Shown here: positions 1 through 64,000 of the stretch, piece after piece
Layout of the letters: each line of letters starts with the position of its first letter
Position numbering within the stretch: position 1 is the first letter of the stretch
Assembly: GCF_002087085.1 (NCBI RefSeq)
Contig: NZ_MWQY01000003.1
Location: 62,001-126,000 of the forward strand
DNA length: 64,000 nucleotides
Reading direction: 5' to 3'
Program-made: the position numbers and the translations under genes
The notes under the pieces: model-generated
What the model saw: only the letters and a program-made list of their open reading frames with translations
What the model was told of the DNA's origin: nothing
Databases searched by the model: none

Positions 1-1265
1 ATAATAAGCAGGCCTGTTCCTGCGGCAAGAATAACCAGATTACCCGTCCATATTGCAATCCAGGGCGACAAGTCGGAACGGATTCCCAGGGTTTGTCCGG
101 CAAAAAGAAGGCCCCAGTACATCATACACACAAAGAGCCCGATTCCGAAACCGATTGATCTTCCTCCCTTCCGGGTCAATACTCCGGCGGGGAAGGCGAA
201 GAGCAGAAAAATAACACAGGCCGCCGGCAGGGCAATCTTCTTGTGGTATTCCAGAAGGTGCATCTGGAGGGAGCGATCCCGAATATCCCGTTCCCTGGCG
301 GTCCGAAGCTGTTCCTGTCTGGCAGCGATCTTCGTGCCGGGCAGCTTTTTTCCTGATAGAAAGGTCTCCAGATAGAGAGCCGCAAGGTCTGTCTCAAGCT
401 GATCGACCTGCATCTGATTATGCATTGTCCTTTGGGATAATTGTTCCCTTTTTTCTTTAATAACAGCGAGAATATCCCTGATGCTTTTTTCCCGGGGAGT
501 CAGACTATGGACCGCAAGACTGATATCCTTCAGCAGGATATTGTACTCCATGATATCGGCGCTGGAATATTCATAGAATCCCCGTCGTTTCTGATCGCTC
601 ACGATGCTGACCACATCGTACAAACGGAGACTTATTACGCCCCCGCTTCCGTAATTCTTATCCAGGACTCCCCTGGAGGCATTGATTGTTCGACGGTTTT
701 TTTTCTCGTCCCGGTCAAAGATCACGATATCTTCGATACTCCCCGATTCTACCTTGCCCGTTGCTATAACCCTGTCGCGGTAGCGTTTAATCGAATAAGC
801 TTCAAGCTCCAGCGCCGGATTGCTGTAGAGAATTTCCCGGTACAGGGTGTTGAACCTCATGGTTCCGGCGGGAAGAAGTACATCGTTGGAAAAATAGGCA
901 AGGACGCCAAAGATCAGTCCCAGGGTAAAAATGGGCAGTGCGATTGTTTTCAGGGGTATCCCCGCCGACTGCATGGCAAGAATCTCGTTATCCCCCACCA
1001 GCCTGCCGACCGCCATCAGACCCCCTACCAGGGCGGAAAAGGGAAAACTGTAGGAGATAATATTAGGTACAGCGTATACTATGAGCCGCAGGACATCCCC
1101 CGGAGCGACGTTCTTTGACAGGATCTCTTCCGCCATAAGCAGAATCTGATTTATGAAGAAGATAAAAAAGAAGAACAGAAAAACAACAGCGAAGGAAAGG
1201 ATAAACTCCCCCGCCACATATCTGAATAGTATTGTTTTTCTCCGTATTACAGCTAAATCAGACAC
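1..1265 (-). CDS. LptF/LptG (YjgP/YjgQ) family LPS-export permease, runs off the window start
   Basis: Hand-translated, not in ORF track. GTG at 1263-1265 gives [43 protein letters not shown]...[17 protein letters not shown]; the same frame at the window edge reads [15 protein letters not shown]. The middle was not fully translated. Confidence 0.85.
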
Positions 1266-1704
1266 CGGTCGATCCGAAACCTCCTGTTCCCCGCTCAGTA
1301 CCTGGCAGTCGGCTCTTCTCCTCAAAAACTGCCTGTATTACCGGAGCAAAGACTATCTGAGCGATCCTCTCTCCCGGCAGGATAGTCACCTCTTCGGCGG
1401 AGAGATTAACCATGATGACCTTGATTTCTCCGCGGTAATCGGCATCGATAGTACCGGGGCTGTTGAGCACCGTCAGCCCCCGTCTGAGGGCGAGGCCTGA
1501 TCGGGGACGGACCTGGGCTTCGAATCCAGGGGGAATCTCCAGAAAAAGACCAGTGGGGATCAGCGCTCGTTCCAGACTTTTAAGAACGACTGCACCATCA
1601 AGAGCCGCTTTCAGGTCTGCGCCGGAGGATACCTCTGTCGAGTATACAGGAGCCCCAGATTCAGGAAGAATCGCTGGTACCCGAATCGAGCCTGTTGAAT
1701 CCAT
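1258..1704 (-). CDS. dut: dUTP diphosphatase
   Basis: dUTPase motifs [37 protein letters not shown]; start moved to MDSTG (1704). Confidence 0.95.
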
Positions 1705-1798
1705 TGCCAGTCTCCTTGTAAAAAAGCGGATTGCCCCGGTAAGACAGGACAATCCGCTGAATCTTTTTCTGATCCATGGGGATCATACGGGGGTCAGG

Positions 1799-3919
1799 CT
1801 ATCGCCTTTTCTGCCCCTGATTACCGCTGTTGCTTTTATCGGGATCGATGGCATCGATATAACTTAAGTTTATTCTTCCCATCCTGTCGATCTCTATCAG
1901 CTTGACCGGGATTTCCTGATCAACCTTAAGTACATCAGAGACAGAATTAACCCGTTCCCGGGAAAGCTTTGAAATGTGAACAAGCCCCTCTTTACCGGGA
2001 AGTATTTCGACAAAAGCACCGAAATCCATGATTCTCTTTACCGTGCCCTGGTAGATAGTCCCGATTTCCGGCTCCTCAACGATTCCGCGAACCATCGCTT
2101 CACCGGCCTCGGCGCTTGCCTGATCCCTGCCAAAGATGGTGACGAGACCGCTGTCGTCGATGTTGATGCTTGCACCGGAGCGCTCGCTTATGCCTTTGAT
2201 CACCTTGCCGCCGGGTCCGATAACAGCGCCGATCTTGTCCTCGTCAACCTTGAGAGTAATAATCTTCGGTGCATATTCGGACATGTTGCCCTGATGAGAA
2301 CTGATTGTTTCGTTCATTATACCGAGGATATGCATCCGGCCCTTTTTAGCCTGACTGAGAGCAGTGGCCATGATCTCCTGGGATACCCCGGAAATCTTGA
2401 TATCCATCTGAAAAGCAGTAATCCCGTCTTCAGTTCCTGCGACTTTAAAATCCATGTCGCCCAGATGGTCTTCTTCACCAAGAATATCCGAAAGAACCAC
2501 CGTTTTTTCCGGAGAGCTTATCAGGCCCATGGCAATACCAGCTACGGGTTTCTTTATCGGAACCCCGGCGCTCTGCAATGAAAGGGAGCTGCCGCATACG
2601 GTAGCCATGGATGAAGAACCGTTGGACTCAAGTATCTCAGATACTACCCGTACGGTATAGGGAAAATCCTCTTTTTTGGGAAGGACCCCTTCAATGGCAC
2701 GCTGCGCAAGATGTCCATGCCCGATTTCCCGTCGCCCGGTACCCATACGTCCCGTTTCCCCTACTGAAAAGGGAGGGAAGTTATAGTGAAGCATGAAGTT
2801 TTCATAGCTTTTGTCGCCGTCTATGTCGTCTACGATTTTTTCATCAGAAACAGTCCCCAGGGTCGTTACAGCCAGAGCCTGTGTTTCTCCCCGGGTAAAA
2901 AGGGCGCTTCCGTGGGTACGGGGCAGAACCCGTATTTCACAGCTGATAGGCCGGATATCTTCAACACTCCGCCCGTCAGTACGTTTACCGTTTTTCAGGA
3001 TGGAGGATCGAACAATGGTGTACTCCAGTTCCTCAAAGATCTTGTCTACCTTTCCGTAGTCCTCTTCTTCAAGTTTTTCCTCGAAGGCCTTGAGGGTCTC
3101 TTCCTTGACAGCTTTAATGGCTGCATAACGCTCAAATTTCCCCAGTACGAAGCAGGCTTCCTCGAGTTTCGGTGTGGCAAATGATTTAATCTCGTCTTCC
3201 AGAGCAAAGACCTCTTCAACCTCCACCAGGGGAAGTTTCTCTTTGCCGGCCTTTTCCCGGAGTTCGAGCTGTGCGGCACAAATCTTCTTGATTTCTACTT
3301 CCGCCAGCGCGATAGCCTCCAGCATTCTTTCCTCGGCAACCTCTTTGGCTCCGCCCTCCACCATGGTTATACCTTCACTGGTACCCGCAACAACGATGTC
3401 CAGTTCGCTTCGTGCAATCTGATCGAAGGTGGGATTTACGATAAGCTCACCGTCGACGGAACTGATCCGCACGGCAGCCACCGGTCCCTCGAAGGGAATA
3501 TCGGAGATAACAACCGCCGCGGATGCAGCGACCATGGCGATAATATCAGGAGGATTGATCTGGTCGGCGGAAACCACCGTGGGAACAACCTGAATGTCAC
3601 GTTTAAAGGCCTTATGAAAAAGGGGACGCATCGGCCGGTCAATCAGGCGGCAGACAAGAATCTCCTTATCCTTGGGACGTCCCTCTCTCTTGAGAAAGCC
3701 CCCGGGAATCTTACCTGCGGCATAGTACTTTTCGTTATATTCAACTTGCAGGGGAACGTAATCCAATCCTTCCACCGGCTTGTCACTGCAGCATACCGTC
3801 GCAAGAACAGCACTGCCTTCGTAGCGCGCAAAAACGGCACCATTAGCCTGTTTGGCCATTTTGCCGGTTTCGAGGATTAGTTCGCCACTCCCCATGGGAA
3901 TGGTAACTGAATGAATCAT
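1799..3919 (-). CDS. pnp: Polyribonucleotide nucleotidyltransferase (PNPase)
   Basis: Two RNase PH domains ([29 protein letters not shown]), then KH and S1 domains. Confidence 0.98.
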
Positions 3920-3934
3920 TATACTGTATCCTTA

Positions 3935-4204
3935 TTATTTTCTGAGGTTCAATCGGCCGAGCAGAGAACGATAGGTATCAAGATCCTTTCTCTGCAGATA
4001 TTTAAGCAGCTTGCGCCTCTGTCCGACCATCTTCAGCAACCCCCGGCGTGAAGCATGGTCCTTCTTATTCGTCTTAAAGTGTTCGGTAAGGTCTTCTATT
4101 CTTTTAGTAAGCAGCGCGATCTGCACCTCGGTGGCTCCGCTGTCTTTATCGTTTTTTCCAAACTCTTTAATGACATCCTGTTTCGCTTCCTTAGCTAACA
4201 TCAT
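3935..4204 (-). CDS. rpsO: 30S ribosomal protein S15
   Basis: [34 protein letters not shown]. Confidence 0.98.
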
Positions 4205-4337
4205 TTTCTCCTTTAACTCTCTTAAGTCCTTTGCTTTCTCATTTATGAGCGAAACCTGCTCTTAATTTTCATCCGTGTTTACGGTATTTTCCTAATTCAC
4301 TAAGCTAAAAGAATTAGCAGTAAATTTTCTCCCTTAG

Positions 4338-4365
4338 AGTGTACTGAAAATCCTTAAAAAGTCAA
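4338..4365 (-). promoter_or_regulatory. Putative sigma70 promoter of rpsO-pnp
   Basis: TTGACT (4365-4360), 16 nt, TACACT (4343-4338). Confidence 0.6.
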
Positions 4366-5249
4366 TCTCTCAAAGCACCGTTGACCATTCCATACACCCA
4401 GCGCCCTTCCTTCTTTTTGAGGAGTCCCAGGAATCGTCCATCACTGTCAAAACAGACCAGGGGTGTTGCGGCTTCAATTTCCGCAAGAAAACCGGCATCC
4501 TTCAGGGACCTTCCAAGAAGAAAACTCTCCACTTCGGCATCAGGGATACGTATCCCCGTTATTCCAAGGAGAGCTTCCATTGAATTCCGGTCGTCCAGTA
4601 CCGGTGTATCCTCATCTATCTCATCCACCCCGATGGCATCTTCAATCCGGGCCCTTCCAACCTGCAGACGCCTCAGACTTTTTACATACGCCACGGTTCC
4701 CAGGGAATATGCGATATCCCGTGCCAGAGAGCGGATGTAGGTTCCTTTGGAACAGGCCACCCGCACCGAAAGGAAAGGTGCTGTATAGCCTGTAATCTCC
4801 AGGGAGTCAATAAAAATGCGTCGGAAAGGCATATCCGGCACCTCTCCCTTCAAAGCACGCTTATATGCCCGGGTACCATCTATATGCACAGCCGAGTACA
4901 GAGGCGGCTTCTGCAGTATTTCGCCCCTGAATCCGACAAGTGCTGATTCCAGATCCTCCAGAACAGGGATTCCTCCCTCGGCACACACCGCCCCCTCGGG
5001 ATCGAGGGTTTCCGTTTCCCGGCCGAACTCGAAAACAGCCTCGTAAACCTTGTCCTGCTCGGTCAGATATGATGACAGCCGGGTAAAAGAGCCTGCAAGA
5101 CAGACCAGAAGCCCGGAGGCAAATTTGTCGAGGGTACCGGTATGACCCGCTTTTCCGGCTTTAAGTCTGCGACCGGCAAAGCGGACAGTATCGCTTGAAG
5201 TAAACCCTTCGTTTTTGTCTATCAGGATAATGCCGTTTTTCCCGCTCAT
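4362..5249 (-). CDS. truB: tRNA pseudouridine(55) synthase
   Basis: GHTGTLDKFASG, PPLYSAVHIDG, CSKGTYIRSLARD. Confidence 0.97.
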   Translation of the reverse strand: MSGKNGIILIDKNEGFTSSDTVRFAGRRLKAGKAGHTGTLDKFASGLLVCLAGSFTRLSSYLTEQDKVYEAVFEFGRETETLDPEGAVCAEGGIPVLEDLESALVGFRGEILQKPPLYSAVHIDGTRAYKRALKGEVPDMPFRRIFIDSLEITGYTAPFLSVRVACSKGTYIRSLARDIAYSLGTVAYVKSLRRLQVGRARIEDAIGVDEIDEDTPVLDDRNSMEALLGITGIRIPDAEVESFLLGRSLKDAGFLAEIEAATPLVCFDSDGRFLGLLKKKEGRWVYGMVNGALRD

Positions 5250-5596
5250 TTATCCTCGAGTTCATCCAGCTTATGGACCATCCTGACCCCCCGTTCAATG
5301 GAGCCATCCTGGTAAAACGTCAGTTTCGGAGTATTCCGCAACCTCAGCTTCTTGCCCAAACGTGCCTGGATAAACCCGGCAGCATGATTAAGTGCCTTAA
5401 CCGCGTTCTCTACGGATTGAGGATTTTCAAAACTTGATACGTAGACCTTTGCATAACCGGTATCCTTGGACACTACAACCTCGGTCACGGATATAAAGCT
5501 GGATACCCTGTGGTCCTTTACAATTCCAGTAAGGATCATCTCGCTTATCGCATGCTGGATAAGCGAGGCAACCCGTTTCAGTCGATATTCTGACAT
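5246..5596 (-). CDS. rbfA: Ribosome-binding factor A
   Basis: AAGFIQARLGKKLRLRNTPKLTF; lies between infB and truB. Confidence 0.96.
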   Translation of the reverse strand: MSEYRLKRVASLIQHAISEMILTGIVKDHRVSSFISVTEVVVSKDTGYAKVYVSSFENPQSVENAVKALNHAAGFIQARLGKKLRLRNTPKLTFYQDGSIERGVRMVHKLDELEDK

Positions 5597-8136
5597 TACT
5601 TCTCGTTTGTGCTCAGCTTCTTGGCGATCTCTTTGACCTCGATGACCTCAAACTGGTCGCCCACCTGAACGTCAAGGTAGTTTTCGATTCCAATACCGCA
5701 TTCATATCCGGCAGCTACCTCTTTGGCATCATCCTTGAAGCGCCTGAGAGAGGTAATCTTTCCGGTGTGTATTTCTATACCGTCCCGGACCACATGCACG
5801 GTAGCACCCCGTATTACCTTTCCGCTGGTGACGTAACAACCGGCGATAAGTCCGATCTTCGGTACCTTGAAGGTTTCCCGGACTTCCACGGTACCGATGG
5901 TCTCTTCCCTGAGCTCGGGGGCCAGCATACCTTCCATTGCATCCCGTATATCATCTACGGCATCGTAGATAATGGTGTACTTCCGGATCTCCACCTTCTC
6001 CTGTTCGGCCAGGGCCTGAGCCTTCGGTGTAGGCCGCACATGGAAAGCGATTATGATCGCGTCTGAGGCGGCGGCAAGACTTACATTGGATTCGGTAACC
6101 GCACCTGCGGATGCATCGATTACATTGAGTCGTATTTCCGGCGTACTCAGGCGCTCAAGAGCCATCTGCAGGGCTTCCACGGAACCGTGTACGTCGCCCT
6201 TGATAATTACCTTGAGTTCCTGAACCTCACCCTGCTGTATGGAGTCATACAGGTTGTCCAGGGTTACCTTCTTGACATTCTTGGCTTCACCGGCTTTTTC
6301 AAGTTCCTGGCGCTTGGCACCGACCTGCCGGGCGATCTTCTCGGATTCGGTAACCTGGAAGGGATCGCCTGCGCTGGGTGTTCCGGTAAAACCAAGGACC
6401 TCCACCGGTGTTGCCGGCGTGGCCTTGTCCAGTTTATTCCCCTTGTCGTCGAACATGGCCCGGACCTTTCCGGGAAAAACTCCGGCTACAAAAGCATCGC
6501 CTACAGAAAGAGTACCGCGTTCGACGATAACTGTACCGACAATACCGCGTCCATGATCAACCTTGGACTCTATGATCCGACCTTCCGCACGGCAGTCATA
6601 ATTTGCCTTAAGCTCCATCAGCTCGGCCTGAAGGTTTATCGTCTCCAGCAGCTCCGGTATCCCGTCTCGCGTCATGGCGGATACCTCGCAGAAGAGGGTT
6701 GTTCCGCCCCAGGACTCCGGCATCAAACCGTGCTCTGAAAGCTGCTGTTTAACCCGGTCGGGATTGGCCTCGGGGAGATCTATCTTGTTTATGGCAACAA
6801 TGATTGGCACCTCAGCCGCTTTTGCATGATTGATGGCTTCCACCGTCTGCGGCATTACGCCGTCATTGGCAGCAACGACCAGAACAACAATATCGGTAAC
6901 CTGTGCACCCCTGGCCCTCATCTGAGTAAAGGCTTCATGACCCGGGGTATCGAGGAATACAACCTCTCCGGCCCCGTCTGCAAGGGTAACCTTGTAGGCA
7001 CCTATATGCTGTGTTATACCGCCGAACTCTCCGCCGACAACGTCGGTGGTCCGTATGCTGTCCAGAAGTTTGGTCTTACCGTGATCGACATGCCCCATAA
7101 TGGTGACGATGGGCGGACGGGCTTTCAGATCATCCTCTCCACTCTTATCACTCTCGATGAGGGTCTCGTCGTAGAGACTCACGATTTTTACCCTGGCCCC
7201 GTATTCTTCTGCCAGAAGCTGGGCTGTTTCGGAATCGATCTGCTGGTTTATGGTAACCATCATTCCCATTCCCATGAGCTTGGAGATTAATTCACCTGCC
7301 TTGAGGTTCATCTTCCTGGCCAGTTCGGAAACGGTAATGACTTCCATAATATCTATCTCTTTGGGTACCGGATTAACCTTCTTGATGGGACGTTTCTTTA
7401 TATGAAAATCCCTCTCCTCGACCTCTTCCTTCCGGCTCTTCTGGTAGGCCGCCTTCTTCTTGGCCTTGAAGAATTTCTTCCCGCTTTTTCCTTTTCCTTC
7501 TTCCTGAGTCGGAGCAGGCGGTGCTCCGCCTCCGGCAGGCGGTCCGGGGCGTCTGAAACCGCCGCCCGGGCGTGACGGTCCACCGGGCCTTCCCTGTCCG
7601 GGACCGGAAGGGCCTCTTCTGGGAGGACGATCGTTGCTCCGTTCCCGTCGATCCTGGGTCTGCGGACGGGATTCCCTCTGGAATCGGGTTTCCCCCGAGC
7701 GCATACGGGTGTACCCGCCGGTACGTCCCTTCTGGGTGGGCCGGATCTCTTCGGTTTTGGAAGCGGCAGTCTCTTTTCTTACCGGTTTGTCAGTTTTTTC
7801 CTGCCCGGTCTCCCTGGGAGGAGCCTTTGTTTCTGCCTTTTCCTCGGTTTTTTGCGGAGGAGCCGCTGCGGCTTCTTCAGGTTTTTTCTGCAGAGACGGC
7901 TCAGGGGCGGCACTCTTCAGCGTCTCGTCCTGAACTGCCTGCTTCTCTTCCTGACCTGACTCCACGGCAGACGCATCTTCTTTTTTTGCGACCACACGAG
8001 GAACGGGCTTCTTCTTTTTCTTTACGACTACAACCCGCTTTTTTTCATGTTTCTCGTCGGATGAAATTTCCTCTGGTTTCTTGTGCTTTATAAGGGTTGC
8101 CTTCGGTTTCTTCTTGTTTTCCTGTTCTTCAGCCAT
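5596..8136 (-). CDS. infB: Translation initiation factor IF-2
   Basis: GHVDHGKT, GGITQHIG, DTPGHEAF, NKID, SLRRFKDD. Confidence 0.98.
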   Translation of the reverse strand: MAEEQENKKKPKATLIKHKKPEEISSDEKHEKKRVVVVKKKKKPVPRVVAKKEDASAVESGQEEKQAVQDETLKSAAPEPSLQKKPEEAAAAPPQKTEEKAETKAPPRETGQEKTDKPVRKETAASKTEEIRPTQKGRTGGYTRMRSGETRFQRESRPQTQDRRERSNDRPPRRGPSGPGQGRPGGPSRPGGGFRRPGPPAGGGAPPAPTQEEGKGKSGKKFFKAKKKAAYQKSRKEEVEERDFHIKKRPIKKVNPVPKEIDIMEVITVSELARKMNLKAGELISKLMGMGMMVTINQQIDSETAQLLAEEYGARVKIVSLYDETLIESDKSGEDDLKARPPIVTIMGHVDHGKTKLLDSIRTTDVVGGEFGGITQHIGAYKVTLADGAGEVVFLDTPGHEAFTQMRARGAQVTDIVVLVVAANDGVMPQTVEAINHAKAAEVPIIVAINKIDLPEANPDRVKQQLSEHGLMPESWGGTTLFCEVSAMTRDGIPELLETINLQAELMELKANYDCRAEGRIIESKVDHGRGIVGTVIVERGTLSVGDAFVAGVFPGKVRAMFDDKGNKLDKATPATPVEVLGFTGTPSAGDPFQVTESEKIARQVGAKRQELEKAGEAKNVKKVTLDNLYDSIQQGEVQELKVIIKGDVHGSVEALQMALERLSTPEIRLNVIDASAGAVTESNVSLAAASDAIIIAFHVRPTPKAQALAEQEKVEIRKYTIIYDAVDDIRDAMEGMLAPELREETIGTVEVRETFKVPKIGLIAGCYVTSGKVIRGATVHVVRDGIEIHTGKITSLRRFKDDAKEVAAGYECGIGIENYLDVQVGDQFEVIEVKEIAKKLSTNEK

Positions 8137-8177
8137 AGTTCCTCGGTTGATCTTATGGATTCCGTATCAAGAATCCA

Positions 8178-9632
8178 TTACTCTTCTTCCTCTGATATTT
8201 CAAAGCTCAAACCAACACCGCAATTAGGACACGTTGTCATGTCGACGCTTATCGGATGTCCGCACTCAGGACACTCATAGGACTCATCCTCTTCAGATTC
8301 GAAGAAGTCTTCTGTATCGTCATTTTCTTCTTCTTCCTCGATAATGTCAACATTGTCATTAATAATAGCAGTAATGGTTTCCACATCTTTCGAGTCAAGC
8401 CCCTCAATTTCAGCCATTTCTTCGGGACTGAGATTGATAAGGTCCTCAATCAACTCGATCTTATTATCCTTCAGGGTTTCCACTATGTGTTCCGGAATAT
8501 CCGGAAGTTCAGCAATGCTGGTTATCTCTTCCTCTTCTTCCACGTCACTGAAAAGGGCTTCCATTGCCTTCTTGCTCTCCGCGGCAATATCCATCTCTTC
8601 GAACTGGGCTATTGTCTTGACATCGATATTCCAGTCAACAAGACGGTTTGCAAGCCGCACATTCAGGCCCTGCTTGCCGATCGCCAGAGAAAGCTGGTTC
8701 TCTTCAACAACCGCAAGGGCCTGTCTTTTTGCCTCGTCCAGAACAACAACGGTGTCGACTTCAGCGGGAGAAAGGGCGTTCTTGATGAAATCCCGGGGAT
8801 TATTGTCATACTTCAGGATGTCGATTTTTTCCCCTTCGAGTTCTCTGACGATTGCCTGGATACGAACGCCCTTCATCCCAACGCAGGCCCCCACGGGATC
8901 GACATCTTCACGGTTTGAATAGACCGCGAGCTTTGTCCGATAGCCGGGTTCCCGGACGATCTTGAAGATCTCCACGGTTTTATCATAAACCTCGGGCACC
9001 TCCAGCTCAAAAATTCGCCGGACAAAATCGGTATGGGTTCTGGACAGCACGATCTGCAGGCCGGAGGTTGTTTTATTCACCTCGTAAATCAGGGCTTTGA
9101 TTCTGTCGTTGGGGCGGTAAATCTCCCGGGGAGACTGATATCGTTTGGGAAGAATACCCTCAACCCGTCCAAGATCCACAAAGATATTCCCGTTCCGTTC
9201 CCTCTGATAGTAGCCGATGATCATTTCGCCTACCTTCTCCTGGAATTCGGAATAGAGGGTATCCTTCTGGATATCCCTGAGGGTCTGCTTGGCCTTCTGT
9301 TTGGCACTCTGCACTGCAACACGATCAAATTCCTGAGGATTTATCTCGATCAGCAGCTCGTCTCCGAGCTCACACTCTTCGTTAAGTTCCAGAGCCTCTT
9401 CCAGGGCAATCTCGGTCACCTCGTCATAGACGTCTTCAACAATCTGTTTACGGGCGAATAAGGCCACCTCATCGCCTTCTTCATCAAAACGCACAACCGC
9501 ATTGTCGCACTGTCCGAATTTCTTCTTGTAGGCCGCCAGCAGGAAGTCTTCTATTGTCTTTTTAACCAGGTCTTCCGATATTCCCCGATCCTGTACTATC
9601 GATCGTATCGCGTCTGCTAATCCAGAGGCCAT
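8178..9632 (-). CDS. nusA: Transcription termination/antitermination factor NusA with C-terminal zinc ribbon
   Basis: VREPGYRTK, DPVGACVGMKGVRI, AIGKQGLNVRLA; C-terminal CPECG...CPNCG. Confidence 0.97.
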   Translation of the reverse strand: MASGLADAIRSIVQDRGISEDLVKKTIEDFLLAAYKKKFGQCDNAVVRFDEEGDEVALFARKQIVEDVYDEVTEIALEEALELNEECELGDELLIEINPQEFDRVAVQSAKQKAKQTLRDIQKDTLYSEFQEKVGEMIIGYYQRERNGNIFVDLGRVEGILPKRYQSPREIYRPNDRIKALIYEVNKTTSGLQIVLSRTHTDFVRRIFELEVPEVYDKTVEIFKIVREPGYRTKLAVYSNREDVDPVGACVGMKGVRIQAIVRELEGEKIDILKYDNNPRDFIKNALSPAEVDTVVVLDEAKRQALAVVEENQLSLAIGKQGLNVRLANRLVDWNIDVKTIAQFEEMDIAAESKKAMEALFSDVEEEEEITSIAELPDIPEHIVETLKDNKIELIEDLINLSPEEMAEIEGLDSKDVETITAIINDNVDIIEEEEENDDTEDFFESEEDESYECPECGHPISVDMTTCPNCGVGLSFEISEEEE

Positions 9633-9644
9633 GTATGATACCCC

Positions 9645-10115
9645 CTACCCTTCAGATATTTTCGCTTTAACAATTTCTGCTCTCCCGTATCGTCTCTCTC
9701 CGTCACCGACAGTGAGAACTATTTCATCATCGTCCGCATGGATCAGATCACCCTGCACCCATTCGCTTGAATCTTCCGTCAGCACGCGTATTCTTCGGCC
9801 GGTAAAAATGGCGAATTCACGAAAGAATTTTATATTCCTGCTGATACCCGGAGAAGATATCTCCAGGCTTATATCCCGTGAATCAAGAGCCACCTCAAGA
9901 CGGGGCATAACGGTCCTGTATACCTTGGTACAGTCATCCAGAGAAACACCTTCCGAGCTGTAGATGTAAATAACAACCTGAACGGAACCTTTCACAGGGC
10001 GGCACTGGGCCTCCACAACCGAAAAACCCATCCCCTGGATTATATCCACCGTCGATTCAAGTTCAGGACTTATTCCTGTTCCTTCCTTCATACAATCAGG
10101 CGAAGAATCCGCCAT
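9645..10115 (-). CDS. rimP: Ribosome maturation factor RimP
   Basis: GVSLDDC, LEISSPG; upstream of nusA. Confidence 0.92.
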   Translation of the reverse strand: MADSSPDCMKEGTGISPELESTVDIIQGMGFSVVEAQCRPVKGSVQVVIYIYSSEGVSLDDCTKVYRTVMPRLEVALDSRDISLEISSPGISRNIKFFREFAIFTGRRIRVLTEDSSEWVQGDLIHADDDEIVLTVGDGERRYGRAEIVKAKISEG

Positions 10116-10190
10116 TTCCTTTTATATAGAGTAGGGGTCTGCCGGCATACACCCTGGCAGAACAAGGTGCAGCTGCAAGGTCCCCTGTAT

Positions 10191-10218
10191 AAAAAAAAGA
10201 GTCGCCGGGGACTCTTTT
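10191..10218 (-). terminator. Intrinsic terminator/attenuator in the rimP leader
   Basis: Minus strand AAAAGAGTC-cccggc-GACTCTTTTTTTT. Confidence 0.75.
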
Positions 10219-10250
10219 CTGTTCCGCTGCAATTCAACTGTCGTAAATAA

Positions 10251-10279
10251 ATAGTATCAAGCTTGGAAAGACTAGTCAA
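10251..10279 (-). promoter_or_regulatory. Putative sigma70 promoter of rimP-nusA-infB
   Basis: TTGACT (10279-10274), 17 nt, TACTAT (10256-10251). Confidence 0.65.
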
Positions 10280-10970
10280 TAGCAAAGACGATCCAGACCA
10301 TCACGCGGGAACCTCCCCCCTCGATGGCTGCAGAAGCTGCACGAATGCTGGCGCCGGTGGTCCGGATATCATCAAGAAGGACAATACTTTGACAAGTCTT
10401 TTTTCCTGTATAGTGGAATACGCTTCGGCTGTTCGCCTCCCTCGCCTTCCTGTTGAGTTTTTTCTGTTCCTTTCCTGCGCTTCGTACAAGTAGTTGCGGA
10501 CAAACCGCAAGCCCCTGGTCCCTGAGCCTGGCAGTCACCTGCTCCATATGCCCCCATCCGTTTCGCCGGCGGGATTTCCGTCCGGAAGGCACAGGGACAA
10601 TCAAAGCCTGCTTCTCTTCTGCTGTCAGATCCCTAAGAATTTCTTCCGCCAGGATCCCCGAAAGGGACTTTATTCCATCGAATTTGTAGCGCTGGAGAAG
10701 GACCCGTGCAGCTCCGCGGTAATAAAAGATTCCCCGTCCGGGGGGACCGGGATTTTCCTGCTCCCTGCAGTTCATACACACGCGATTCTCACTTGTCAGG
10801 GTAAGACCGCACTGAAGACATCGCCGCCCCCGTATTCTTCCAGACCGGAGTTCAGTATGACAGGAAGCACAGAGCAGGTTCTCGCAGTTCAAGGGCAATT
10901 GCCGTCCGCATATTGCACATATCCGGGGAAACAGAAAATCCAGCATCGGAGGGATTACGCTGCGTTTCAC
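10272..10970 (-). CDS. comF: ComF family protein (double zinc ribbon plus PRTase)
   Basis: Four CxxC pairs; PRPP-binding motif LLDDIRTTGAS. Confidence 0.9.
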   Translation of the reverse strand: MKRSVIPPMLDFLFPRICAICGRQLPLNCENLLCASCHTELRSGRIRGRRCLQCGLTLTSENRVCMNCREQENPGPPGRGIFYYRGAARVLLQRYKFDGIKSLSGILAEEILRDLTAEEKQALIVPVPSGRKSRRRNGWGHMEQVTARLRDQGLAVCPQLLVRSAGKEQKKLNRKAREANSRSVFHYTGKKTCQSIVLLDDIRTTGASIRAASAAIEGGGSRVMVWIVFAID

Positions 10971-11002
10971 ATGAGTATAAACCGGAGCACCAGTCCGACG
11001 CT

Positions 11003-13576
11003 TCAGATTTTCAGGGTTTTTTGTAAACGGGCCAGAAAGTTGAGGGCCTCCAGAGGTGTAGTGGAATCAATCTTCAGATTCTTTATTTCCTGGATCACCA
11101 TATCGTCAGCACCGAACAGGTCATGCTGAATCTCCCCCGCCCCGGGAGGGAGTACGGTGAGTTGAGCACCGTCGTCGAGTCCTCCCAGGATTTCCGCCGC
11201 CCTGCGAATGACCTGGTCGGGGATACCCGCCAGACGGGCTACATGAATACCGTAGGAACCGGCTGCAGCCCCCTCTTTCAAGCGTTTGAGGAAGATGATC
11301 TCCCCTTCTTTTTCCAGAACCTCCATATGAAGATTCCGGAGCCCCGGATTTTCAATGGAGGTAAGTTCATGATAGTGGGTGGCAAAGAGGGTGTTCACCT
11401 TTTTTTCCAGAATATACTCGGAAACAGCCCAGGCTATGGAGAGACCGTCGTTGGTACTGGTCCCCCTCCCTACTTCGTCCATTATAACCAGGCTCGAATT
11501 ACTCATGTAGCGCAGGATGTTGGCCGTCTCATTCATTTCCACCAGGAAGGTGGATTCTCCCCGGGCCAGGTTATCCGAAGCGCCGACCCGGCAGAAGATC
11601 CTGTCCACAAGGCCGATCTCCGCACGGGCCGCCGGAACGAAGGAACCGATCTGAGCCATGAGAACAATCAGAGCGGTCTGACGCAGCACCGTTGATTTAC
11701 CCGCCATATTGGGTCCGGTAATCAGAGCGAAAGGAGGATCCTCCCCCCCGAGGCGCAGGGAGTTGGGGATGAAATCCCCCGGAGGCAGATGCTTTTCCAC
11801 TACCGGATGCCTGCCCTCTTCAATGATGATTCCCCCGGAGCCACCTACCTGGGGCCGGATAAAACCGTGCACCGTGGCTGCATAGGCGAAACTGGCGAGG
11901 GCATCCATCTCGGCAAGATATTCTGCGCAGGCGTAGAGTTCATCCAGAGAGGTGCGCACCTTTTCCCGGAGTTCCAGAAAGACCTCGCGCTCCAGTTCTA
12001 TCGCCCTCTCGGCGGCACTGTTTACCTCGGTCTCGATGTGAATAAGCTCATCCGTGGTAAAACGTTCGCTTCCCACCAGAGACTGGCGGCGGATAAAATG
12101 CTCCGGGACGGCTTTCAGGTTAGATTTCGTTATTTCAAAAAAATATCCGATAATCTTGTTGTATTTTATCCTGAGATTCGCAATCCCCGAGGATGCTCTC
12201 TCCCGTTCAAGATACTCGTCCAGAACCCGTTTCCGATCCCTGCGGGCGTTTCGCAGCCTGTCGAGTTCTTTGTGGTAACCCGGGGCGATCAGGCGCCCCT
12301 CGGTGAGCAGAATGGAAGGATCTTCATGGAGGGACTCGGACAGAAGCTCCGTCAGCCGGTCGAGCGTCATTTCCTGCTCAGGCGACAGTGCGGGGAGGGC
12401 CTCTTTATTACCGCAGCCCTGCAGGAGTCCGGGAATTCGCCTGGCACTGCTCAGGGTATTCCGGATGGATAGAAGGTCCTTGGCGTGGGCCTTCTGCAGA
12501 GCGACCCGGGTGGCAAGGCGCTGGAGGTCAAGAACGCCGCCGAGCTCGTCCCGGATTGATCCCAGGAGAATCTGGTTGCGATACAGGGCCTCCAGGGCAT
12601 CGAGCCTGCTGTTTATCTGCTCCATGTTCCGGAGGGGATGAAGCAGACGGCTCCTGATTCTCCTTGCCCCCAGGGAGGTACGACTGTAATCCAGGACCTC
12701 CAGCAGGGTATACTGCTCGCTGCCGTCGTTCAGGTTGCGTACCAGCTCCAGATTGCGCTGGGTGGCGGTATCGAGTCCAACGTAGGTTTCATCGGTATAA
12801 CGTTCCATGGAACGTATGTGATCGAGCAGAGTTTTAGAGGTCTCCCCCACATACTCGAGGACCGCAGCCGTGGTCATGACAAGGGGATCATCCTGGTCTA
12901 TACCGAAACCCTTCAGATTGGCAGTGCCGAACTGGCGGCAGAGACGCTGAAAAGCGTCGGTCTGATCGAAATGCCAGTCGGGAATCCGGTTTATTACCAT
13001 GGATTTTCTGTCGCCGATAATCTGCCGCAGGACCTGGTCTTCATCGTAGAGAGACTCCTGCAGCAGGACCTCCTTGGGATCCAGACGGTTCAATTCCAGG
13101 GAAAGGTATTCGTGAAACCGCTCCTTTTTAACAGACGTCGCTTTGAAATCCCCGGTGGAGAGGTCCAGGTAGGCGAAACAGGCGGTACTTCCGTAGATTC
13201 CGAAGGAGAAGAGATAATTATTCCGGCGATTGTCCAGATAATCCTCTTCCAGAACTGTTCCGGGGGTAATGATCTCCACAACTTCCCGCTCGGCAATCCC
13301 TTTTCCTTTTGGGGGAAGGGCCGTCTGCTCACAGACAGCGATCTTCTTTCCCGCCTTCAGAAGCCGTCCGATGTAGGCGGAAGCGGCATGATAGGGAATG
13401 CCGCACATGGGTATGTTGTGCCGTTTGGTCAAGGTAATATTGAGGATCCCGGAGACTTCCCTGGCGTCCTGTTCGAACATTTCATAGAAGTCCCCGAGGC
13501 GAAAGAAGAGAATGGCGTCGCGGTTTTCCTGTTTGATGCGCCTGTATTGGCGCATCATGGGGGTTGTATCTGACAT
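11003..13576 (-). CDS. mutS: DNA mismatch repair protein MutS
   Basis: TPMMRQY, FFRLGDFYEMF, TGPNMAGKST, STFLVEM, DEVGRGT, ATHYHEL. Confidence 0.98.
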   Translation of the reverse strand: MSDTTPMMRQYRRIKQENRDAILFFRLGDFYEMFEQDAREVSGILNITLTKRHNIPMCGIPYHAASAYIGRLLKAGKKIAVCEQTALPPKGKGIAEREVVEIITPGTVLEEDYLDNRRNNYLFSFGIYGSTACFAYLDLSTGDFKATSVKKERFHEYLSLELNRLDPKEVLLQESLYDEDQVLRQIIGDRKSMVINRIPDWHFDQTDAFQRLCRQFGTANLKGFGIDQDDPLVMTTAAVLEYVGETSKTLLDHIRSMERYTDETYVGLDTATQRNLELVRNLNDGSEQYTLLEVLDYSRTSLGARRIRSRLLHPLRNMEQINSRLDALEALYRNQILLGSIRDELGGVLDLQRLATRVALQKAHAKDLLSIRNTLSSARRIPGLLQGCGNKEALPALSPEQEMTLDRLTELLSESLHEDPSILLTEGRLIAPGYHKELDRLRNARRDRKRVLDEYLERERASSGIANLRIKYNKIIGYFFEITKSNLKAVPEHFIRRQSLVGSERFTTDELIHIETEVNSAAERAIELEREVFLELREKVRTSLDELYACAEYLAEMDALASFAYAATVHGFIRPQVGGSGGIIIEEGRHPVVEKHLPPGDFIPNSLRLGGEDPPFALITGPNMAGKSTVLRQTALIVLMAQIGSFVPAARAEIGLVDRIFCRVGASDNLARGESTFLVEMNETANILRYMSNSSLVIMDEVGRGTSTNDGLSIAWAVSEYILEKKVNTLFATHYHELTSIENPGLRNLHMEVLEKEGEIIFLKRLKEGAAAGSYGIHVARLAGIPDQVIRRAAEILGGLDDGAQLTVLPPGAGEIQHDLFGADDMVIQEIKNLKIDSTTPLEALNFLARLQKTLKI

Positions 13577-13588
13577 CGAAAGGCCGGA

Positions 13589-14110
13589 TCAGCCTCCGGC
13601 GTTTCTCATGAGCCGCTGTATGACAAGATCGGTAATATCAGCGTCCTTGGAAAAAAAGAGGATATTGGGATCCTGCGCCTTGTAGATTACCGCGTAGCCT
13701 TCCTGCTCCGCCACATAACCGATGGCCTGCAGGATCTCCGAAGAGAGAGATGATGATGCCTGCATGCTCTCCTTCAGACGGTTGATGCGGTTTGTCATTA
13801 CACTGTGATAGTCCTTCAGGTATTCCTGTTTTTCATCGATCTGCTTTTCAATCCTCAAAACCAGAGACTCGTTGCTGTTTCGCTGGGCGTCCAGCTTGTC
13901 TTCCTTGAGCTTGTCAATCTGATTGATGATGTTACGCCGTTCTTCCTCGTAGGTGGTCTGAAGTTCTTCGATTTTCCTGAAGGAGACGGACTCCCGGAAG
14001 TACTGACTGAAAATCTTTGAAAGATCGACAACCCCGACCCGGGATATAACCTGGCTGTACCCTGAACTGAGAACAAGGGTCAGCAGAAGCGCAGAAATAA
14101 TTCGTTTCAT
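13589..14110 (-). CDS. skp: OmpH/Skp periplasmic chaperone
   Basis: Signal peptide, RVGVVD, coiled coil, DITDLVI; downstream of bamA. Confidence 0.85.
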   Translation of the reverse strand: MKRIISALLLTLVLSSGYSQVISRVGVVDLSKIFSQYFRESVSFRKIEELQTTYEEERRNIINQIDKLKEDKLDAQRNSNESLVLRIEKQIDEKQEYLKDYHSVMTNRINRLKESMQASSSLSSEILQAIGYVAEQEGYAVIYKAQDPNILFFSKDADITDLVIQRLMRNAGG

Positions 14111-14174
14111 CTATCCTTTCCTTTGCCTGGATAAATTGTAATGTTCCCTTCCAGCGATTACTACTATACCCGTT

Positions 14175-16676
14175 CTACATGGTCATGGTAAAGGCAATTA
14201 TGAAATCAAGACCTGAATCGGGATCATCCTCATCCTTGAAAAGAGGTCCCGGCTGCCATTCGATTCCGTCATCAAGGATCTTGAAGCGTTTGGCAAAATA
14301 GAATCCCAGGGGAATACCGGGGATGGTAAGCTTCAAACCGCTTCCCAGGGTAAACTTGAAATCTTCGAGCTGCATGTCCCGGAACTCCTCCAGCCCCAGG
14401 TGGGGATCATTTTCGTCCCGGAGATACATCACTGTTGCACTCGCGAAGTTATCGAACCAGAGGAACTGCTCAAATATGGGAAAGGTCAGATTGAGCCTGC
14501 TGTCCCATCTGCTCTGCCCCCCCAGGACCCTGGGCCATCCGAGGGCGACGGTCATGCCGTCGATATAGAGCAGGTCGGCGTCTGTTGCCGCCAGATCACC
14601 GTTGAACTGGGGCAGAATAAAGGCGAATTCGGTATGAAAACCGAGGATCGAACGAAAGCGATAACTCTTGCCGATTATTGTATCCAGCAGGGTAAAATAG
14701 ATATCCCCGGTGGTGGTGGAGCGCAGGTAATCCCGGGTCGACGGAAGAAAACCTCCGGTATAGGTAAACCGCTGGTTCAGATAGTAACCCTTTGAGGGAT
14801 TATAGATGAGGTCTCTGGTATCGAAGGAGAGGGAGGTCCACAAACGGGTAATGGGAAGCCAGGTTTCCAGGTTATCCCGGACGTCGGAGCTATAGGGACG
14901 GTATACCTCGTCGTCGTACCAGATATAGTTCAGGGATGTGGAAAGTCCGGTACCGAGACCGATCCGTCCGAGCCAGGTATTCCAGGTATAGCCGGTGCTG
15001 ACCCCCAGAGAGGCTTCGTAGGAATCATATTCCATAAGATAGTCTGAGTTGACCCCCTCACCATTCTCGATGGCCCACTCGTACTCTTCATAACTGTCGT
15101 AGGGATCCGGTGCACCGATGTTGTTCGGCGCTATCAGATCCTGATAGGCACCGTCGATCAGGAGGTGTTCAAAACCGAAGTTGATGCCTCCGTACCAGCG
15201 ATGGCCAAAAAGCCAATTTTCCTTGAATGCAAGGTCGATGCTCTGGCTCTGGGTCGAAACTTCAGCCCCGATGGAGATCTCCTGGCCCCGGCCGAGGAAG
15301 TTTTTGTCCGCCAGATTGATAAAGCCCACCATGGGAAACCCGGTAATACCCCCGGTAAAGGAGATACCGAAGTTGAGATCGATGGTTTTACCCTCTTCCA
15401 CGTTGATAACCAGGTCCATGAGGTTATCCACACTGCCGGCAGGGGTTTCGGGATTAACGGCTGAGAAATACTGGGTGTTGTAAAGATTCTGCAGCCCCTG
15501 GACAATCTTTTCCCTGGAAAAAACGTCCCCCACTTCAAGGGGAATTTCCCGCTCGATTACATGGTCTTTTGTTTTTGTGTTTCCCTTTATGATGATATTC
15601 TCAATGTGGGCCCGTCCTCTTTCGACGATTTCCACCACATAGGAGATACTGCGTTCCTGCTCGTTACGGATTTCCCGCCGGTCTATCTGGTTGAATATGT
15701 AACCGTCGTCAAAGTAGAGGTTCGCCACGCGGGTAAAGTCGGCCTGCAGGGCAGTCCGGTTCAAAACCGCACCCTTTTCCTGGCGAATGAGCTCCTGAAG
15801 TTCTTCGTCGGTGAACAGGGTATTTCCCTGAAACTCCACACCTCCGTAGGTGTACTGGGAGCCCTCTTCTATATAGAAGGTGATGTCCACATAGTTTCTG
15901 TCCTCGTCCTCCTGTTCGGGGGTGGGAGTCTGCCGTACTTCGACAATCTGGGCGTCCACGTAGCCCCGTTCCCAGTAGTAGGAGAGAATAATGCGCTTGT
16001 CCTGTTCAATGGTGCTTTCCTGGTATATACCGCTGGAGAAGAGTCCCTGTTCCTTGGTCTCGAGGCGCCGTTTAAGGGTGCTGTCGGAGACGAAACTGTT
16101 TCCGGAAAAGTAGATATTTTTAATACGGGTCTGAGCACCTTCGTTTACGTCGAAATAGACGACAGCCCGACCCTCCTGGTTTTTTTCAAAACGTCCGCTT
16201 ACCTCGGCATCGGGGTAGCCTTTTTCGATATAGAGGGTACGAATGGCCTCGGCATCAAGACGGACCTTGTTGCGGGTTACCATATCGTCCCGTTTGAGAA
16301 GTACGGTATCGAGGATCTCAGAATCCCGCAGGTTTTTATTACCGTTTATGATAATCTCATCAACCAGGGGTCGTTCCTTTACGGTGAACTCGATTACAAC
16401 GGAATCCGTACCCTGACTGCCTTCCACCGCATCGATGGAATAGCTTTCAAAATAGTCCAGGGCAAAAATCTTGCTTTGGAGCTCCCAGGAAAGGGTATCG
16501 GTAAAGGGTTCGCCGATATACTGGTTGGTTATACCTTCAAGATCATATTCACTGACGGACAAAAGACCCTCGAAGCGGATATCCTCGATGGGTTTCCCTA
16601 CCCACCAGTTATCTTCCTGGGTCCACGCGCTAAGACAGAGTATTAATAGTACAAAAACAAGCAGCGTCTTACGCAT
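14175..16676 (-). CDS. bamA: Outer membrane protein assembly factor BamA
   Basis: Signal peptide, POTRA-like repeats (GNTKTKDHVIERE), C-terminal beta-barrel. Confidence 0.95.
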   Translation of the reverse strand: MRKTLLVFVLLILCLSAWTQEDNWWVGKPIEDIRFEGLLSVSEYDLEGITNQYIGEPFTDTLSWELQSKIFALDYFESYSIDAVEGSQGTDSVVIEFTVKERPLVDEIIINGNKNLRDSEILDTVLLKRDDMVTRNKVRLDAEAIRTLYIEKGYPDAEVSGRFEKNQEGRAVVYFDVNEGAQTRIKNIYFSGNSFVSDSTLKRRLETKEQGLFSSGIYQESTIEQDKRIILSYYWERGYVDAQIVEVRQTPTPEQEDEDRNYVDITFYIEEGSQYTYGGVEFQGNTLFTDEELQELIRQEKGAVLNRTALQADFTRVANLYFDDGYIFNQIDRREIRNEQERSISYVVEIVERGRAHIENIIIKGNTKTKDHVIEREIPLEVGDVFSREKIVQGLQNLYNTQYFSAVNPETPAGSVDNLMDLVINVEEGKTIDLNFGISFTGGITGFPMVGFINLADKNFLGRGQEISIGAEVSTQSQSIDLAFKENWLFGHRWYGGINFGFEHLLIDGAYQDLIAPNNIGAPDPYDSYEEYEWAIENGEGVNSDYLMEYDSYEASLGVSTGYTWNTWLGRIGLGTGLSTSLNYIWYDDEVYRPYSSDVRDNLETWLPITRLWTSLSFDTRDLIYNPSKGYYLNQRFTYTGGFLPSTRDYLRSTTTGDIYFTLLDTIIGKSYRFRSILGFHTEFAFILPQFNGDLAATDADLLYIDGMTVALGWPRVLGGQSRWDSRLNLTFPIFEQFLWFDNFASATVMYLRDENDPHLGLEEFRDMQLEDFKFTLGSGLKLTIPGIPLGFYFAKRFKILDDGIEWQPGPLFKDEDDPDSGLDFIIAFTMTM

Positions 16677-16686
16677 ACCGGCTCCT

Positions 16687-19600
16687 TTAGAATGATAACG
16701 ACCACGAGAGCCCCACCTTCGCAGTGGTAATACTGGAAACTATATCACGAAAATCCGGATACACCGCCACATCGAGCAGGAAAAATGGTGTTTTCCATTC
16801 CAACGATATTTCCGTTTCCAGAGAATAGATATCCTCTCCGCTATAAGTGGAAAAAAACTGCTCGTTCGACTGAACCTGAAGCATGGCTTCAAGAAAAACA
16901 TCGTCGCCAAAGTACTTTCCCAAAAATAGGGTTGTGTTGTCAAGATAGCGTCCCAACTGATTCGATGGTATGCTTCCGTGCTGGGTACTCTGCTCCTCCA
17001 CAACCATCCGGTCCAACAGAATATTCTGCAGAATCTGAGTTCGTATACTGAAAAGATCGAGATTGAATATCTCTTTCATGGACTGTTCAAAGGACCGCAC
17101 AATTCCCAGCTGGCCGATTAATAAATCGCTGGTCTGAATAAGGGCATCCGAAGGGGTAATCGGTTCGCCCGTACTGCCGCCGAAAATCGAGTACCCCAGC
17201 AGGGCTGCTATTTCGGCATCTGTTTTACTCGGCGTCGCTTCAAAACGGGGTGAAAACTGACTGAAAGGCCGCTCATCCACAACCAGAAAGATCTGTACAC
17301 TCTTCCCTTCCTCGTCGATCTCCCGCAGTTCCGCCCGGGCGGAGAGCAGCGGATCAAACTTGATTTCGTTTTCATTGAACCTGACCGCTCCTTCGGTAAT
17401 AAAGAAGTTCCGCTGAAAATAGAGGATAATCCCTCCCTGGATTTCCACGTCCCCCAGCACCGCCAGGGTTTCACTGCCGCTGTCGTATTTCACCGTCATC
17501 TCCTGACCTGTTTTCGCAAAACTGCGCAGGATCGGAAGATTTGCCGACGGCCAGAGAAACTCCACGCTGCGACCCGTTATAAAGGTAAAATCGGTGCGCA
17601 GGGTGTGGGGCGAAGACGGAGGCGGAGTGGGCAGTTCTTCATTGGTAAGGGTGAGTACCGCAGAACTCAGTGTCAGTCGTCCGCCCAGTTCCGTACCGCT
17701 CCGGTCTCCCAGGATATTGAAACTGCCGATGGCATAGCCGTCCAGCTTGAGCTGGCCGATATCGGTTTTTACATGTACCCCGCGGTTTGGTCCTGTCCTT
17801 ATGCGTATGTCGTAGGTTGCCGGTACCCAGTGCTCCATGGCAAAGGACAGATCGGCGTTGACGCTTCCGGTTCCCACCGGAAGAGAAAGATTGTTTATCG
17901 ACAAGGTCTTCTCTTCAAGCCGAAGCTGACCGTCAAAGGGTCCGACTGCCTCGGGAATTACCGGTGATTCAGCGGATATATCCCGGGCAAAGAGAAGACC
18001 GTCAAAATCCGGATCGTTCATGGGGCCGCTGACCTTTATGTTTTCCCCGCTGACGGTTCCGCTGTTCAGGTAAAAATACGGAAAGCGGAAGCCTCCCTGC
18101 AAAGGCTCGACATCAAGGGTGATTTGTTCCAGTTCGGCATTGATGTTTCCCTCTTCCAGGCTTCCATTCAAACGAAGCTGAAGAGGCAGGGGTTCAACCA
18201 GGGCCAGGGAGAACTCCCTGTTTTTATCAAGGGTACCAGACACCGAATTCCCGGGACCGCCGTAAAAAGCAAACAGTTCTCCGTCATACCCGAAACTTAT
18301 TTCCCAGGGCTCTTTTTGATCGTTTCCCAGCTGGATGTCCCGCACCGAAAGTCTGCCGTCGAAGGGATTTCTGATAATCTCGTCCAGACCCAGACGCTGC
18401 GGGATTGCGGCAGTATCCATGCTCAGTTCCACGGTACTTCTGAGCATGTCCTCCTGGAAGGGCAAACGCAACTCTCCGCGAAACTCCACATCCCCTTCCT
18501 GAAAACGGAGGGCGCCCCTTCCCTGCTGCAGGTTCATTCCGAGATATTCCAGTTCGAATTCCCGAATATCCATACGCTCGGAATCAAGGGTGAATACCGT
18601 TCTGAAGTTGAAGGGATCCTGATTCAGCTCCCCTTCTTCGAGTTCAAAACGTGCATAAATATCCGGCTGTTCCAGGGCACCGGTCAGGGTAACATCCCCG
18701 GAGAAGTTCCCCTGTACCGGGGACTCGCCAAAGCGGCGCAGGGGTGCGTTCCTGACGGAGAAATCGGACTCCAGCTGACCGTCCTCCAGGGAGAGGACTG
18801 CCTGATACTGCTCTTCACTGTCCCTGGAAAAAAGCTGAAGCCAGCCATCACCCCGGAGGGAAAGAAAATCCCCGGGTATGAAGCTGTCCAGGGCAAAATA
18901 CCCGTTTCCCCTGACAGCGGAAATATCATCAGAATATTCAATATTGTAGATATTTATCCGGTTGGGGTCGGCTACCATGGAGAGACTCAGCGAGTCGTCC
19001 CCCCGGGTGAAGGGGAAATTCCGCAGGGAAGAATTCTCGAACCTGACCAGCCAGTATCCGAAATCCCTGTAGTATCCCCGGGAGGTAAGATCAAGGTGAG
19101 AGGTTTCACGGGTGAAGGGTATGGGGAAATCCCGGGTTTTAATGTAAAATCGCCTGGTATCTCCAAGATCGATCAGGAATGTTTCTATGTAATCTCCCTG
19201 CAGGACCAGACGTCCGTCTCCGTAGCTTCCACGGACCTGGTAGGGAATATCCTGAAGAGTGGCCGTCGCGGCAAATCGGATACCTTCGTCCGGGTCGGAC
19301 TGCAGATTTACTGCGCCTTTTGCCTGGTACTGATTATACAGCAGCGAATCCACGTTCAAATCAAAACCTTCGTTGCTCCCGCTGAACTGAAAGGTAATCC
19401 TCCGGTTGGGATCCTGCGGATGATCCACCAGGGCATTGGGAAGATAAAATGCGTAATTGTCCCCCTCCTGGTAATGGAAAAAAGAACTGCTCCATCGCAG
19501 ATTCTGCCGATTCAGCAGTTCGGGGGTCTGCCGGCCGGAGAAAAGCCTGACACTGGCATCAAGGGGAATGTCCTGGATTCGTCCGGTGTTCTGCAGAAAA

Positions 19601-21033
19601 CCCGTGTCGGCATAAAAACCGCCTTCAAGACTGACATAGCCGCGGCCGGTATCGGCTGATTCCACAGGGACCAGGAAATCATACTCCCAATCATCTCCGT
19701 TCCGACCGATATTCCCGCTCAGGCCCGGAAAAAGCACATCCCCCACTCTGAGTCCCCCGCCTGCTGTTACGGTGGATCCTGAACGCCGGAAGTCAAGATC
19801 GCCGTTCAGGAAAGCCCCGGTGGGAAGAATCACGTCCCGCAGCCTCAAGCCCCCCGAAGGAAGGAGTGAATCCATCAGGATGTCCCCCTGAAAGGTCAGT
19901 CTTCCCCTGTCAGATTCTATATAGAGCGGATTCATCGCAATGCGCCGGGTATTTCCCTCAAAATTAATCCGCCCGTCAAACAGAACGGGAAGTTCACTCC
20001 GGGACAGGTCGAAAAGCAGATCCCCCCGGTAATCCAGATCAGACAAATCGAGGTTAAAGGCTGCTTCCGCATTTCCGCTCAGAACAGCGTCGAACCAGGG
20101 TCTGTAATCTGTAAGAGCTCCCCGGGGAAGGAAAAAACCTGAAGGACGGAAATCCTCACCCAGGAAGCTGAGTCTGAGTCTCCGTCCGGCCGCTTCGTAC
20201 GCCAGCTCAAGATCAAAGGGTTCCCGATCCTGGATTTTTCGTACCTGAACCCGGGAGGGAGAATATTCAACGAAGAAGGTAATTCGAGGCAGATCAAAGA
20301 GACTGCTCTGGATATCCCGCATCATAAGGGAAAAATCACCCCGCCGTCCCGACAGATCCATCCCCCCGGACGCAGACAGATAGGACTGAAATTCGCTGAA
20401 CAGGGTATCGGAGCGGCTGTCGGAATACCCGGCGTCTCCCCGGACCTCAAAGCTGAACCTTTTTTCTTCGCGGTGTATATCGAAGAAAAGCCGATCGATA
20501 CGGGCTATCCTCCCACCGTCGACAAAGGAGAATGAGAGGTTTCGCCCGCTGATGACCAGGCCTTTATTGAGTTTTTCTCCAAACAACTCCCCCGCCGGGC
20601 CTGGTGTGGGGGAAGTCGTCAGGTCCCGGACAAGACGGAGGAGGTCCTGATCCTGCTGCAAATTAAAACCCAGGGCGGTATTTTCCAAGCGGATCTCCCG
20701 CACTGCCTGCAGAGGTTCCCCGGAAAAGAGATCAAACAGATTATAGGTGATCCTCAGTTTACGGATGACTAGCAGCGCTTCATCCGGAGATCCGGGATCG
20801 AATATTTTCAGATCCCGTATTTCCAGGTGCCGGAATACCGCCGGAGAAATACTGCTGTAGGTAATGTTTCTGCCTGTTCTTCCTTCCAGATATTCAATCA
20901 GCTGATGCCGGAACTCAAGCATGCTCCGGTCCAGGGCCTTCTGAAAGGGCCAGAGAATGACAACGGTAAGACCGATGAGCAAGAGAAGCAACAGAACCTG
21001 TATTATATGTATATTCCGCCGTGACAATGCCAT
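16687..21033 (-). CDS. tamB: TamB/AsmA-like translocation-assembly module protein
   Basis: 1448 aa, N-terminal membrane anchor, beta-rich body, DUF490-like C-terminus; tamB-bamA synteny typical of spirochaetes. Confidence 0.85.
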   Translation of the reverse strand: MALSRRNIHIIQVLLLLLLIGLTVVILWPFQKALDRSMLEFRHQLIEYLEGRTGRNITYSSISPAVFRHLEIRDLKIFDPGSPDEALLVIRKLRITYNLFDLFSGEPLQAVREIRLENTALGFNLQQDQDLLRLVRDLTTSPTPGPAGELFGEKLNKGLVISGRNLSFSFVDGGRIARIDRLFFDIHREEKRFSFEVRGDAGYSDSRSDTLFSEFQSYLSASGGMDLSGRRGDFSLMMRDIQSSLFDLPRITFFVEYSPSRVQVRKIQDREPFDLELAYEAAGRRLRLSFLGEDFRPSGFFLPRGALTDYRPWFDAVLSGNAEAAFNLDLSDLDYRGDLLFDLSRSELPVLFDGRINFEGNTRRIAMNPLYIESDRGRLTFQGDILMDSLLPSGGLRLRDVILPTGAFLNGDLDFRRSGSTVTAGGGLRVGDVLFPGLSGNIGRNGDDWEYDFLVPVESADTGRGYVSLEGGFYADTGFLQNTGRIQDIPLDASVRLFSGRQTPELLNRQNLRWSSSFFHYQEGDNYAFYLPNALVDHPQDPNRRITFQFSGSNEGFDLNVDSLLYNQYQAKGAVNLQSDPDEGIRFAATATLQDIPYQVRGSYGDGRLVLQGDYIETFLIDLGDTRRFYIKTRDFPIPFTRETSHLDLTSRGYYRDFGYWLVRFENSSLRNFPFTRGDDSLSLSMVADPNRINIYNIEYSDDISAVRGNGYFALDSFIPGDFLSLRGDGWLQLFSRDSEEQYQAVLSLEDGQLESDFSVRNAPLRRFGESPVQGNFSGDVTLTGALEQPDIYARFELEEGELNQDPFNFRTVFTLDSERMDIREFELEYLGMNLQQGRGALRFQEGDVEFRGELRLPFQEDMLRSTVELSMDTAAIPQRLGLDEIIRNPFDGRLSVRDIQLGNDQKEPWEISFGYDGELFAFYGGPGNSVSGTLDKNREFSLALVEPLPLQLRLNGSLEEGNINAELEQITLDVEPLQGGFRFPYFYLNSGTVSGENIKVSGPMNDPDFDGLLFARDISAESPVIPEAVGPFDGQLRLEEKTLSINNLSLPVGTGSVNADLSFAMEHWVPATYDIRIRTGPNRGVHVKTDIGQLKLDGYAIGSFNILGDRSGTELGGRLTLSSAVLTLTNEELPTPPPSSPHTLRTDFTFITGRSVEFLWPSANLPILRSFAKTGQEMTVKYDSGSETLAVLGDVEIQGGIILYFQRNFFITEGAVRFNENEIKFDPLLSARAELREIDEEGKSVQIFLVVDERPFSQFSPRFEATPSKTDAEIAALLGYSIFGGSTGEPITPSDALIQTSDLLIGQLGIVRSFEQSMKEIFNLDLFSIRTQILQNILLDRMVVEEQSTQHGSIPSNQLGRYLDNTTLFLGKYFGDDVFLEAMLQVQSNEQFFSTYSGEDIYSLETEISLEWKTPFFLLDVAVYPDFRDIVSSITTAKVGLSWSLSF

Positions 21034-21134
21034 TATATAATCCGGGCCATCCGGGTCTGGACTGAACTCACCATACTATTGTACCAATATACTACACTAT
21101 TGATGGGGATCGCTGCCATGCCGCGGAGGAACTG

Positions 21135-21746
21135 ATGGAAAAAATCAACAACTTCTTTGTTATTGAAGGACTGGACGGATCCGGAACTACAACCCAGCTT
21201 CATCGCATCGGCCGAAGAAGCGAGGGCCTTTCTCCGGTGCTTTTTCCAACCTTTGAACCGACGGACAACCCCATTGGACAACTGATACGAAAAATCCTCC
21301 ATAAGGAAGTGACGGTTCCCCATGATACCCTGATGCGCCTTTTTTCCGCGGACCGCTCCCTTCATCTCTTCGAAAAAAACCATGGGATTCTGGACCGTAT
21401 AGCCTCGGGAGAAACAGTCCTCTCGGATCGTTATCTTTTTTCCAGTGTTGCCTATCAGTCCCTCTATGCCTCCCTGGATGATGTCCTTCAGCTTAACCAC
21501 TTTCCTCTTCCCCAGCGGGTTTTTTTTATTGAACTGTCGCCGGAACTCTGTGCTTCCCGCCGAAAAACCCGCTCCAAAGAGGAACTCTTTGACGAAACGG
21601 AGATGCAGCGAAAGATCCGGGACAACTATTACCGTGCCTTCGAATGTTTCCCGGACCTTGATATTCAGATTATCGACGGGAGCGCCTCCATAGATGAGAT
21701 AACACGGATTATCTGGAGATCCCTGCCGTATCCGCCGATAGAATAA
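21135..21746 (+). CDS. tmk: Thymidylate kinase
   Basis: EGLDGSGTTTQ, TFEPT, LFSADR, DRYLFSSVAYQ. Confidence 0.92.
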   Translation: MEKINNFFVIEGLDGSGTTTQLHRIGRRSEGLSPVLFPTFEPTDNPIGQLIRKILHKEVTVPHDTLMRLFSADRSLHLFEKNHGILDRIASGETVLSDRYLFSSVAYQSLYASLDDVLQLNHFPLPQRVFFIELSPELCASRRKTRSKEELFDETEMQRKIRDNYYRAFECFPDLDIQIIDGSASIDEITRIIWRSLPYPPIE

Positions 21747-21748
21747 AT

Positions 21749-22351
21749 GTGAGGACTCTGGTAATTCTTCTTTTATCAATACTTGTTTTCCCACAGGTGG
21801 CGTCCGCCTACCCGGTACAATATGCGGAGCAATTCTACAAGCTGTTCCATACCCAGTTGTACCGGTATCCGGAGAATTACGAGGAAAACATCTGGTACCT
21901 AGAACGGGCCCTCACGTCCGATTTCTGCAACCCTCTGTATGCCCTTGGCCGCCCCATCAACGATTCCACGGACTGGGCAAAGTACCGGGCACTTTTCAAA
22001 ATGCACGTCAATCTGAAAATAATCGAACAGTATCGTGGGCTTGCAGCCAAGTTCAATCGGGAGAAGGCCTACTTTTTTAATGCTCCCTGGAAAGAGGAAA
22101 ACCTGGAAAGCCTTAAAATCGCTGAGCACTTTTTCAGGGCAGCCCTCTATTACTGGCCCGAGGCCCGTCGATGGGCCCGGAATGCTTCCACAAAACCCTG
22201 GGATCATTACGAGGGGATTGAGGCCTGGGAAGATGAACGCTACAGGATAATGCAGGGTGAGCTGGATTACGGTGAAATAATCCGTATGGACCTGGAACAC
22301 CTTGGCAGAGTCAGGGCCGAGTTTGAGGCCATGGATGAAAACACCTACTGA
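21749..22351 (+). CDS. Exported helical hypothetical protein
   Basis: GTG start 2 nt after tmk; signal peptide ending ASA; 200 aa. Confidence 0.7.
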   Translation: MRTLVILLLSILVFPQVASAYPVQYAEQFYKLFHTQLYRYPENYEENIWYLERALTSDFCNPLYALGRPINDSTDWAKYRALFKMHVNLKIIEQYRGLAAKFNREKAYFFNAPWKEENLESLKIAEHFFRAALYYWPEARRWARNASTKPWDHYEGIEAWEDERYRIMQGELDYGEIIRMDLEHLGRVRAEFEAMDENTY

Positions 22352-23376
22352 ATGAACATGGCATCTCCATAGGAGAAAAAACGATACTCCTTCCGTACGG
22401 CCTCTGCATATGCCTCCAGAATGACTTCTCTCCCTGCAAAGGCTGACACCATCACCAGCAGGCTGGAACCGGGGGTGTGAAAGTTGGTAAACATATGATC
22501 CACTATTTTGAATCTGTAACCCGGTGAAATAAAAAGATCCGTCGAATTCCTGCCCGCAGCCAGTTTTCCTTCAGAAAAAGCGGATTCCAGGGTCCGAACC
22601 GTGGTCGTACCCACCGCAACGACAGGGCGCTTCTCTCTTCGTGCCCGGTTCACCGCATCCGCTGTTTCGACGGATACCTCGTACTCCTCCGTATGCATAC
22701 GGTGGTCAGACAGGTGCTCAGTACGGATAGGCGCAAAGGTCCCTATTCCCACATGCAGGGTAACGTAGCGTATCTCTGCCCGTTCCCGAATACGGTGGAG
22801 AATTGCCGGGGTAAAATGAAGACCCGCGGTGGGTGCGGCGACTGAGCCTTCCTCCCGGGAATAGACGGTCTGGTAGCGTTCGCTGTCGCTTTCGTCCGCA
22901 GAACGCCGAATATACGGAGGAAGAGGAATGGCTCCATTGCGTTCCAGGTAGGCCTTATCCAGGGGAGGATCAAAACGCAGGATGCCCCGATCTCCGGGTT
23001 TATCCACAAGAACAGCCTCCACCCCTTCGGGAAAACTGTAGCGACGGCCGATCTTCTGCCGCTTGCGCCTCTGAACCACGGCATCCCACAGCCCGGGCTC
23101 CCTCTCTTTCAGCAGCAGGAACTCCACGCTGCCGCCGTTTTCGGTTCTGCCGAAGATCCTGGATTTTCTTACCCGGGTATTGTTGAATACAACAAGACTG
23201 TTCTCCGGGAGGAGTTCAGGAAATTCCGCCATAACATGGTCGGAGCTTGTGCCTGTTTTTCTGTCCAGCAGCAGTAATCTGGATTCTCCCCGGTGCTCCG
23301 GAGGAAACTGGGCAATCAGATGTTCCGGTAAATCAAAAGAGAAATCCCTGGTCAGCACTCCGCTCTCCCGCTTCAA
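22345..23376 (-). CDS. queA: S-adenosylmethionine:tRNA ribosyltransferase-isomerase
   Basis: [35 protein letters not shown]; true start may be a few codons downstream. Confidence 0.97.
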
Positions 23377-24367
23377 TTTTCAGGTGTTCATAAGCCAGGT
23401 CGGTTACCATCCTACCCCGGGGAGTCCGCTGAAGGAAACCCCGCTGAATCAGGTAGGGTTCATAAAAATCTTCAAGAGATTCAATGGCCTCCCCCACGGA
23501 TATGGCGAGAGTTTCGGCACCCACGGGACCTCCGTTATAGCGGCTGATGATGGTAGCGAGGATCTGCCTGTCCAGGCGTTCAAGACCGTACTCGTCGATC
23601 TCCAGCCGCCCCAGCCCCTCCTCCACTATCTTCTCCGTTACAGTTCCGTCACCGGATTTTCCCAGAATCTGCGCAAAATCCCGCATCCTTTTCAGCAGCC
23701 TGTTTGCGACCCGCGGGGTTCCTCTGGCACTCATAGCCAGCCTGGCCACAGCGCCGGGGGTTACGGAGGTTTCCAGAATACCGGCTGTACGCCTGATTAT
23801 CTTTTCCAGGTCAGCGGTCTCGTAGAAGTTCATACGGAAGGAGATTCCAAAACGGCTGTACAGGGGACCCGCCACCTGACCTGCCTTTGTGGTTGCCCCT
23901 ATCAGGGTAAAATGGGGAATCTGGATTCGGATTGTCCTGGCAGCCGGCCCCTGTCCGATAACCCAGTCTATCTCGTTGTCTTCCATGGCGATGTAGAGCA
24001 TCTCCTCCACAACCGGCTTAAGACGGTGGATTTCGTCGATGAAAAAGACCGAGTTCTCCGTAAGAGAAGTCAAAATCCCCGCCAGGTCCTTCGGTTTGTC
24101 CAGGGCAGGAGCAGAGGTCGCTTTGAACTCCGCCTTCATTTCGGCAGCCACGATTCCCGCCAGGGTTGTCTTGCCCAGCCCCGGAGGTCCGGCCAGAAAG
24201 AGGTGATCCAGAGCCTCGCCTCGCTCCCGGGCGGCGCGGATAAAGACCGACAGGTTCTCCTTAAGTGAAGGCTGACCCAGGAATTCTCCCAGGGTGGCAG
24301 GCCGCAGGGAGAGCTCTTTTTCGTCCTCCGCAGTAAAATCGCCCCGCAGGAAGCTGTCATTCTCCAT
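23333..24367 (-). CDS. ruvB: Holliday junction helicase RuvB
   Basis: [38 protein letters not shown]. Confidence 0.98.
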
Positions 24368-24368
24368 G

Positions 24369-24962
24369 CTATGCTCCTGCGCCCCGGCTCAACAGGACGA
24401 TGGCTTCCCGCATGAGGCGCCCTTCGGCTTCTTCTTTGTCGATATCCTCGGGAAGCTTATTAATCAGGGACCGGACCGCTTCGGCGGCGGCGTTCCGGTC
24501 AAAGCCCATATCCGCAAGGGCCGATATTATATCTCCGTGGGGGCCGCCGGCTGCAGCATCGGCAGAGACAATGGTACCCTGCAGGGCAAGGATGATCTTC
24601 TGGGCAGTCTTTTTTCCGAGCCCCGGAATTGAGCTCAAAGATGCAATATCTCCCTCCTCAATGGCACTCGCCAGACGACGGGAAGGAAGACCGGAAAGGA
24701 TCTTTACTGCCAGACTGGGGCCTACACCGGAAACCTTCAGAAGTTTCGTGAAAACCGTCCTCTCGGTCTCGTCGGCAAAGCCGTAGAGTTTCATGGCATC
24801 TTCTTTATGGTGAAGATATACAAGAAGACGCTGACGGGAGCCGGGCTGCAGAGATTGAAGTGCGCCGCTTGTTACAGACAGGATATATTCGACCCCGCCC
24901 ACATCAATGCAGCATTCGGAGCTGCGTATCTCGGTTATTGTTCCAGTAAGACTGTTGTACAT
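24369..24962 (-). CDS. ruvA: Holliday junction protein RuvA
   Basis: Start moved to MYNSLTG; LYGF, HhH motifs VSGVGP and IPGLGKKTA. Confidence 0.95.
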
Positions 24963-25462
24963 TAATCTTCTTTCCCCTCTGCCGTCTGTTCCGGAGACAG
25001 GTAGTTGTACCGGCAAACCGCAGCTGCAAGAGCATCAGCGGCATGATCCGGCCTGGGAGGATCCTTTAAACCGAGGATGAGCCGGAGGAGCTCCTGCATC
25101 TGCTCCTTGTCAGCCCTGCCGACCCCTGCAACTGCCTGTTTAATCATGGGGGGAGAGAATGCCTCCACCCTCAGGTCCAGCTCTTCGCAGGTAACAAGGA
25201 CCACCCCCATAGCCTGGGCGACGGGTATCGCGGAGGTCTGGTTCTTGGCAAAATAGATGCTCTCTATTCCGACGATCTCCGGTTTATATTTTCGGATAAT
25301 ATCTATGAGCTCCCGCCGAATAGTCAAAAGACGACGCCCGTTCAACTCCCTGGCCGAAGTAGTGATACTCCCGTGGGAAACATGCCGCAGTCTGCTGCCT
25401 CTGGCGTCGATTATACCCCAGCCCGTATTGGCCAATCCCGGATCAATCCCGAGGACCCTCAT
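24962..25462 (-). CDS. ruvC: Crossover junction endodeoxyribonuclease RuvC
   Basis: LGIDPG, GRADKEQM, DHAADALA. Confidence 0.97.
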   Translation of the reverse strand: MRVLGIDPGLANTGWGIIDARGSRLRHVSHGSITTSARELNGRRLLTIRRELIDIIRKYKPEIVGIESIYFAKNQTSAIPVAQAMGVVLVTCEELDLRVEAFSPPMIKQAVAGVGRADKEQMQELLRLILGLKDPPRPDHAADALAAAVCRYNYLSPEQTAEGKED

Positions 25463-26208
25463 TAATCTTCAGGCATCTCGAAGTCATCGGGGATATCGAT
25501 ATTCGTTGAAACCGACTGAACGTCATCATGATCGTCAATACGCTCGATGAGCCGCATGACCTTGGCGGTGGATTCGGTGTCCAGACTTACATAGGCTTCC
25601 GGAACCAGGCTTACCTCGGCCATCTCTTCGGTGAATCCTGCGCCCTGCAGGGCTGTAAGGACCTCTTCGAAGCTTTCAGGCTCGGTGGTGACCTCGATAC
25701 TGTCTCCCTCGTGACTGACATCTTCGGCGCCTGCCTCGAGGGCTGCTTCAAAAATGGCTTCTTCAGAATACTCGGCCGCATTGTAGGCAATAATGCCCTT
25801 GCGCTTGAAAAGGTAGGAGACACATCCTGTTTCTCCGAGGCTGCCGCCTCCCTTGGTGAGGATACTCCGGATATCCGCGGCGGTTCTGTTTTTGTTATCC
25901 GTAAGAGCCTCGATCATGATGGCGACCCCGCCGGGTCCATAGGCTTCATAGGTAAGTTCGATATAATCGACCCCTTCTATTTCACCTGTTCCCTTTTTTA
26001 TAGCCCGGGCGATATTATCCTTGGGCATATTGGCCGCCTTGGCCTTGAGCACCGCAGTCCTCAGCCGAGGATTGGCTTCTTCGTCTCCACCGCCCATTCT
26101 GGCTGCAACGGTAATCTCCTTTATAATCTTGGAGAAAATCTTTCCCCGTTTGGCGTCCGCAGCGCCCTTTTTATGCTTAATAGATGCCCATTTACTGTGA
26201 CCGGACAT
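25462..26208 (-). CDS. yebC: YebC/PmpR family protein
   Basis: Start moved to [34 protein letters not shown]. Confidence 0.96.
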
Positions 26209-26278
26209 ACTGTCTCCTTGTTTATTCTCGAGTGGGATAATTGTAACACAGAACAGTAGCATAGACAAAAAATTGCTG

Positions 26279-27412
26279 TCAAGCAAAGGGATTAAGGGAT
26301 TCCAGCTCCTTCCAGGCATCGAGAAAGAACCTGTCCTGAATCCAGAAGGCTTCCGGACCAAGAGCAAGCCTGCCCGCTTCAGTATCGATGGAAAGACTGT
26401 CCGCCCAGACACCCAGGGTTCGGGGGATAATGTCCCGGAGGCTGTGTCCGAAGCGTCTTTCGATCTTTTCCAGGGAAATTCCGCGCACCTGCCGAAACCC
26501 CATAAAGAGGTGTTCGATAAAAAATTCTACAGCGGAAGGGTATTCTATCTCCGTGTAATCCTCCGGTTTTCCCCTCAGATAAAGATTCAGGTCAGGTCGG
26601 ACACTCTGATGCATCCAGCTATCATTCCCGTATAAAAGTGAAACCGCCCCGGGGCCAATACCCAGGTATGGTTCCATCTCCCAGTATGACCGGTTGTGCA
26701 GGCTCTCATTTCCAGGCTTTGCATAGTTGCTTACCTCGTAATGCAGGAAACCCCTGGACTCAATATCCCGGGGCAGACTGTCATTCCGCGCTCCGATCTT
26801 CCCGGTGCGAAGAGCAAGGGGAGTACCCTCCTCGAGGCTGAGATCGTAGAGAGATATATGCTCAATTCCCGAAAGGGGCAGCATGGCCAGCTCCTCCTCC
26901 AGGAGCAGGGACGCACTTTCCGGGAGTCCGCGAATCAGGTCGATACTGAGCTTCCCCTTCCAGTTTTTCCCGAGCAGATCGAAAGCGGCGTACACCGATT
27001 TCAGACTGCCCCGTCTTCCCAGGAACTTCCTGGAGGGCCCGTGAATGCTCTGTACCCCCATACTTAACCGGGTTACCGGATAAGCGGAAAAGAGGTCCAG
27101 ATGATCCCTGCTCAGGGATTCAGGATTAACTTCAACGGTCCACTCAAGGGGAAGCTTCCCCCCTGCCCTGGCTATGGCGGAGAAAATCATCTCCAGAGAT
27201 TCCGGTGTCAGACTTGTGGGAGTGCCTCCGCCGATATAGACCGTGGGAAACTCATCAATCTTCAGCCTGTCACAAAAAAAGCTCAGCTGCCTGACAAGCG
27301 CCCTGGTAAAGGCTTCTTTATCCTCTCTGCTTCGGCAGTCCAGGGAAAAAAAATCGCAGTAATCGCACTTTGCACTGCAAAAAGGTATGTGAACATACAG
27401 AGCCGGTTTCAT
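26279..27412 (-). CDS. hemW: Radical SAM heme chaperone HemW (HemN-like)
   Basis: [35 protein letters not shown] (HemW-type HNxxYW). Confidence 0.85.
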
Positions 27413-27420
27413 GCCGGTGT

Positions 27421-28170
27421 TCAGAAAAAAGGAAGAGGCCAATAGGTGAACAGGATCTTCCCCAGGACCGCCCTCAGGGGAACCGGTCCCCACAGGCGGG
27501 AATCGTCCATTACTCCACGGTTGTCGCAGAGCAGAAAATACTCATTCTCCCGGAGCACTATCCGGGAGAAATCGGAGTTTCCAGGGTAAGCTGATTCCCA
27601 GCCGGGGATTCCTTCAGGAAGCGTGAGAGAGTATTCTTCCTTTGTCAGCCTATCCTCCCTCAGAAACTCATCCTCCCCGGAGGGCCTGCAAAACACCCTC
27701 CCGTCTTTCATATAGAGGGTGTCGCCGGGGATCCCGATGATCCTGCGGACAATCAGGGAATCGCCGCGGTGTGCGCCAAGGATGGACTCCATGTTGATCT
27801 TCTGAAAACTGATTATTCCAAGAACCCTGTCCAGAGCGATGAACCAGGGGGAAGGAGAAGAATCGTATCCAGGCCGGGCGAGGACAAGATCTCCCCTTTC
27901 CGGCCTTCCGGCGGCAAAATAACGTTTCTGAGAAAGGCCGAAACTCAAACCATAGGGGAGCGCCGCACCAAGCAGGCGGTCACCGTTATGGAGAGCAGGC
28001 TCCATTGCCTCTCCGCGCATCTCCAGGCTGCTTATACCGGCAATCGATAGAAGGCCGACAAAAATAAAAAACCCGGCCGCTGTAATAAGGATTTTTTTTA
28101 TCCGGGTCCGCTGTTTTTTGCCCCGCACATAAGCTGAATAGCGGGAGAAGCCGCCGTTTTGCTGAAACAT
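27421..28170 (-). CDS. Signal peptidase I (S26) family protein with degenerate catalytic dyad
   Basis: TM anchor; box B GEAMEPAL, box D VRRIIGIPGD, box E DNRGVMDDSR. Confidence 0.85.
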   Translation of the reverse strand: MFQQNGGFSRYSAYVRGKKQRTRIKKILITAAGFFIFVGLLSIAGISSLEMRGEAMEPALHNGDRLLGAALPYGLSFGLSQKRYFAAGRPERGDLVLARPGYDSSPSPWFIALDRVLGIISFQKINMESILGAHRGDSLIVRRIIGIPGDTLYMKDGRVFCRPSGEDEFLREDRLTKEEYSLTLPEGIPGWESAYPGNSDFSRIVLRENEYFLLCDNRGVMDDSRLWGPVPLRAVLGKILFTYWPLPFF

Positions 28171-28268
28171 GATAGAAGACGCTATCAGAAAAATCCTCTC
28201 CCTTCAACTGCTGCACAGGCCATGTACTTGCGTAAACCCGGGAATTTACCGTAGACTCACAGACCTGT

Positions 28269-28724
28269 ATGGAAGGCAAAAAGATCCTGGCGGACAACAG
28301 AAAGGCCCGCTTCAACTACATGGTCCTCGATTCTCTCGAATGCGGTATAGCCCTGCAGGGTACCGAGGTAAAATCCATGCGGGCCGGAAAATTCTCTTTT
28401 ACAGACGCCTACGCCCGCATACGCAACGGTGAACTGTGGCTGGTTGGATTTCATATCACCCCCTATGAGTTCGGGAATATTTTCAACCATGAACCGGTAC
28501 GGGAACGCCGGCTTCTGGCGCACAAAGACGAAATCAAGCGTCTGCAGCGCAAGGTTGACGAGAAAGGTCTGACTCTGGTACCCCTGAAGTTCTATCTGAA
28601 GGGGGGTATTGTAAAACTTGAACTGGGAGTCTGCCAGGGAAAGAAACTCCATGACAAGCGGCAGTCCATCAAGGAACGGGATGACAAGCGCGCCGCGGAC
28701 AGGGAGTTCAAGCAGCGGCTGTAA
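28269..28724 (+). CDS. smpB: SsrA-binding protein
   Basis: NRKARFNY, GIALQGTEVKS, GKKLHDKR. Confidence 0.98.
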   Translation: MEGKKILADNRKARFNYMVLDSLECGIALQGTEVKSMRAGKFSFTDAYARIRNGELWLVGFHITPYEFGNIFNHEPVRERRLLAHKDEIKRLQRKVDEKGLTLVPLKFYLKGGIVKLELGVCQGKKLHDKRQSIKERDDKRAADREFKQRL

Positions 28725-28729
28725 ACTAC

Positions 28730-28758
28730 TTGATGATTCAGTATCATTTGCGTATATT
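28730..28758 (+). promoter_or_regulatory. Putative ssrA promoter
   Basis: TTGATG, 17 nt, TATATT. Confidence 0.55.
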
Positions 28759-28795
28759 ATGGAAGATCCCTGACGTGCAGAACAGTCATCAGATG

Positions 28796-29149
28796 GGGGG
28801 TGTCAAGGTTTCGACTGCGAGATGCAGAGTCATGGGTTGCAGGTGGAGCGGTTAACTCCTTAAACTGCCACAAACAATAACTGCTGACAATTACGAAGCA
28901 GACTACGCAATCGCGGCTTAATTAAGCCTCGTCGGGTACCCGGGATGCCGCCTTGAAGCCCGGTGTGCTTGTAATAAACCAGGGCTTACCTGAGCAGAGG
29001 CCTGTGCTGCCCGGGGACATTCAAGCAGGCTCTGGAATCGGGAAGGGCTGCCGGCTCTCCTCACCCGGTCCGAGATTAAAGAGACGGCTAAACCTGTAGA
29101 GATCTATGGCATGCCTTGTAGGACGCGGGTTCGACTCCCGCCACCTCCA
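28796..29149 (+). ncRNA. ssrA: tmRNA; tag (A)ADNYEADYAIAA at 28883-28921
   Basis: 5' GGGGGTG pairs with 3' CACCTCC (G3.U alanine determinant); T-arm GCGGGTTCGACTCCCGC; resume context ATAACTG; follows smpB; 3' CCA not encoded. Confidence 0.95.
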
Positions 29150-29160
29150 TTAGATAAATG

Positions 29161-29189
29161 TTGACGTATTAACAACTTAGGGTTATACT
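29161..29189 (+). promoter_or_regulatory. Near-consensus sigma70 promoter
   Basis: TTGACG, 17 nt, TATACT, starting 12 nt after the tmRNA end. Confidence 0.75.
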
Positions 29190-29250
29190 TATCTTGTACG
29201 TATCAGTTATGCTATCATTATATGCACTGATACGCGCAGGAGGGTATATC

Positions 29251-30423
29251 ATGAAAAACAAAATGTTGCTTACTTTGCTGATCTTAGTACTTTTTGTCGC
29301 TTGCTCCGGCGGTGGTGCCGGTAGCGAAAGGGCCCCGCTTGTGAGCGTAAACCTTGCCGGGGCTGACGGGTATCTCCGGGTCTGGAATAGTCCCGCTGTC
29401 CTGAACGCCGTGAAAGACGCGGAAGTCAAAGAGGTGGTCTGGACTGACGAGAAAGGTGTCGAGGTCAGTGTCCCGGTCACTGAGTCAAAGCTGCTGTCTA
29501 CCGATTACATGGTCTTACAGTACAGCTATGATGATTCCACCACGTCAGCGGTAGCTGACATTGTAACAGGTGAGCTGGTTGAAATCCCGGCCCCTGGTAA
29601 CTGGTCGGAGATTAAATACCGTAATAACCGCATGTACTACGTCAGCGGAGGGGCGGTCCTGAACGTTGACCCGGCTACAGGGGAATCGTTCAAACTGAAT
29701 GACAGCGATACCGTACCCGCCGGATACATGGTTCTAAGCGAGACGGAAACGCCCTTTATCCTGACCGGCAGCTTTAAGCGGTCATACCCCGGCGGCGTCT
29801 CACGTGAGCTTTCCGGCAGTCCTGCGGCCCTGCGACTGTATGAAGGTCTTTCCGGTGCTGAATCCGGGGGCTTGAAATCTCACTCCCTGATCTATGACGA
29901 GACCGCCGATACCTATTATATGATCCATTGGGGTGGCAATGCGTATTGGGAACAGATCATCGCTGACAACGGAAGCGTCACCGAGGGGCCGTCAACCGCC
30001 CTTTCTCACCCCTTCGCAACCGGAGCCCGGCGGGTAGGCTACGGAACGCCGACCGCTGACAATTCAGTATTTGCCGATTATGAGCATGTTTACACCCTGT
30101 CGGTTTCCGGCGGATCAATCACACTAAATGAAGCATACACCGCGACAAACTCCGGCCTGTCGGTTACAGAATCAAAATACGTGGATGGCCTCTACTATTA
30201 CCAGTCAAACACAATCAATAATATGGTCTACCAGATCAGGGAATCAAATCTGGTTGACACCGACAGGGTGCTTGTCGAGGCCGGGATTTATGACCTCGAA
30301 GATTGGGACGTTGTGGCCGGGGAGCTCTTCTGGATTGACGATACGGGCTCATGGGTTATGGATTTAGCCACCGGGGATGTATCGGCGTATCAGGCGAGTG
30401 CAGTTGAGGCGGTGACGGAATGA
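29251..30423 (+). CDS. Lipoprotein, beta-rich (possible beta-propeller), prophage moron-like
   Basis: SD AGGAGG before ATG 29251; lipobox MKNKMLLTLLILVLFVAC; 390 aa. Confidence 0.8.
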   Translation: MKNKMLLTLLILVLFVACSGGGAGSERAPLVSVNLAGADGYLRVWNSPAVLNAVKDAEVKEVVWTDEKGVEVSVPVTESKLLSTDYMVLQYSYDDSTTSAVADIVTGELVEIPAPGNWSEIKYRNNRMYYVSGGAVLNVDPATGESFKLNDSDTVPAGYMVLSETETPFILTGSFKRSYPGGVSRELSGSPAALRLYEGLSGAESGGLKSHSLIYDETADTYYMIHWGGNAYWEQIIADNGSVTEGPSTALSHPFATGARRVGYGTPTADNSVFADYEHVYTLSVSGGSITLNEAYTATNSGLSVTESKYVDGLYYYQSNTINNMVYQIRESNLVDTDRVLVEAGIYDLEDWDVVAGELFWIDDTGSWVMDLATGDVSAYQASAVEAVTE

Positions 30424-30755
30424 GAGAGATTAAGTTTCGGGCATGGACTGGTAAGAAGTTCGTATACGGCTCGCGTGATGATGAAGTGAATCCTTCATGG
30501 GTGCTGGCTATGTGCAATGCGAACGGCATTGAGCCAGAACAATTCACCGGTCTCAAGGACAAGAACGGCAAAGAGATTTATGAGGGTGATATTATAGAGC
30601 ATTATTCTGGTTTAGTTCCAAAAGGCGCTGATCCATACGTGAAGCAAATCGTAAGATGGAATCGATACCGTTGGGACGGCATAAACAATTTCAATGTATC
30701 AAAGATCATCGGCAACATCCACGAAAACCCGGAGCTATTGGAGAAGGCCGTCTAA
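30420..30755 (+). CDS. YopX family phage protein
   Basis: MREIKFRAW, QFTGLKDKNGKEIYEGDI, IGNIHENPELL. Confidence 0.92.
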   Translation: MREIKFRAWTGKKFVYGSRDDEVNPSWVLAMCNANGIEPEQFTGLKDKNGKEIYEGDIIEHYSGLVPKGADPYVKQIVRWNRYRWDGINNFNVSKIIGNIHENPELLEKAV

Positions 30756-31997
30756 ATGCCCCGATACCGCGATTCAGACTATACAATTTACCCGCGGAAA
30801 TTCAAAGACAAAACCGTATGGTACTACTACGCCTATGTCGACGGGGTGCGGCAACCTGGAAAATCAACCAGCATAGGCTACACGCGGGAACGTGATAGGG
30901 CGAAAACCAGAAAGCAGGCAGAGGGGAAAGTCCGGGAATTGCTGGAATACGGGAAAGGGCTTTCCGGGCCTACCCTGCGCCAGTGGGTCGAACAGCGCAA
31001 TTTCTGGGACTGGCACAGGTCGGATTATATCCGGGGAATACTGGCCCGGTCGCCGAAAGATAAACCGGGGATCACACAAAGTTATTGCCGTGATGCTCAG
31101 CGGGTGACGGAAAGCAAAATCCTGCCCTACCACGGCGATAAACAGATTGACAGAATCACCGCGATGGACTGCGAGGATTTGCTTTTCGAGTGGCAGGCAA
31201 CCGGGCGGGCGAATAAGACGGTAAATAACTGGAAATCGGTCTATTCAACAATCCTGGGTGAATACGAAAGGGTCCAGTTAATGAAGGACGCGCGCTCCCT
31301 GTACCGCAACCCGTGGCGGCAGGTTCGCCCGTTGGCCGTGGAAAAAAATAAGCGTGGGGGGCTCTCGCTCGATGAGGCCCGCCGGCTACTTGAGGTACCT
31401 GTTGACGATAAGTACAGCGCGGTATATTACCCCGCCATGAAGCTTGCTTTTATGACGGGGCTCCGTATTTCCGAGGTCTGCGGCATTGTCTCCGGGGACG
31501 TTAAGGATGTCGAGGTCAAACGTGGGGATCGGGTGCTTACGATGAGTTACCTGGAAATTGACCAGCAGTACAACCAAAAAATGAAGCGCCGTACACTGGT
31601 AAAAGACAAAGAGGTCCGGCAGATACCTATCACCCCGGGGATGCGCAAAGAGTTGCAGCCGTTCATGGGGAAAAAAGATCAGTACCTTTTCAGCTTCCAT
31701 CCGCGCCGGGAAATTCCGATTACTGCTAACCGTCTGCGGGACTGGTTTTATAAGCGCCTTGAATCGGTCGGGATAGGCGAGGAAGAACGAAAGAAGCGGA
31801 ATATCGTTTTCCATTCTACCCGCCGGTTCTTTAATACGCTTTTACGCCGTGCCCATGTTGACGATACAATCATCAGGCGGTTTACCGGTCACGATTCAGA
31901 GGCAATGACAGAGCACTATACGGATTACATTGTCCAGGATTTGCCGCTCATTGAACAAGCCCAGCGGAAATTCTTGGAAGGAAAAATCAAGGAGTGA
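30756..31997 (+). CDS. int: Tyrosine recombinase / phage integrase
   Basis: N-terminal arm-binding-like region; catalytic R (TGLRISE), HxxR (FHSTRR), GH and Y (MTEHY). Confidence 0.93.
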   Translation: MPRYRDSDYTIYPRKFKDKTVWYYYAYVDGVRQPGKSTSIGYTRERDRAKTRKQAEGKVRELLEYGKGLSGPTLRQWVEQRNFWDWHRSDYIRGILARSPKDKPGITQSYCRDAQRVTESKILPYHGDKQIDRITAMDCEDLLFEWQATGRANKTVNNWKSVYSTILGEYERVQLMKDARSLYRNPWRQVRPLAVEKNKRGGLSLDEARRLLEVPVDDKYSAVYYPAMKLAFMTGLRISEVCGIVSGDVKDVEVKRGDRVLTMSYLEIDQQYNQKMKRRTLVKDKEVRQIPITPGMRKELQPFMGKKDQYLFSFHPRREIPITANRLRDWFYKRLESVGIGEEERKKRNIVFHSTRRFFNTLLRRAHVDDTIIRRFTGHDSEAMTEHYTDYIVQDLPLIEQAQRKFLEGKIKE

Positions 31998-32072
31998 ACC
32001 TTTCCGGTACTATTTCTGAAATGGAAACGGTTTAGTTCGTGAGCGAAATTTATATACTTTTTTCGCTCAAAT

Positions 32073-32096
32073 AAAAAAAGCCGGGACAAGCCCGGC
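32073..32096 (-). terminator. Intrinsic terminator ending the late (minus-strand) operon
   Basis: Minus strand GCCGGG-cttgt-CCCGGC-TTTTTTT. Confidence 0.75.
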
Positions 32097-32125
32097 AGTG
32101 ATCAAAAGCGCGGAGAAGGACGCTT

Positions 32126-32347
32126 TTAATCGGGATAGTCTTTTGTTAATTTAAGATACCGTTCCCGTGCTGTGGTCTCGGAAACGCCGATTACTTTTGA
32201 CAATTGTGATTTGTTTTTCACTTTCCAGTATTTCAAAAGGATCGCGTCTTCTTCGGCCGACCATATCTTATGCTGAAACTTTGACGTGTCCTCAATCTCT
32301 GCAATCTTCGCCATCATGTCTTCTGATATTTCCAGCGTATCAGGCAT
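32126..32347 (-). CDS. Small Myb/SANT-like helix-turn-helix protein
   Basis: WSAEEDAILL...LSKVIGVSETTARERY. Confidence 0.65.
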   Translation of the reverse strand: MPDTLEISEDMMAKIAEIEDTSKFQHKIWSAEEDAILLKYWKVKNKSQLSKVIGVSETTARERYLKLTKDYPD

Positions 32348-32349
32348 TG

Positions 32350-33159
32350 TTATTTCTGCTCTTCCGTCAGACATAGATATTCTCTCCTTGCATAGTGTTT
32401 AATCGGCATCAGAAAAGGCCGGATAAATGCTTCCCTGGATTTCTGGTCAATTTCAATTAGGCTGATACCGAAATCATATTTCCACGTTCTAAGCTTCCGG
32501 GTAAAGCTGGACTGCCGCGGGCCTCTCATTTGCAGAGCGGGGGCAATGTAGACGATACGCATAAAGCCGCGCCTGGAGTCTGCTGTCTCGACTTTAAAAC
32601 AATAATGATCGTGAGCTCTGAGCAGGATGTCAGCTGACTGGTAATCTTCGAATTCAGCCTGCAAAATATCGTTTATCAATTCTTTCTGCATTTGCGTTTG
32701 CTGGCCGTAGGGGATATCGCTTCTCCCGACTACATGCCGGACGTGGATCTTTCTGCCATAGACTTCAAGCCTCAATTCGTCGTGGGCCTTGAGTCCGAAA
32801 GCGCCAGCTAAAATGTCCTCATACGCTGTATCACCGTCAGTGTGGAAACCGGTTCCCTTGACGATATGTATGCGGTCAGCTTTCGGCAGGCTGATTATCT
32901 GCTCAGCCATCCGGCACTGTTCGCCGATATCTGTTGTCAGGTGTGATGTGGTTTCTTTTTTTCCGGGGCCGTCGATTGCGTCGCCGTTGACAATTAAATC
33001 ATCAACTGGGCCTATCTGCTCGACAATTGACTGGTAAAAATGCCATGCGGGAATTTGCCAACTGGTGCAATCGTTCCTGTGCCAATCCGGAGGCGTTAAT
33101 CCGAGCAAGTGCCCGCAGTGCATATCGTTGATCAAAAGAGTCCTGTGGTATCTCGGCAT
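32350..33159 (-). CDS. Calcineurin-like metallophosphoesterase
   Basis: DMHCG, NGDAIDG, GTGFH, RH, AHDH. Confidence 0.85.
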   Translation of the reverse strand: MPRYHRTLLINDMHCGHLLGLTPPDWHRNDCTSWQIPAWHFYQSIVEQIGPVDDLIVNGDAIDGPGKKETTSHLTTDIGEQCRMAEQIISLPKADRIHIVKGTGFHTDGDTAYEDILAGAFGLKAHDELRLEVYGRKIHVRHVVGRSDIPYGQQTQMQKELINDILQAEFEDYQSADILLRAHDHYCFKVETADSRRGFMRIVYIAPALQMRGPRQSSFTRKLRTWKYDFGISLIEIDQKSREAFIRPFLMPIKHYARREYLCLTEEQK

Positions 33160-33162
33160 AGG

Positions 33163-33591
33163 CTACTTTTTAAGCGCATTCCTCAGATCGCGCATTTCGG
33201 TTGTAAAGTGTTCAAACTGGCTTGACCACATCTGGAAAAGTTTCGTCTGTTCTTTCTCAAAGGCGGCTTTCCATTCGATATGATTATCCCTGAGACTGCC
33301 AAGCGACTGCGCAAAGGTGTCCATATATTTTGACAGGTTATCGACGTTGCGGGTAAGGTCCGTTATCTTGGCGCCTAATTCATCTTTCAGGACGTCAACT
33401 TTCCCGTCAATCTCGGATATGTCGTTTTCAATTTCAACGCGATTTTCCTCCAAGTTGCGGATCCGTGGCTCAAGGCCGGCTACGACCTTTTCGATTGTCG
33501 AGAGCATCAGCCAGGATTTGATTATCAACGCGATTGAGGCTATAAGCGTAACGGGTATTCCGATAGCAACAAGTTGATCGATAAATTCCAT
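33163..33591 (-). CDS. Membrane-anchored coiled-coil protein (holin/XhlA-like candidate)
   Basis: One N-terminal TM helix followed by heptad repeats. Confidence 0.5.
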   Translation of the reverse strand: MEFIDQLVAIGIPVTLIASIALIIKSWLMLSTIEKVVAGLEPRIRNLEENRVEIENDISEIDGKVDVLKDELGAKITDLTRNVDNLSKYMDTFAQSLGSLRDNHIEWKAAFEKEQTKLFQMWSSQFEHFTTEMRDLRNALKK

Positions 33592-33604
33592 TCTTCTTTA
33601 CCCC

Positions 33605-33988
33605 CTACACTGCAACAATTTTATAAACAAAAAAGATCAGCTCCATGGTGGTTGGCCGATTGTTTCCGAGCGTGGTATCTATCTCGCCGCGAATCGAAAG
33701 ACGCCTTTCCGCTTTGGCAATTTTTACGCCCTGCTCAATGGTAAAAACATCAGCATCCTCTGCGGTCAAATCGTCTCCTTCGAGATTAACAATAACCGGG
33801 TTGGCAGAATCTACGGCCACATCTTCCCGACTGTTTTTCACATTCCCGTTTTTGTCGGTCAGCGTCCATGTGACAGTGCCAGCATTCGGGGTTGTTGCCG
33901 CCTTCGCTTCATCCCTGAAAGTAAACTCAGGCGAATAGCTACTCCCTGCCGGGACTGACACACGGTCTATCTGGTAGGCGTTCGGCAT
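33605..33988 (-). CDS. Virion accessory Ig-fold protein (BppU-like adaptor candidate)
   Basis: Beta-rich 127 aa; coupled to the fibre module. Confidence 0.45.
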   Translation of the reverse strand: MPNAYQIDRVSVPAGSSYSPEFTFRDEAKAATTPNAGTVTWTLTDKNGNVKNSREDVAVDSANPVIVNLEGDDLTAEDADVFTIEQGVKIAKAERRLSIRGEIDTTLGNNRPTTMELIFFVYKIVAV

Positions 33989-34429
33989 TTAGTCCTCCGT
34001 GATATCCAGTTCACCAGCTCCGAATTCGGGTGTTATGCCGTTTGATACATTCAGGGTTGCCGAAAGAGCGCCAGAGTATAGGAGCTTGCCGGTTCCGGTT
34101 TCGGAAGTCCCGATGCCGAAGTATGTAATCGCGTTTGTTCCTCCGGTACACGCCCCGAAAGTTATAGCCGCAGCATTGGCCGCAGCGTTCCCGGTAACGG
34201 TCCAGCCGCCGGAAGTACGAGCAACCGAGACGCGACCATATCCGGTATAGTCCGCTTCCGACGTTGACTGGTTCCCCGCCTCTCCTGGGTCCGCAGTATG
34301 CAGACTGACGTAAAGCACCCCGGCAGCAGATGATCCACGCAGTCCGGTAGCATCGCCGACGTTTGCAATATTCGTATTGTTAAGCAGCAGCAGTAAAAGC
34401 TCATTCTCAAAGGTATTGGATTTGCTCAT
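33989..34429 (-). CDS. Small phage fibre-associated structural protein
   Basis: LYVSLHTADPGE, YTGYGRVSV, GKLLYSGAL; resembles a widespread ~140-aa phage family often annotated as tail fibre protein. Confidence 0.65.
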   Translation of the reverse strand: MSKSNTFENELLLLLLNNTNIANVGDATGLRGSSAAGVLYVSLHTADPGEAGNQSTSEADYTGYGRVSVARTSGGWTVTGNAAANAAAITFGACTGGTNAITYFGIGTSETGTGKLLYSGALSATLNVSNGITPEFGAGELDITED

Positions 34430-34442
34430 TTCATCCCCTCAC

Positions 34443-36821
34443 TTAATTCAAGTTGCGGCCCCGTACGGATGCCGTTATTCCTGTTCGCAAAACAGAGCAA
34501 GCAATACCGGTGCCCTGCCGCGTAAACTCAATTGTGATTTCCCCTATCGGGATATTTGCCCCGTCGCGGAGTGTACCGGTTAATGTTGCGACGCCTGCCG
34601 CCTGCCCTGATAAAGCGCCGACACCGGAAAGCGTACCGGTGATGGTAACCGTACCGGCTGACAGGCCAGATAATGCGCCTTTTGCTTGTAAAGTCCCGGT
34701 GACGACCGAAGAACCGGCCGCAACTCCTTGTAGGTTTCCGGTCGGTGCCGCGTTGTGGAGAGTACCGGAGGCAATACACGACCCCTCGGATAACCCGTTC
34801 AGTGATCCGACGCCGAAAAGGAGCGCTGTAATATCGCACGTACCGGCCGCAGAACCGGAGAGAGATCCAGTACCAGAGAGAATTGCCGAGACGGTCGCAA
34901 GCCCGTAAGCTGATCCAGACAAACTACCAGTGCCGGTCAGGACGCCGGAAAGAACGGATGCCCCTTCGGAGGCCCCGGACAATGCACCTGTGCCGGTAAG
35001 AGTACCCGATGCCGTGGACGTGCCCTCCGATGTGCCAGAGATTGCGCCTGATCCTCCGCCCTCGGTGCGATAGATAAAATCAACGTATGTTGTGTAGGTA
35101 GAATCCCCGTCGTCCTCAGTGTAAAGCACCGGAAAATAGTCAGCGTTGGATGGGAGGACCGGAGCTACATTCGGGTGTCCGCTGGGTGCAGAGTCATTGA
35201 CAATTACCTCAGCGCTCCATCCAGCATCATACGATCTGCGGCATATATCGCCGTCACTGTTGACATATAGACAGTAGACAACCCCGTCATCCTGGTAGCC
35301 GATTGCGGGTTCAGAATTAAACGTACCGGGAGTTGCGAGCGTAACCGGACTACTCCACGAGTTCCCCCATGTTTTATGAGCATGCCGGATAACGTACGTT
35401 CCATCGACCTGATCTGCCCAGACTACATGTATAGTGCCGTCACTATCGATAGTAGCTCCGAACTGCCGGGTGAGAGCGTCACTTGACGCAGTTGTAATGT
35501 AATCAGTGTCAGCGTCAAAACTGTCTACGCCGTCCCAACGATACAGATAAAATCTACATCCGCCCGTCCTCTGCTCATAGACAACAAGCGCGGGCCTGCC
35601 GTCTGCAACGACCATCCCCACGCGATGCTCAGTATCAAACGTGTCTCCGGTGTTATAGGTAGCTGTAAACGTCTCACCGTTATCGCCGGAATAGTGCACA
35701 TAGATAAGGTCTGCTCCGGACTGCGAAACAACCCGATCTGATATCCATAGATTTGTACCGTCTGCGACCATGCCTCCGCACGACCCAGTATTACCTGCCC
35801 CCCATGGATTAAGAGCGGCGTCGTCGGCACTGACATGGTGCGCTCCGAGGTAGACTGAGGCAAAAAACTTGCGGTATGTAATTCCACCGGCACCGTTACG
35901 ATCAGCTGTATGCAAATATCCGGCAGAATCAATCCATACTGTAGTATGATAGTTAAAATCAAAATCGCCGACCGGGTGCCATGTCGCGCCCCAGTCGTTG
36001 GAGAAAAAAATGTCGTTGCCGGTCGCCTGCACCACTGCCCAGATATTCCAGGGGTACGTCTGATGAGGGATTATTTTGTATCGTGGAAGGGCCAGCGTCG
36101 CATCGTCTGTTACATCAGTCGCAAGAGGTACGCGTCCTGTCGGTGTTGCCGGCTCTGTTGTTTTAAGGGCATCGTCAGGAGTTCCACTTGTCGGGTTATC
36201 TCCGCTGTTGAGCGTATATGTGCCACTGAGCGTGATCCCGCCCTCGTCATCGATAATGTCGCCTGCGAATGGACAGTGTACGATCAGATCAGTAGTCGAG
36301 ATATTCTGAGGATCAACACCGGCAAGGTATGCATCCGCCTCAGCTGGAGTTAAAACTCTGTCCCAGATAGCAAGCTGTGCAAGCGATCCGTCAAAATATG
36401 ATCCGGGAGAAGAGTCGTTAAAACGCCCAAGAGCTAATTGATTAACGTTATCAGGCGTTAGTCCGTTGCTACCAGAGACAACTTCAATTTCACCGTCTGT
36501 CCCCATTAAACGGAGTGTCGTGTCATCGGCCTCGAAAATTATGACTACCCTGCGCCATACGCCGGTAGCTATTGTGCCGGTACTACGGACATTATTTATC
36601 ACACTATCACGGGCGCCAGCTTCGATTACATTGCCCTCACCGTGATTAAAGTAGATGTACCCCAACCAGTCTGCTGATTGACTCGTATTTGCGATGCAAA
36701 ATAGTGTCCCGTCTGATAGACTGTCAAGTTTAAATGACAGTGCGACGGTAAAAGGGTAACCAGTTACCGGAGTTGAGCTATCTATGTATTGTGAGCTGCC
36801 AGCGTCAAACTGTATACCCAT
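34443..36821 (-). CDS. Putative receptor-binding/adhesin protein: LamG-like domain, BNR/propeller domain, 20-aa Gly repeats
   Basis: Start moved to MGIQFDAG (SD GAGG); LamG-like YFDGSLAQLAIWDRVLT; Asp-boxes SNDWGATW and SGDNGETF; C-terminal repeats. Confidence 0.75.
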   Translation of the reverse strand: MGIQFDAGSSQYIDSSTPVTGYPFTVALSFKLDSLSDGTLFCIANTSQSADWLGYIYFNHGEGNVIEAGARDSVINNVRSTGTIATGVWRRVVIIFEADDTTLRLMGTDGEIEVVSGSNGLTPDNVNQLALGRFNDSSPGSYFDGSLAQLAIWDRVLTPAEADAYLAGVDPQNISTTDLIVHCPFAGDIIDDEGGITLSGTYTLNSGDNPTSGTPDDALKTTEPATPTGRVPLATDVTDDATLALPRYKIIPHQTYPWNIWAVVQATGNDIFFSNDWGATWHPVGDFDFNYHTTVWIDSAGYLHTADRNGAGGITYRKFFASVYLGAHHVSADDAALNPWGAGNTGSCGGMVADGTNLWISDRVVSQSGADLIYVHYSGDNGETFTATYNTGDTFDTEHRVGMVVADGRPALVVYEQRTGGCRFYLYRWDGVDSFDADTDYITTASSDALTRQFGATIDSDGTIHVVWADQVDGTYVIRHAHKTWGNSWSSPVTLATPGTFNSEPAIGYQDDGVVYCLYVNSDGDICRRSYDAGWSAEVIVNDSAPSGHPNVAPVLPSNADYFPVLYTEDDGDSTYTTYVDFIYRTEGGGSGAISGTSEGTSTASGTLTGTGALSGASEGASVLSGVLTGTGSLSGSAYGLATVSAILSGTGSLSGSAAGTCDITALLFGVGSLNGLSEGSCIASGTLHNAAPTGNLQGVAAGSSVVTGTLQAKGALSGLSAGTVTITGTLSGVGALSGQAAGVATLTGTLRDGANIPIGEITIEFTRQGTGIACSVLRTGITASVRGRNLN
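34560..35048 (-). repeat. Eight tandem ~20-aa coding repeats, approximate consensus G[AS]LSGxxxGxxxxxGxLxGx
   Basis: GAISGTSEGTSTASGTLTGT / GALSGASEGASVLSGVLTGT / GSLSGSAYGLATVSAILSGT etc. Confidence 0.85.
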
Positions 36822-36844
36822 AAGTTCCTCAGGTTCCTCCTGCC

Positions 36845-37294
36845 CTACATCCCCGAATCCCGCAAGCCCTGTATTTTCTTTAAGTCCGTCTCCTCTTGCC
36901 ACGGGAAATACCCGAAAGGGCCGTCTTGAGTGACGGGTACCTCCTCGGTAGAATATGCGAGCGATGAATAGGTTACATTCCCGCCGCCATCGGTGTGTTT
37001 GTATCTCAGGGCGACATACCAAGGGACTCTCGGATAGAGTGCAATCTGCATTTGTGTTGCTGTGGTTATGCCGAAGAAAGTCAGGTTTTCAATCGGCTGA
37101 ACTTCAATGTCGCTTCCGGGATATCCGTAGACTTCATATTCAATCATATCCCCCGGGAGGAATGGATTTCCGTCTGCGTCCTCAATTATCGCGTTCCATT
37201 CCAATGTCGGATGTGAATTGTAAAATACCTGCTCCTGCGAAAAAGCGAAAAATAAAAGAAGCGTAAAAATCAAAACGAATAAAATCTTTTTCAT
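36845..37294 (-). CDS. Exported FN3/Ig-like protein
   Basis: Sec signal MKKILFVLIFTLLLFFAFS; TLEWNA...YEVY...WYVALR pattern. Confidence 0.65.
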   Translation of the reverse strand: MKKILFVLIFTLLLFFAFSQEQVFYNSHPTLEWNAIIEDADGNPFLPGDMIEYEVYGYPGSDIEVQPIENLTFFGITTATQMQIALYPRVPWYVALRYKHTDGGGNVTYSSLAYSTEEVPVTQDGPFGYFPWQEETDLKKIQGLRDSGM

Positions 37295-37458
37295 GACATA
37301 ATCTCCCTAATTAAAATCAATCCAGCGGTTGCCATAGATGCGGCAATACCGACGGTGTTCCCAATGCTTCCCGGATCGCCTCCGGTCAGCACAAAAACAA
37401 TCACGCAAACAATCGCACAAGCAAGCGCGCTCCTATTCACTATCTTTTTTATTTTCAT
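37291..37458 (-). CDS. Small two-TM protein (holin candidate)
   Basis: SD GAGGAG; MKIKK then two hydrophobic segments; follows the spanin pair. Confidence 0.55.
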   Translation of the reverse strand: MKIKKIVNRSALACAIVCVIVFVLTGGDPGSIGNTVGIAASMATAGLILIREIMS

Positions 37459-37729
37459 ATTCTCCTCGTATGCGAAAATATTTTTCTTCCGTTGCTCGAA
37501 CATCCAGGTAATATTCGGCAATCTGAATCCACAGCTCAGATGGTATTGTCACCGTCTGGCCGTCCTCTGAATATTTGACCCCGAAAGGATCAGGCGGCCT
37601 GGGAAAATCAATCTCCGGCGGGAGTATCGTTTCCGTCACTGTCTGCGGCGAGCTTATGCATGATGTCAGTAGCAGACCGAGCAGGATGATCGCTATTGCG
37701 AATCTTCCGCTTTTTTTTAGCAGTGTCAC
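37433..37729 (-). CDS. Outer-membrane spanin (Rz1-like lipoprotein)
   Basis: Lipobox LTSC, Pro-rich LPPEIDFPRPPDP; starts inside the i-spanin gene with its own GGAGG. Confidence 0.7.
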   Translation of the reverse strand: MTLLKKSGRFAIAIILLGLLLTSCISSPQTVTETILPPEIDFPRPPDPFGVKYSEDGQTVTIPSELWIQIAEYYLDVRATEEKYFRIRGEYENKKDSE

Positions 37730-37925
37730 GGTTTACCTCCTCAATTGCGTGTATTATGTGATCCCTACGCCTCACCTCTTCGGTTAGCCTGTGGACTTCC
37801 TTCCGGTGTTCCCGGCGCTCAATGTCGCGCTCTTTGACTATTCCGGCGGTATGTTTAAGCTGTTTTATCCAGAGGAAAAATCCGCCCCCTGAAAGCAAGG
37901 TTGCAATTAAAGCCCATGTCAACAC
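37608..37925 (-). CDS. Inner-membrane spanin (Rz-like)
   Basis: N-terminal TM helix plus coiled coil; overlaps the lipoprotein gene. Confidence 0.7.
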   Translation of the reverse strand: MLTWALIATLLSGGGFFLWIKQLKHTAGIVKERDIERREHRKEVHRLTEEVRRRDHIIHAIEEVNRDTAKKKRKIRNSDHPARSATDIMHKLAADSDGNDTPAGD

Positions 37926-37926
37926 T

Positions 37927-38253
37927 TTATGCCTCCCATGTGCATTGACCCGCTACCGCTCGCCACGTATCGCCGTATTCGCGGTTGTGAAGAGTTACAG
38001 TTAATTTGACATTTCGTAGCAGCAGGTGGTAATGGTCATAATCAAAGGTCTCAAACTCGCGGACCATTTCGTCAGCCTCGAAGATATAAAGCATGTTGTC
38101 GGCTGGTTGCCAGATAGGGACAACTGGTTCCGGCTCAGGCTCAGGGATAATTTCTGGCTCATCGATTGCCACTGGAGCAGTTTCCAACTCCATCGGCTGT
38201 GCGCAAGCTGACAGGATCAGCGCAAGGCTAATCAATTTTAACAATGTGGTCAT
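37927..38253 (-). CDS. Lipoprotein with Pro/Glu linker and small C-terminal domain
   Basis: Lipobox LSAC; EPEIIPEPEPEP linker. Confidence 0.75.
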   Translation of the reverse strand: MTTLLKLISLALILSACAQPMELETAPVAIDEPEIIPEPEPEPVVPIWQPADNMLYIFEADEMVREFETFDYDHYHLLLRNVKLTVTLHNREYGDTWRAVAGQCTWEA

Positions 38254-38443
38254 AACCGGTTTCCCGCTTGAGGATTATCGCCCTGAGTTTTACGTTCTTC
38301 AAAATCAAGTCTCTGTTTTCCTCGGTCACTTCGACGGACTTCACCTCTTCTAAGATTTCACGTTGCTGGTCAACCGTCTCGCCTTCTACGTCGACCGGCA
38401 CCGTTTCATATTCGCCGGTTTTTTTCAAAATCTTCGCTATCAT
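38228..38443 (-). CDS. Small tail-fibre-associated protein
   Basis: SD AGGAG; directly downstream of the tail fibre gene. Confidence 0.6.
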   Translation of the reverse strand: MIAKILKKTGEYETVPVDVEGETVDQQREILEEVKSVEVTEENRDLILKNVKLRAIILKRETGYDHIVKID

Positions 38444-38452
38444 AAAATCTCC

Positions 38453-39511
38453 TTATGCTACGTATGAGCGGCCCCACAGATACATGTAGGCTGCTATGTT
38501 TCTGGGCCTGGTCTCACCGTCGGTTGTTGCCGAGGTGCGGGCGTTGGGCGACCCTGAAGAATCTAAAGAAACCAAGAATCTATTATAGCTACCTGAAGTA
38601 GCAGCAACCCCATCTGCAATGGCTGTCTGGTAAAAAGCGCCAGTAGCGGGTGCAATAGCTGATCCAGACGCTACAATAACGTCTCCCGTTATCCTCTGCA
38701 TCTGATCGAGCTTCCGAAAACCGCTTACCCTGTCCGACCCCTCTGACATGATTGCGTATCCGTCAACGGGGAAAAGTCTCGCCGTGGTTGTCGACCCTGC
38801 GACCCGGTGCCGGTAGAACGAGGCGACGGCTGTCACTCCGCCGGAATTGTCGGATGCTGCATAGGCGAAAGATATCGTTCTGGATGCTGCGTCAACGTCG
38901 GTAATGGCGTAATCCCCCGCGGCAATGTCTCCAATAGCCGATGCAAGCGTGATGGTCTGCCAGTTTCCATATCCGCCATGTGCCACGGTGTCTTCCGACA
39001 GGACTCCAAGGATTGCGAGCTCGGCGGTAGTGTTGGCAAAGGTCAGTGTTGCAACGTTCGAGACTATCGCCCAATTGGTGACGTCAAACTGGTATTTCTC
39101 CCCCGTTTTGTTGTGCATGTAATAAGCGGGTCGCGCCCTAAGTACCGGCACAAGGTCGGGCCAGTTGGTCGCGGAAATATCAAGATGGTCTTCGATACTG
39201 GACAGGCACACCGCAGGGTTGAAATCTTCAGGGTTGTCTTTATCGAAGGCGGCCGGGGCTTCGTATTCCTCGGAGAAAAAAACCTCTCCAAGCTTTTTAC
39301 CGTATTTAATCGCCATTCCTTTTATTGCCGATAGAATGTATGTATTCGATCCGTCGGCCTCGGCAATTGAAAATTCATCTTGAACGCCGATAAGCTCCCG
39401 CTGTACGTCGTTCGCCCATTGAGCGGTGACAACCGTTCCGTCGGGGTTTGTTATCGGGTCGTAGTCTGCAAACTCATTTGATACATGCCCTGGTCCTGCT
39501 ATTTTTCTCAT
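38453..39511 (-). CDS. Tail fibre protein
   Basis: Baseplate-attachment N-terminus (GTVVTAQWANDVQREL); fibre-tip motifs DQMQRITG and ETRPRNIA. Confidence 0.85.
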   Translation of the reverse strand: MRKIAGPGHVSNEFADYDPITNPDGTVVTAQWANDVQRELIGVQDEFSIAEADGSNTYILSAIKGMAIKYGKKLGEVFFSEEYEAPAAFDKDNPEDFNPAVCLSSIEDHLDISATNWPDLVPVLRARPAYYMHNKTGEKYQFDVTNWAIVSNVATLTFANTTAELAILGVLSEDTVAHGGYGNWQTITLASAIGDIAAGDYAITDVDAASRTISFAYAASDNSGGVTAVASFYRHRVAGSTTTARLFPVDGYAIMSEGSDRVSGFRKLDQMQRITGDVIVASGSAIAPATGAFYQTAIADGVAATSGSYNRFLVSLDSSGSPNARTSATTDGETRPRNIAAYMYLWGRSYVA

Positions 39512-39514
39512 TGT

Positions 39515-40144
39515 CTACTCCTTGCCTACTTCTGCAAGCCCGGTCACACCGAGCCCTACCATGGCGGTGTCGGTGATACCAAGTACCGTCACGTCATAGA
39601 CCGCCGTATGTGTCAGCGGTGCTATCCTATCTAAGATATTTTGAATTCCGTTAAGGTCATACGGTGTTGAGATTTCGCCGGTGACGCGGTAATAATAGAC
39701 GGGATATGTCCCGTCCATAGCTCCGGCAGGTACCCAAGATTGATAATCGGTCGTTACCATCTTGCCGATCATGCCGATACCTACCTGGTTAATCGGTTCT
39801 ATTTCCACCTCTTCGATGGTTACGTTCGGATACGCAACCTGTAAGACAGCCTCGATGTATTCTTTCGATTGGCCACCGATCGCAGTAAATGCCTGCTTTG
39901 CCCGCTTCCGTAGTGTCGCCGTCGATTGTGTCGGGTCATAGGTAATTCCGAGCTGTGCATACCATTGCTGTAGCGTATCGGTGGCGGTGCCTGGGTTGCT
40001 CTCGGTGATAACGTCCATTAGGAATTCCCGGAGGCGTTCCAAGGAAAGCGCGAGGGCGTCAACCAACTGTCCGATATTTCCGAACAGTTGCCACGGGTGG
40101 CCAGGTGGGAAAAGGCTTCTCAATGTCGAGCGCATTATACCCAT
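39515..40144 (-). CDS. Baseplate wedge protein (Mu gp48/DUF2313-like)
   Basis: LFPPGHPW, ESNPGTA..TLQQW, GGQS, APLTHT; follows baseplate J. Confidence 0.8.
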   Translation of the reverse strand: MGIMRSTLRSLFPPGHPWQLFGNIGQLVDALALSLERLREFLMDVITESNPGTATDTLQQWYAQLGITYDPTQSTATLRKRAKQAFTAIGGQSKEYIEAVLQVAYPNVTIEEVEIEPINQVGIGMIGKMVTTDYQSWVPAGAMDGTYPVYYYRVTGEISTPYDLNGIQNILDRIAPLTHTAVYDVTVLGITDTAMVGLGVTGLAEVGKE

Positions 40145-41220
40145 GATAATGTCCTCAAAACGGCAAGTTCTGAATCATCCAGTTCATACGATGCGATAGA
40201 AGAGCCTCCCGCATTCTTCAGTACCACCGTGGCGACCAGGGCCCCGGCGTCGGCGGTGATTTTTGCGATCTCAACTTGACTGACGGTGTGTAGGTCGTTC
40301 GGCTGATCGTCGTACTGCAATGGACGGCGGCTGTACATATAATTTTCAATTGCCGTTTCAATCGCCGCTTTTACTGCTGCGGTGTTCGGTGATAAATTGC
40401 TGATGTCAACGTCAAAGTTTAATTCACTAAACGCCACTGCAGACACTTGAGCATTAAGCGGTTTTCGTTCCGGGTCGCTGACGTAGTTTTCTACCTCGGT
40501 CAATTTCGTCGAGTCCGGGATTCTGTCTGCTGGGTCATCAACGTCCAGGAGCGGATAAATATTTACAAAACCGGCCGACGGCTGAAAAGCGAAAGCCTCG
40601 GCGATGCCGGAAACCTCAGTTGCCCATAGAACATAGTCCGCAACGGATCCGCCCTGTGGTATGTTCTGCTGACGGTAAAGGATGCGGGAACGAAAAGCCG
40701 AAAGCGTTTCCTGATCTGCGCCGGACTGCGTGACCGAGGCAACGGTAATTGTATTATCAACTCCTGCCTGCGGGGTGACGATTGAAAGGGTGTCGGCAAC
40801 ATCAAGGTGTACCGCTTCTCCGCCTTCGAGTGATTCAAGTTTTAGCGTGCCGGTGGTGGTAAAGGTGAGCGCATCTGTGACCTGATAAACATTTCCGCTA
40901 TCCTGGAAAAGTGTTCCTATTGCAATGGTTGCCCCTGATCCTGTGACGGTCGCAGTGCCTATCCATTTTTGAGCCGGCGTCCTTGTTAGTCCGTATTCTT
41001 GCCCCCGGAGTGATAGGGCGTCATCGTCCATCGTTGCTGTAAAAATCTGGTCGTATAACCATGCCCCGACCCGGTAGAGAAGATGAAGCGCCCCGGCTAA
41101 TGCGGCAGCGAGTACACGCCAGACAGCGCGGGGAAGCAGTGGGGCTTCCTGCCCGGTTTGCGTTTCAATGTCTGATAATATCTGGTCTCTGATTTCCGCG
41201 ATGGTAGGAATCGTTATCAT
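40135..41220 (-). CDS. Baseplate J / Mu gp47-like protein
   Basis: GADQETLSAFRSR, PQGGSVADYVLWA. Confidence 0.9.
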   Translation of the reverse strand: MITIPTIAEIRDQILSDIETQTGQEAPLLPRAVWRVLAAALAGALHLLYRVGAWLYDQIFTATMDDDALSLRGQEYGLTRTPAQKWIGTATVTGSGATIAIGTLFQDSGNVYQVTDALTFTTTGTLKLESLEGGEAVHLDVADTLSIVTPQAGVDNTITVASVTQSGADQETLSAFRSRILYRQQNIPQGGSVADYVLWATEVSGIAEAFAFQPSAGFVNIYPLLDVDDPADRIPDSTKLTEVENYVSDPERKPLNAQVSAVAFSELNFDVDISNLSPNTAAVKAAIETAIENYMYSRRPLQYDDQPNDLHTVSQVEIAKITADAGALVATVVLKNAGGSSIASYELDDSELAVLRTLSWV

Positions 41221-41621
41221 GCTATTTCAACCTCCTGGGCGTTCCAGTTCAAGGCGTATGCGTATGTTTCAATGTTCTCCGGCTTGACAATTTTCACGCG
41301 TAAATCCAGCCGCCCGCCCGGTTCGATTTCAGCCTCTACTATCACCTCATCCGCAATCCCTGAATCAGTCAGCCATGCGATGGCAGAGCGTACCGATTCG
41401 ATTACATCGTTCCGGGTGTTGACCGTGACAGGGCCATTCATCGCCTGCGGCAGTGTTGACGTGTAGCGTTCGTCTTTCGGCGTTGCGAGATTTCCCCACC
41501 ATGGCCCGGTAAAGATTGACAGGTAAACTGCGTTAAAAAGTCCGTCCGTCATTTCCGGCTTGCCATTTACTATGGTTATTTCACCGCCGTCACGGGTCGG
41601 TGTAATTTTCAGGTCTGCCAT
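41217..41621 (-). CDS. Mu gp46-like baseplate protein
   Basis: AVYLSIF...WWGN, AIAWLTDSGIA. Confidence 0.82.
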   Translation of the reverse strand: MADLKITPTRDGGEITIVNGKPEMTDGLFNAVYLSIFTGPWWGNLATPKDERYTSTLPQAMNGPVTVNTRNDVIESVRSAIAWLTDSGIADEVIVEAEIEPGGRLDLRVKIVKPENIETYAYALNWNAQEVEIA

Positions 41622-42118
41622 TATCCCCCCGTCTTGACCGTTGTGGTCTCTGCTGCTGAGATATCCAGCGTGATGCTTCCGGGAGTGCCGGAGCCGTCAA
41701 GTTTTGTTCCGAGTACCGTATTAAGCGCGGTAATCATTCCATGTACTGCGGTGTCGAGTTCATCGAAAGTGACCAGCCGTTTATCTGATCCGTTAATTTC
41801 AATCGTGCCGTCAGCCTTGAGATGTATCCGCGCCGCCTCAGTATCGCCTGCGGTGTTGGTTGAGTAGACAACCGTCTCCCCTGCCGCCGGGTTAATCTCG
41901 ACCCTGTAATTATGCGCGGCTACTACAATGCGCCGGTTGCCTAATGGAATTTCGATAACCTGATCATTAACCGTCGGCGCTGATGCAATCCCCGGATTAT
42001 GGTACATCTCAAGTTCTCGTTCAGCGATTGCCGTCTGCGTTTTAATGAGTACCGCTTTTCCCGGAGCAGTTCCCCGGCGGGCGTACCGGATGCCGGTTAC
42101 TTTGCTTAATCCTCCCAC
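41621..42118 (-). CDS. Baseplate spike (Mu gp45-like)
   Basis: GIASAP, GETVVYS, IHLKADGTIEI; position after the hub gene. Confidence 0.75.
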   Translation of the reverse strand: MGGLSKVTGIRYARRGTAPGKAVLIKTQTAIAERELEMYHNPGIASAPTVNDQVIEIPLGNRRIVVAAHNYRVEINPAAGETVVYSTNTAGDTEAARIHLKADGTIEINGSDKRLVTFDELDTAVHGMITALNTVLGTKLDGSGTPGSITLDISAAETTTVKTGG

Positions 42119-43149
42119 GGCATATCCTCCGGGTATGTGTTCGAGTAGGTACCGGGAAGCGTCAGATCAAGCGTAGTTATCCTGCCTGATGATTCGTCCA
42201 TCGAAAATGTGGCCTGCTTAATTAAAAAGAGGGATGGCTTAATGATAAAAGCGCCGGGGGCCTTGAGCCTGATTACTTCCCCTGCCCGCCAGAATGCGCC
42301 GTCATGTTTCCATCCTTTGACGATTACCTGTGGGGTGTAACTTGATATCCACGCGCGGGATCGTGCGAGTTTCGCCGCTGCCGAATAGTCCGCGCTCTCC
42401 TGCTCCGGCTGTATAATTTTCTTCCCACGGATTGCCGGGGCCATGCGCCGATCCGTGACGGTTGCCGATATGTCGGGATTTCCGTCAGATGAGGCGACAA
42501 TGATGTATTCGTGATGCAGGGTGGTAACGTCATGACCGGCTGAAACAGATACAACATTCTTTTCCCCCTCGATGATGTCGGCCACCGGTGCACTGTCTGC
42601 GATGTTGACAAACTCAAGGCGGCCGGTTGCGGTCGGTCGGCCGAATAAACCATTAGCCGCAGCGAGTTGAGATAAGAATTCATAAACCGTTTGCCCCGGT
42701 GTAATCTGCACATCGGCAAGCGGGGCGGTATCGGGGATGGCCTTCACTGTGTAGGGGTGCGCGATTTTTGCGGCTATCTGATTAAAGGTGAGCCCGGTAA
42801 ACTGAAAAGGCGGGCCTGCTGACCAGTCGATAAGTACGCCGGTGATTGACCGGCCCTGAATATTCATTGACCGATTCTCAGGGTCTGTCACAAGAGACAG
42901 CGCTTCAAGGTAGCCGGTAATCAATTTTTCATCGTCCGCCCAGACTACAACCTGCTGAGACTGATACGGGCGAAAGCGCCGTATATTATCTGGCGTTGGA
43001 TTCCAGGGAACGGAAAATGAAAAAGCATCTGCGCCTGAGTCAATCGAGCGGATAACTGACAAGCCAGACCAGCCGGTTATCCTTTCGCCACGGTTTACCT
43101 GCCCTACCTGATCGCCTCCGATTTCAATTATGATCCGGGGGTCACTCAT
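42106..43149 (-). CDS. Baseplate hub (Mu gp44-like)
   Basis: GWSGLSVIRSID, GRSITGVLIDWS, PGQTVYEFL; start moved to MSDPR. Confidence 0.85.
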   Translation of the reverse strand: MSDPRIIIEIGGDQVGQVNRGERITGWSGLSVIRSIDSGADAFSFSVPWNPTPDNIRRFRPYQSQQVVVWADDEKLITGYLEALSLVTDPENRSMNIQGRSITGVLIDWSAGPPFQFTGLTFNQIAAKIAHPYTVKAIPDTAPLADVQITPGQTVYEFLSQLAAANGLFGRPTATGRLEFVNIADSAPVADIIEGEKNVVSVSAGHDVTTLHHEYIIVASSDGNPDISATVTDRRMAPAIRGKKIIQPEQESADYSAAAKLARSRAWISSYTPQVIVKGWKHDGAFWRAGEVIRLKAPGAFIIKPSLFLIKQATFSMDESSGRITTLDLTLPGTYSNTYPEDMPWED

Positions 43150-44383
43150 ACCAGCGGACCTCCCGGCCATTCGGAATAGTTAGAATTTCATTTCCGGTCA
43201 GGCGGTTATAGGCGATAAACTCAGACAGGGTATCTTCGAGATTGTCTATATCGGAATATAATTCGTAGACCAGCGCCAGGGGGTTTATCGACCGGTCAAG
43301 GGTTCGACGCTTTTCAGTCGGCAGGTTAAGCGCCCGGTCAACAAGGTTTGAAATTGCGCGGGCTGATGCCTGTTCTGCTGCGGCCCTTGATGCATAATCC
43401 GATTTGAAATTTCCCGCTGCTTCTATCGCTTCAACTGCTGTGGAGATATTGGCATTGAGCGCGTTCAGCGTGTCGATAATATCGGCCGCTTGAGAGCGTG
43501 TTGTTATCGTGCCGTCAATCGTCGCCTCGGCTGCGGCTGCCTGTATCGCATTTGCTTGAGCGGTATTGATAAGGCCGACCATTTCGCCGTATGCAAGCGT
43601 CTGGCTTTCAAAACCTGCGATTATAGTTGAATAGGTCGCGCTGTAGCCTTCAATCTTCGATTGTACATTTGTCACCGTTCGGGCCGGGAGACGATAGAGC
43701 GTCAACAACTCCTGCATCAGATCAGCGGGGGCAGTTACAAGATCGTCAATATTATTTGTGACCGAAGTGATAACCGCTTCTATGTCTGCCTGCAATCCAT
43801 CGACCGCCGCAGAGACAGAAGCAAAAGCCGTTTTGAACCGGGCCATGTTTCTGACAACGGCATCCTTTAGTCCGGCTATGCCTTTCGGGTCGGTCAGTTC
43901 TTCGCCGTCAAGTCCGTCGGTGATTGCGGATGCGGCAGTATCGGCATCGGCGGTAATCTGTAAATCGGGGGCAGCTTCGATTGTCGGGTATTCATCGGCG
44001 TCCTCGGGTGCGGTAATAAAATCAACTTCAAAAACCGCCCGTCCTGCGCCGTTGACAAATTCTTCTGTCTGCGTTCTGGGATTAGGGAGTACGCGGACAT
44101 TTCCCCACCGCGGATGATTCAGAAATCCAGGGCCGGTTTCAAGGAGTGCGTCCCAGAAGCGATCACCTTCGAGATCGTAATCTTGCCCGGTAATGTAGCA
44201 GCGTACCGGATAGGTAATTGTCCGCTGTCCTAGGTCCTGGACGGTTCCACCTTTCGCGCCGGGGCTCTCTGTTACCGGTGCTTTCTTCCCGCCGCTTCGT
44301 GACAGGTCGTCAAATTGCAGGGTAAAAGATTTACCGGAAGGTGAGGTATAAACCATGTCGCGGAGGCGGTCATTAAAACTCAT
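43142..44383 (-). CDS. Mu gp43/N-like DNA circularisation / tail protein
   Basis: VQDLGQR, GPGFLNHPRWG, C-terminal LVYELY; follows the tape measure gene. Confidence 0.85.
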   Translation of the reverse strand: MSFNDRLRDMVYTSPSGKSFTLQFDDLSRSGGKKAPVTESPGAKGGTVQDLGQRTITYPVRCYITGQDYDLEGDRFWDALLETGPGFLNHPRWGNVRVLPNPRTQTEEFVNGAGRAVFEVDFITAPEDADEYPTIEAAPDLQITADADTAASAITDGLDGEELTDPKGIAGLKDAVVRNMARFKTAFASVSAAVDGLQADIEAVITSVTNNIDDLVTAPADLMQELLTLYRLPARTVTNVQSKIEGYSATYSTIIAGFESQTLAYGEMVGLINTAQANAIQAAAAEATIDGTITTRSQAADIIDTLNALNANISTAVEAIEAAGNFKSDYASRAAAEQASARAISNLVDRALNLPTEKRRTLDRSINPLALVYELYSDIDNLEDTLSEFIAYNRLTGNEILTIPNGREVRWYE

Positions 44384-45765
44384 CTGCCCCCCAGGTAGCC
44401 ATAGTTAAGATTAACCCCAGGAGCAATCCCACGCTGTCGTACCGTCGACCCGTTCGGGAGTCCGCCTATATTGACGTCAACCGTGGATTTCGATTCCGAG
44501 TAAGACCGGGATTCTGCCATGCCCTGATTTGCAGAGAGTAAGCCCCGCATTTCGGGACGGCTCCCGCCACGGTTCCCGAAGTATTCCCGGCTCTCCGGAG
44601 TAGAGTCAGCACCGAGCCCGCCGATAAAATCGCCGACCGCCCGAACAGGTGTCATGATGGCATCCACGATAGCAAGGATCCGGCGCTTTGCATCCTCAAA
44701 AGATTGCAGGACGCCGCCCCAGAGGGCCTGGAAGAATGCTTTTATCGGCTCCCAATATTTGATAATGAGGACGGCCGCTCCACCGATAGCCGCAGCGAGT
44801 AATCCCCATGGCGTTGTCAGCGATAAGAGCCGCCCGGCAGCCATGGCCTTTTTTACCGCCTTGATCGCTTCGATCAGACCACGGGTTCCGACGATAGCCG
44901 AGGTCACAAGCTTGAACGCGCCGGCTCCAGCCAGGACTGCGGGAATAACCCCGCTCCTCCAGTTCTGAGCCAGCCAGCGGCCGGCGTTCGCAATCCTGGT
45001 TATGGTCTCCTGGATCCTCTGGTTTATAAGATCCTGGTTCAGGGCGACAAAATCGGCCATGCGTTGAATGAACGGCTGCATAGCATTTACCAGCGGGGCG
45101 ATTGCGTTATTTTTTACGGCAGTCATAGAGTTTTTTAAATTCGTCATCGAGTCAATAAATCTCTCGGACGATTTTGCCGCGTTTGTGGAAATAACGTTTC
45201 CATATTTCCGCGCCTCTTCCCGGAGGGCTTCAATCCCGGCGGTTCCATTTTCGGCCATGACAATGAGTTCTTGACCGGCCCGACCGAAAGCCGCTTGAGC
45301 CAGGGCCGCCCGATCCATCGGGTTTTCAATCGCGGCCATCTGTTCTACCAGTATGGAGAACGCCTGTTCATTCGATTCTGCAAGTTTCAGCTGTTTAGCC
45401 AGTGCGGGATTCTGTTTATTAAGTAGCGTGGTCAAGGTTCCCGTACCGGCTCGGAGGTCGCCGACATTCTTATTCAGCCGTTCCATGGCGGTAGTAAAGG
45501 ATTCAGCGGATACCCCGGAGCGGTCGGCGGCAAACCGGAGTTCCTGGAATGATTCAGCCGATAGACCGAGACGCCGGGAGGTCTTGGCGATTTCGTCCCC
45601 GGCTTCTGCGAATTTCATAGTAGACCGGGCCACGGCAAAGGTGGCCGCCGCCATCCCTGCCCCGGCTGCGAGTGCAAACCGTTTGACGTTCTGCTGCATC
45701 CTGCGGATAGGACCAGAGAGACGGTCAACTGCATTAAATGTCGTCGAGACTGTCGGCTTAGGCAC
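44380..45765 (-). CDS. Tail tape measure protein (short, 461 aa)
   Basis: AVDRLSGP N-terminus; Ala-rich helical body; IIKYWEPIKAFF. Confidence 0.85.
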   Translation of the reverse strand: MPKPTVSTTFNAVDRLSGPIRRMQQNVKRFALAAGAGMAAATFAVARSTMKFAEAGDEIAKTSRRLGLSAESFQELRFAADRSGVSAESFTTAMERLNKNVGDLRAGTGTLTTLLNKQNPALAKQLKLAESNEQAFSILVEQMAAIENPMDRAALAQAAFGRAGQELIVMAENGTAGIEALREEARKYGNVISTNAAKSSERFIDSMTNLKNSMTAVKNNAIAPLVNAMQPFIQRMADFVALNQDLINQRIQETITRIANAGRWLAQNWRSGVIPAVLAGAGAFKLVTSAIVGTRGLIEAIKAVKKAMAAGRLLSLTTPWGLLAAAIGGAAVLIIKYWEPIKAFFQALWGGVLQSFEDAKRRILAIVDAIMTPVRAVGDFIGGLGADSTPESREYFGNRGGSRPEMRGLLSANQGMAESRSYSESKSTVDVNIGGLPNGSTVRQRGIAPGVNLNYGYLGGR

Positions 45766-46453
45766 TGAGTCCCCTCCTGCGTAAGCGTCTGACTGCTACC
45801 TGGTTAAACTTCGCCCGGATATATTGCGGTGTGCCATATCGCTTAATCGCGTCGTCGTGAAAATTAGTGTCTTTTAGTTTCACCTCTTCGTGTTCCAGGG
45901 TTCTCAGCATCGTAAGCCGTTTGTTTTTATTTTTCCGTTCGTACAGACCACGTGGACGGCCGTCGCCTTTCGGGGTGCCGATGAAGAATTTCCCGGTATC
46001 GCCGTACTCGCCATCTTTGAGACTGTCGCCGCCGCCGATGCGGTAACGCTTGGCGATTGCCTTTAGAATGTCCTGCGACGTACGGGCCTTGCTGGTAGGA
46101 ATCGGGAGGGCCCCATCTTTCCCCTTGATCGTCTGTCCGCCTTCCTGCGTCCAGAGATAAGACGAAAAGGTTCCGGTCCTGGAAAACATGCGGTCAATGT
46201 TCCTGCCACGTGCTTTATTAAGTGCTTGATATGGCCGCGCCCTGCTGGATTTCATCGAGTTAATCGTGTATTTCGTCCGTACACGTAACCGGCGCTTGAC
46301 GTTTTTTATCTGCTGCTTTGTTGAGGCGTCGGCAACGATATTCAAGGTTTCTGCGATGGCTTCCGGGAGTACAGTTTTCCCGGCCATGTCGAGCGCGAGC
46401 ATAGCGGAACGAGTATCTATGTCTGTCGGGAATGCTACGCCCTTACTTGCCAT
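45758..46453 (-). CDS. Basic neck/tail-completion protein (lambda gpZ-like candidate)
   Basis: Start moved to MASKG; AIAETLN..A pattern; highly basic. Confidence 0.55.
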   Translation of the reverse strand: MASKGVAFPTDIDTRSAMLALDMAGKTVLPEAIAETLNIVADASTKQQIKNVKRRLRVRTKYTINSMKSSRARPYQALNKARGRNIDRMFSRTGTFSSYLWTQEGGQTIKGKDGALPIPTSKARTSQDILKAIAKRYRIGGGDSLKDGEYGDTGKFFIGTPKGDGRPRGLYERKNKNKRLTMLRTLEHEEVKLKDTNFHDDAIKRYGTPQYIRAKFNQVAVRRLRRRGLSA

Positions 46454-46610
46454 ACGCCTTTGCGTCCCTCTCGTAGAGCTTGACCGCTCCGTCATACCAT
46501 CCGATAAGTTCGGATACTTTGAGCCGCCCGATTTCCGACGGCTGGAACTTGAATCTGTCGGCGACCGTAAGGGATGCGTCCCAAAGGTCAGCCGCCGACA
46601 TCATGAGAAA
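46443..46610 (-). CDS. -1 frame extension of the tail assembly chaperone (P2 gpE'-like)
   Basis: Hand-translated: FLMMSAADLWDASLTVADRFKFQPSEIGRLKVSELIGWYDGAVKLYERDAKAYGK*. Confidence 0.75.
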   Translation of the reverse strand, partial: FLMMSAADLWDASLTVADRFKFQPSEIGRLKVSELIGWYDGAVKLYERDAKAYGK

Positions 46611-46972
46611 AAACCCATTACCGCCGCAGCAAGGTTCATATCCCGCGCTTTCATGCGCCCGAGTACACCTTCCGGTTGCCCGACCATCTGCGATAAAAGG
46701 CGGAGGCTCATTGCGAATTCGTCTTTGATCTTTTGCGCCTGCCTGAGCTGTTCGACGGTAGGTTCCGAGACTTCCAGCATGGTGAGGGTGTCGCCGTTCT
46801 CAAGATTGATAGGTTTTACCAGTTCGATAATGAAAGTCTCTGATCCTTCGGAATATGTAATTCTGCCCGCTTCGATTGCCCGGATAAGCCTGTCCCTGTC
46901 TGCGGTTATTACGGTGTCAAATTTCTCTTCCCAACTTTCAAGCAGCGCGATGGCCTTCTCCTGATCTGCCAT
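46601..46972 (-). CDS. Tail assembly chaperone (Mu gp41 / P2 gpE-like)
   Basis: Follows the tube gene; EPTVEQL, MKARD; ends in slippery G GGT TTT. Confidence 0.82.
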   Translation of the reverse strand: MADQEKAIALLESWEEKFDTVITADRDRLIRAIEAGRITYSEGSETFIIELVKPINLENGDTLTMLEVSEPTVEQLRQAQKIKDEFAMSLRLLSQMVGQPEGVLGRMKARDMNLAAAVMGFFS

Positions 46973-46983
46973 TTTGCTAACTC

Positions 46984-47358
46984 CTAAATCTGTTCAAACT
47001 TCGGGCCGGATGCGGTAATTTCTACCTGCCCGGTTCCGGTGTTGGCGTCCAGCACATCGACAATTACCAAGTCGCCCCGGTAGGTTGTCCCGTCCACAAG
47101 GGTCAGATAGCAGGGCACCTTGTCCCCGCTGTCCGCCGCTGCCTGCAAGAATTCCAGGTCTCCCCGGTCATGATCGAGCAGAACCGGTAGTCCGTCGAAG
47201 CCTCCAAGTTTCCGCCGCTGGGTTACGTGGATCCCGCCGTTCCCGGTTGCCTCGGTTTCGTTTTGGTAGCCAGAAGTCCTGAACGTTACGTCCGACCCGG
47301 TCACAACATCGAAGAGGCGGTTATTGATCGAACACTCTCGTATATCTCCGCTTTTCAT
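46984..47358 (-). CDS. Tail tube protein (Mu-like)
   Basis: 124 aa directly after the sheath; LVDGTTY. Confidence 0.8.
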   Translation of the reverse strand: MKSGDIRECSINNRLFDVVTGSDVTFRTSGYQNETEATGNGGIHVTQRRKLGGFDGLPVLLDHDRGDLEFLQAAADSGDKVPCYLTLVDGTTYRGDLVIVDVLDANTGTGQVEITASGPKFEQI

Positions 47359-47368
47359 TTTTTACTCC

Positions 47369-48844
47369 TTAATTGAGATAGCCCCATTCGAGCTTGACGG
47401 CGACGATACGGAGACCTGCGCTTGCAATGTCGGGAATTAGAAGGTCAATCCGTCCAGGGTTGTCACCGTTAATTACTGCGGTTGTTCCAGCCTTGATTGT
47501 GTCAAGGTCGGTGGAAAGTCCACGGGCTCCCCAATCTTCGATGAGGCCGAAAGCGCGAGCTTTAACCATGTTCGGGGTGACAGCGTAAGAAGGAGCCGCC
47601 CCGCCACCATTTGCAACCACTACGCCGCGATCAAAGGGCGATACAAGGAACGCCTGCTCGAGTGCGTAGATTTTGAATTGCAAGTTCGGGATGATGATGG
47701 TAAAGCGCCAGTCTTCCGTGTCCGCTCCGGCTGCCGTGGTAGTCCGCGTAGTGCAAAGGTCGCCGAAAGTAACGGTTCCGTCTTCCTGGTTGAAAGTGTG
47801 AGACCCACCCGCCTTTACTGCGGTGTCCCGCTCGGTGTAGGTCAGATCGTCATTGCCAGCGAGTACTCCGGGGATGGTCAGCGTTTTGACCGGTCGTCCT
47901 GGGGTCGCCTGCTGATACCTGGCAAAGGTAGCGGTTGCGGAAGCGGCAATCATATACGCCGGGGTGCTGGATCCGTGGACGGGGACGAAGGAAGTCCATT
48001 CGGAATTCCGATCATCTAGGGCGGTGATAAAGTTCGCATAAGTATCGGTGTATCCCACAATCCCGACAAAAGGCCGTTTGACACCGGGTGCTACCCGTGC
48101 GGCTCCTGCGGTTTCGAGTTCGCCGAGGGAAGTGTCATTGTTGTACGGACAGGCGATATCCGTATACCACGTGTTACCAAGGGCCGAGAGTGCGGTTGTC
48201 ATTGCCGGGTCGGTCGCTCCTGCTACAACGTCGCCGATGTCGGTTACTGTCGCAGTCACGCCGCCGGGGGTCTCGTCAGTGTCAAGCCGGTTGATTTCGA
48301 GCTTGATCTGATTTCCGCTTTCGCCTTTCCAGCGGACGGTAAAGGTCACGGTGCCGGTCACATTGGCCGCGGTCACGGGAAGGTCAAGTTTTGCATTGAC
48401 CGCCGCAGCGATGGCGGACCCGATATCATCGGCGCTATCACCGGCTGCAACTGCGACGGGTACACGTACGCCGCCGACATAGACGGCAAGGGTCCCGGCT
48501 TCTGCGGTCGTAACTGAAATTGCAATAGTCCCGGTGGCCGCTACCGCTCCGCCTGCGTCCGCAAGGGGAAGGGCATACACGGGAACGCCGCCGCCGTTGT
48601 CGAGAGCTGAGCCAATCATATTGGCAAGCATGGAGCCGCGCCCGTAGCGATCCCACGCATCTGATTTCGATAGGATCAACTGCGGGGTATTTACGGTCGG
48701 GGATTTCCCGGAGTTGTACTGTCCGGGTACAAGAATCTTTCGGGGGATAACGGCTGAACCGGTTCCCCTTTTGACGGCTTCCTGTTCGACGAAAACGGCC
48801 GAGGCTGCTGCCGTCGGGGAAACCAGATTAAAAGTGATAGACAT
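47369..48844 (-). CDS. Contractile tail sheath protein (Mu gpL-like)
   Basis: YGRGSMLANM, WKGESGN, NPGRIDL. Confidence 0.92.
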   Translation of the reverse strand: MSITFNLVSPTAAASAVFVEQEAVKRGTGSAVIPRKILVPGQYNSGKSPTVNTPQLILSKSDAWDRYGRGSMLANMIGSALDNGGGVPVYALPLADAGGAVAATGTIAISVTTAEAGTLAVYVGGVRVPVAVAAGDSADDIGSAIAAAVNAKLDLPVTAANVTGTVTFTVRWKGESGNQIKLEINRLDTDETPGGVTATVTDIGDVVAGATDPAMTTALSALGNTWYTDIACPYNNDTSLGELETAGAARVAPGVKRPFVGIVGYTDTYANFITALDDRNSEWTSFVPVHGSSTPAYMIAASATATFARYQQATPGRPVKTLTIPGVLAGNDDLTYTERDTAVKAGGSHTFNQEDGTVTFGDLCTTRTTTAAGADTEDWRFTIIIPNLQFKIYALEQAFLVSPFDRGVVVANGGGAAPSYAVTPNMVKARAFGLIEDWGARGLSTDLDTIKAGTTAVINGDNPGRIDLLIPDIASAGLRIVAVKLEWGYLN

Positions 48845-48855
48845 ACGCTATCCTC

Positions 48856-49419
48856 CTACGGTTCTAATAGCGCAGACCATTTGTCTGCGGTTACAGATAT
48901 CGCTTCGAGGTCAGTACCGGTTCGCGCAGTCGGCGTCCATTCGGTAGTGACGGTCAATGTCAGTCGTCCGGCTGAGAGTCCTTTTTCTCCGAGGGCTTCG
49001 GGATGTAGCGCTATGATGCTTTCAAGTTCGCGCGTACCGATGGAATTAGCACCCATCGAGTAGTCAAGGTTATCCTGGGGGAAAAGAGCATTGAGAAGTT
49101 GATTACAGAGATACCGATATCGAACGCCGGCGGCCTCTGTTGCTTCGGTGTAGTCATCGCCTGATTTGTAGCCCTGCGCCTTGACCAGCATGTCAAAATG
49201 GTATGATGCTTTCATGTCGATCCGGCCGTTACTGGACTGTCTTTCCGGCCTTACGTCGCCCATGTGCATGATGACGTAAGCGATGGCTGAGCCGGTCGGT
49301 AAATCCCGAATACGGTCGGCGCAGACTACAAACTGATCAGTTGTCGGCTCTGCGGCTGAGTAGGTTTCGAGAATGGTTTTCAGGTTGTCGAAAAGTTTGT
49401 CAAAATCAGCTTTCGCCAT
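48856..49419 (-). CDS. Tail terminator / neck protein candidate
   Basis: Position directly upstream of the sheath. Confidence 0.55.
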   Translation of the reverse strand: MAKADFDKLFDNLKTILETYSAAEPTTDQFVVCADRIRDLPTGSAIAYVIMHMGDVRPERQSSNGRIDMKASYHFDMLVKAQGYKSGDDYTEATEAAGVRYRYLCNQLLNALFPQDNLDYSMGANSIGTRELESIIALHPEALGEKGLSAGRLTLTVTTEWTPTARTGTDLEAISVTADKWSALLEP

Positions 49420-49744
49420 AGGGCTCCACCTCGAAAATTACGAAACGCATCGTTCGGTCGTGGTGCGGTGACATAACGCGCCCAGAGACGGTTGCCCCGT
49501 TTGCGTCCACGAATTCGGCTGTCCAGGTTTCCGCTATGTCGCTTACGCTTTCAGCCGGTACGGTGATGGTTGTTTTTGGATCGTAAATCTTCGCTCCGGT
49601 GTCTGGGTCGCTCTGCATATCAGTACGGCGGACCCATCCCTTGACGGGATAGTTATTTCCATCCGCGTCAGTGAGTAGGACGTCGTCACCGTCTCTGGTT
49701 GTGTTGTATGCAAAGTCGGCCCGTGCCTGAGCGCTGATACTCAC
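49406..49744 (-). CDS. Head-tail joining protein (gpFII-like)
   Basis: Size, beta-rich, DPDTG loop; position. Confidence 0.6.
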   Translation of the reverse strand: MSISAQARADFAYNTTRDGDDVLLTDADGNNYPVKGWVRRTDMQSDPDTGAKIYDPKTTITVPAESVSDIAETWTAEFVDANGATVSGRVMSPHHDRTMRFVIFEVEPYGES

Positions 49745-49875
49745 TTCTCAACCGTCTCCGCTTTCTTCTCTTTCTTCTCTTTAAGCAGTCCTGCGGCTTT
49801 GGCTTTTTCGTCGGGGATCTCCCCTGTGAATTTTTCCTTGCCGATGTAGACTACTTCGCCGGGCTTGAGTTTCAT
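49741..49875 (-). CDS. Small Lys-rich protein (44 aa)
   Basis: Hand-translated MKLKPGEVVYIGKEKFTGEIPDEKAKAAGLLK...; 4-nt start/stop overlaps at both ends. Confidence 0.65.
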   Translation of the reverse strand: MKLKPGEVVYIGKEKFTGEIPDEKAKAAGLLKEKKEKKAETVEK

Positions 49876-50024
49876 TTTTCAGCCTTTTTGTTTTCGCTCT
49901 TGCTTTCAGGCTTCGCAGTGGACAGGATTTTTACCTTTCCCTTCTTCTCGTAGATGGCCGCAGCCGCTTCATTCATCACAGATTCAAAACCGTTCTTCTC
50001 GAAACGGACTTTTACGCTTTTCAT
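49872..50024 (-). CDS. Small Lys-rich protein (50 aa)
   Basis: Hand-translated MKSVKVRFEKNGFESVMNEAAAAIYEKKGKVKIL...; SD AAGGAG. Confidence 0.65.
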   Translation of the reverse strand: MKSVKVRFEKNGFESVMNEAAAAIYEKKGKVKILSTAKPESKSENKKAEK

Positions 50025-50036
50025 TCTTCACTCCTT

Positions 50037-50063
50037 AAAATGGGGGCCGACAATGCGGCCCCC
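50037..50063 (-). terminator. Hairpin after the major capsid gene (weak terminator)
   Basis: Minus strand GGGGGCCG-cattgt-CGGCCCCC-ATTTT. Confidence 0.55.
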
Positions 50064-50069
50064 GGTTGT

Positions 50070-50966
50070 TTAGGCGTTAACAGTCTTAACTGCCAGAGTC
50101 GGGATTCCGTAACCGCCATTGCCGCGATAATCAGCGGAGTAGACCCACGTCTTGGTGTGAGGTGTCTTTTCAAGGCGGGGCCGTCCTTCCTGCCGTTTCT
50201 GATAAATCAAAGGCTTCACGATTTCACGGGAGGAAAGCAGGTACCAATCGGTTGAATCGTCAGCGTCAAGGCGGGGGTCGCCGATAACGGTGAACTTATT
50301 TGCAAACGGGTTGTAAGTGTCCACGCCGCCGGTGGCTGTCGGATCTGCCGGGCTGTAGACCAGAGACTCGAAATTGAACTGAAGAGCGACGGGGCAAACA
50401 ATCATGTTCCCGCGAGCGTTCAGCTTTTCGCCCTGGTCATCCGCAAATTTCGCCATAGCGACGAGGGCGGATATCAGGTCGGTTTTGAGGGCGGACAGGG
50501 TGACGCCGGTTCCGGCCAAGAGGTTGTCATTCGGTGCGGTACGGTCGGCGAAAAATGCGCTTCCGTCATAGGCAAGATCAGAATCCCCATTGATGAGGAG
50601 GTCGAACATCATCTTTTCGGGATGTACCATTATGCGCTGAGCGAGGGCTGCGGAGAACATGGACAGCGCTCCGGTCTGGTCATCATCAATGTCGTTCTCG
50701 TTAATCGGTACGCCGGTCGCCCAATCAAGGTTTTTGATTGTGTAGTCATAGGAGTTGAACTCTTTCGCATTCAGCTCCCCGACCCACTGTTTAACTGATG
50801 GCAATGCTCCAAGCCAACCAAGCTTTTCATAAGCCCCGTTAGACTGTATTTCCATAGCAGCGGCCATGATCCCGGGGTTTATGGCACGTGCCTTGTTGTA
50901 CTCCAGCATGGAGCGGGTAAACCCTGGGTAAAGCCCTTTTTCAATTACAATAGGATTAAAACTCAT
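50070..50966 (-). CDS. Major capsid protein (Mu gpT-like)
   Basis: GWLGALPSVKQWVG, DIDDDQ, YDGSAFF, WYLL, KPLIYQKR. Confidence 0.9.
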   Translation of the reverse strand: MSFNPIVIEKGLYPGFTRSMLEYNKARAINPGIMAAAMEIQSNGAYEKLGWLGALPSVKQWVGELNAKEFNSYDYTIKNLDWATGVPINENDIDDDQTGALSMFSAALAQRIMVHPEKMMFDLLINGDSDLAYDGSAFFADRTAPNDNLLAGTGVTLSALKTDLISALVAMAKFADDQGEKLNARGNMIVCPVALQFNFESLVYSPADPTATGGVDTYNPFANKFTVIGDPRLDADDSTDWYLLSSREIVKPLIYQKRQEGRPRLEKTPHTKTWVYSADYRGNGGYGIPTLAVKTVNA

Positions 50967-50981
50967 ATTATCCTCCTTCCC

Positions 50982-51431
50982 TTACGCTGCCGGGTTGTCG
51001 ATGGCTACGGGGCACCGGAGGTCAAAGAGCAGATAGCCGCTCTTGTAATCCAGAGCCATATAGGCGAAGTACTGATTTGTTGCGGTGGCCGGAGCGTCTG
51101 CCATCGCGTCATCAGACGAATTGACGAAGAGAGCGCCAACGTCGGACTGAGCCGCGCCGCTGTGGGGTAGCCATACTTTCCCGCGCTTGACAACGCCCTT
51201 GATGGTGTTCGAGGTGCTGATTACTTTTGCGTCCACGCGGTCGCCATCGTCACACTCGCCGGTAAAAATCCCAGCTATCGCCTGAGATTCTGCGGTTGCG
51301 GCAACTGTCAGTTTTCCGCTCGAAAATGCCAGGATCGCCCCGGCATAGTAGGTGTCGGAATCGGCGAAAACGCCGGATATCTCATCCTGTGCGCCCACGA
51401 ATTCGCGGGCTACTCTTGCGCTAAGTGCCAT
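50982..51431 (-). CDS. Capsid decoration/cement protein
   Basis: Between protease and capsid genes; YAGAI, AQSDVG. Confidence 0.6.
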   Translation of the reverse strand: MALSARVAREFVGAQDEISGVFADSDTYYAGAILAFSSGKLTVAATAESQAIAGIFTGECDDGDRVDAKVISTSNTIKGVVKRGKVWLPHSGAAQSDVGALFVNSSDDAMADAPATATNQYFAYMALDYKSGYLLFDLRCPVAIDNPAA

Positions 51432-51434
51432 CGC

Positions 51435-52484
51435 TTACGCCTCCTTGCTGTACTTGCGATATTCGTCGAGGGTCATGCCTGCCAGCTTGGCGGCCTGGAT
51501 GTCCTCTTCGGTCAAAGCTTCGAGCCCTTCTGCGGTCTGCAGGTCCGGGGGATTTTCGCCGCTCAGTTTTCCGTCACGGACTGCAACGATTATCTGAGTC
51601 TGGACGTCGGCGAGTGCCTTACCGTCTGCTTTGGCTTTGGCGATTACCTCGGCCAGTTTCGGATTGCCGGGATCAGCTTCAAGCTGCTCATCGAGTGCTT
51701 TCTGCCGTGCCCTTTCCTGTTCCACTCCCGCCTGGATTCCGTCGTTAAAAACGGCCTCGTAAACGGCGGAGTGTTCCTTCCTCAAAAGTTCCCTATCCAT
51801 AGGAACCTCCGTATCTTCCGCCTTGTCGGCGGGGATTTGCGCCCGGCTCACGGCCGGTTTTTCTGCTTTGATTAAGGCGGCCGCCCGGTCGAGCTGCTGC
51901 CGTTCAGGTTCACTTTTAAAGATGTGTTTCATTGATTCGATTTCTGTTCTTGCCATTGCCACGGCGTCGTCTTTACTTTCTGCGCCATCGCCTGCTGGTT
52001 CGATTAAGTCGGCAAAACCGGCTTCTTTGATTTCTTCGCCGTAGAGCCATGTTTCAGCATCCATCATTGCCGAAAGCTCTTCCCGGTCTTTCCCGGTTTT
52101 CGTGGTGTAGGCTTTGAGGAGTAGCCCAGCGATGCCGTCGAGAATTTCCGCCTCTTTGCGCATATCGTTTTGATCCCCCATTGCAATTGACCATGGGTTA
52201 TGAATCATCCAGACTGCGTTGTCCTCGATGGTCACGCTGTCAGCGGCAAGGGGAATATAGGTCGCCATGGATGCGGCAAGTCCGATTACACGGGCGGTTA
52301 TTTTCCCGCCTGCGCGCCTGTAATCGCGGATCGCGTTATAAATTGCGAGCCCTTCATACACGGAGCCACCGGGGGAAGAAATTGTCAGGTCGATGTCGTC
52401 GCCGTTTGCCTCGTTGAGAGCGGCCCGAAAATCTGCGGCCATTACATCCCAGCCGATAACACCGTCAAGGTTTATCTGCTTCAT
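51435..52484 (-). CDS. ClpP-type prohead protease with C-terminal scaffold
   Basis: ISSPGGSV, GLAASMA, MIHNP, ETWL. Confidence 0.9.
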   Translation of the reverse strand: MKQINLDGVIGWDVMAADFRAALNEANGDDIDLTISSPGGSVYEGLAIYNAIRDYRRAGGKITARVIGLAASMATYIPLAADSVTIEDNAVWMIHNPWSIAMGDQNDMRKEAEILDGIAGLLLKAYTTKTGKDREELSAMMDAETWLYGEEIKEAGFADLIEPAGDGAESKDDAVAMARTEIESMKHIFKSEPERQQLDRAAALIKAEKPAVSRAQIPADKAEDTEVPMDRELLRKEHSAVYEAVFNDGIQAGVEQERARQKALDEQLEADPGNPKLAEVIAKAKADGKALADVQTQIIVAVRDGKLSGENPPDLQTAEGLEALTEEDIQAAKLAGMTLDEYRKYSKEA

Positions 52485-52714
52485 TTTTTAAGTCCCTCCA
52501 CTACGCCTACACCGAGAAGAGCTGTCCCTGCGTAAAGCAAAACTTTTCCAGCTTCGAGCGCCGTTGACGGGTCTCCGATTGCGCGGAAAATAGAAGCAAT
52601 GCCGAGGCTCAAAAGAAAAAGACCGCCGGATGATACAAGGGCAGTTCCGATTATTCGCTTGCTGGACCTGTTCCCGTTGGCGTCCTGGAATATTCCATTT
52701 TTTGTTTCTGTCAT
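52481..52714 (-). CDS. Two-TM holin-like protein
   Basis: GNRSSKR followed by two TM helices. Confidence 0.6.
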   Translation of the reverse strand: MTETKNGIFQDANGNRSSKRIIGTALVSSGGLFLLSLGIASIFRAIGDPSTALEAGKVLLYAGTALLGVGVVEGLKK

Positions 52715-53319
52715 TTTCCCTCCCCGTAAATAATTGCGTAGGGCTGAATGTTGAATGAGTATTCGTGCTTGCTGAGGTGCTGATTAAAACCGTTGTTATT
52801 GACGTAGAACTGCGGGTATGGATCGTTGATGATTAGCTGCTCTGTAAAATCGTCATAAGCAACAACAGCGATATAGTGGCCGGGTTTCTTTTTTGCTATC
52901 TGGACTGCTCTTCCGCTTGATACGATGTCCGCTATTTCCTGAAAATCGAAAATCCAGCGGAAAACGCACTCAACGCCGAAAACTTCCTTGACAGCTGTCG
53001 GGTAATACTGCGGGACTTCGTGCGGGGAATATTTCGTATCGTCCGGGCGTGTTTCTTTTCGCACCTCTGAGAGTACCGGCCAATTTCTTTGGTCATGGAA
53101 CCAGAGGGTAAGAACATCCTCCGGTTGTGGTGACCATCCTGCTGGGGTCAGTGTGTCGATTTCTGCGCCGATGGACGCAAGGCAATTTATTGCGGTGGTA
53201 GGCCCACAGGTGACGGCTGACTCTTCGGCCTTGTAGCGTCTCAGCACTTCCTCAAGCGCGTTGTTGACTTGCGTGTAATAGCGGTACGGATCATTCCAAT
53301 AGGGGGTGCCTTTAATCAC
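52711..53319 (-). CDS. C39-like (papain-fold) peptidase, endolysin candidate
   Basis: YYTQ...TCGPT, GHYIAVVAYD, IINDP; GTG start at 53319 overlaps the portal stop. Confidence 0.8.
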   Translation of the reverse strand: MIKGTPYWNDPYRYYTQVNNALEEVLRRYKAEESAVTCGPTTAINCLASIGAEIDTLTPAGWSPQPEDVLTLWFHDQRNWPVLSEVRKETRPDDTKYSPHEVPQYYPTAVKEVFGVECVFRWIFDFQEIADIVSSGRAVQIAKKKPGHYIAVVAYDDFTEQLIINDPYPQFYVNNNGFNQHLSKHEYSFNIQPYAIIYGEGK

Positions 53320-54880
53320 TGCCGCCCCCTGGTGCCGGGTCGTCGGTCGGAGTATCGGGGGCAAGCTCCGGGTCTATCGGCTGGTTCGCCTCCCGCCTGA
53401 GTTCATTTTCTTTTTTCAGCCGTTCGATATTTTCGCGGAAAGACGATCCGTTATGTGCTTTTGCTTCCCGTTCGCCGGTCGTGTGGCCGAGGTCGATTCT
53501 TGTCTTTACCGCATTGACTTCTTTTACCGGGTCAACAACCGGGCGGCTGATTCCGTTCCATGTTCCGGCCAGCCATGCGCGACGGGCAATCGGGAGTGTC
53601 TTAAATCCAGGGGCCTTGATATTTCCGGCGTCAACCTCTTCGGAAAACCACGCCTCGAAAGCGGGGTCTAAAAATCCATAGGCAAAATCGGAACGGCGCC
53701 TGATTACGTTATTCCAGAAAAAGAGGATTTCCGCGCGGGCGGCTGAATAGCTTCCTTGGAATTTCTGCCGATAAACTGAGAGCGGCATACCAATAGCAGA
53801 GCAGATCATGTTTTCATGGATCTCAACAAAAGCGGCATAATTCGGGTTCGGGTGCTGAGGCTGGTACGCCTTCATGCTTTGACCCTTTCCTAGATTCTGC
53901 TGGATCAGAGCGCGTTTACCGATGCGGACTTCCCTGGGGCCGTCCTCCATGCCGTTGACGTTTGCCGAAAGGTCAGTACTCCCGGTAGGTTTTATCGGGA
54001 TTTTCTTTTCCCCGCCTATTGCCGTTTCAATCGACATAAGCCAGAGGGCCGACGCTATGGAATTCTCAATTTCCGTGATTGACATTTCTGTCAGCCGGTC
54101 GAGTTCGTAGACCATGGCTGAAAGTTCTGGAAAGCCTCTGAACTGTTCCGGGGTCTCCTGGTTGGCGTCGTAAATTACAAAACGGCGGCCAGAACGAGGG
54201 CCGAACATGGGAACGCGCTTAGGTGCTTCTGACCAATTTGACAGGTCATCACGTACATAGATTGCAACCATGTGCCCGGTCGAGTCGTATTCTATGCCTT
54301 CTTTGACAGTTGACTTCCGGGCCTTGATCGCTTCGAGTGTCGGGTTATCATAGGGCTGTTGTATTTGATCGTTATTCAGGATTTGCAGAGACAGTGGGTT
54401 CATTCTGGACGGCGAGTTCATGTAACGGCATATTGCGAAAGTCTCGCCTTCTTTGACCCGGAGCGCGTAGGTCGATGTCTGCAATTGCTGGAAGGTCAGC
54501 ATCCCTTTTATGTCAGACTCTTTTGATTCGCTGTATAACTGCCAGCGCTTCTCGACGTCCTCTGTCCACTGGTAGCGCTCTTCATCTGACCAGCCGGAAA
54601 CACCTGGAATCAGGTTCCATATCGGCGTACACTCACGGGTCAGGCCGGTATTTATTACGTTGTCAACCAACCTGCGGACAATTCCACGGGCAATCAGGGA
54701 ATCAGCATAGACGCCCCGGGCGTTTTCGCGTTGGCGGCTGTAATCGGTATATCCTGCCTCGTTGTAATGGATGTGTCCGTATTTTGCTTTGCCGGAATTG
54801 AACGTCCTGCCGTTGTTGTAGTCCGAATCGTGGACGCGCTGATAAACTACTTTAGGCCGTAGAAAATCAAAAAATCCCAT
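53312..54880 (-). CDS. Portal protein (lambda gpB type)
   Basis: GETF, GIEYD, QFRGFP, SYSAARA, VDPVKE. Confidence 0.92.
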   Translation of the reverse strand: MGFFDFLRPKVVYQRVHDSDYNNGRTFNSGKAKYGHIHYNEAGYTDYSRQRENARGVYADSLIARGIVRRLVDNVINTGLTRECTPIWNLIPGVSGWSDEERYQWTEDVEKRWQLYSESKESDIKGMLTFQQLQTSTYALRVKEGETFAICRYMNSPSRMNPLSLQILNNDQIQQPYDNPTLEAIKARKSTVKEGIEYDSTGHMVAIYVRDDLSNWSEAPKRVPMFGPRSGRRFVIYDANQETPEQFRGFPELSAMVYELDRLTEMSITEIENSIASALWLMSIETAIGGEKKIPIKPTGSTDLSANVNGMEDGPREVRIGKRALIQQNLGKGQSMKAYQPQHPNPNYAAFVEIHENMICSAIGMPLSVYRQKFQGSYSAARAEILFFWNNVIRRRSDFAYGFLDPAFEAWFSEEVDAGNIKAPGFKTLPIARRAWLAGTWNGISRPVVDPVKEVNAVKTRIDLGHTTGEREAKAHNGSSFRENIERLKKENELRREANQPIDPELAPDTPTDDPAPGGGSD

Positions 54881-55116
54881 CAGCGTGTCACCTCGATGGA
54901 GACGATCCCGGCGGTGTTTTCGTAATCAAGATCGTTGAGGCGTTCGGCGAGATGGTCGCGGTAGGTTTTCAGATTCGGGAGGCTTTCCCGCGTAACCTGG
55001 ACGTCTCCCATGCCGTCATTCAGGCGGTAGGTTTTACCACCCGATATGACAGCATTAATGGCGCTGTCTACTGATTTGATCTGCTCTATTAGTTCGTCGC
55101 GAGTATATAACTCCAC
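54880..55116 (-). CDS. Head-tail adaptor (lambda gpW-like)
   Basis: 78 aa directly before the portal; AINAVISGGKTYRL...VTRESL. Confidence 0.72.
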   Translation of the reverse strand: MELYTRDELIEQIKSVDSAINAVISGGKTYRLNDGMGDVQVTRESLPNLKTYRDHLAERLNDLDYENTAGIVSIEVTR

Positions 55117-55215
55117 GTAATGATGTTATCATGTCATTACATTTAAGACGCCAAAAACGCTACATACGGCGTATTCGTTTTGTAAATAATCCTACATTTA
55201 GTGTTTGATTTTTTT

Positions 55216-55452
55216 CTAAGACACTATAGCCGAGTCTATGCGGTCAATTGCCCGGTCCATAATCTTGCGGATATCGGTAAACTCATCATGCAATTTCCGC
55301 AAAGTCCTTACCTGGGAAATCGTCAGTTCCGCCATTTCGTAAGTAGTCCAGCGGTATCCACACTCAACACATTGACGCCGCCGACGCGTTTCGCCAGGAG
55401 AGAGCCTTGTCTCAACAACGGTTGATTTCCCGCCGCATTTTATACAGTTCAT
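55216..55452 (-). CDS. Zinc-ribbon protein (NrdR N-terminal / Ogr-like), putative late regulator
   Basis: CIKCG...VVETR...RRRRQCVECGYRWTTYE; no ATP cone. Confidence 0.75.
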   Translation of the reverse strand: MNCIKCGGKSTVVETRLSPGETRRRRQCVECGYRWTTYEMAELTISQVRTLRKLHDEFTDIRKIMDRAIDRIDSAIVS

Positions 55453-55459
55453 AGAATTA

Positions 55460-57412
55460 TCACCCCTCTAAATAATCCCAGAATTCATGCCATGAGAGGA
55501 CCGTGTCCTCTTCAAGATTTCCGTTTTCTTTTAACACTGCCTCGACGTATTCCCGGTATGCGTAGACCATTGCCAGCGCGTATTTGCGGCAGTCAAGCTG
55601 CTCATTTTTCCCGGTCTGGACCCATTTCAATTTTGCAACACCGCTTTTATCGCGTTCCATGACCCGCTGTTCATTAGTCAACTGGATAAAATGCTGACGC
55701 GGATAATCTGACGGAAAATGGCAATATCCGCGCGGTGTGTTTCCGCTTTCAAACTCGCCTTTTGCGATAAATGAATAAATCTCCTGTTTTAGCAGGTTGT
55801 CATTGACGTCAATACGAAAATGTTTATGCCCTATGCACTCGGTAGGCTGGATATATTTCCGATCCTTGTTCAAATAGGTCTGCCCCATGACAGGATGGAC
55901 GCCAGATTCAAACGTATCGCAGAACGAATACACGGTCTCGGTATTGTACCCTGAGTCAACTCCTGAAAGTGTCGGCTGCATTCCGGCGTATTTCGTGGTA
56001 ATGATTGACCGCAATGCTGACCAGCACGGAGACTCAAGATCGCCGGTATCGCCGGGAATAACCTCATACCGGATTGACCAGCTTTCAAAATCGCGGCCCC
56101 ATGCGACAACTTCACATTCTATGCGGGAATTCTCGCCACCCTGGACGTCTGCGCCAACGGTGATAATCAGCGGTTTCGCGTCTTCTGGAAGTGTGCCGGA
56201 AACGTATGTCTTATTGCGGGATAGTAGCGCCTCAATTTTCGGGCGTCCTCCGTAATCCTCGAAAGGTTCGCCAAGAAAAGTATTTACCCAGTTTTGCATT
56301 TTTAGTTTGGGCTTACCTTCGTGCTTTATTTGCAAGAATTCCACAACGGCATTTTCCCACGAGCGGAAACCGACCGGGGAAAGTAATCCAGGGATGTGGT
56401 AACTCCTCATACTTGGACGCCGTGGTTCCGCAGTTGGTCGCCATTCGCCGCGTGGAAGAAACCAGTCTTTATCCGCGTTCTCCCATTCCCCGCCGCATTT
56501 TTCGCATACGTAGCGGACAGATGATTCTATTATCTGACCGTCATCGTTGTAGGTAGCAATCAGGCGGTCATCTTCGTCATGTTCAAATTTTAATCCTCCA
56601 GGAGTGTCCTTTTCGCCCCATCGTAAAAACTGCATATGCCCGCAGTGCTTACACGGTACAAAGTATTTCCTCTGATCGCCTTCTTTGTAAAGTGAATAGA
56701 TTTTTGAGTTGTGCTTAAATAGTGGAGTGCTTCCCCATAAGATTTTGTAACTCTCGGAAAAAGCATCAACGCGCCGACGTATTAAATAAATTGGATCGCC
56801 TTCTTTTCCAGTGGAATCAGGGAAAGCGTCAACCTCGTCAACGTTTATTTTTTTAAAACTCATTGATCGAAGTTTTGCGCCTGAGTTCGGACCAGCTGCA
56901 ACCAGGAACCCGCCGGGAAATTCTTTCCGAGTTTTTATGTCTCCGGTTTTCCGCTGCCCTTCGCGTTTTGACTGTGCGCCGATCTTGTGACCAATACCGG
57001 AATTATTTATCATTGAGTCAATGCGGAGTTCCATTTGTGTATCGGCAAGTCCAGCGTCCCCGGTTACGTAAAGCATCGGGGCCGGGGCGATGTCGATTGT
57101 GTAGCCTATAAAGTTTTCAATCGCGCCAACGGTGAACATTATCTGTGTACCCTTTAAGACTGCCACCTCATGAATCGGAGAGCTTTCCGAAAGGCTGTCA
57201 ACTATCTCGCGCATATACGGGTTTACGTCGAAACTGTAAGGACCTGGATACGGCGTCAAACCTTCTGACAGCGTTCTATTTTCTTCGGCCCATTCTGAAA
57301 TTAAAACTCGTTCTATTTTGCGCGGAGTTCTTTCTAAAAGCTTAATAAGCCATTCAAGAGATTCGACGCGTTTTTGTTTTGTGAATAATTCGTCTTGAAT
57401 TATTTCAGTCAT
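55460..57412 (-). CDS. Terminase large subunit (lambda GpA type)
   Basis: KGTQIMFT, VDEVD, STP, YFVPCKHCG, NTFLGE, GADVQ, NEQLDC. Confidence 0.95.
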   Translation of the reverse strand: MTEIIQDELFTKQKRVESLEWLIKLLERTPRKIERVLISEWAEENRTLSEGLTPYPGPYSFDVNPYMREIVDSLSESSPIHEVAVLKGTQIMFTVGAIENFIGYTIDIAPAPMLYVTGDAGLADTQMELRIDSMINNSGIGHKIGAQSKREGQRKTGDIKTRKEFPGGFLVAAGPNSGAKLRSMSFKKINVDEVDAFPDSTGKEGDPIYLIRRRVDAFSESYKILWGSTPLFKHNSKIYSLYKEGDQRKYFVPCKHCGHMQFLRWGEKDTPGGLKFEHDEDDRLIATYNDDGQIIESSVRYVCEKCGGEWENADKDWFLPRGEWRPTAEPRRPSMRSYHIPGLLSPVGFRSWENAVVEFLQIKHEGKPKLKMQNWVNTFLGEPFEDYGGRPKIEALLSRNKTYVSGTLPEDAKPLIITVGADVQGGENSRIECEVVAWGRDFESWSIRYEVIPGDTGDLESPCWSALRSIITTKYAGMQPTLSGVDSGYNTETVYSFCDTFESGVHPVMGQTYLNKDRKYIQPTECIGHKHFRIDVNDNLLKQEIYSFIAKGEFESGNTPRGYCHFPSDYPRQHFIQLTNEQRVMERDKSGVAKLKWVQTGKNEQLDCRKYALAMVYAYREYVEAVLKENGNLEEDTVLSWHEFWDYLEG

Positions 57413-57917
57413 CTAAATTAACCTTGATTATTTTTCGCGCTTCCTCTTGTGCATTTTTTACCGTTTTGTCAATTGCTTTTTCAACTTCCTTTTCGATGCG
57501 ATCACGGAGAATTGTATCGCCTCGGCCTACACGATTTCCAATTTGAAGAAAATTATTTTTAATTCCTGAAATAAAAGAGCCGAAAGTTAAAGCCACATCA
57601 TGACGGAGAATTAAATGCTTGTCTTCCCGCGCTGCTTCCCTATCTTGTTTTTTTATTTGATTTTCTCTGTATAAAATATCTACTTTTATTTTTTCCTTTT
57701 CGAGTTCTTCGCGGTCTGATTCATCCAGGTCAGACGAGGCTGATCTTTTGAGTTGCAGAATTGCCTTTTCAATTAACGGCTCTGTAACCCAATCCCAGAC
57801 TTCCGGTTCAAGAAGGTCATATTTGCCGTCCTCGGTCTTACGCAAATTAGCCCTACTTACCGTAGACGGGGCACATCCTCTTAGCTCTGCAATCTGTGAC
57901 CTGCTGAGTAGTATCAT
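57405..57917 (-). CDS. Terminase small subunit (Nu1-like)
   Basis: N-terminal HTH (SRSQIAELRGCAPSTVSR) plus coiled coil; overlaps terL. Confidence 0.8.
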   Translation of the reverse strand: MILLSRSQIAELRGCAPSTVSRANLRKTEDGKYDLLEPEVWDWVTEPLIEKAILQLKRSASSDLDESDREELEKEKIKVDILYRENQIKKQDREAAREDKHLILRHDVALTFGSFISGIKNNFLQIGNRVGRGDTILRDRIEKEVEKAIDKTVKNAQEEARKIIKVNLDD

Positions 57918-58082
57918 ATGCGTGCGTGCGCCCCCTTGACGATTCGGCACTGTGGTAAAATCTTCCGGGGTGTGGGGAAAGACCCATCACCGGGTACCCC
58001 CCGTCTCACAGTACCTTTTAATTGTGTGCCTGCGTGTACGTACACGTTTGCCCGTGGTGCGATCTTTAACCCATAGGTGGTG

Positions 58083-58349
58083 TCAATCTTCATCCATGGC
58101 CCTTTCTGTGGCGTGTGGGGGTTTTTCACTATGATTGCGGATTGCTTCGGCTCTCTCTTTCCAATCCTGGAACCGTTTGTATATGTTTTCTGACCCATCC
58201 TCTGAATCAATCTCTACCCAGAACTCTACCCCATCAGATTCATAGATATCAAAGAACTCATCAATCAATTCAATGATCTCCTCCCGCTCTTCTTGTCTGG
58301 CGATAGCAACGGCACTATCAATTTTGAGTTGCATGATCCCGCTTTTCAT
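58083..58349 (-). CDS. Hypothetical phage protein
   Basis: ORF; start moved to MKSGIMQ. Confidence 0.5.
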   Translation of the reverse strand: MKSGIMQLKIDSAVAIARQEEREEIIELIDEFFDIYESDGVEFWVEIDSEDGSENIYKRFQDWKERAEAIRNHSEKPPHATERAMDED

Positions 58350-58383
58350 AACGGCACCACCTGCGCCTGTTCCTCTTTGTCCA

Positions 58384-58536
58384 TTAGTTCCTCCTGATAA
58401 TTTTAGTGGCGACATAGTACGCTAAAAAATATTCAGCTACAAAAAAAGCATATCTTTGTATCGAAAGGCTCTGAGATTCCCACACCGCAATTGACAAAGT
58501 GTTCATAATGAGTAAAGCCATGCAAATACGTGCCAT
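58384..58536 (-). CDS. Small hydrophobic protein (50 aa)
   Basis: Hand-translated MARICMALLIMNTLSIAVWESQ...KIIRRN; start coupled to the upstream stop. Confidence 0.45.
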   Translation of the reverse strand: MARICMALLIMNTLSIAVWESQSLSIQRYAFFVAEYFLAYYVATKIIRRN

Positions 58537-58889
58537 TATTTATTCCTCCTGATATTTTTCTTTTTTCCAAGGCCCTCAAATATCGCCTTGATTTTCTGCA
58601 TATTTTCCTCGATTTCTTCCTCCGTAAATTCCCGCTCTTCAATCTGCAAAACCGGGCTTTCAAGTTCCCTCCATTTTTGCTCAGGAATCGCCTTGAACGC
58701 CTTTTCAAGTTCCGCTACTCCCGGAGGCATCCTCAAAGACGGACTATGAACCATCACAACCTCAGCGAAAATAAGCGGCAGGCATTTCTCGCTTTTTTTG
58801 TTCAACCACATTGAGACGTATTTTTTTTGCGTTGGGGTGTAGTTACCGAAATACCCTTGCGCCTCGTTAATAAATTGTTCGGTTGTCAA
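58536..58889 (-). CDS. Replication accessory protein (helicase loader/inhibitor-like candidate)
   Basis: Directly downstream of the initiator; MPPGVAEL motif. Confidence 0.5.
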   Translation of the reverse strand: MTTEQFINEAQGYFGNYTPTQKKYVSMWLNKKSEKCLPLIFAEVVMVHSPSLRMPPGVAELEKAFKAIPEQKWRELESPVLQIEEREFTEEEIEENMQKIKAIFEGLGKKKNIRRNK

Positions 58890-59878
58890 AATATTATCTC
58901 CTCTGGATCGTACTCCTCTGCCGCTTCTGCTGCCTGGTACTGGTCAGCTAATGCCGTTACAACCTCCGGCCAGAACTGCACAATGCGCGAAGGTATCACC
59001 GGCGTTCCCCGGATCCTCTTATCGTTCCCGGTCTGCCGCATTTCAAGGAATTGAGAAAATACAGCCTTGGCAAGATCGCCCTCGTTGGTGTACGGCGTCT
59101 CCTTGTACAAGGCCCGGGTTTTCTTTGCGAGCTGATTTACCTGAGACCGCTCCTTGCCGTAGTTGGACCATGAGGTATGAGGCTGCACCCTGGTGATCAT
59201 TTCTTGCCACATTTGGGCTAAATCGTCTTTCATCGGGGCGATGTCTTTGGATTGTTTAGAATCGGATTGTACCGCAGGTAGAGACTCCGCAGGAGGCTCC
59301 GGCTGTGCCGTCTCCACTTCTCCTATACTCTCTATACTCTCCTCTACTCTACTCTGTTCGGGGGTTCGCGTCATATTTCCGACATATTGCCGACATATTG
59401 CAGCGGTTTCATATTCTTCCGGTATTTCTTGGTGATTCTGGCAATCCTGGGAAAATGCTGTCATATTACCGGAAATTGCCGTCAATATGCCGTCAGTTTC
59501 AGCAATTACATTCTCTCTGCTGGGTAATTTTACCTTTCTCCGGCGATACAGCTCGGATAATTCTTGGACAAAATCCTCAGAATAGATTACATTTCTTTCT
59601 TCCCAGAGATCCTTGTCCAGCTTCCCAGATCTGACCATGTCGCCGATCATTACGCGGATTTCATTCTCAGTGAGGCCACAATATTCGTTGAATCTGTCCT
59701 TGTCGAAGTCTTCAACATAGGGGTAATAGTGCCCCGGCGATTGTGCAAGCCAGCGTAAAATCTGAGTAAAAAAACCGATGCCAGCAAGCCCGTATTTCTT
59801 TTGGAGGATAAAAAGCGTTCTACCATCTCGGACAAAAAACGGGAAGTATTCAACGGTGTCCTTAATCTTGTTTGCCAT
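58886..59878 (-). CDS. Phage replication initiator (DUF4373/Lin1244-like N-terminus)
   Basis: VEYFPF...KYGLAGIGFF; low-complexity linker EQSRVEESIESIG; internal DNA repeats. Confidence 0.75.
   Translation of the reverse strand: MANKIKDTVEYFPFFVRDGRTLFILQKKYGLAGIGFFTQILRWLAQSPGHYYPYVEDFDKDRFNEYCGLTENEIRVMIGDMVRSGKLDKDLWEERNVIYSEDFVQELSELYRRRKVKLPSRENVIAETDGILTAISGNMTAFSQDCQNHQEIPEEYETAAICRQYVGNMTRTPEQSRVEESIESIGEVETAQPEPPAESLPAVQSDSKQSKDIAPMKDDLAQMWQEMITRVQPHTSWSNYGKERSQVNQLAKKTRALYKETPYTNEGDLAKAVFSQFLEMRQTGNDKRIRGTPVIPSRIVQFWPEVVTALADQYQAAEAAEEYDPEEIIF
59368..59500. repeat. Iteron-like 11-bp repeats (candidate phage origin)
   Basis: CCGACATATTG twice in tandem (59379-59400) plus imperfect copies. 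Confidence 0.6.
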
Positions 59879-59879
59879 T

Positions 59880-60110
59880 CTACCCTTCCAGTAATTTCGT
59901 TTCGCACATTTCAATAAACTTGTCGCTTACGTGTTCATACATATCAGTGCCGTCATGGTTTTTTATTTCCAGGTCTTCAACATAAGGGTCAATTTCCCTG
60001 GTGCCGTTCGGTACGTCTGGGTCGCCTTCCCAATCGCCTGAAATAATCACGCCGGAAATATCAAATCCGTAAAAATAGGCGCTTACTCTTTCGCGTGCTG
60101 GTCTCTTCAT
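59880..60110 (-). CDS. Hypothetical phage protein
   Basis: Coupled ORF in the early operon. Confidence 0.6.
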   Translation of the reverse strand: MKRPARERVSAYFYGFDISGVIISGDWEGDPDVPNGTREIDPYVEDLEIKNHDGTDMYEHVSDKFIEMCETKLLEG

Positions 60111-60370
60111 TTAATCTCCAACTTCTCGCCGCAGAATAGACAGTCCCCGGGGAAATCTTCGCTGAGGTGATCGTTCCACTCGTTGCAGTGTGGACAATAG
60201 AGCGGATGGAAGTCTTTAACGATCTTCATAAAATGCCGTCCAAATCCTTCGCAGTTTTTCCGGGATAACGCCTCTTTATTTTTCATGCGGATTTCCTGCC
60301 AGTGGTCCGTTATTTTTTCAAACGGCTTCGGGATCAACTCAGCTACGTCGCCTTCGTGTGTTGCCATCAT
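60107..60370 (-). CDS. Hypothetical zinc-finger protein
   Basis: CPHC...CLFCG; ATGA overlap. Confidence 0.6.
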   Translation of the reverse strand: MMATHEGDVAELIPKPFEKITDHWQEIRMKNKEALSRKNCEGFGRHFMKIVKDFHPLYCPHCNEWNDHLSEDFPGDCLFCGEKLEIK

Positions 60371-60543
60371 TTCCCCCACAAATTGTACTTGTCTTTAATT
60401 CTCAACATTGCCATGCTTTCGGCAACGTCGCGCTTTTTATCTCCGTCATATTCCATGATCGCTGCGCGTTCTTCCGTCTCTTCTGCGTGTTGCGGATACG
60501 TGCCTAAGAATTTACGGAATGCTACATTTAGAACCTTTGACAC
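60367..60543 (-). CDS. Small phage protein with EERAAIMEYDG motif (58 aa)
   Basis: Hand-translated MSKVLNVAFRKFLGTYPQHAEETEERAAIMEYDGDKKRDVAE...; not in ORF track. Confidence 0.65.
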   Translation of the reverse strand: MSKVLNVAFRKFLGTYPQHAEETEERAAIMEYDGDKKRDVAESMAMLRIKDKYNLWGK

Positions 60544-60737
60544 CCGCCGCCTACCTTGTATTTCTGCTTTTCCTCGTCGCTGAGTTTTAGAAATCCGGCA
60601 ATGTCATTGAGAAACTTTTCACCCCGGCGTTTGTATAATTCGCCGTCTTTTCTGATCGGCCATGGACCACCATAGCCGTATTCAAACGTCCAGCCGTTAA
60701 ACTCGTAAATCGTTGCGAAACACATAAACCCGCTCAT
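60528..60737 (-). CDS. Hypothetical phage protein
   Basis: GPWPIRKDGE; coupled ORF. Confidence 0.6.
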   Translation of the reverse strand: MSGFMCFATIYEFNGWTFEYGYGGPWPIRKDGELYKRRGEKFLNDIAGFLKLSDEEKQKYKVGGGCQRF

Positions 60738-60949
60738 GTGATAACCTCATAAATAGACTTGTGCTTATTCACATTGCGGATTATTCGCCCGGTCTTTTTG
60801 CGGTAGTCTCTGACGTAGCGCAAATAGGTGTCGGGATAATGTGTTTCATTCAGCATCCATTTGACCTTGAGATACAGGTCAAACCCGGTAAACCGTTCCC
60901 CTGGTTTGTAGGCGTCAAGGATTTGAAACGTTGCGGCTTTTGCGTTCAT
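60734..60949 (-). CDS. Hypothetical winged-helix-like protein
   Basis: YPDTYLRYVR...SIYEV; start moved to MNAKAAT. Confidence 0.55.
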   Translation of the reverse strand: MNAKAATFQILDAYKPGERFTGFDLYLKVKWMLNETHYPDTYLRYVRDYRKKTGRIIRNVNKHKSIYEVIT

Positions 60950-61082
60950 GAATAATCCCCCTGATTTTCTGGCTGATTGCAAAGATCGTCATGAGCGTGA
61001 AAGTTGAAATTGCAAGGCCCATGAAGAAGATTACAAAAATGTCAACTAAAACGCGTGCCGTCTGGTCAAGTAGTTCAATCAT
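60915..61082 (-). CDS. Small single-TM protein (55 aa)
   Basis: Hand-translated MIELLDQTARVLVDIFVIFFMGLAISTFTLMTIFAISQK... Confidence 0.5.
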   Translation of the reverse strand: MIELLDQTARVLVDIFVIFFMGLAISTFTLMTIFAISQKIRGIIHERKSRNVSNP

Positions 61083-61291
61083 TTTTCACGCTCCTTTAGC
61101 ATGGCATCGGCCATTGCGTAGCAAATTGCTGGAGTGGCCTTTTCTAATTCCTCATGCGTACCTTTTGCGGTCGCGTAACTCGTCATAAGGCCAGACAAAG
61201 CATGGGCGGCAAAATAATCGCGCAGGGTCATGCCATCACTTCCCTTGTCTCCTGGTGTCGGGAACGCCGGTCCGCCTGTTTCTTTACTCAT
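61079..61291 (-). CDS. Conserved small phage protein (GGPAFP / GMTLRDYFAA family)
   Basis: Motifs GGPAFP, GMTLRDYFAA, YAMADAMLKER. Confidence 0.8.
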   Translation of the reverse strand: MSKETGGPAFPTPGDKGSDGMTLRDYFAAHALSGLMTSYATAKGTHEELEKATPAICYAMADAMLKEREK

Positions 61292-61850
61292 AAATTACCC
61301 CCGGATTTTTCAAAAACTCGTAGTGAAGATGACCAACCTTACCGGCCGTCATTCCAGTATTTCCCATAATTCCAATGGTCTCACCCGCTGACACTTTCCA
61401 CCCCTCGTGGACGTAGGTAACGTCTAAATGCGCATACCTGCTTATTCCGTCGTCATGTAGGATCTCAATATAGCCGCCGTAAACTGGATGGCCTGCATAA
61501 TACCCATCAGGCGGTGGATAATGCGTTACGACAACACCTGATTTGACGGCGACTATTTCGGCACCATTCGGCGCTGAGTAGTCAGTACCGTAGTGGATAG
61601 CCGGCTTACCCGTGAAAGGCGATTCGCGAATTCCGAATTCACTTGTCAGCCAGTGTTTGCCTTTTATCGGGAATGTTGGTTTTTGCGCATTCTCTGGATG
61701 TATCATTTTTGATACATTGCTGACCTGCGCCATCGTCCCGGCTTCCGCTCCGCCCTGGGCCTGTTCCTTCGGGGCAGTCCATATTGCAAGTGACAGCGCC
61801 GCATTCAGGGCAAGGCTGATTATGAGACTTGGTAAAATCAATTTTTTCAT
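61284..61850 (-). CDS. M23 family metallopeptidase with N-terminal signal/anchor
   Basis: TSEFGIR, HYGTD (HxxxD), YAHL, HLHYE. Confidence 0.9.
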   Translation of the reverse strand: MKKLILPSLIISLALNAALSLAIWTAPKEQAQGGAEAGTMAQVSNVSKMIHPENAQKPTFPIKGKHWLTSEFGIRESPFTGKPAIHYGTDYSAPNGAEIVAVKSGVVVTHYPPPDGYYAGHPVYGGYIEILHDDGISRYAHLDVTYVHEGWKVSAGETIGIMGNTGMTAGKVGHLHYEFLKNPGVIYE

Positions 61851-62094
61851 TCTGTAACTCCTCGATATTTTCAAGGCACCTGATAACCATGGCGCCAGTC
61901 TGGATGAGTTCGTATTTCACTTTTTCGATATTATCCCCGTGGTAAACCGTGTTAAGCGCTGCCCGTATTGATTCCCCGGATTCTTCATTCATTACGCTTA
62001 CCATGTGGATTAAATCTTCCGGGAAATACGGATGCTTATTTTTTGCGTTGTATAATTCGTGTTCGATTAAGCGGTAGTATTGGTGGTGGCTCAT
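61639..62094 (-). CDS. MazG-like NTP pyrophosphohydrolase-fold protein (candidate)
   Basis: EESGE...ELIQTGA pattern; the tail overlaps the M23 gene. Confidence 0.5.
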   Translation of the reverse strand: MSHHQYYRLIEHELYNAKNKHPYFPEDLIHMVSVMNEESGESIRAALNTVYHGDNIEKVKYELIQTGAMVIRCLENIEELQNEKIDFTKSHNQPCPECGAVTCNMDCPEGTGPGRSGSRDDGAGQQCIKNDTSRECAKTNIPDKRQTLADK

Positions 62095-62723
62095 TTGTAA
62101 ATATTCTCCTGTATTTCCTTAACCTGGAACAATTCCGCCTGTGCTATGTGGCGCTTGTAGCGGTCCTCCTGTGCTTGCCAGTAGTCCTGGTCAAGTTCGC
62201 ATCCCTCGAAATCGAAGCCGAGATCATGGCAGGCGATGCGGATTGAGCCGCTTCCTACGTGGGAATCGAATATTGTCTGTCCTGGTTTTGCGTAGTTTTT
62301 CAAGATCCACTTATAGAGGGCTACGGGCTTTTGGGTGGGGTGGATGCGTTTTTCTTTTTGTGGCCGCATTCTAAAAAAACGTGCGCTTTGATTAAATGAT
62401 GTCCATGCATATTCCCCATCGGCAAAGCTTATACCTTGAGGTTGTTTTTTGTCCCAAATTAAAAAACATCTTGTTGGTTGTAAATTGTAATAATTACCGC
62501 CCCAAATTATTTGATTTTCACTTACCCTAAAAAGTTCATTGAAATATCTTTGGTCCGGTAAAAATAAATCCCATTTTTTACCAGCGCCACCATAATGCCC
62601 AAGCCTCCCTGAGCTGTTTATGTCTATCCCATACGGCGGATCAACAATCGCCAATTCATAGGCGTTATTGGGTAAGTCCTTCATGAACTCCATGCAGTCG
62701 CACAGGTGGACGATGTTTTTCAT
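62091..62723 (-). CDS. DNA amino-methyltransferase (beta class)
   Basis: DPPY, HPTQKPVALY, DSHVGSGS. Confidence 0.9.
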   Translation of the reverse strand: MKNIVHLCDCMEFMKDLPNNAYELAIVDPPYGIDINSSGRLGHYGGAGKKWDLFLPDQRYFNELFRVSENQIIWGGNYYNLQPTRCFLIWDKKQPQGISFADGEYAWTSFNQSARFFRMRPQKEKRIHPTQKPVALYKWILKNYAKPGQTIFDSHVGSGSIRIACHDLGFDFEGCELDQDYWQAQEDRYKRHIAQAELFQVKEIQENIYK

Positions 62724-63505
62724 GCGTTCACCCGCCTTCTATTTTTCCGTTCACAAAAAAGCGACGGCTGTGAAAAGGTCAAAATCTGTTCATTACATGC
62801 TTTGCAGAATTCTTTTTTTATCTCGAAACCGTACGCTCTCCGGTTCAGATTTTTAGCGGCCAATAAAGTTGTCCCGCTGCCAGCCACCGGGTCAATGACA
62901 ACTTCGTCCTCGTCGGTAAATAATTCAATCAGCCTTTCAAGAAGCTGTACGCTCTTCTGCGTCGGGTGTACTTTTGGCGTCTCGTTGTCCCTCGGGTACT
63001 CCATGCAGTTGAAAACCATGTTTCCATGATTGTTAAATTTCGGGAGTTTATCCCGGTAGAAAATCAACGCATATTCTGAATTACCCACAACGCGCATATT
63101 GGCTTTTAAAACCTGGGGGCTGTATTTCTTGTAAAAAACCATGTTGATGTATTTTGGAAAGCCGTGTTTTTTGGCAAGCTCGATCAGCCCGAATTGCTGC
63201 TCAAAGGAACAGAAAATAATCATGGCTCCTGCTTTGCCTTTTTCTTTTGGTTCTGGCTTGAGAAGTTTTCCGCAGAAATGGAAATACTCCGCTATCTTGA
63301 AATTCTTGTCAGTATCGAAAAACTGCTTCCCCGCAAGTTTTGATTCACCGTTTGCGTTATCCCCTCCCTCATACCACATTGGATTTGACGCATAGGCATT
63401 ATTCCCGAGATTGTACGGGATATCCGCAATTATTAACTGAGCCTTTGGAATCCCGTATAATTTATAGTTAGAAAAATGGTCGTTAAATAATTGTATTCTT
63501 TCCAT
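62720..63505 (-). CDS. DNA amino-methyltransferase (beta class)
   Basis: DIPY, HPTQKSV, DPVAGSGTT. Confidence 0.9.
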   Translation of the reverse strand: MERIQLFNDHFSNYKLYGIPKAQLIIADIPYNLGNNAYASNPMWYEGGDNANGESKLAGKQFFDTDKNFKIAEYFHFCGKLLKPEPKEKGKAGAMIIFCSFEQQFGLIELAKKHGFPKYINMVFYKKYSPQVLKANMRVVGNSEYALIFYRDKLPKFNNHGNMVFNCMEYPRDNETPKVHPTQKSVQLLERLIELFTDEDEVVIDPVAGSGTTLLAAKNLNRRAYGFEIKKEFCKACNEQILTFSQPSLFCERKNRRRVNA

Positions 63506-63553
63506 GTCCCCTCAATGCGCCCCGGAAAACCGGGGCTTTACCAACCTGGCCTA

Positions 63554-64000
63554 TTAAATGCGCTGACGGATATCTTTCCGGCAGATAACCTTAACGCCTT
63601 CTCCGAGAGCTTCTTGCGCTCGGTCTTTCATCGAACGTACCGCCGCGCCGATTGCTTTTGTGTCGGGGATGAGATATGCGGGGTTAATTTTTGCCTTATC
63701 GACAATCTCAAATTCCCATACGTCAACCGTGTAAGTGCCTTTTGCAAGTTCAGGCTCCGGCGGCTTAACGTACGTGATAGGCTTATCAAGGATTTCCTCT
63801 TCTCCTGTTTCGACTGCCTCGGCAAGTCTCCGCTCTTCTTCTTCGCGCCTTCGCCTTGCCTCTTCTTCTCTTCGCTGTCTTTCCTGCTCGGTAAGGTATG
63901 CGGATATCTGGCTTTTTACCGTTCTTTCAGCTTTTCCGAGTGGTACAGTAAAATGCTCAATTTTCTGGACAACAGCTTTCCGCTCTGCTTCGGCGGCCTT
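63554..64000 (-). CDS. Partial coiled-coil phage protein (Gp157/Gam-like candidate); 5' end outside the window
   Basis: Hand-translated ...QERQRREEEARRRREEE...WEFEIVDKAKINPAYLIPDTKAIGAAVR...*. Confidence 0.6.
   Translation of the reverse strand, partial: KAAEAERKAVVQKIEHFTVPLGKAERTVKSQISAYLTEQERQRREEEARRRREEEERRLAEAVETGEEEILDKPITYVKPPEPELAKGTYTVDVWEFEIVDKAKINPAYLIPDTKAIGAAVRSMKDRAQEALGEGVKVICRKDIRQRI

Follow-up and report, generated by a model that had tools for sequence, protein, structure and literature searches.

The two small genes that follow the tail fibre gene of a Spirochaetia prophage encode related proteins, one soluble and one carried on a lipid anchor. The soluble protein (hereafter S, 71 aa) and the C-terminal 63 residues of the adjacent lipoprotein (hereafter LP, 108 aa) very probably belong to one undescribed family of about 55 residues found in Spirochaetia prophage fibre modules, with LP having arisen by one duplication. 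The explanation that we favour as a whole combines this shared family with a function, namely that LP is a tethered copy of the fibre partner acting in exclusion, and we give it a probability of roughly 40%. An original prediction had already proposed that the same small domain exists in both forms and that the lipid-anchored one serves as a decoy or in exclusion; our analysis confirms its observation and partly supports its interpretation.

The window, i.e., the whole stretch of 64,000 nucleotides that was analysed, carries a myovirus-type prophage on its minus strand from about 32 kb to 58 kb. The genome (GCF_002087085.1) belongs to the class Spirochaetia, as do the 401 genomes in which related fibres were sought. 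The terminase gene (55460-57412, minus strand) is followed by portal, protease and major head genes, the sheath gene (47369-48844, minus strand) is followed by tube and tape measure genes, and the baseplate hub gene lies together with the Mu-type baseplate genes gp46, J and gp48 at 39515-43170 (minus strand). An integrase gene is found on the plus strand (30756-31997). The tail fibre gene (38453-39511, minus strand; 352 aa; phrog_9777 tail fiber, E 9e-33) comes after the Mu-type baseplate genes. A comparison is provided by L003, a metagenome contig representing the same phage as IMG/VR locus L006. Residues 1-277 of the fibre are conserved relative to the L003 orthologue (228/277 identical), and the tip, residues 278-352, is variable (38/75 identical). 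PHROG matches of the fibre are restricted to fibre or collar-type families, with no enzyme or toxin domain.

S is encoded at 38228-38443 (minus strand) by the ORF directly after the fibre gene. It is acidic and has no signal peptide. Its AF2 model, which is of low confidence (mean pLDDT 57), places in order a beta-hairpin (residues 2-16), an acidic insert, a helix (residues 44-62, about pLDDT 74) and a short C-terminal strand. The helix (38258-38314, minus strand), delimited by alignment, AF2 and profile comparison, contains the core shared with LP, including the octapeptide at 38285-38308. The LP gene (37927-38253, minus strand) overlaps S by 26 nt, and its stop codon abuts the start of the next gene. 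From the N-terminus, LP consists of a signal peptide ending in the lipobox LSAC with Cys17 (residues 1-17; 38203-38253), a disordered acidic stalk (residues 18-45; 38119-38202; AF2 pLDDT 49-66) with a Pro/Glu stretch at residues 30-46 or thereabouts, and the C-terminal domain (residues 46-108; 37930-38118), which family comparison identifies as the paralogue of S; all three segments are on the minus strand. The AF2 model shows a signal helix and a disordered stalk preceding this domain, for which a hairpin (residues 54-59 and 62-68), a helix (72-93) and a strand (97-101) are predicted at pLDDT 90-94 over residues 50-100. The octapeptide of the LP core lies at 38002-38025. Both ORFs, their motifs and the positions of the two cores are just as the original prediction described them.

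The same prediction had taken LP to be a lipoprotein with a stalk, and this assignment holds. The lipobox Cys is present in 11 out of 11 LP-family sequences that reach upstream of the stalk (W108, P0007, P0020, P0021, P0023, P0011, P0012, P0015, P0017, P0018 and the 183-aa protein of L015; assignments made by inspection). Judged by these features, LP is a real, conserved lipoprotein of the signal peptidase II type. In three members (the 183-aa protein of L015, P0015 and P0023), a PKD/Ig-like module is placed between the anchor and the domain.

The direct similarity between S and LP is confined to a short segment. BLASTP aligned S residues 42-63 with LP residues 73-94 (9/22 identical, 14/22 similar, E 4e-4 as a single comparison), and in Smith-Waterman comparisons 5/5000, 1/5000 and 1/5000 shuffles reached the observed score. 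This 22-residue core is a helix in both AF2 models. The claim that the two proteins have the same core spacing is exact within these 22 residues but does not extend further, the EEVKSVE and EMVREFE patches being 14 and 15 residues away from the core, respectively. When each protein was searched against 55,232 ORFs (stop-to-stop) of the host genome, its partner ranked 3rd and 6th among non-self sequences with phmmer (E 11 and 4.4) and 18th and 37th with BLASTP. Narrow family profiles, built from six S relatives and two or three LP relatives, aligned in hhalign with E 0.049 and a probability of 1.1%, and the corresponding HMMs placed the partner 163rd and 18th after self. The window pair on its own therefore reads as a short, borderline match, and it is suggestive only because the genes are neighbours. 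The S-LP pair of L003 aligns in the same register, with 7/22 identical residues and E 0.012. We also considered whether the two cores had recently been homogenised by gene conversion, and rejected this as unlikely, since visual comparison of the octapeptide codons shows differences at most of their synonymous sites.

Much stronger evidence comes from intermediate sequences. Searches were done against a database of 55,244 sequences, comprising the 55,232 genome ORFs and the family members. An HMM of the LP domain (11 sequences) detected the soluble ORFs L014_67 (E 2.1e-8) and L015_77 (E 2e-5), followed by L017_61 (E 0.011) and L018_56 (E 0.058), with the best background sequence at 3.2. From the other side, an HMM of the 71-aa family detected L016_78 (E 4e-18) and L013_75 (E 1e-4); with these two added it reached L014_67 (E 3.1e-4), and with L014_67 also added it reached P0015 (E 0.0026) and W108 (E 0.032), above the background best of 2.7. 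L014_67 alone, used as a phmmer query, recovered both soluble and lipoprotein members (L015_77 2.4e-8, P0015 4.6e-6, P0017 1.8e-5, L013_75 1.4e-4). As a caveat, the link from the 71-aa subfamily to LP depends on two intermediates at E values of about 1e-4 per step, although the L014 step covers both ends of the protein. The S profile, searched in six frames against its own 4.2-Mb genome, retrieved the LP gene of the window at E 3e-5. The profile-profile comparison that the original prediction called for gave a divided answer: narrow families failed to match convincingly, as described above, whereas broad alignments (12 S sequences against 11 LP sequences) matched over 35 columns with a probability of 95.2% and E 2.5e-8.

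The sequences of the intermediates are in line with these scores. The soluble ORFs of L013 and L016 clearly group with the 71-aa type. Those of L014 and L015 occupy the S-type position and have a helix ending in the HNRD..W signature of the LP family, and the L014 ORF has an S-type N-terminus as well. Short S forms can be aligned with the LP domain across both hairpin and helix, and the order of predicted elements is common to the AF2 models of S and LP, the S model being of low confidence. Members of the family share a predicted hairpin, a helix ending in [HLK]-[NTK]-R-[DE] and a short strand within about 55 residues, and the soluble and lipid-anchored forms are mutually detectable. On these comparisons S and the C-terminal domain of LP are true paralogues, and the claim of one small domain, once soluble and once lipid-anchored, is borne out. 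Chance resemblance or convergence of two amphipathic helices in unrelated genes, to which the 22-residue extent of the direct match, its genome-wide E of 4-11 and the narrow profile comparison would lend themselves, appears largely refuted by the intermediates (E 2e-8 to 3e-4), the broad hhalign and six-frame results, the alignment of short S forms across the whole LP domain and the common register of the orthologous L003 pair, and we consider it very improbable.

In a maximum likelihood tree of 12 S and 11 LP domains (67 columns), LP sequences form one side of a branch with support 93/88, and the S proteins of L014 and L015 are nearest to the S/LP split. The position of all LP sequences on one side of a single branch fits one old duplication rather than repeated ones. 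The tree is consistent with a single origin of LP, in which S would have been duplicated and the copy would have gained a signal peptide and a stalk of the Pro/Glu or PKD type.

Searches in public data indicate that the family is rare. Four close relatives of S were found among 5.8 billion proteins, making five relatives once locus comparison is included, and a first search returned no relatives of LP. A profile of the LP domain run against 1.84 billion representatives matched 13 proteins at E<=0.001, two of which (P0006 and P0007) were input sequences and seven of which are clear further relatives (P0009, P0010, P0011, P0012, P0015, P0017 and P0018). Another four matches (P0013, P0014, P0016 and P0019) are long repeat proteins, and inspection led us to dismiss them as spurious. 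A first scan of genome contigs with the narrow S alignment confirmed 0 loci, S was not found in 60 relatives, and the LP profile yielded no new locus across 92 genomes of G263's order. A tblastn search of the phage collection found no isolated phage matching the fibre or L014_67. S has no Pfam match and no PHROG match at E<=0.01; 12 S-family members scanned against PHROGs matched unnamed PHROGs only (best E 0.0053). Likewise, LP has no Pfam or PHROG family at E<=0.01, including no PHROG lysis match. Foldseek searches of the LP model against pdb and BFVD returned nothing at E<=0.001, VIA wide gave generic two-layer alpha/beta matches only (best Z 5.2, to an unrelated chain), sequence searches of the PDB with the S and LP family profiles gave 0 matches at E<=10, and the ESM Atlas provided no usable lead for LP or L014_67.

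The distribution of the two genes differs. When a fibre profile was run against 401 genomes from the class of the host, related fibres turned up in 7, counting the window's own, and S is present in the same 7 genomes. Eight loci could be compared for gene order (six class loci with a recovered fibre 3' end, the window and L003), and in all eight S is directly downstream of the fibre; besides the window and L003, the soluble ORFs directly behind the fibre are those of L013 (75 aa), L014 (67 aa), L015 (77 aa), L016 (78 aa), L017, which is the same as L019 (61 aa), and L018 (56 aa). In the two loci lacking downstream spanins (L016 and L017), S still keeps its place after the fibre. This co-occurrence with the fibre, spanins or not, indicates that S belongs to the fibre and not to the lysis genes, in agreement with the tie between S and the fibre that the original prediction had drawn. 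LP is found in 3 of the 8 fibre loci (window, L003 and L015), each time as the second gene after the fibre and directly after S; its absence from the other five shows that it is dispensable. In L003 the gene order is fibre, S (76 aa), LP (91 aa), i-spanin and o-spanin. A decayed second locus in G257, L034, contains a remnant of S interrupted by an in-frame TAA, along with a PKD-type LP that is frameshifted; this locus adjoins a reverse-transcriptase gene. Two further S-LP pairs, P0004/P0020 and P0003/P0021, are inferred pairings.

Behind LP lies a pair of overlapped genes that the original prediction does not mention and that suggests a rival role for LP in the envelope or in lysis. The first gene (37608-37925, minus strand) encodes an i-spanin-like protein (105 aa) in which a transmembrane helix at the N-terminus is accompanied by a charged helical region, weakly matching phrog_312 (Rz-like spanin, E 0.0094) and about 53-54% identical to its L003 orthologue. 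The second (37433-37729, minus strand) encodes an o-spanin-like lipoprotein of 98 aa with lipobox LTSC and weak matches to phrog_812 (E 0.0018) and phrog_456 (E 0.006), both Rz-like spanins; it overlaps the 3' part of the i-spanin gene in a different frame. The pair (37433-37925) thereby has the two-component layout of Rz/Rz1-type spanins, a transmembrane/helical protein with an out-of-frame overlapped lipoprotein gene, with PHROG support that is weak (E 0.0018-0.0094). The overlapped arrangement is also seen in L003, L013, L014, L015 and L018. LP itself, in contrast to these proteins, is not spanin-like and carries the S domain instead.

There is no GC or compositional break at LP, and no promoter or terminator signal stands above chance, with 10 promoter-like sites found against 9.2 expected; a promoter-like site lies at 38302-38274. 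With its overlap with S on one side and its junction with the i-spanin gene on the other, LP looks like a late-operon gene whose product probably appears late, alongside virion and lysis proteins. A position inside the late operon without signals above chance would argue against expression from the repressed prophage, and against LP being an exclusion moron expressed in the lysogen.

Comparison of the window with L003 shows S, LP and the fibre tip to be the most diverged of the products compared. Identity is 46% for S, 47% for LP and 51% for the fibre tip (residues 278-352), compared to 53% for the i-spanin, 59% for the o-spanin, 82% for fibre residues 1-277 and 83% for baseplate J. Co-variation of S with the fibre tip had been suggested as a check, and it was uninformative: in 15 pairs of 6 loci, the divergence of S correlates with that of the tip (Spearman 0.70) and of the conserved fibre part (0.70) alike, which leaves tip-specific co-variation unsupported. 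Between S and LP themselves, core identities over 22 columns are 9 for the window, 7 for L003, 6 for P0004/P0020 and 8 for L015 within genomes, and 2 and 4 for the cross-genome combinations of window and L003. With 4 pairs, of which one is inferred, the within-genome diagonal gives the highest sum among 24 permutations, a weak hint that the S and LP cores may co-vary within genomes.

What might a lipid-anchored copy of a fibre-associated protein do? We tentatively propose, at somewhat less than even odds, that S partners the fibre and that LP, displayed in the envelope, engages the same ligand and makes attachment unproductive. S would encounter the fibre in the cytoplasm, either helping in its assembly or staying bound to the tip as a subunit. 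LP would be synthesised late with the virion and lysis genes and would export this binding module through the inner membrane, holding it on a flexible stalk in the envelope. There it would engage the ligand of S. The simplest candidate is the tip of the fibre on related virions; the receptor would take its place should S be a tip adhesin. Attachment to an infected or lysing cell would be rendered unproductive, and the phage would in effect achieve exclusion with a tethered version of its fibre partner. A further step, that this is a form of self-mimicry in which the envelope-displayed duplicate of the fibre-partner module provides superinfection exclusion or protects progeny, is possible but rather doubtful; it would imply that the helix cores of S and LP co-evolve because both must fit the same fast-changing surface.

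Besides the linkage of S to the fibre, observations in favour of the exclusion reading include that S and LP appear to diverge about as fast as the fibre tip and that an envelope location is predicted from the conserved lipobox together with the stalk or PKD-like spacer. Among the considerations against it, a decoy catching fibres on cell debris would cost the phage progeny of its own, a problem that receptor masking by Llp does not have. LP also sits immediately ahead of the spanin genes, a location that agrees just as well with a role in lysis. A complex prediction with three copies of fibre residues 200-352 and the LP domain returned values of 0.00 and 0.00; performed without controls, it provides no evidence either way.

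The strongest competitor takes up this last point. LP could be a lysis or envelope accessory recruited to the spanins, where it might, for example, position, regulate or assist the complex or bind peptidoglycan and would be unconnected with fibres and receptors, while S stays a fibre chaperone. The stop codon of LP abuts the i-spanin start, LP is directly before the overlapped spanin pair in all three intact loci that have S and LP (window, L003 and L015), it is a gene of the late operon, and o-spanins are likewise Pro-rich periplasmic lipoproteins. We nevertheless regard this role as unlikely, given that four spanin-bearing loci (L013, L014 and L018, all intact, and the other G257 copy) do without LP, which indicates that the spanins work in its absence, and that LP lacks a PHROG lysis match, keeps an S-type domain rather than a spanin-like one and evolves at the pace of the fibre tip.

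A second alternative retains the link to host recognition and shifts the target. If S were a small adhesin at the fibre tip, LP could be the same receptor-binding module occupying the receptor in the envelope in cis, a logic comparable to that of Llp and Cor or to receptor interference by viral envelope proteins. Such masking would agree with the linkage to the fibre, the fast evolution and the stalk or PKD spacer, which is typical of proteins that need to reach a target, and it is free of the progeny-trapping problem. S is, however, just 56-78 aa in size across loci, and no adhesin-like family or fold match was found; we rate receptor masking as quite unlikely. Less probable again is a pair of the inhibitor or immunity type, in which the domain would neutralise a tail-associated enzyme or some other phage or host protein, with the soluble copy in the cytoplasm and the lipoprotein in the periplasm. 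Both proteins are small, acidic and encoded right after a large secreted or assembled protein, one for each compartment, and many immunity proteins have this layout. Against this stand a fibre with fibre or collar-type matches only and an S/LP neighbourhood without any sign of a toxin, and we find this reading improbable.

Exclusion by a tethered fibre partner, the reading that we prefer, has partial precedents among known systems. Fibre assembly proteins and tip adhesins are encoded after fibre genes, as seen for Mu U, lambda Tfa, T4 gp38 and T4 gp57A. S resembles them in its post-fibre position within a Mu-type baseplate-fibre module and in its strict co-occurrence with the fibre, and differs in being far smaller (56-78 aa) and in having no Pfam or PHROG chaperone family; by location directly downstream of the fibre it would qualify as a member of the Tfa/Mu U/gp38 group, and by sequence it does not. 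We know of no fibre chaperone with a lipoprotein paralogue.

Llp of T5 and Cor of T1/phi80-type phages are, like LP, small phage lipoproteins encoded beside a host-recognition gene, here the fibre, and, as with them, a role in stopping unproductive adsorption is plausible for LP. No sequence, family or fold match between LP and Llp or Cor was found in Pfam, PHROGs, the PDB, Foldseek or VIA. LP also differs from them in its long stalk or PKD spacer, its place in the late operon before the spanins and its occurrence in spirochaete phages. Llp resides in the outer membrane, where it serves as an exclusion lipoprotein by inactivating the receptor FhuA (PMC9586334). It is not known to be a paralogue of any fibre partner, in contrast to LP, which duplicates the soluble post-fibre gene. 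Ltp of the Streptococcus thermophilus phage TP-J34 is described as a surface-exposed exclusion lipoprotein (PMC3952083). Ltp is lipid-anchored and reportedly targets part of the incoming virion instead of a receptor, which is the logic proposed here for LP, and it is expressed from the prophage. Ltp and LP have different host envelopes, genomic positions and fold families, and no homology was detected. The target of Ltp, from work by Bebeacua in 2013, is reportedly the incoming tape measure protein. Among the titles and abstract openings listed by literature searches, none describes a case in which an exclusion lipoprotein and a fibre partner are paralogues.

Whatever its function, the family constitutes a new small domain whose LP form has a confidently predicted fold with no match to known structures. 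Should LP act on fibres or receptors, the fibre module of the phage itself would reveal where this exclusion lipoprotein came from and what it is specific for, an origin that, among the titles and abstract openings listed, is not described for Llp, Cor or Ltp. If true, this would also supply a rule for genomic searches, namely to look for lipoprotein paralogues of the post-fibre gene, and it would offer an entry point into phage-host recognition in Spirochaetia.

The lipoprotein LP (108 aa) carries a C-terminal domain paralogous to S, the 71-aa soluble protein encoded right after the tail fibre, and its family varies both in the spacer that precedes this domain and in the residues that end it. 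In three lipoproteins, namely that of the related spirochaete fibre locus L015 (508-1059, minus strand) and the family members P0015 and P0023, a PKD/Ig-like module, roughly 90 residues long, separates the lipid anchor from the domain, substituting for or lengthening the Pro/Glu stalk. Judged from these sequences, it is as if reach from the membrane were important. One subgroup, comprising the window LP (Cys at residue 104), its counterpart in the related phage contig L003 and P0008-P0011, ends in G-x-C-T-[WLY]; the other ends in G-G-G/T and has no Cys. In most members of the Cys-containing subgroup a further Cys follows the hairpin, which suggests a disulfide; the window LP has the C-terminal Cys only.

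Genome G257 has the S-LP pair a second time, in decayed form (locus L034, contig C293, about 900-1830). There, the S remnant is interrupted by an in-frame TAA, the domain of the PKD-type lipoprotein is displaced to another frame, and the neighbour is a reverse-transcriptase-like ORF of 419 aa.

Two promoter-like hexamers, TTGAAG and GATAAT with a 17-nt spacer (38274-38302, minus strand; 9/12 matches), lie within the S gene, about 20 nt upstream of the LP start. As a possible source of lysogenic LP expression this site is only a lead, since such sites occur in the region at chance level (10 found versus 9.2 expected).

The genes between the spanins and a tail-anchored coiled-coil gene (33605-37521, minus strand) look like a second host-recognition cassette, apparently inserted, because the block is absent from the otherwise syntenic L003. 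All on the minus strand, it encodes an 859-aa LamG-domain protein (PF13385, E 2.4e-13) with a tail of Gly/Ser/Thr/Ala-rich repeats, a Gp80-like protein (PF23140, E 2.5e-18), a secreted 149-aa protein, a protein of 76 aa that has two hydrophobic stretches, and a 127-aa ORF.

Lysis-related functions may be encoded beyond this block by a 142-aa coiled-coil protein (33163-33591, minus strand), which has weak hemolysin (phrog_1193)/holin-type matches (E 0.002-0.004) and whose counterpart in L003 carries a membrane helix at its C-terminus, and by the 269-aa protein of the next gene (32350-33159, minus strand), 79% identical to its L003 counterpart and without a family match. The minus-strand regions 61284-61874 and 62091-63505 encode a metallo-endopeptidase-type protein (endolysin/metallo-endopeptidase PHROG matches, E 2e-19), distant from the spanins, and contain two adjacent DNA methyltransferase genes (phrog_67) at the prophage's early end.

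The spanin-like genes themselves form an overlapped i-spanin/o-spanin pair (37433-37925, minus strand; L003 8484-8961), with weak PHROG spanin matches for the window pair (E 0.0018-0.0094). Such a pair immediately follows the fibre module in six of eight related spirochaete prophage loci (window, L003, L013, L014, L015 and L018). Spirochaetia phage spanins may be a divergent group, so far undescribed.
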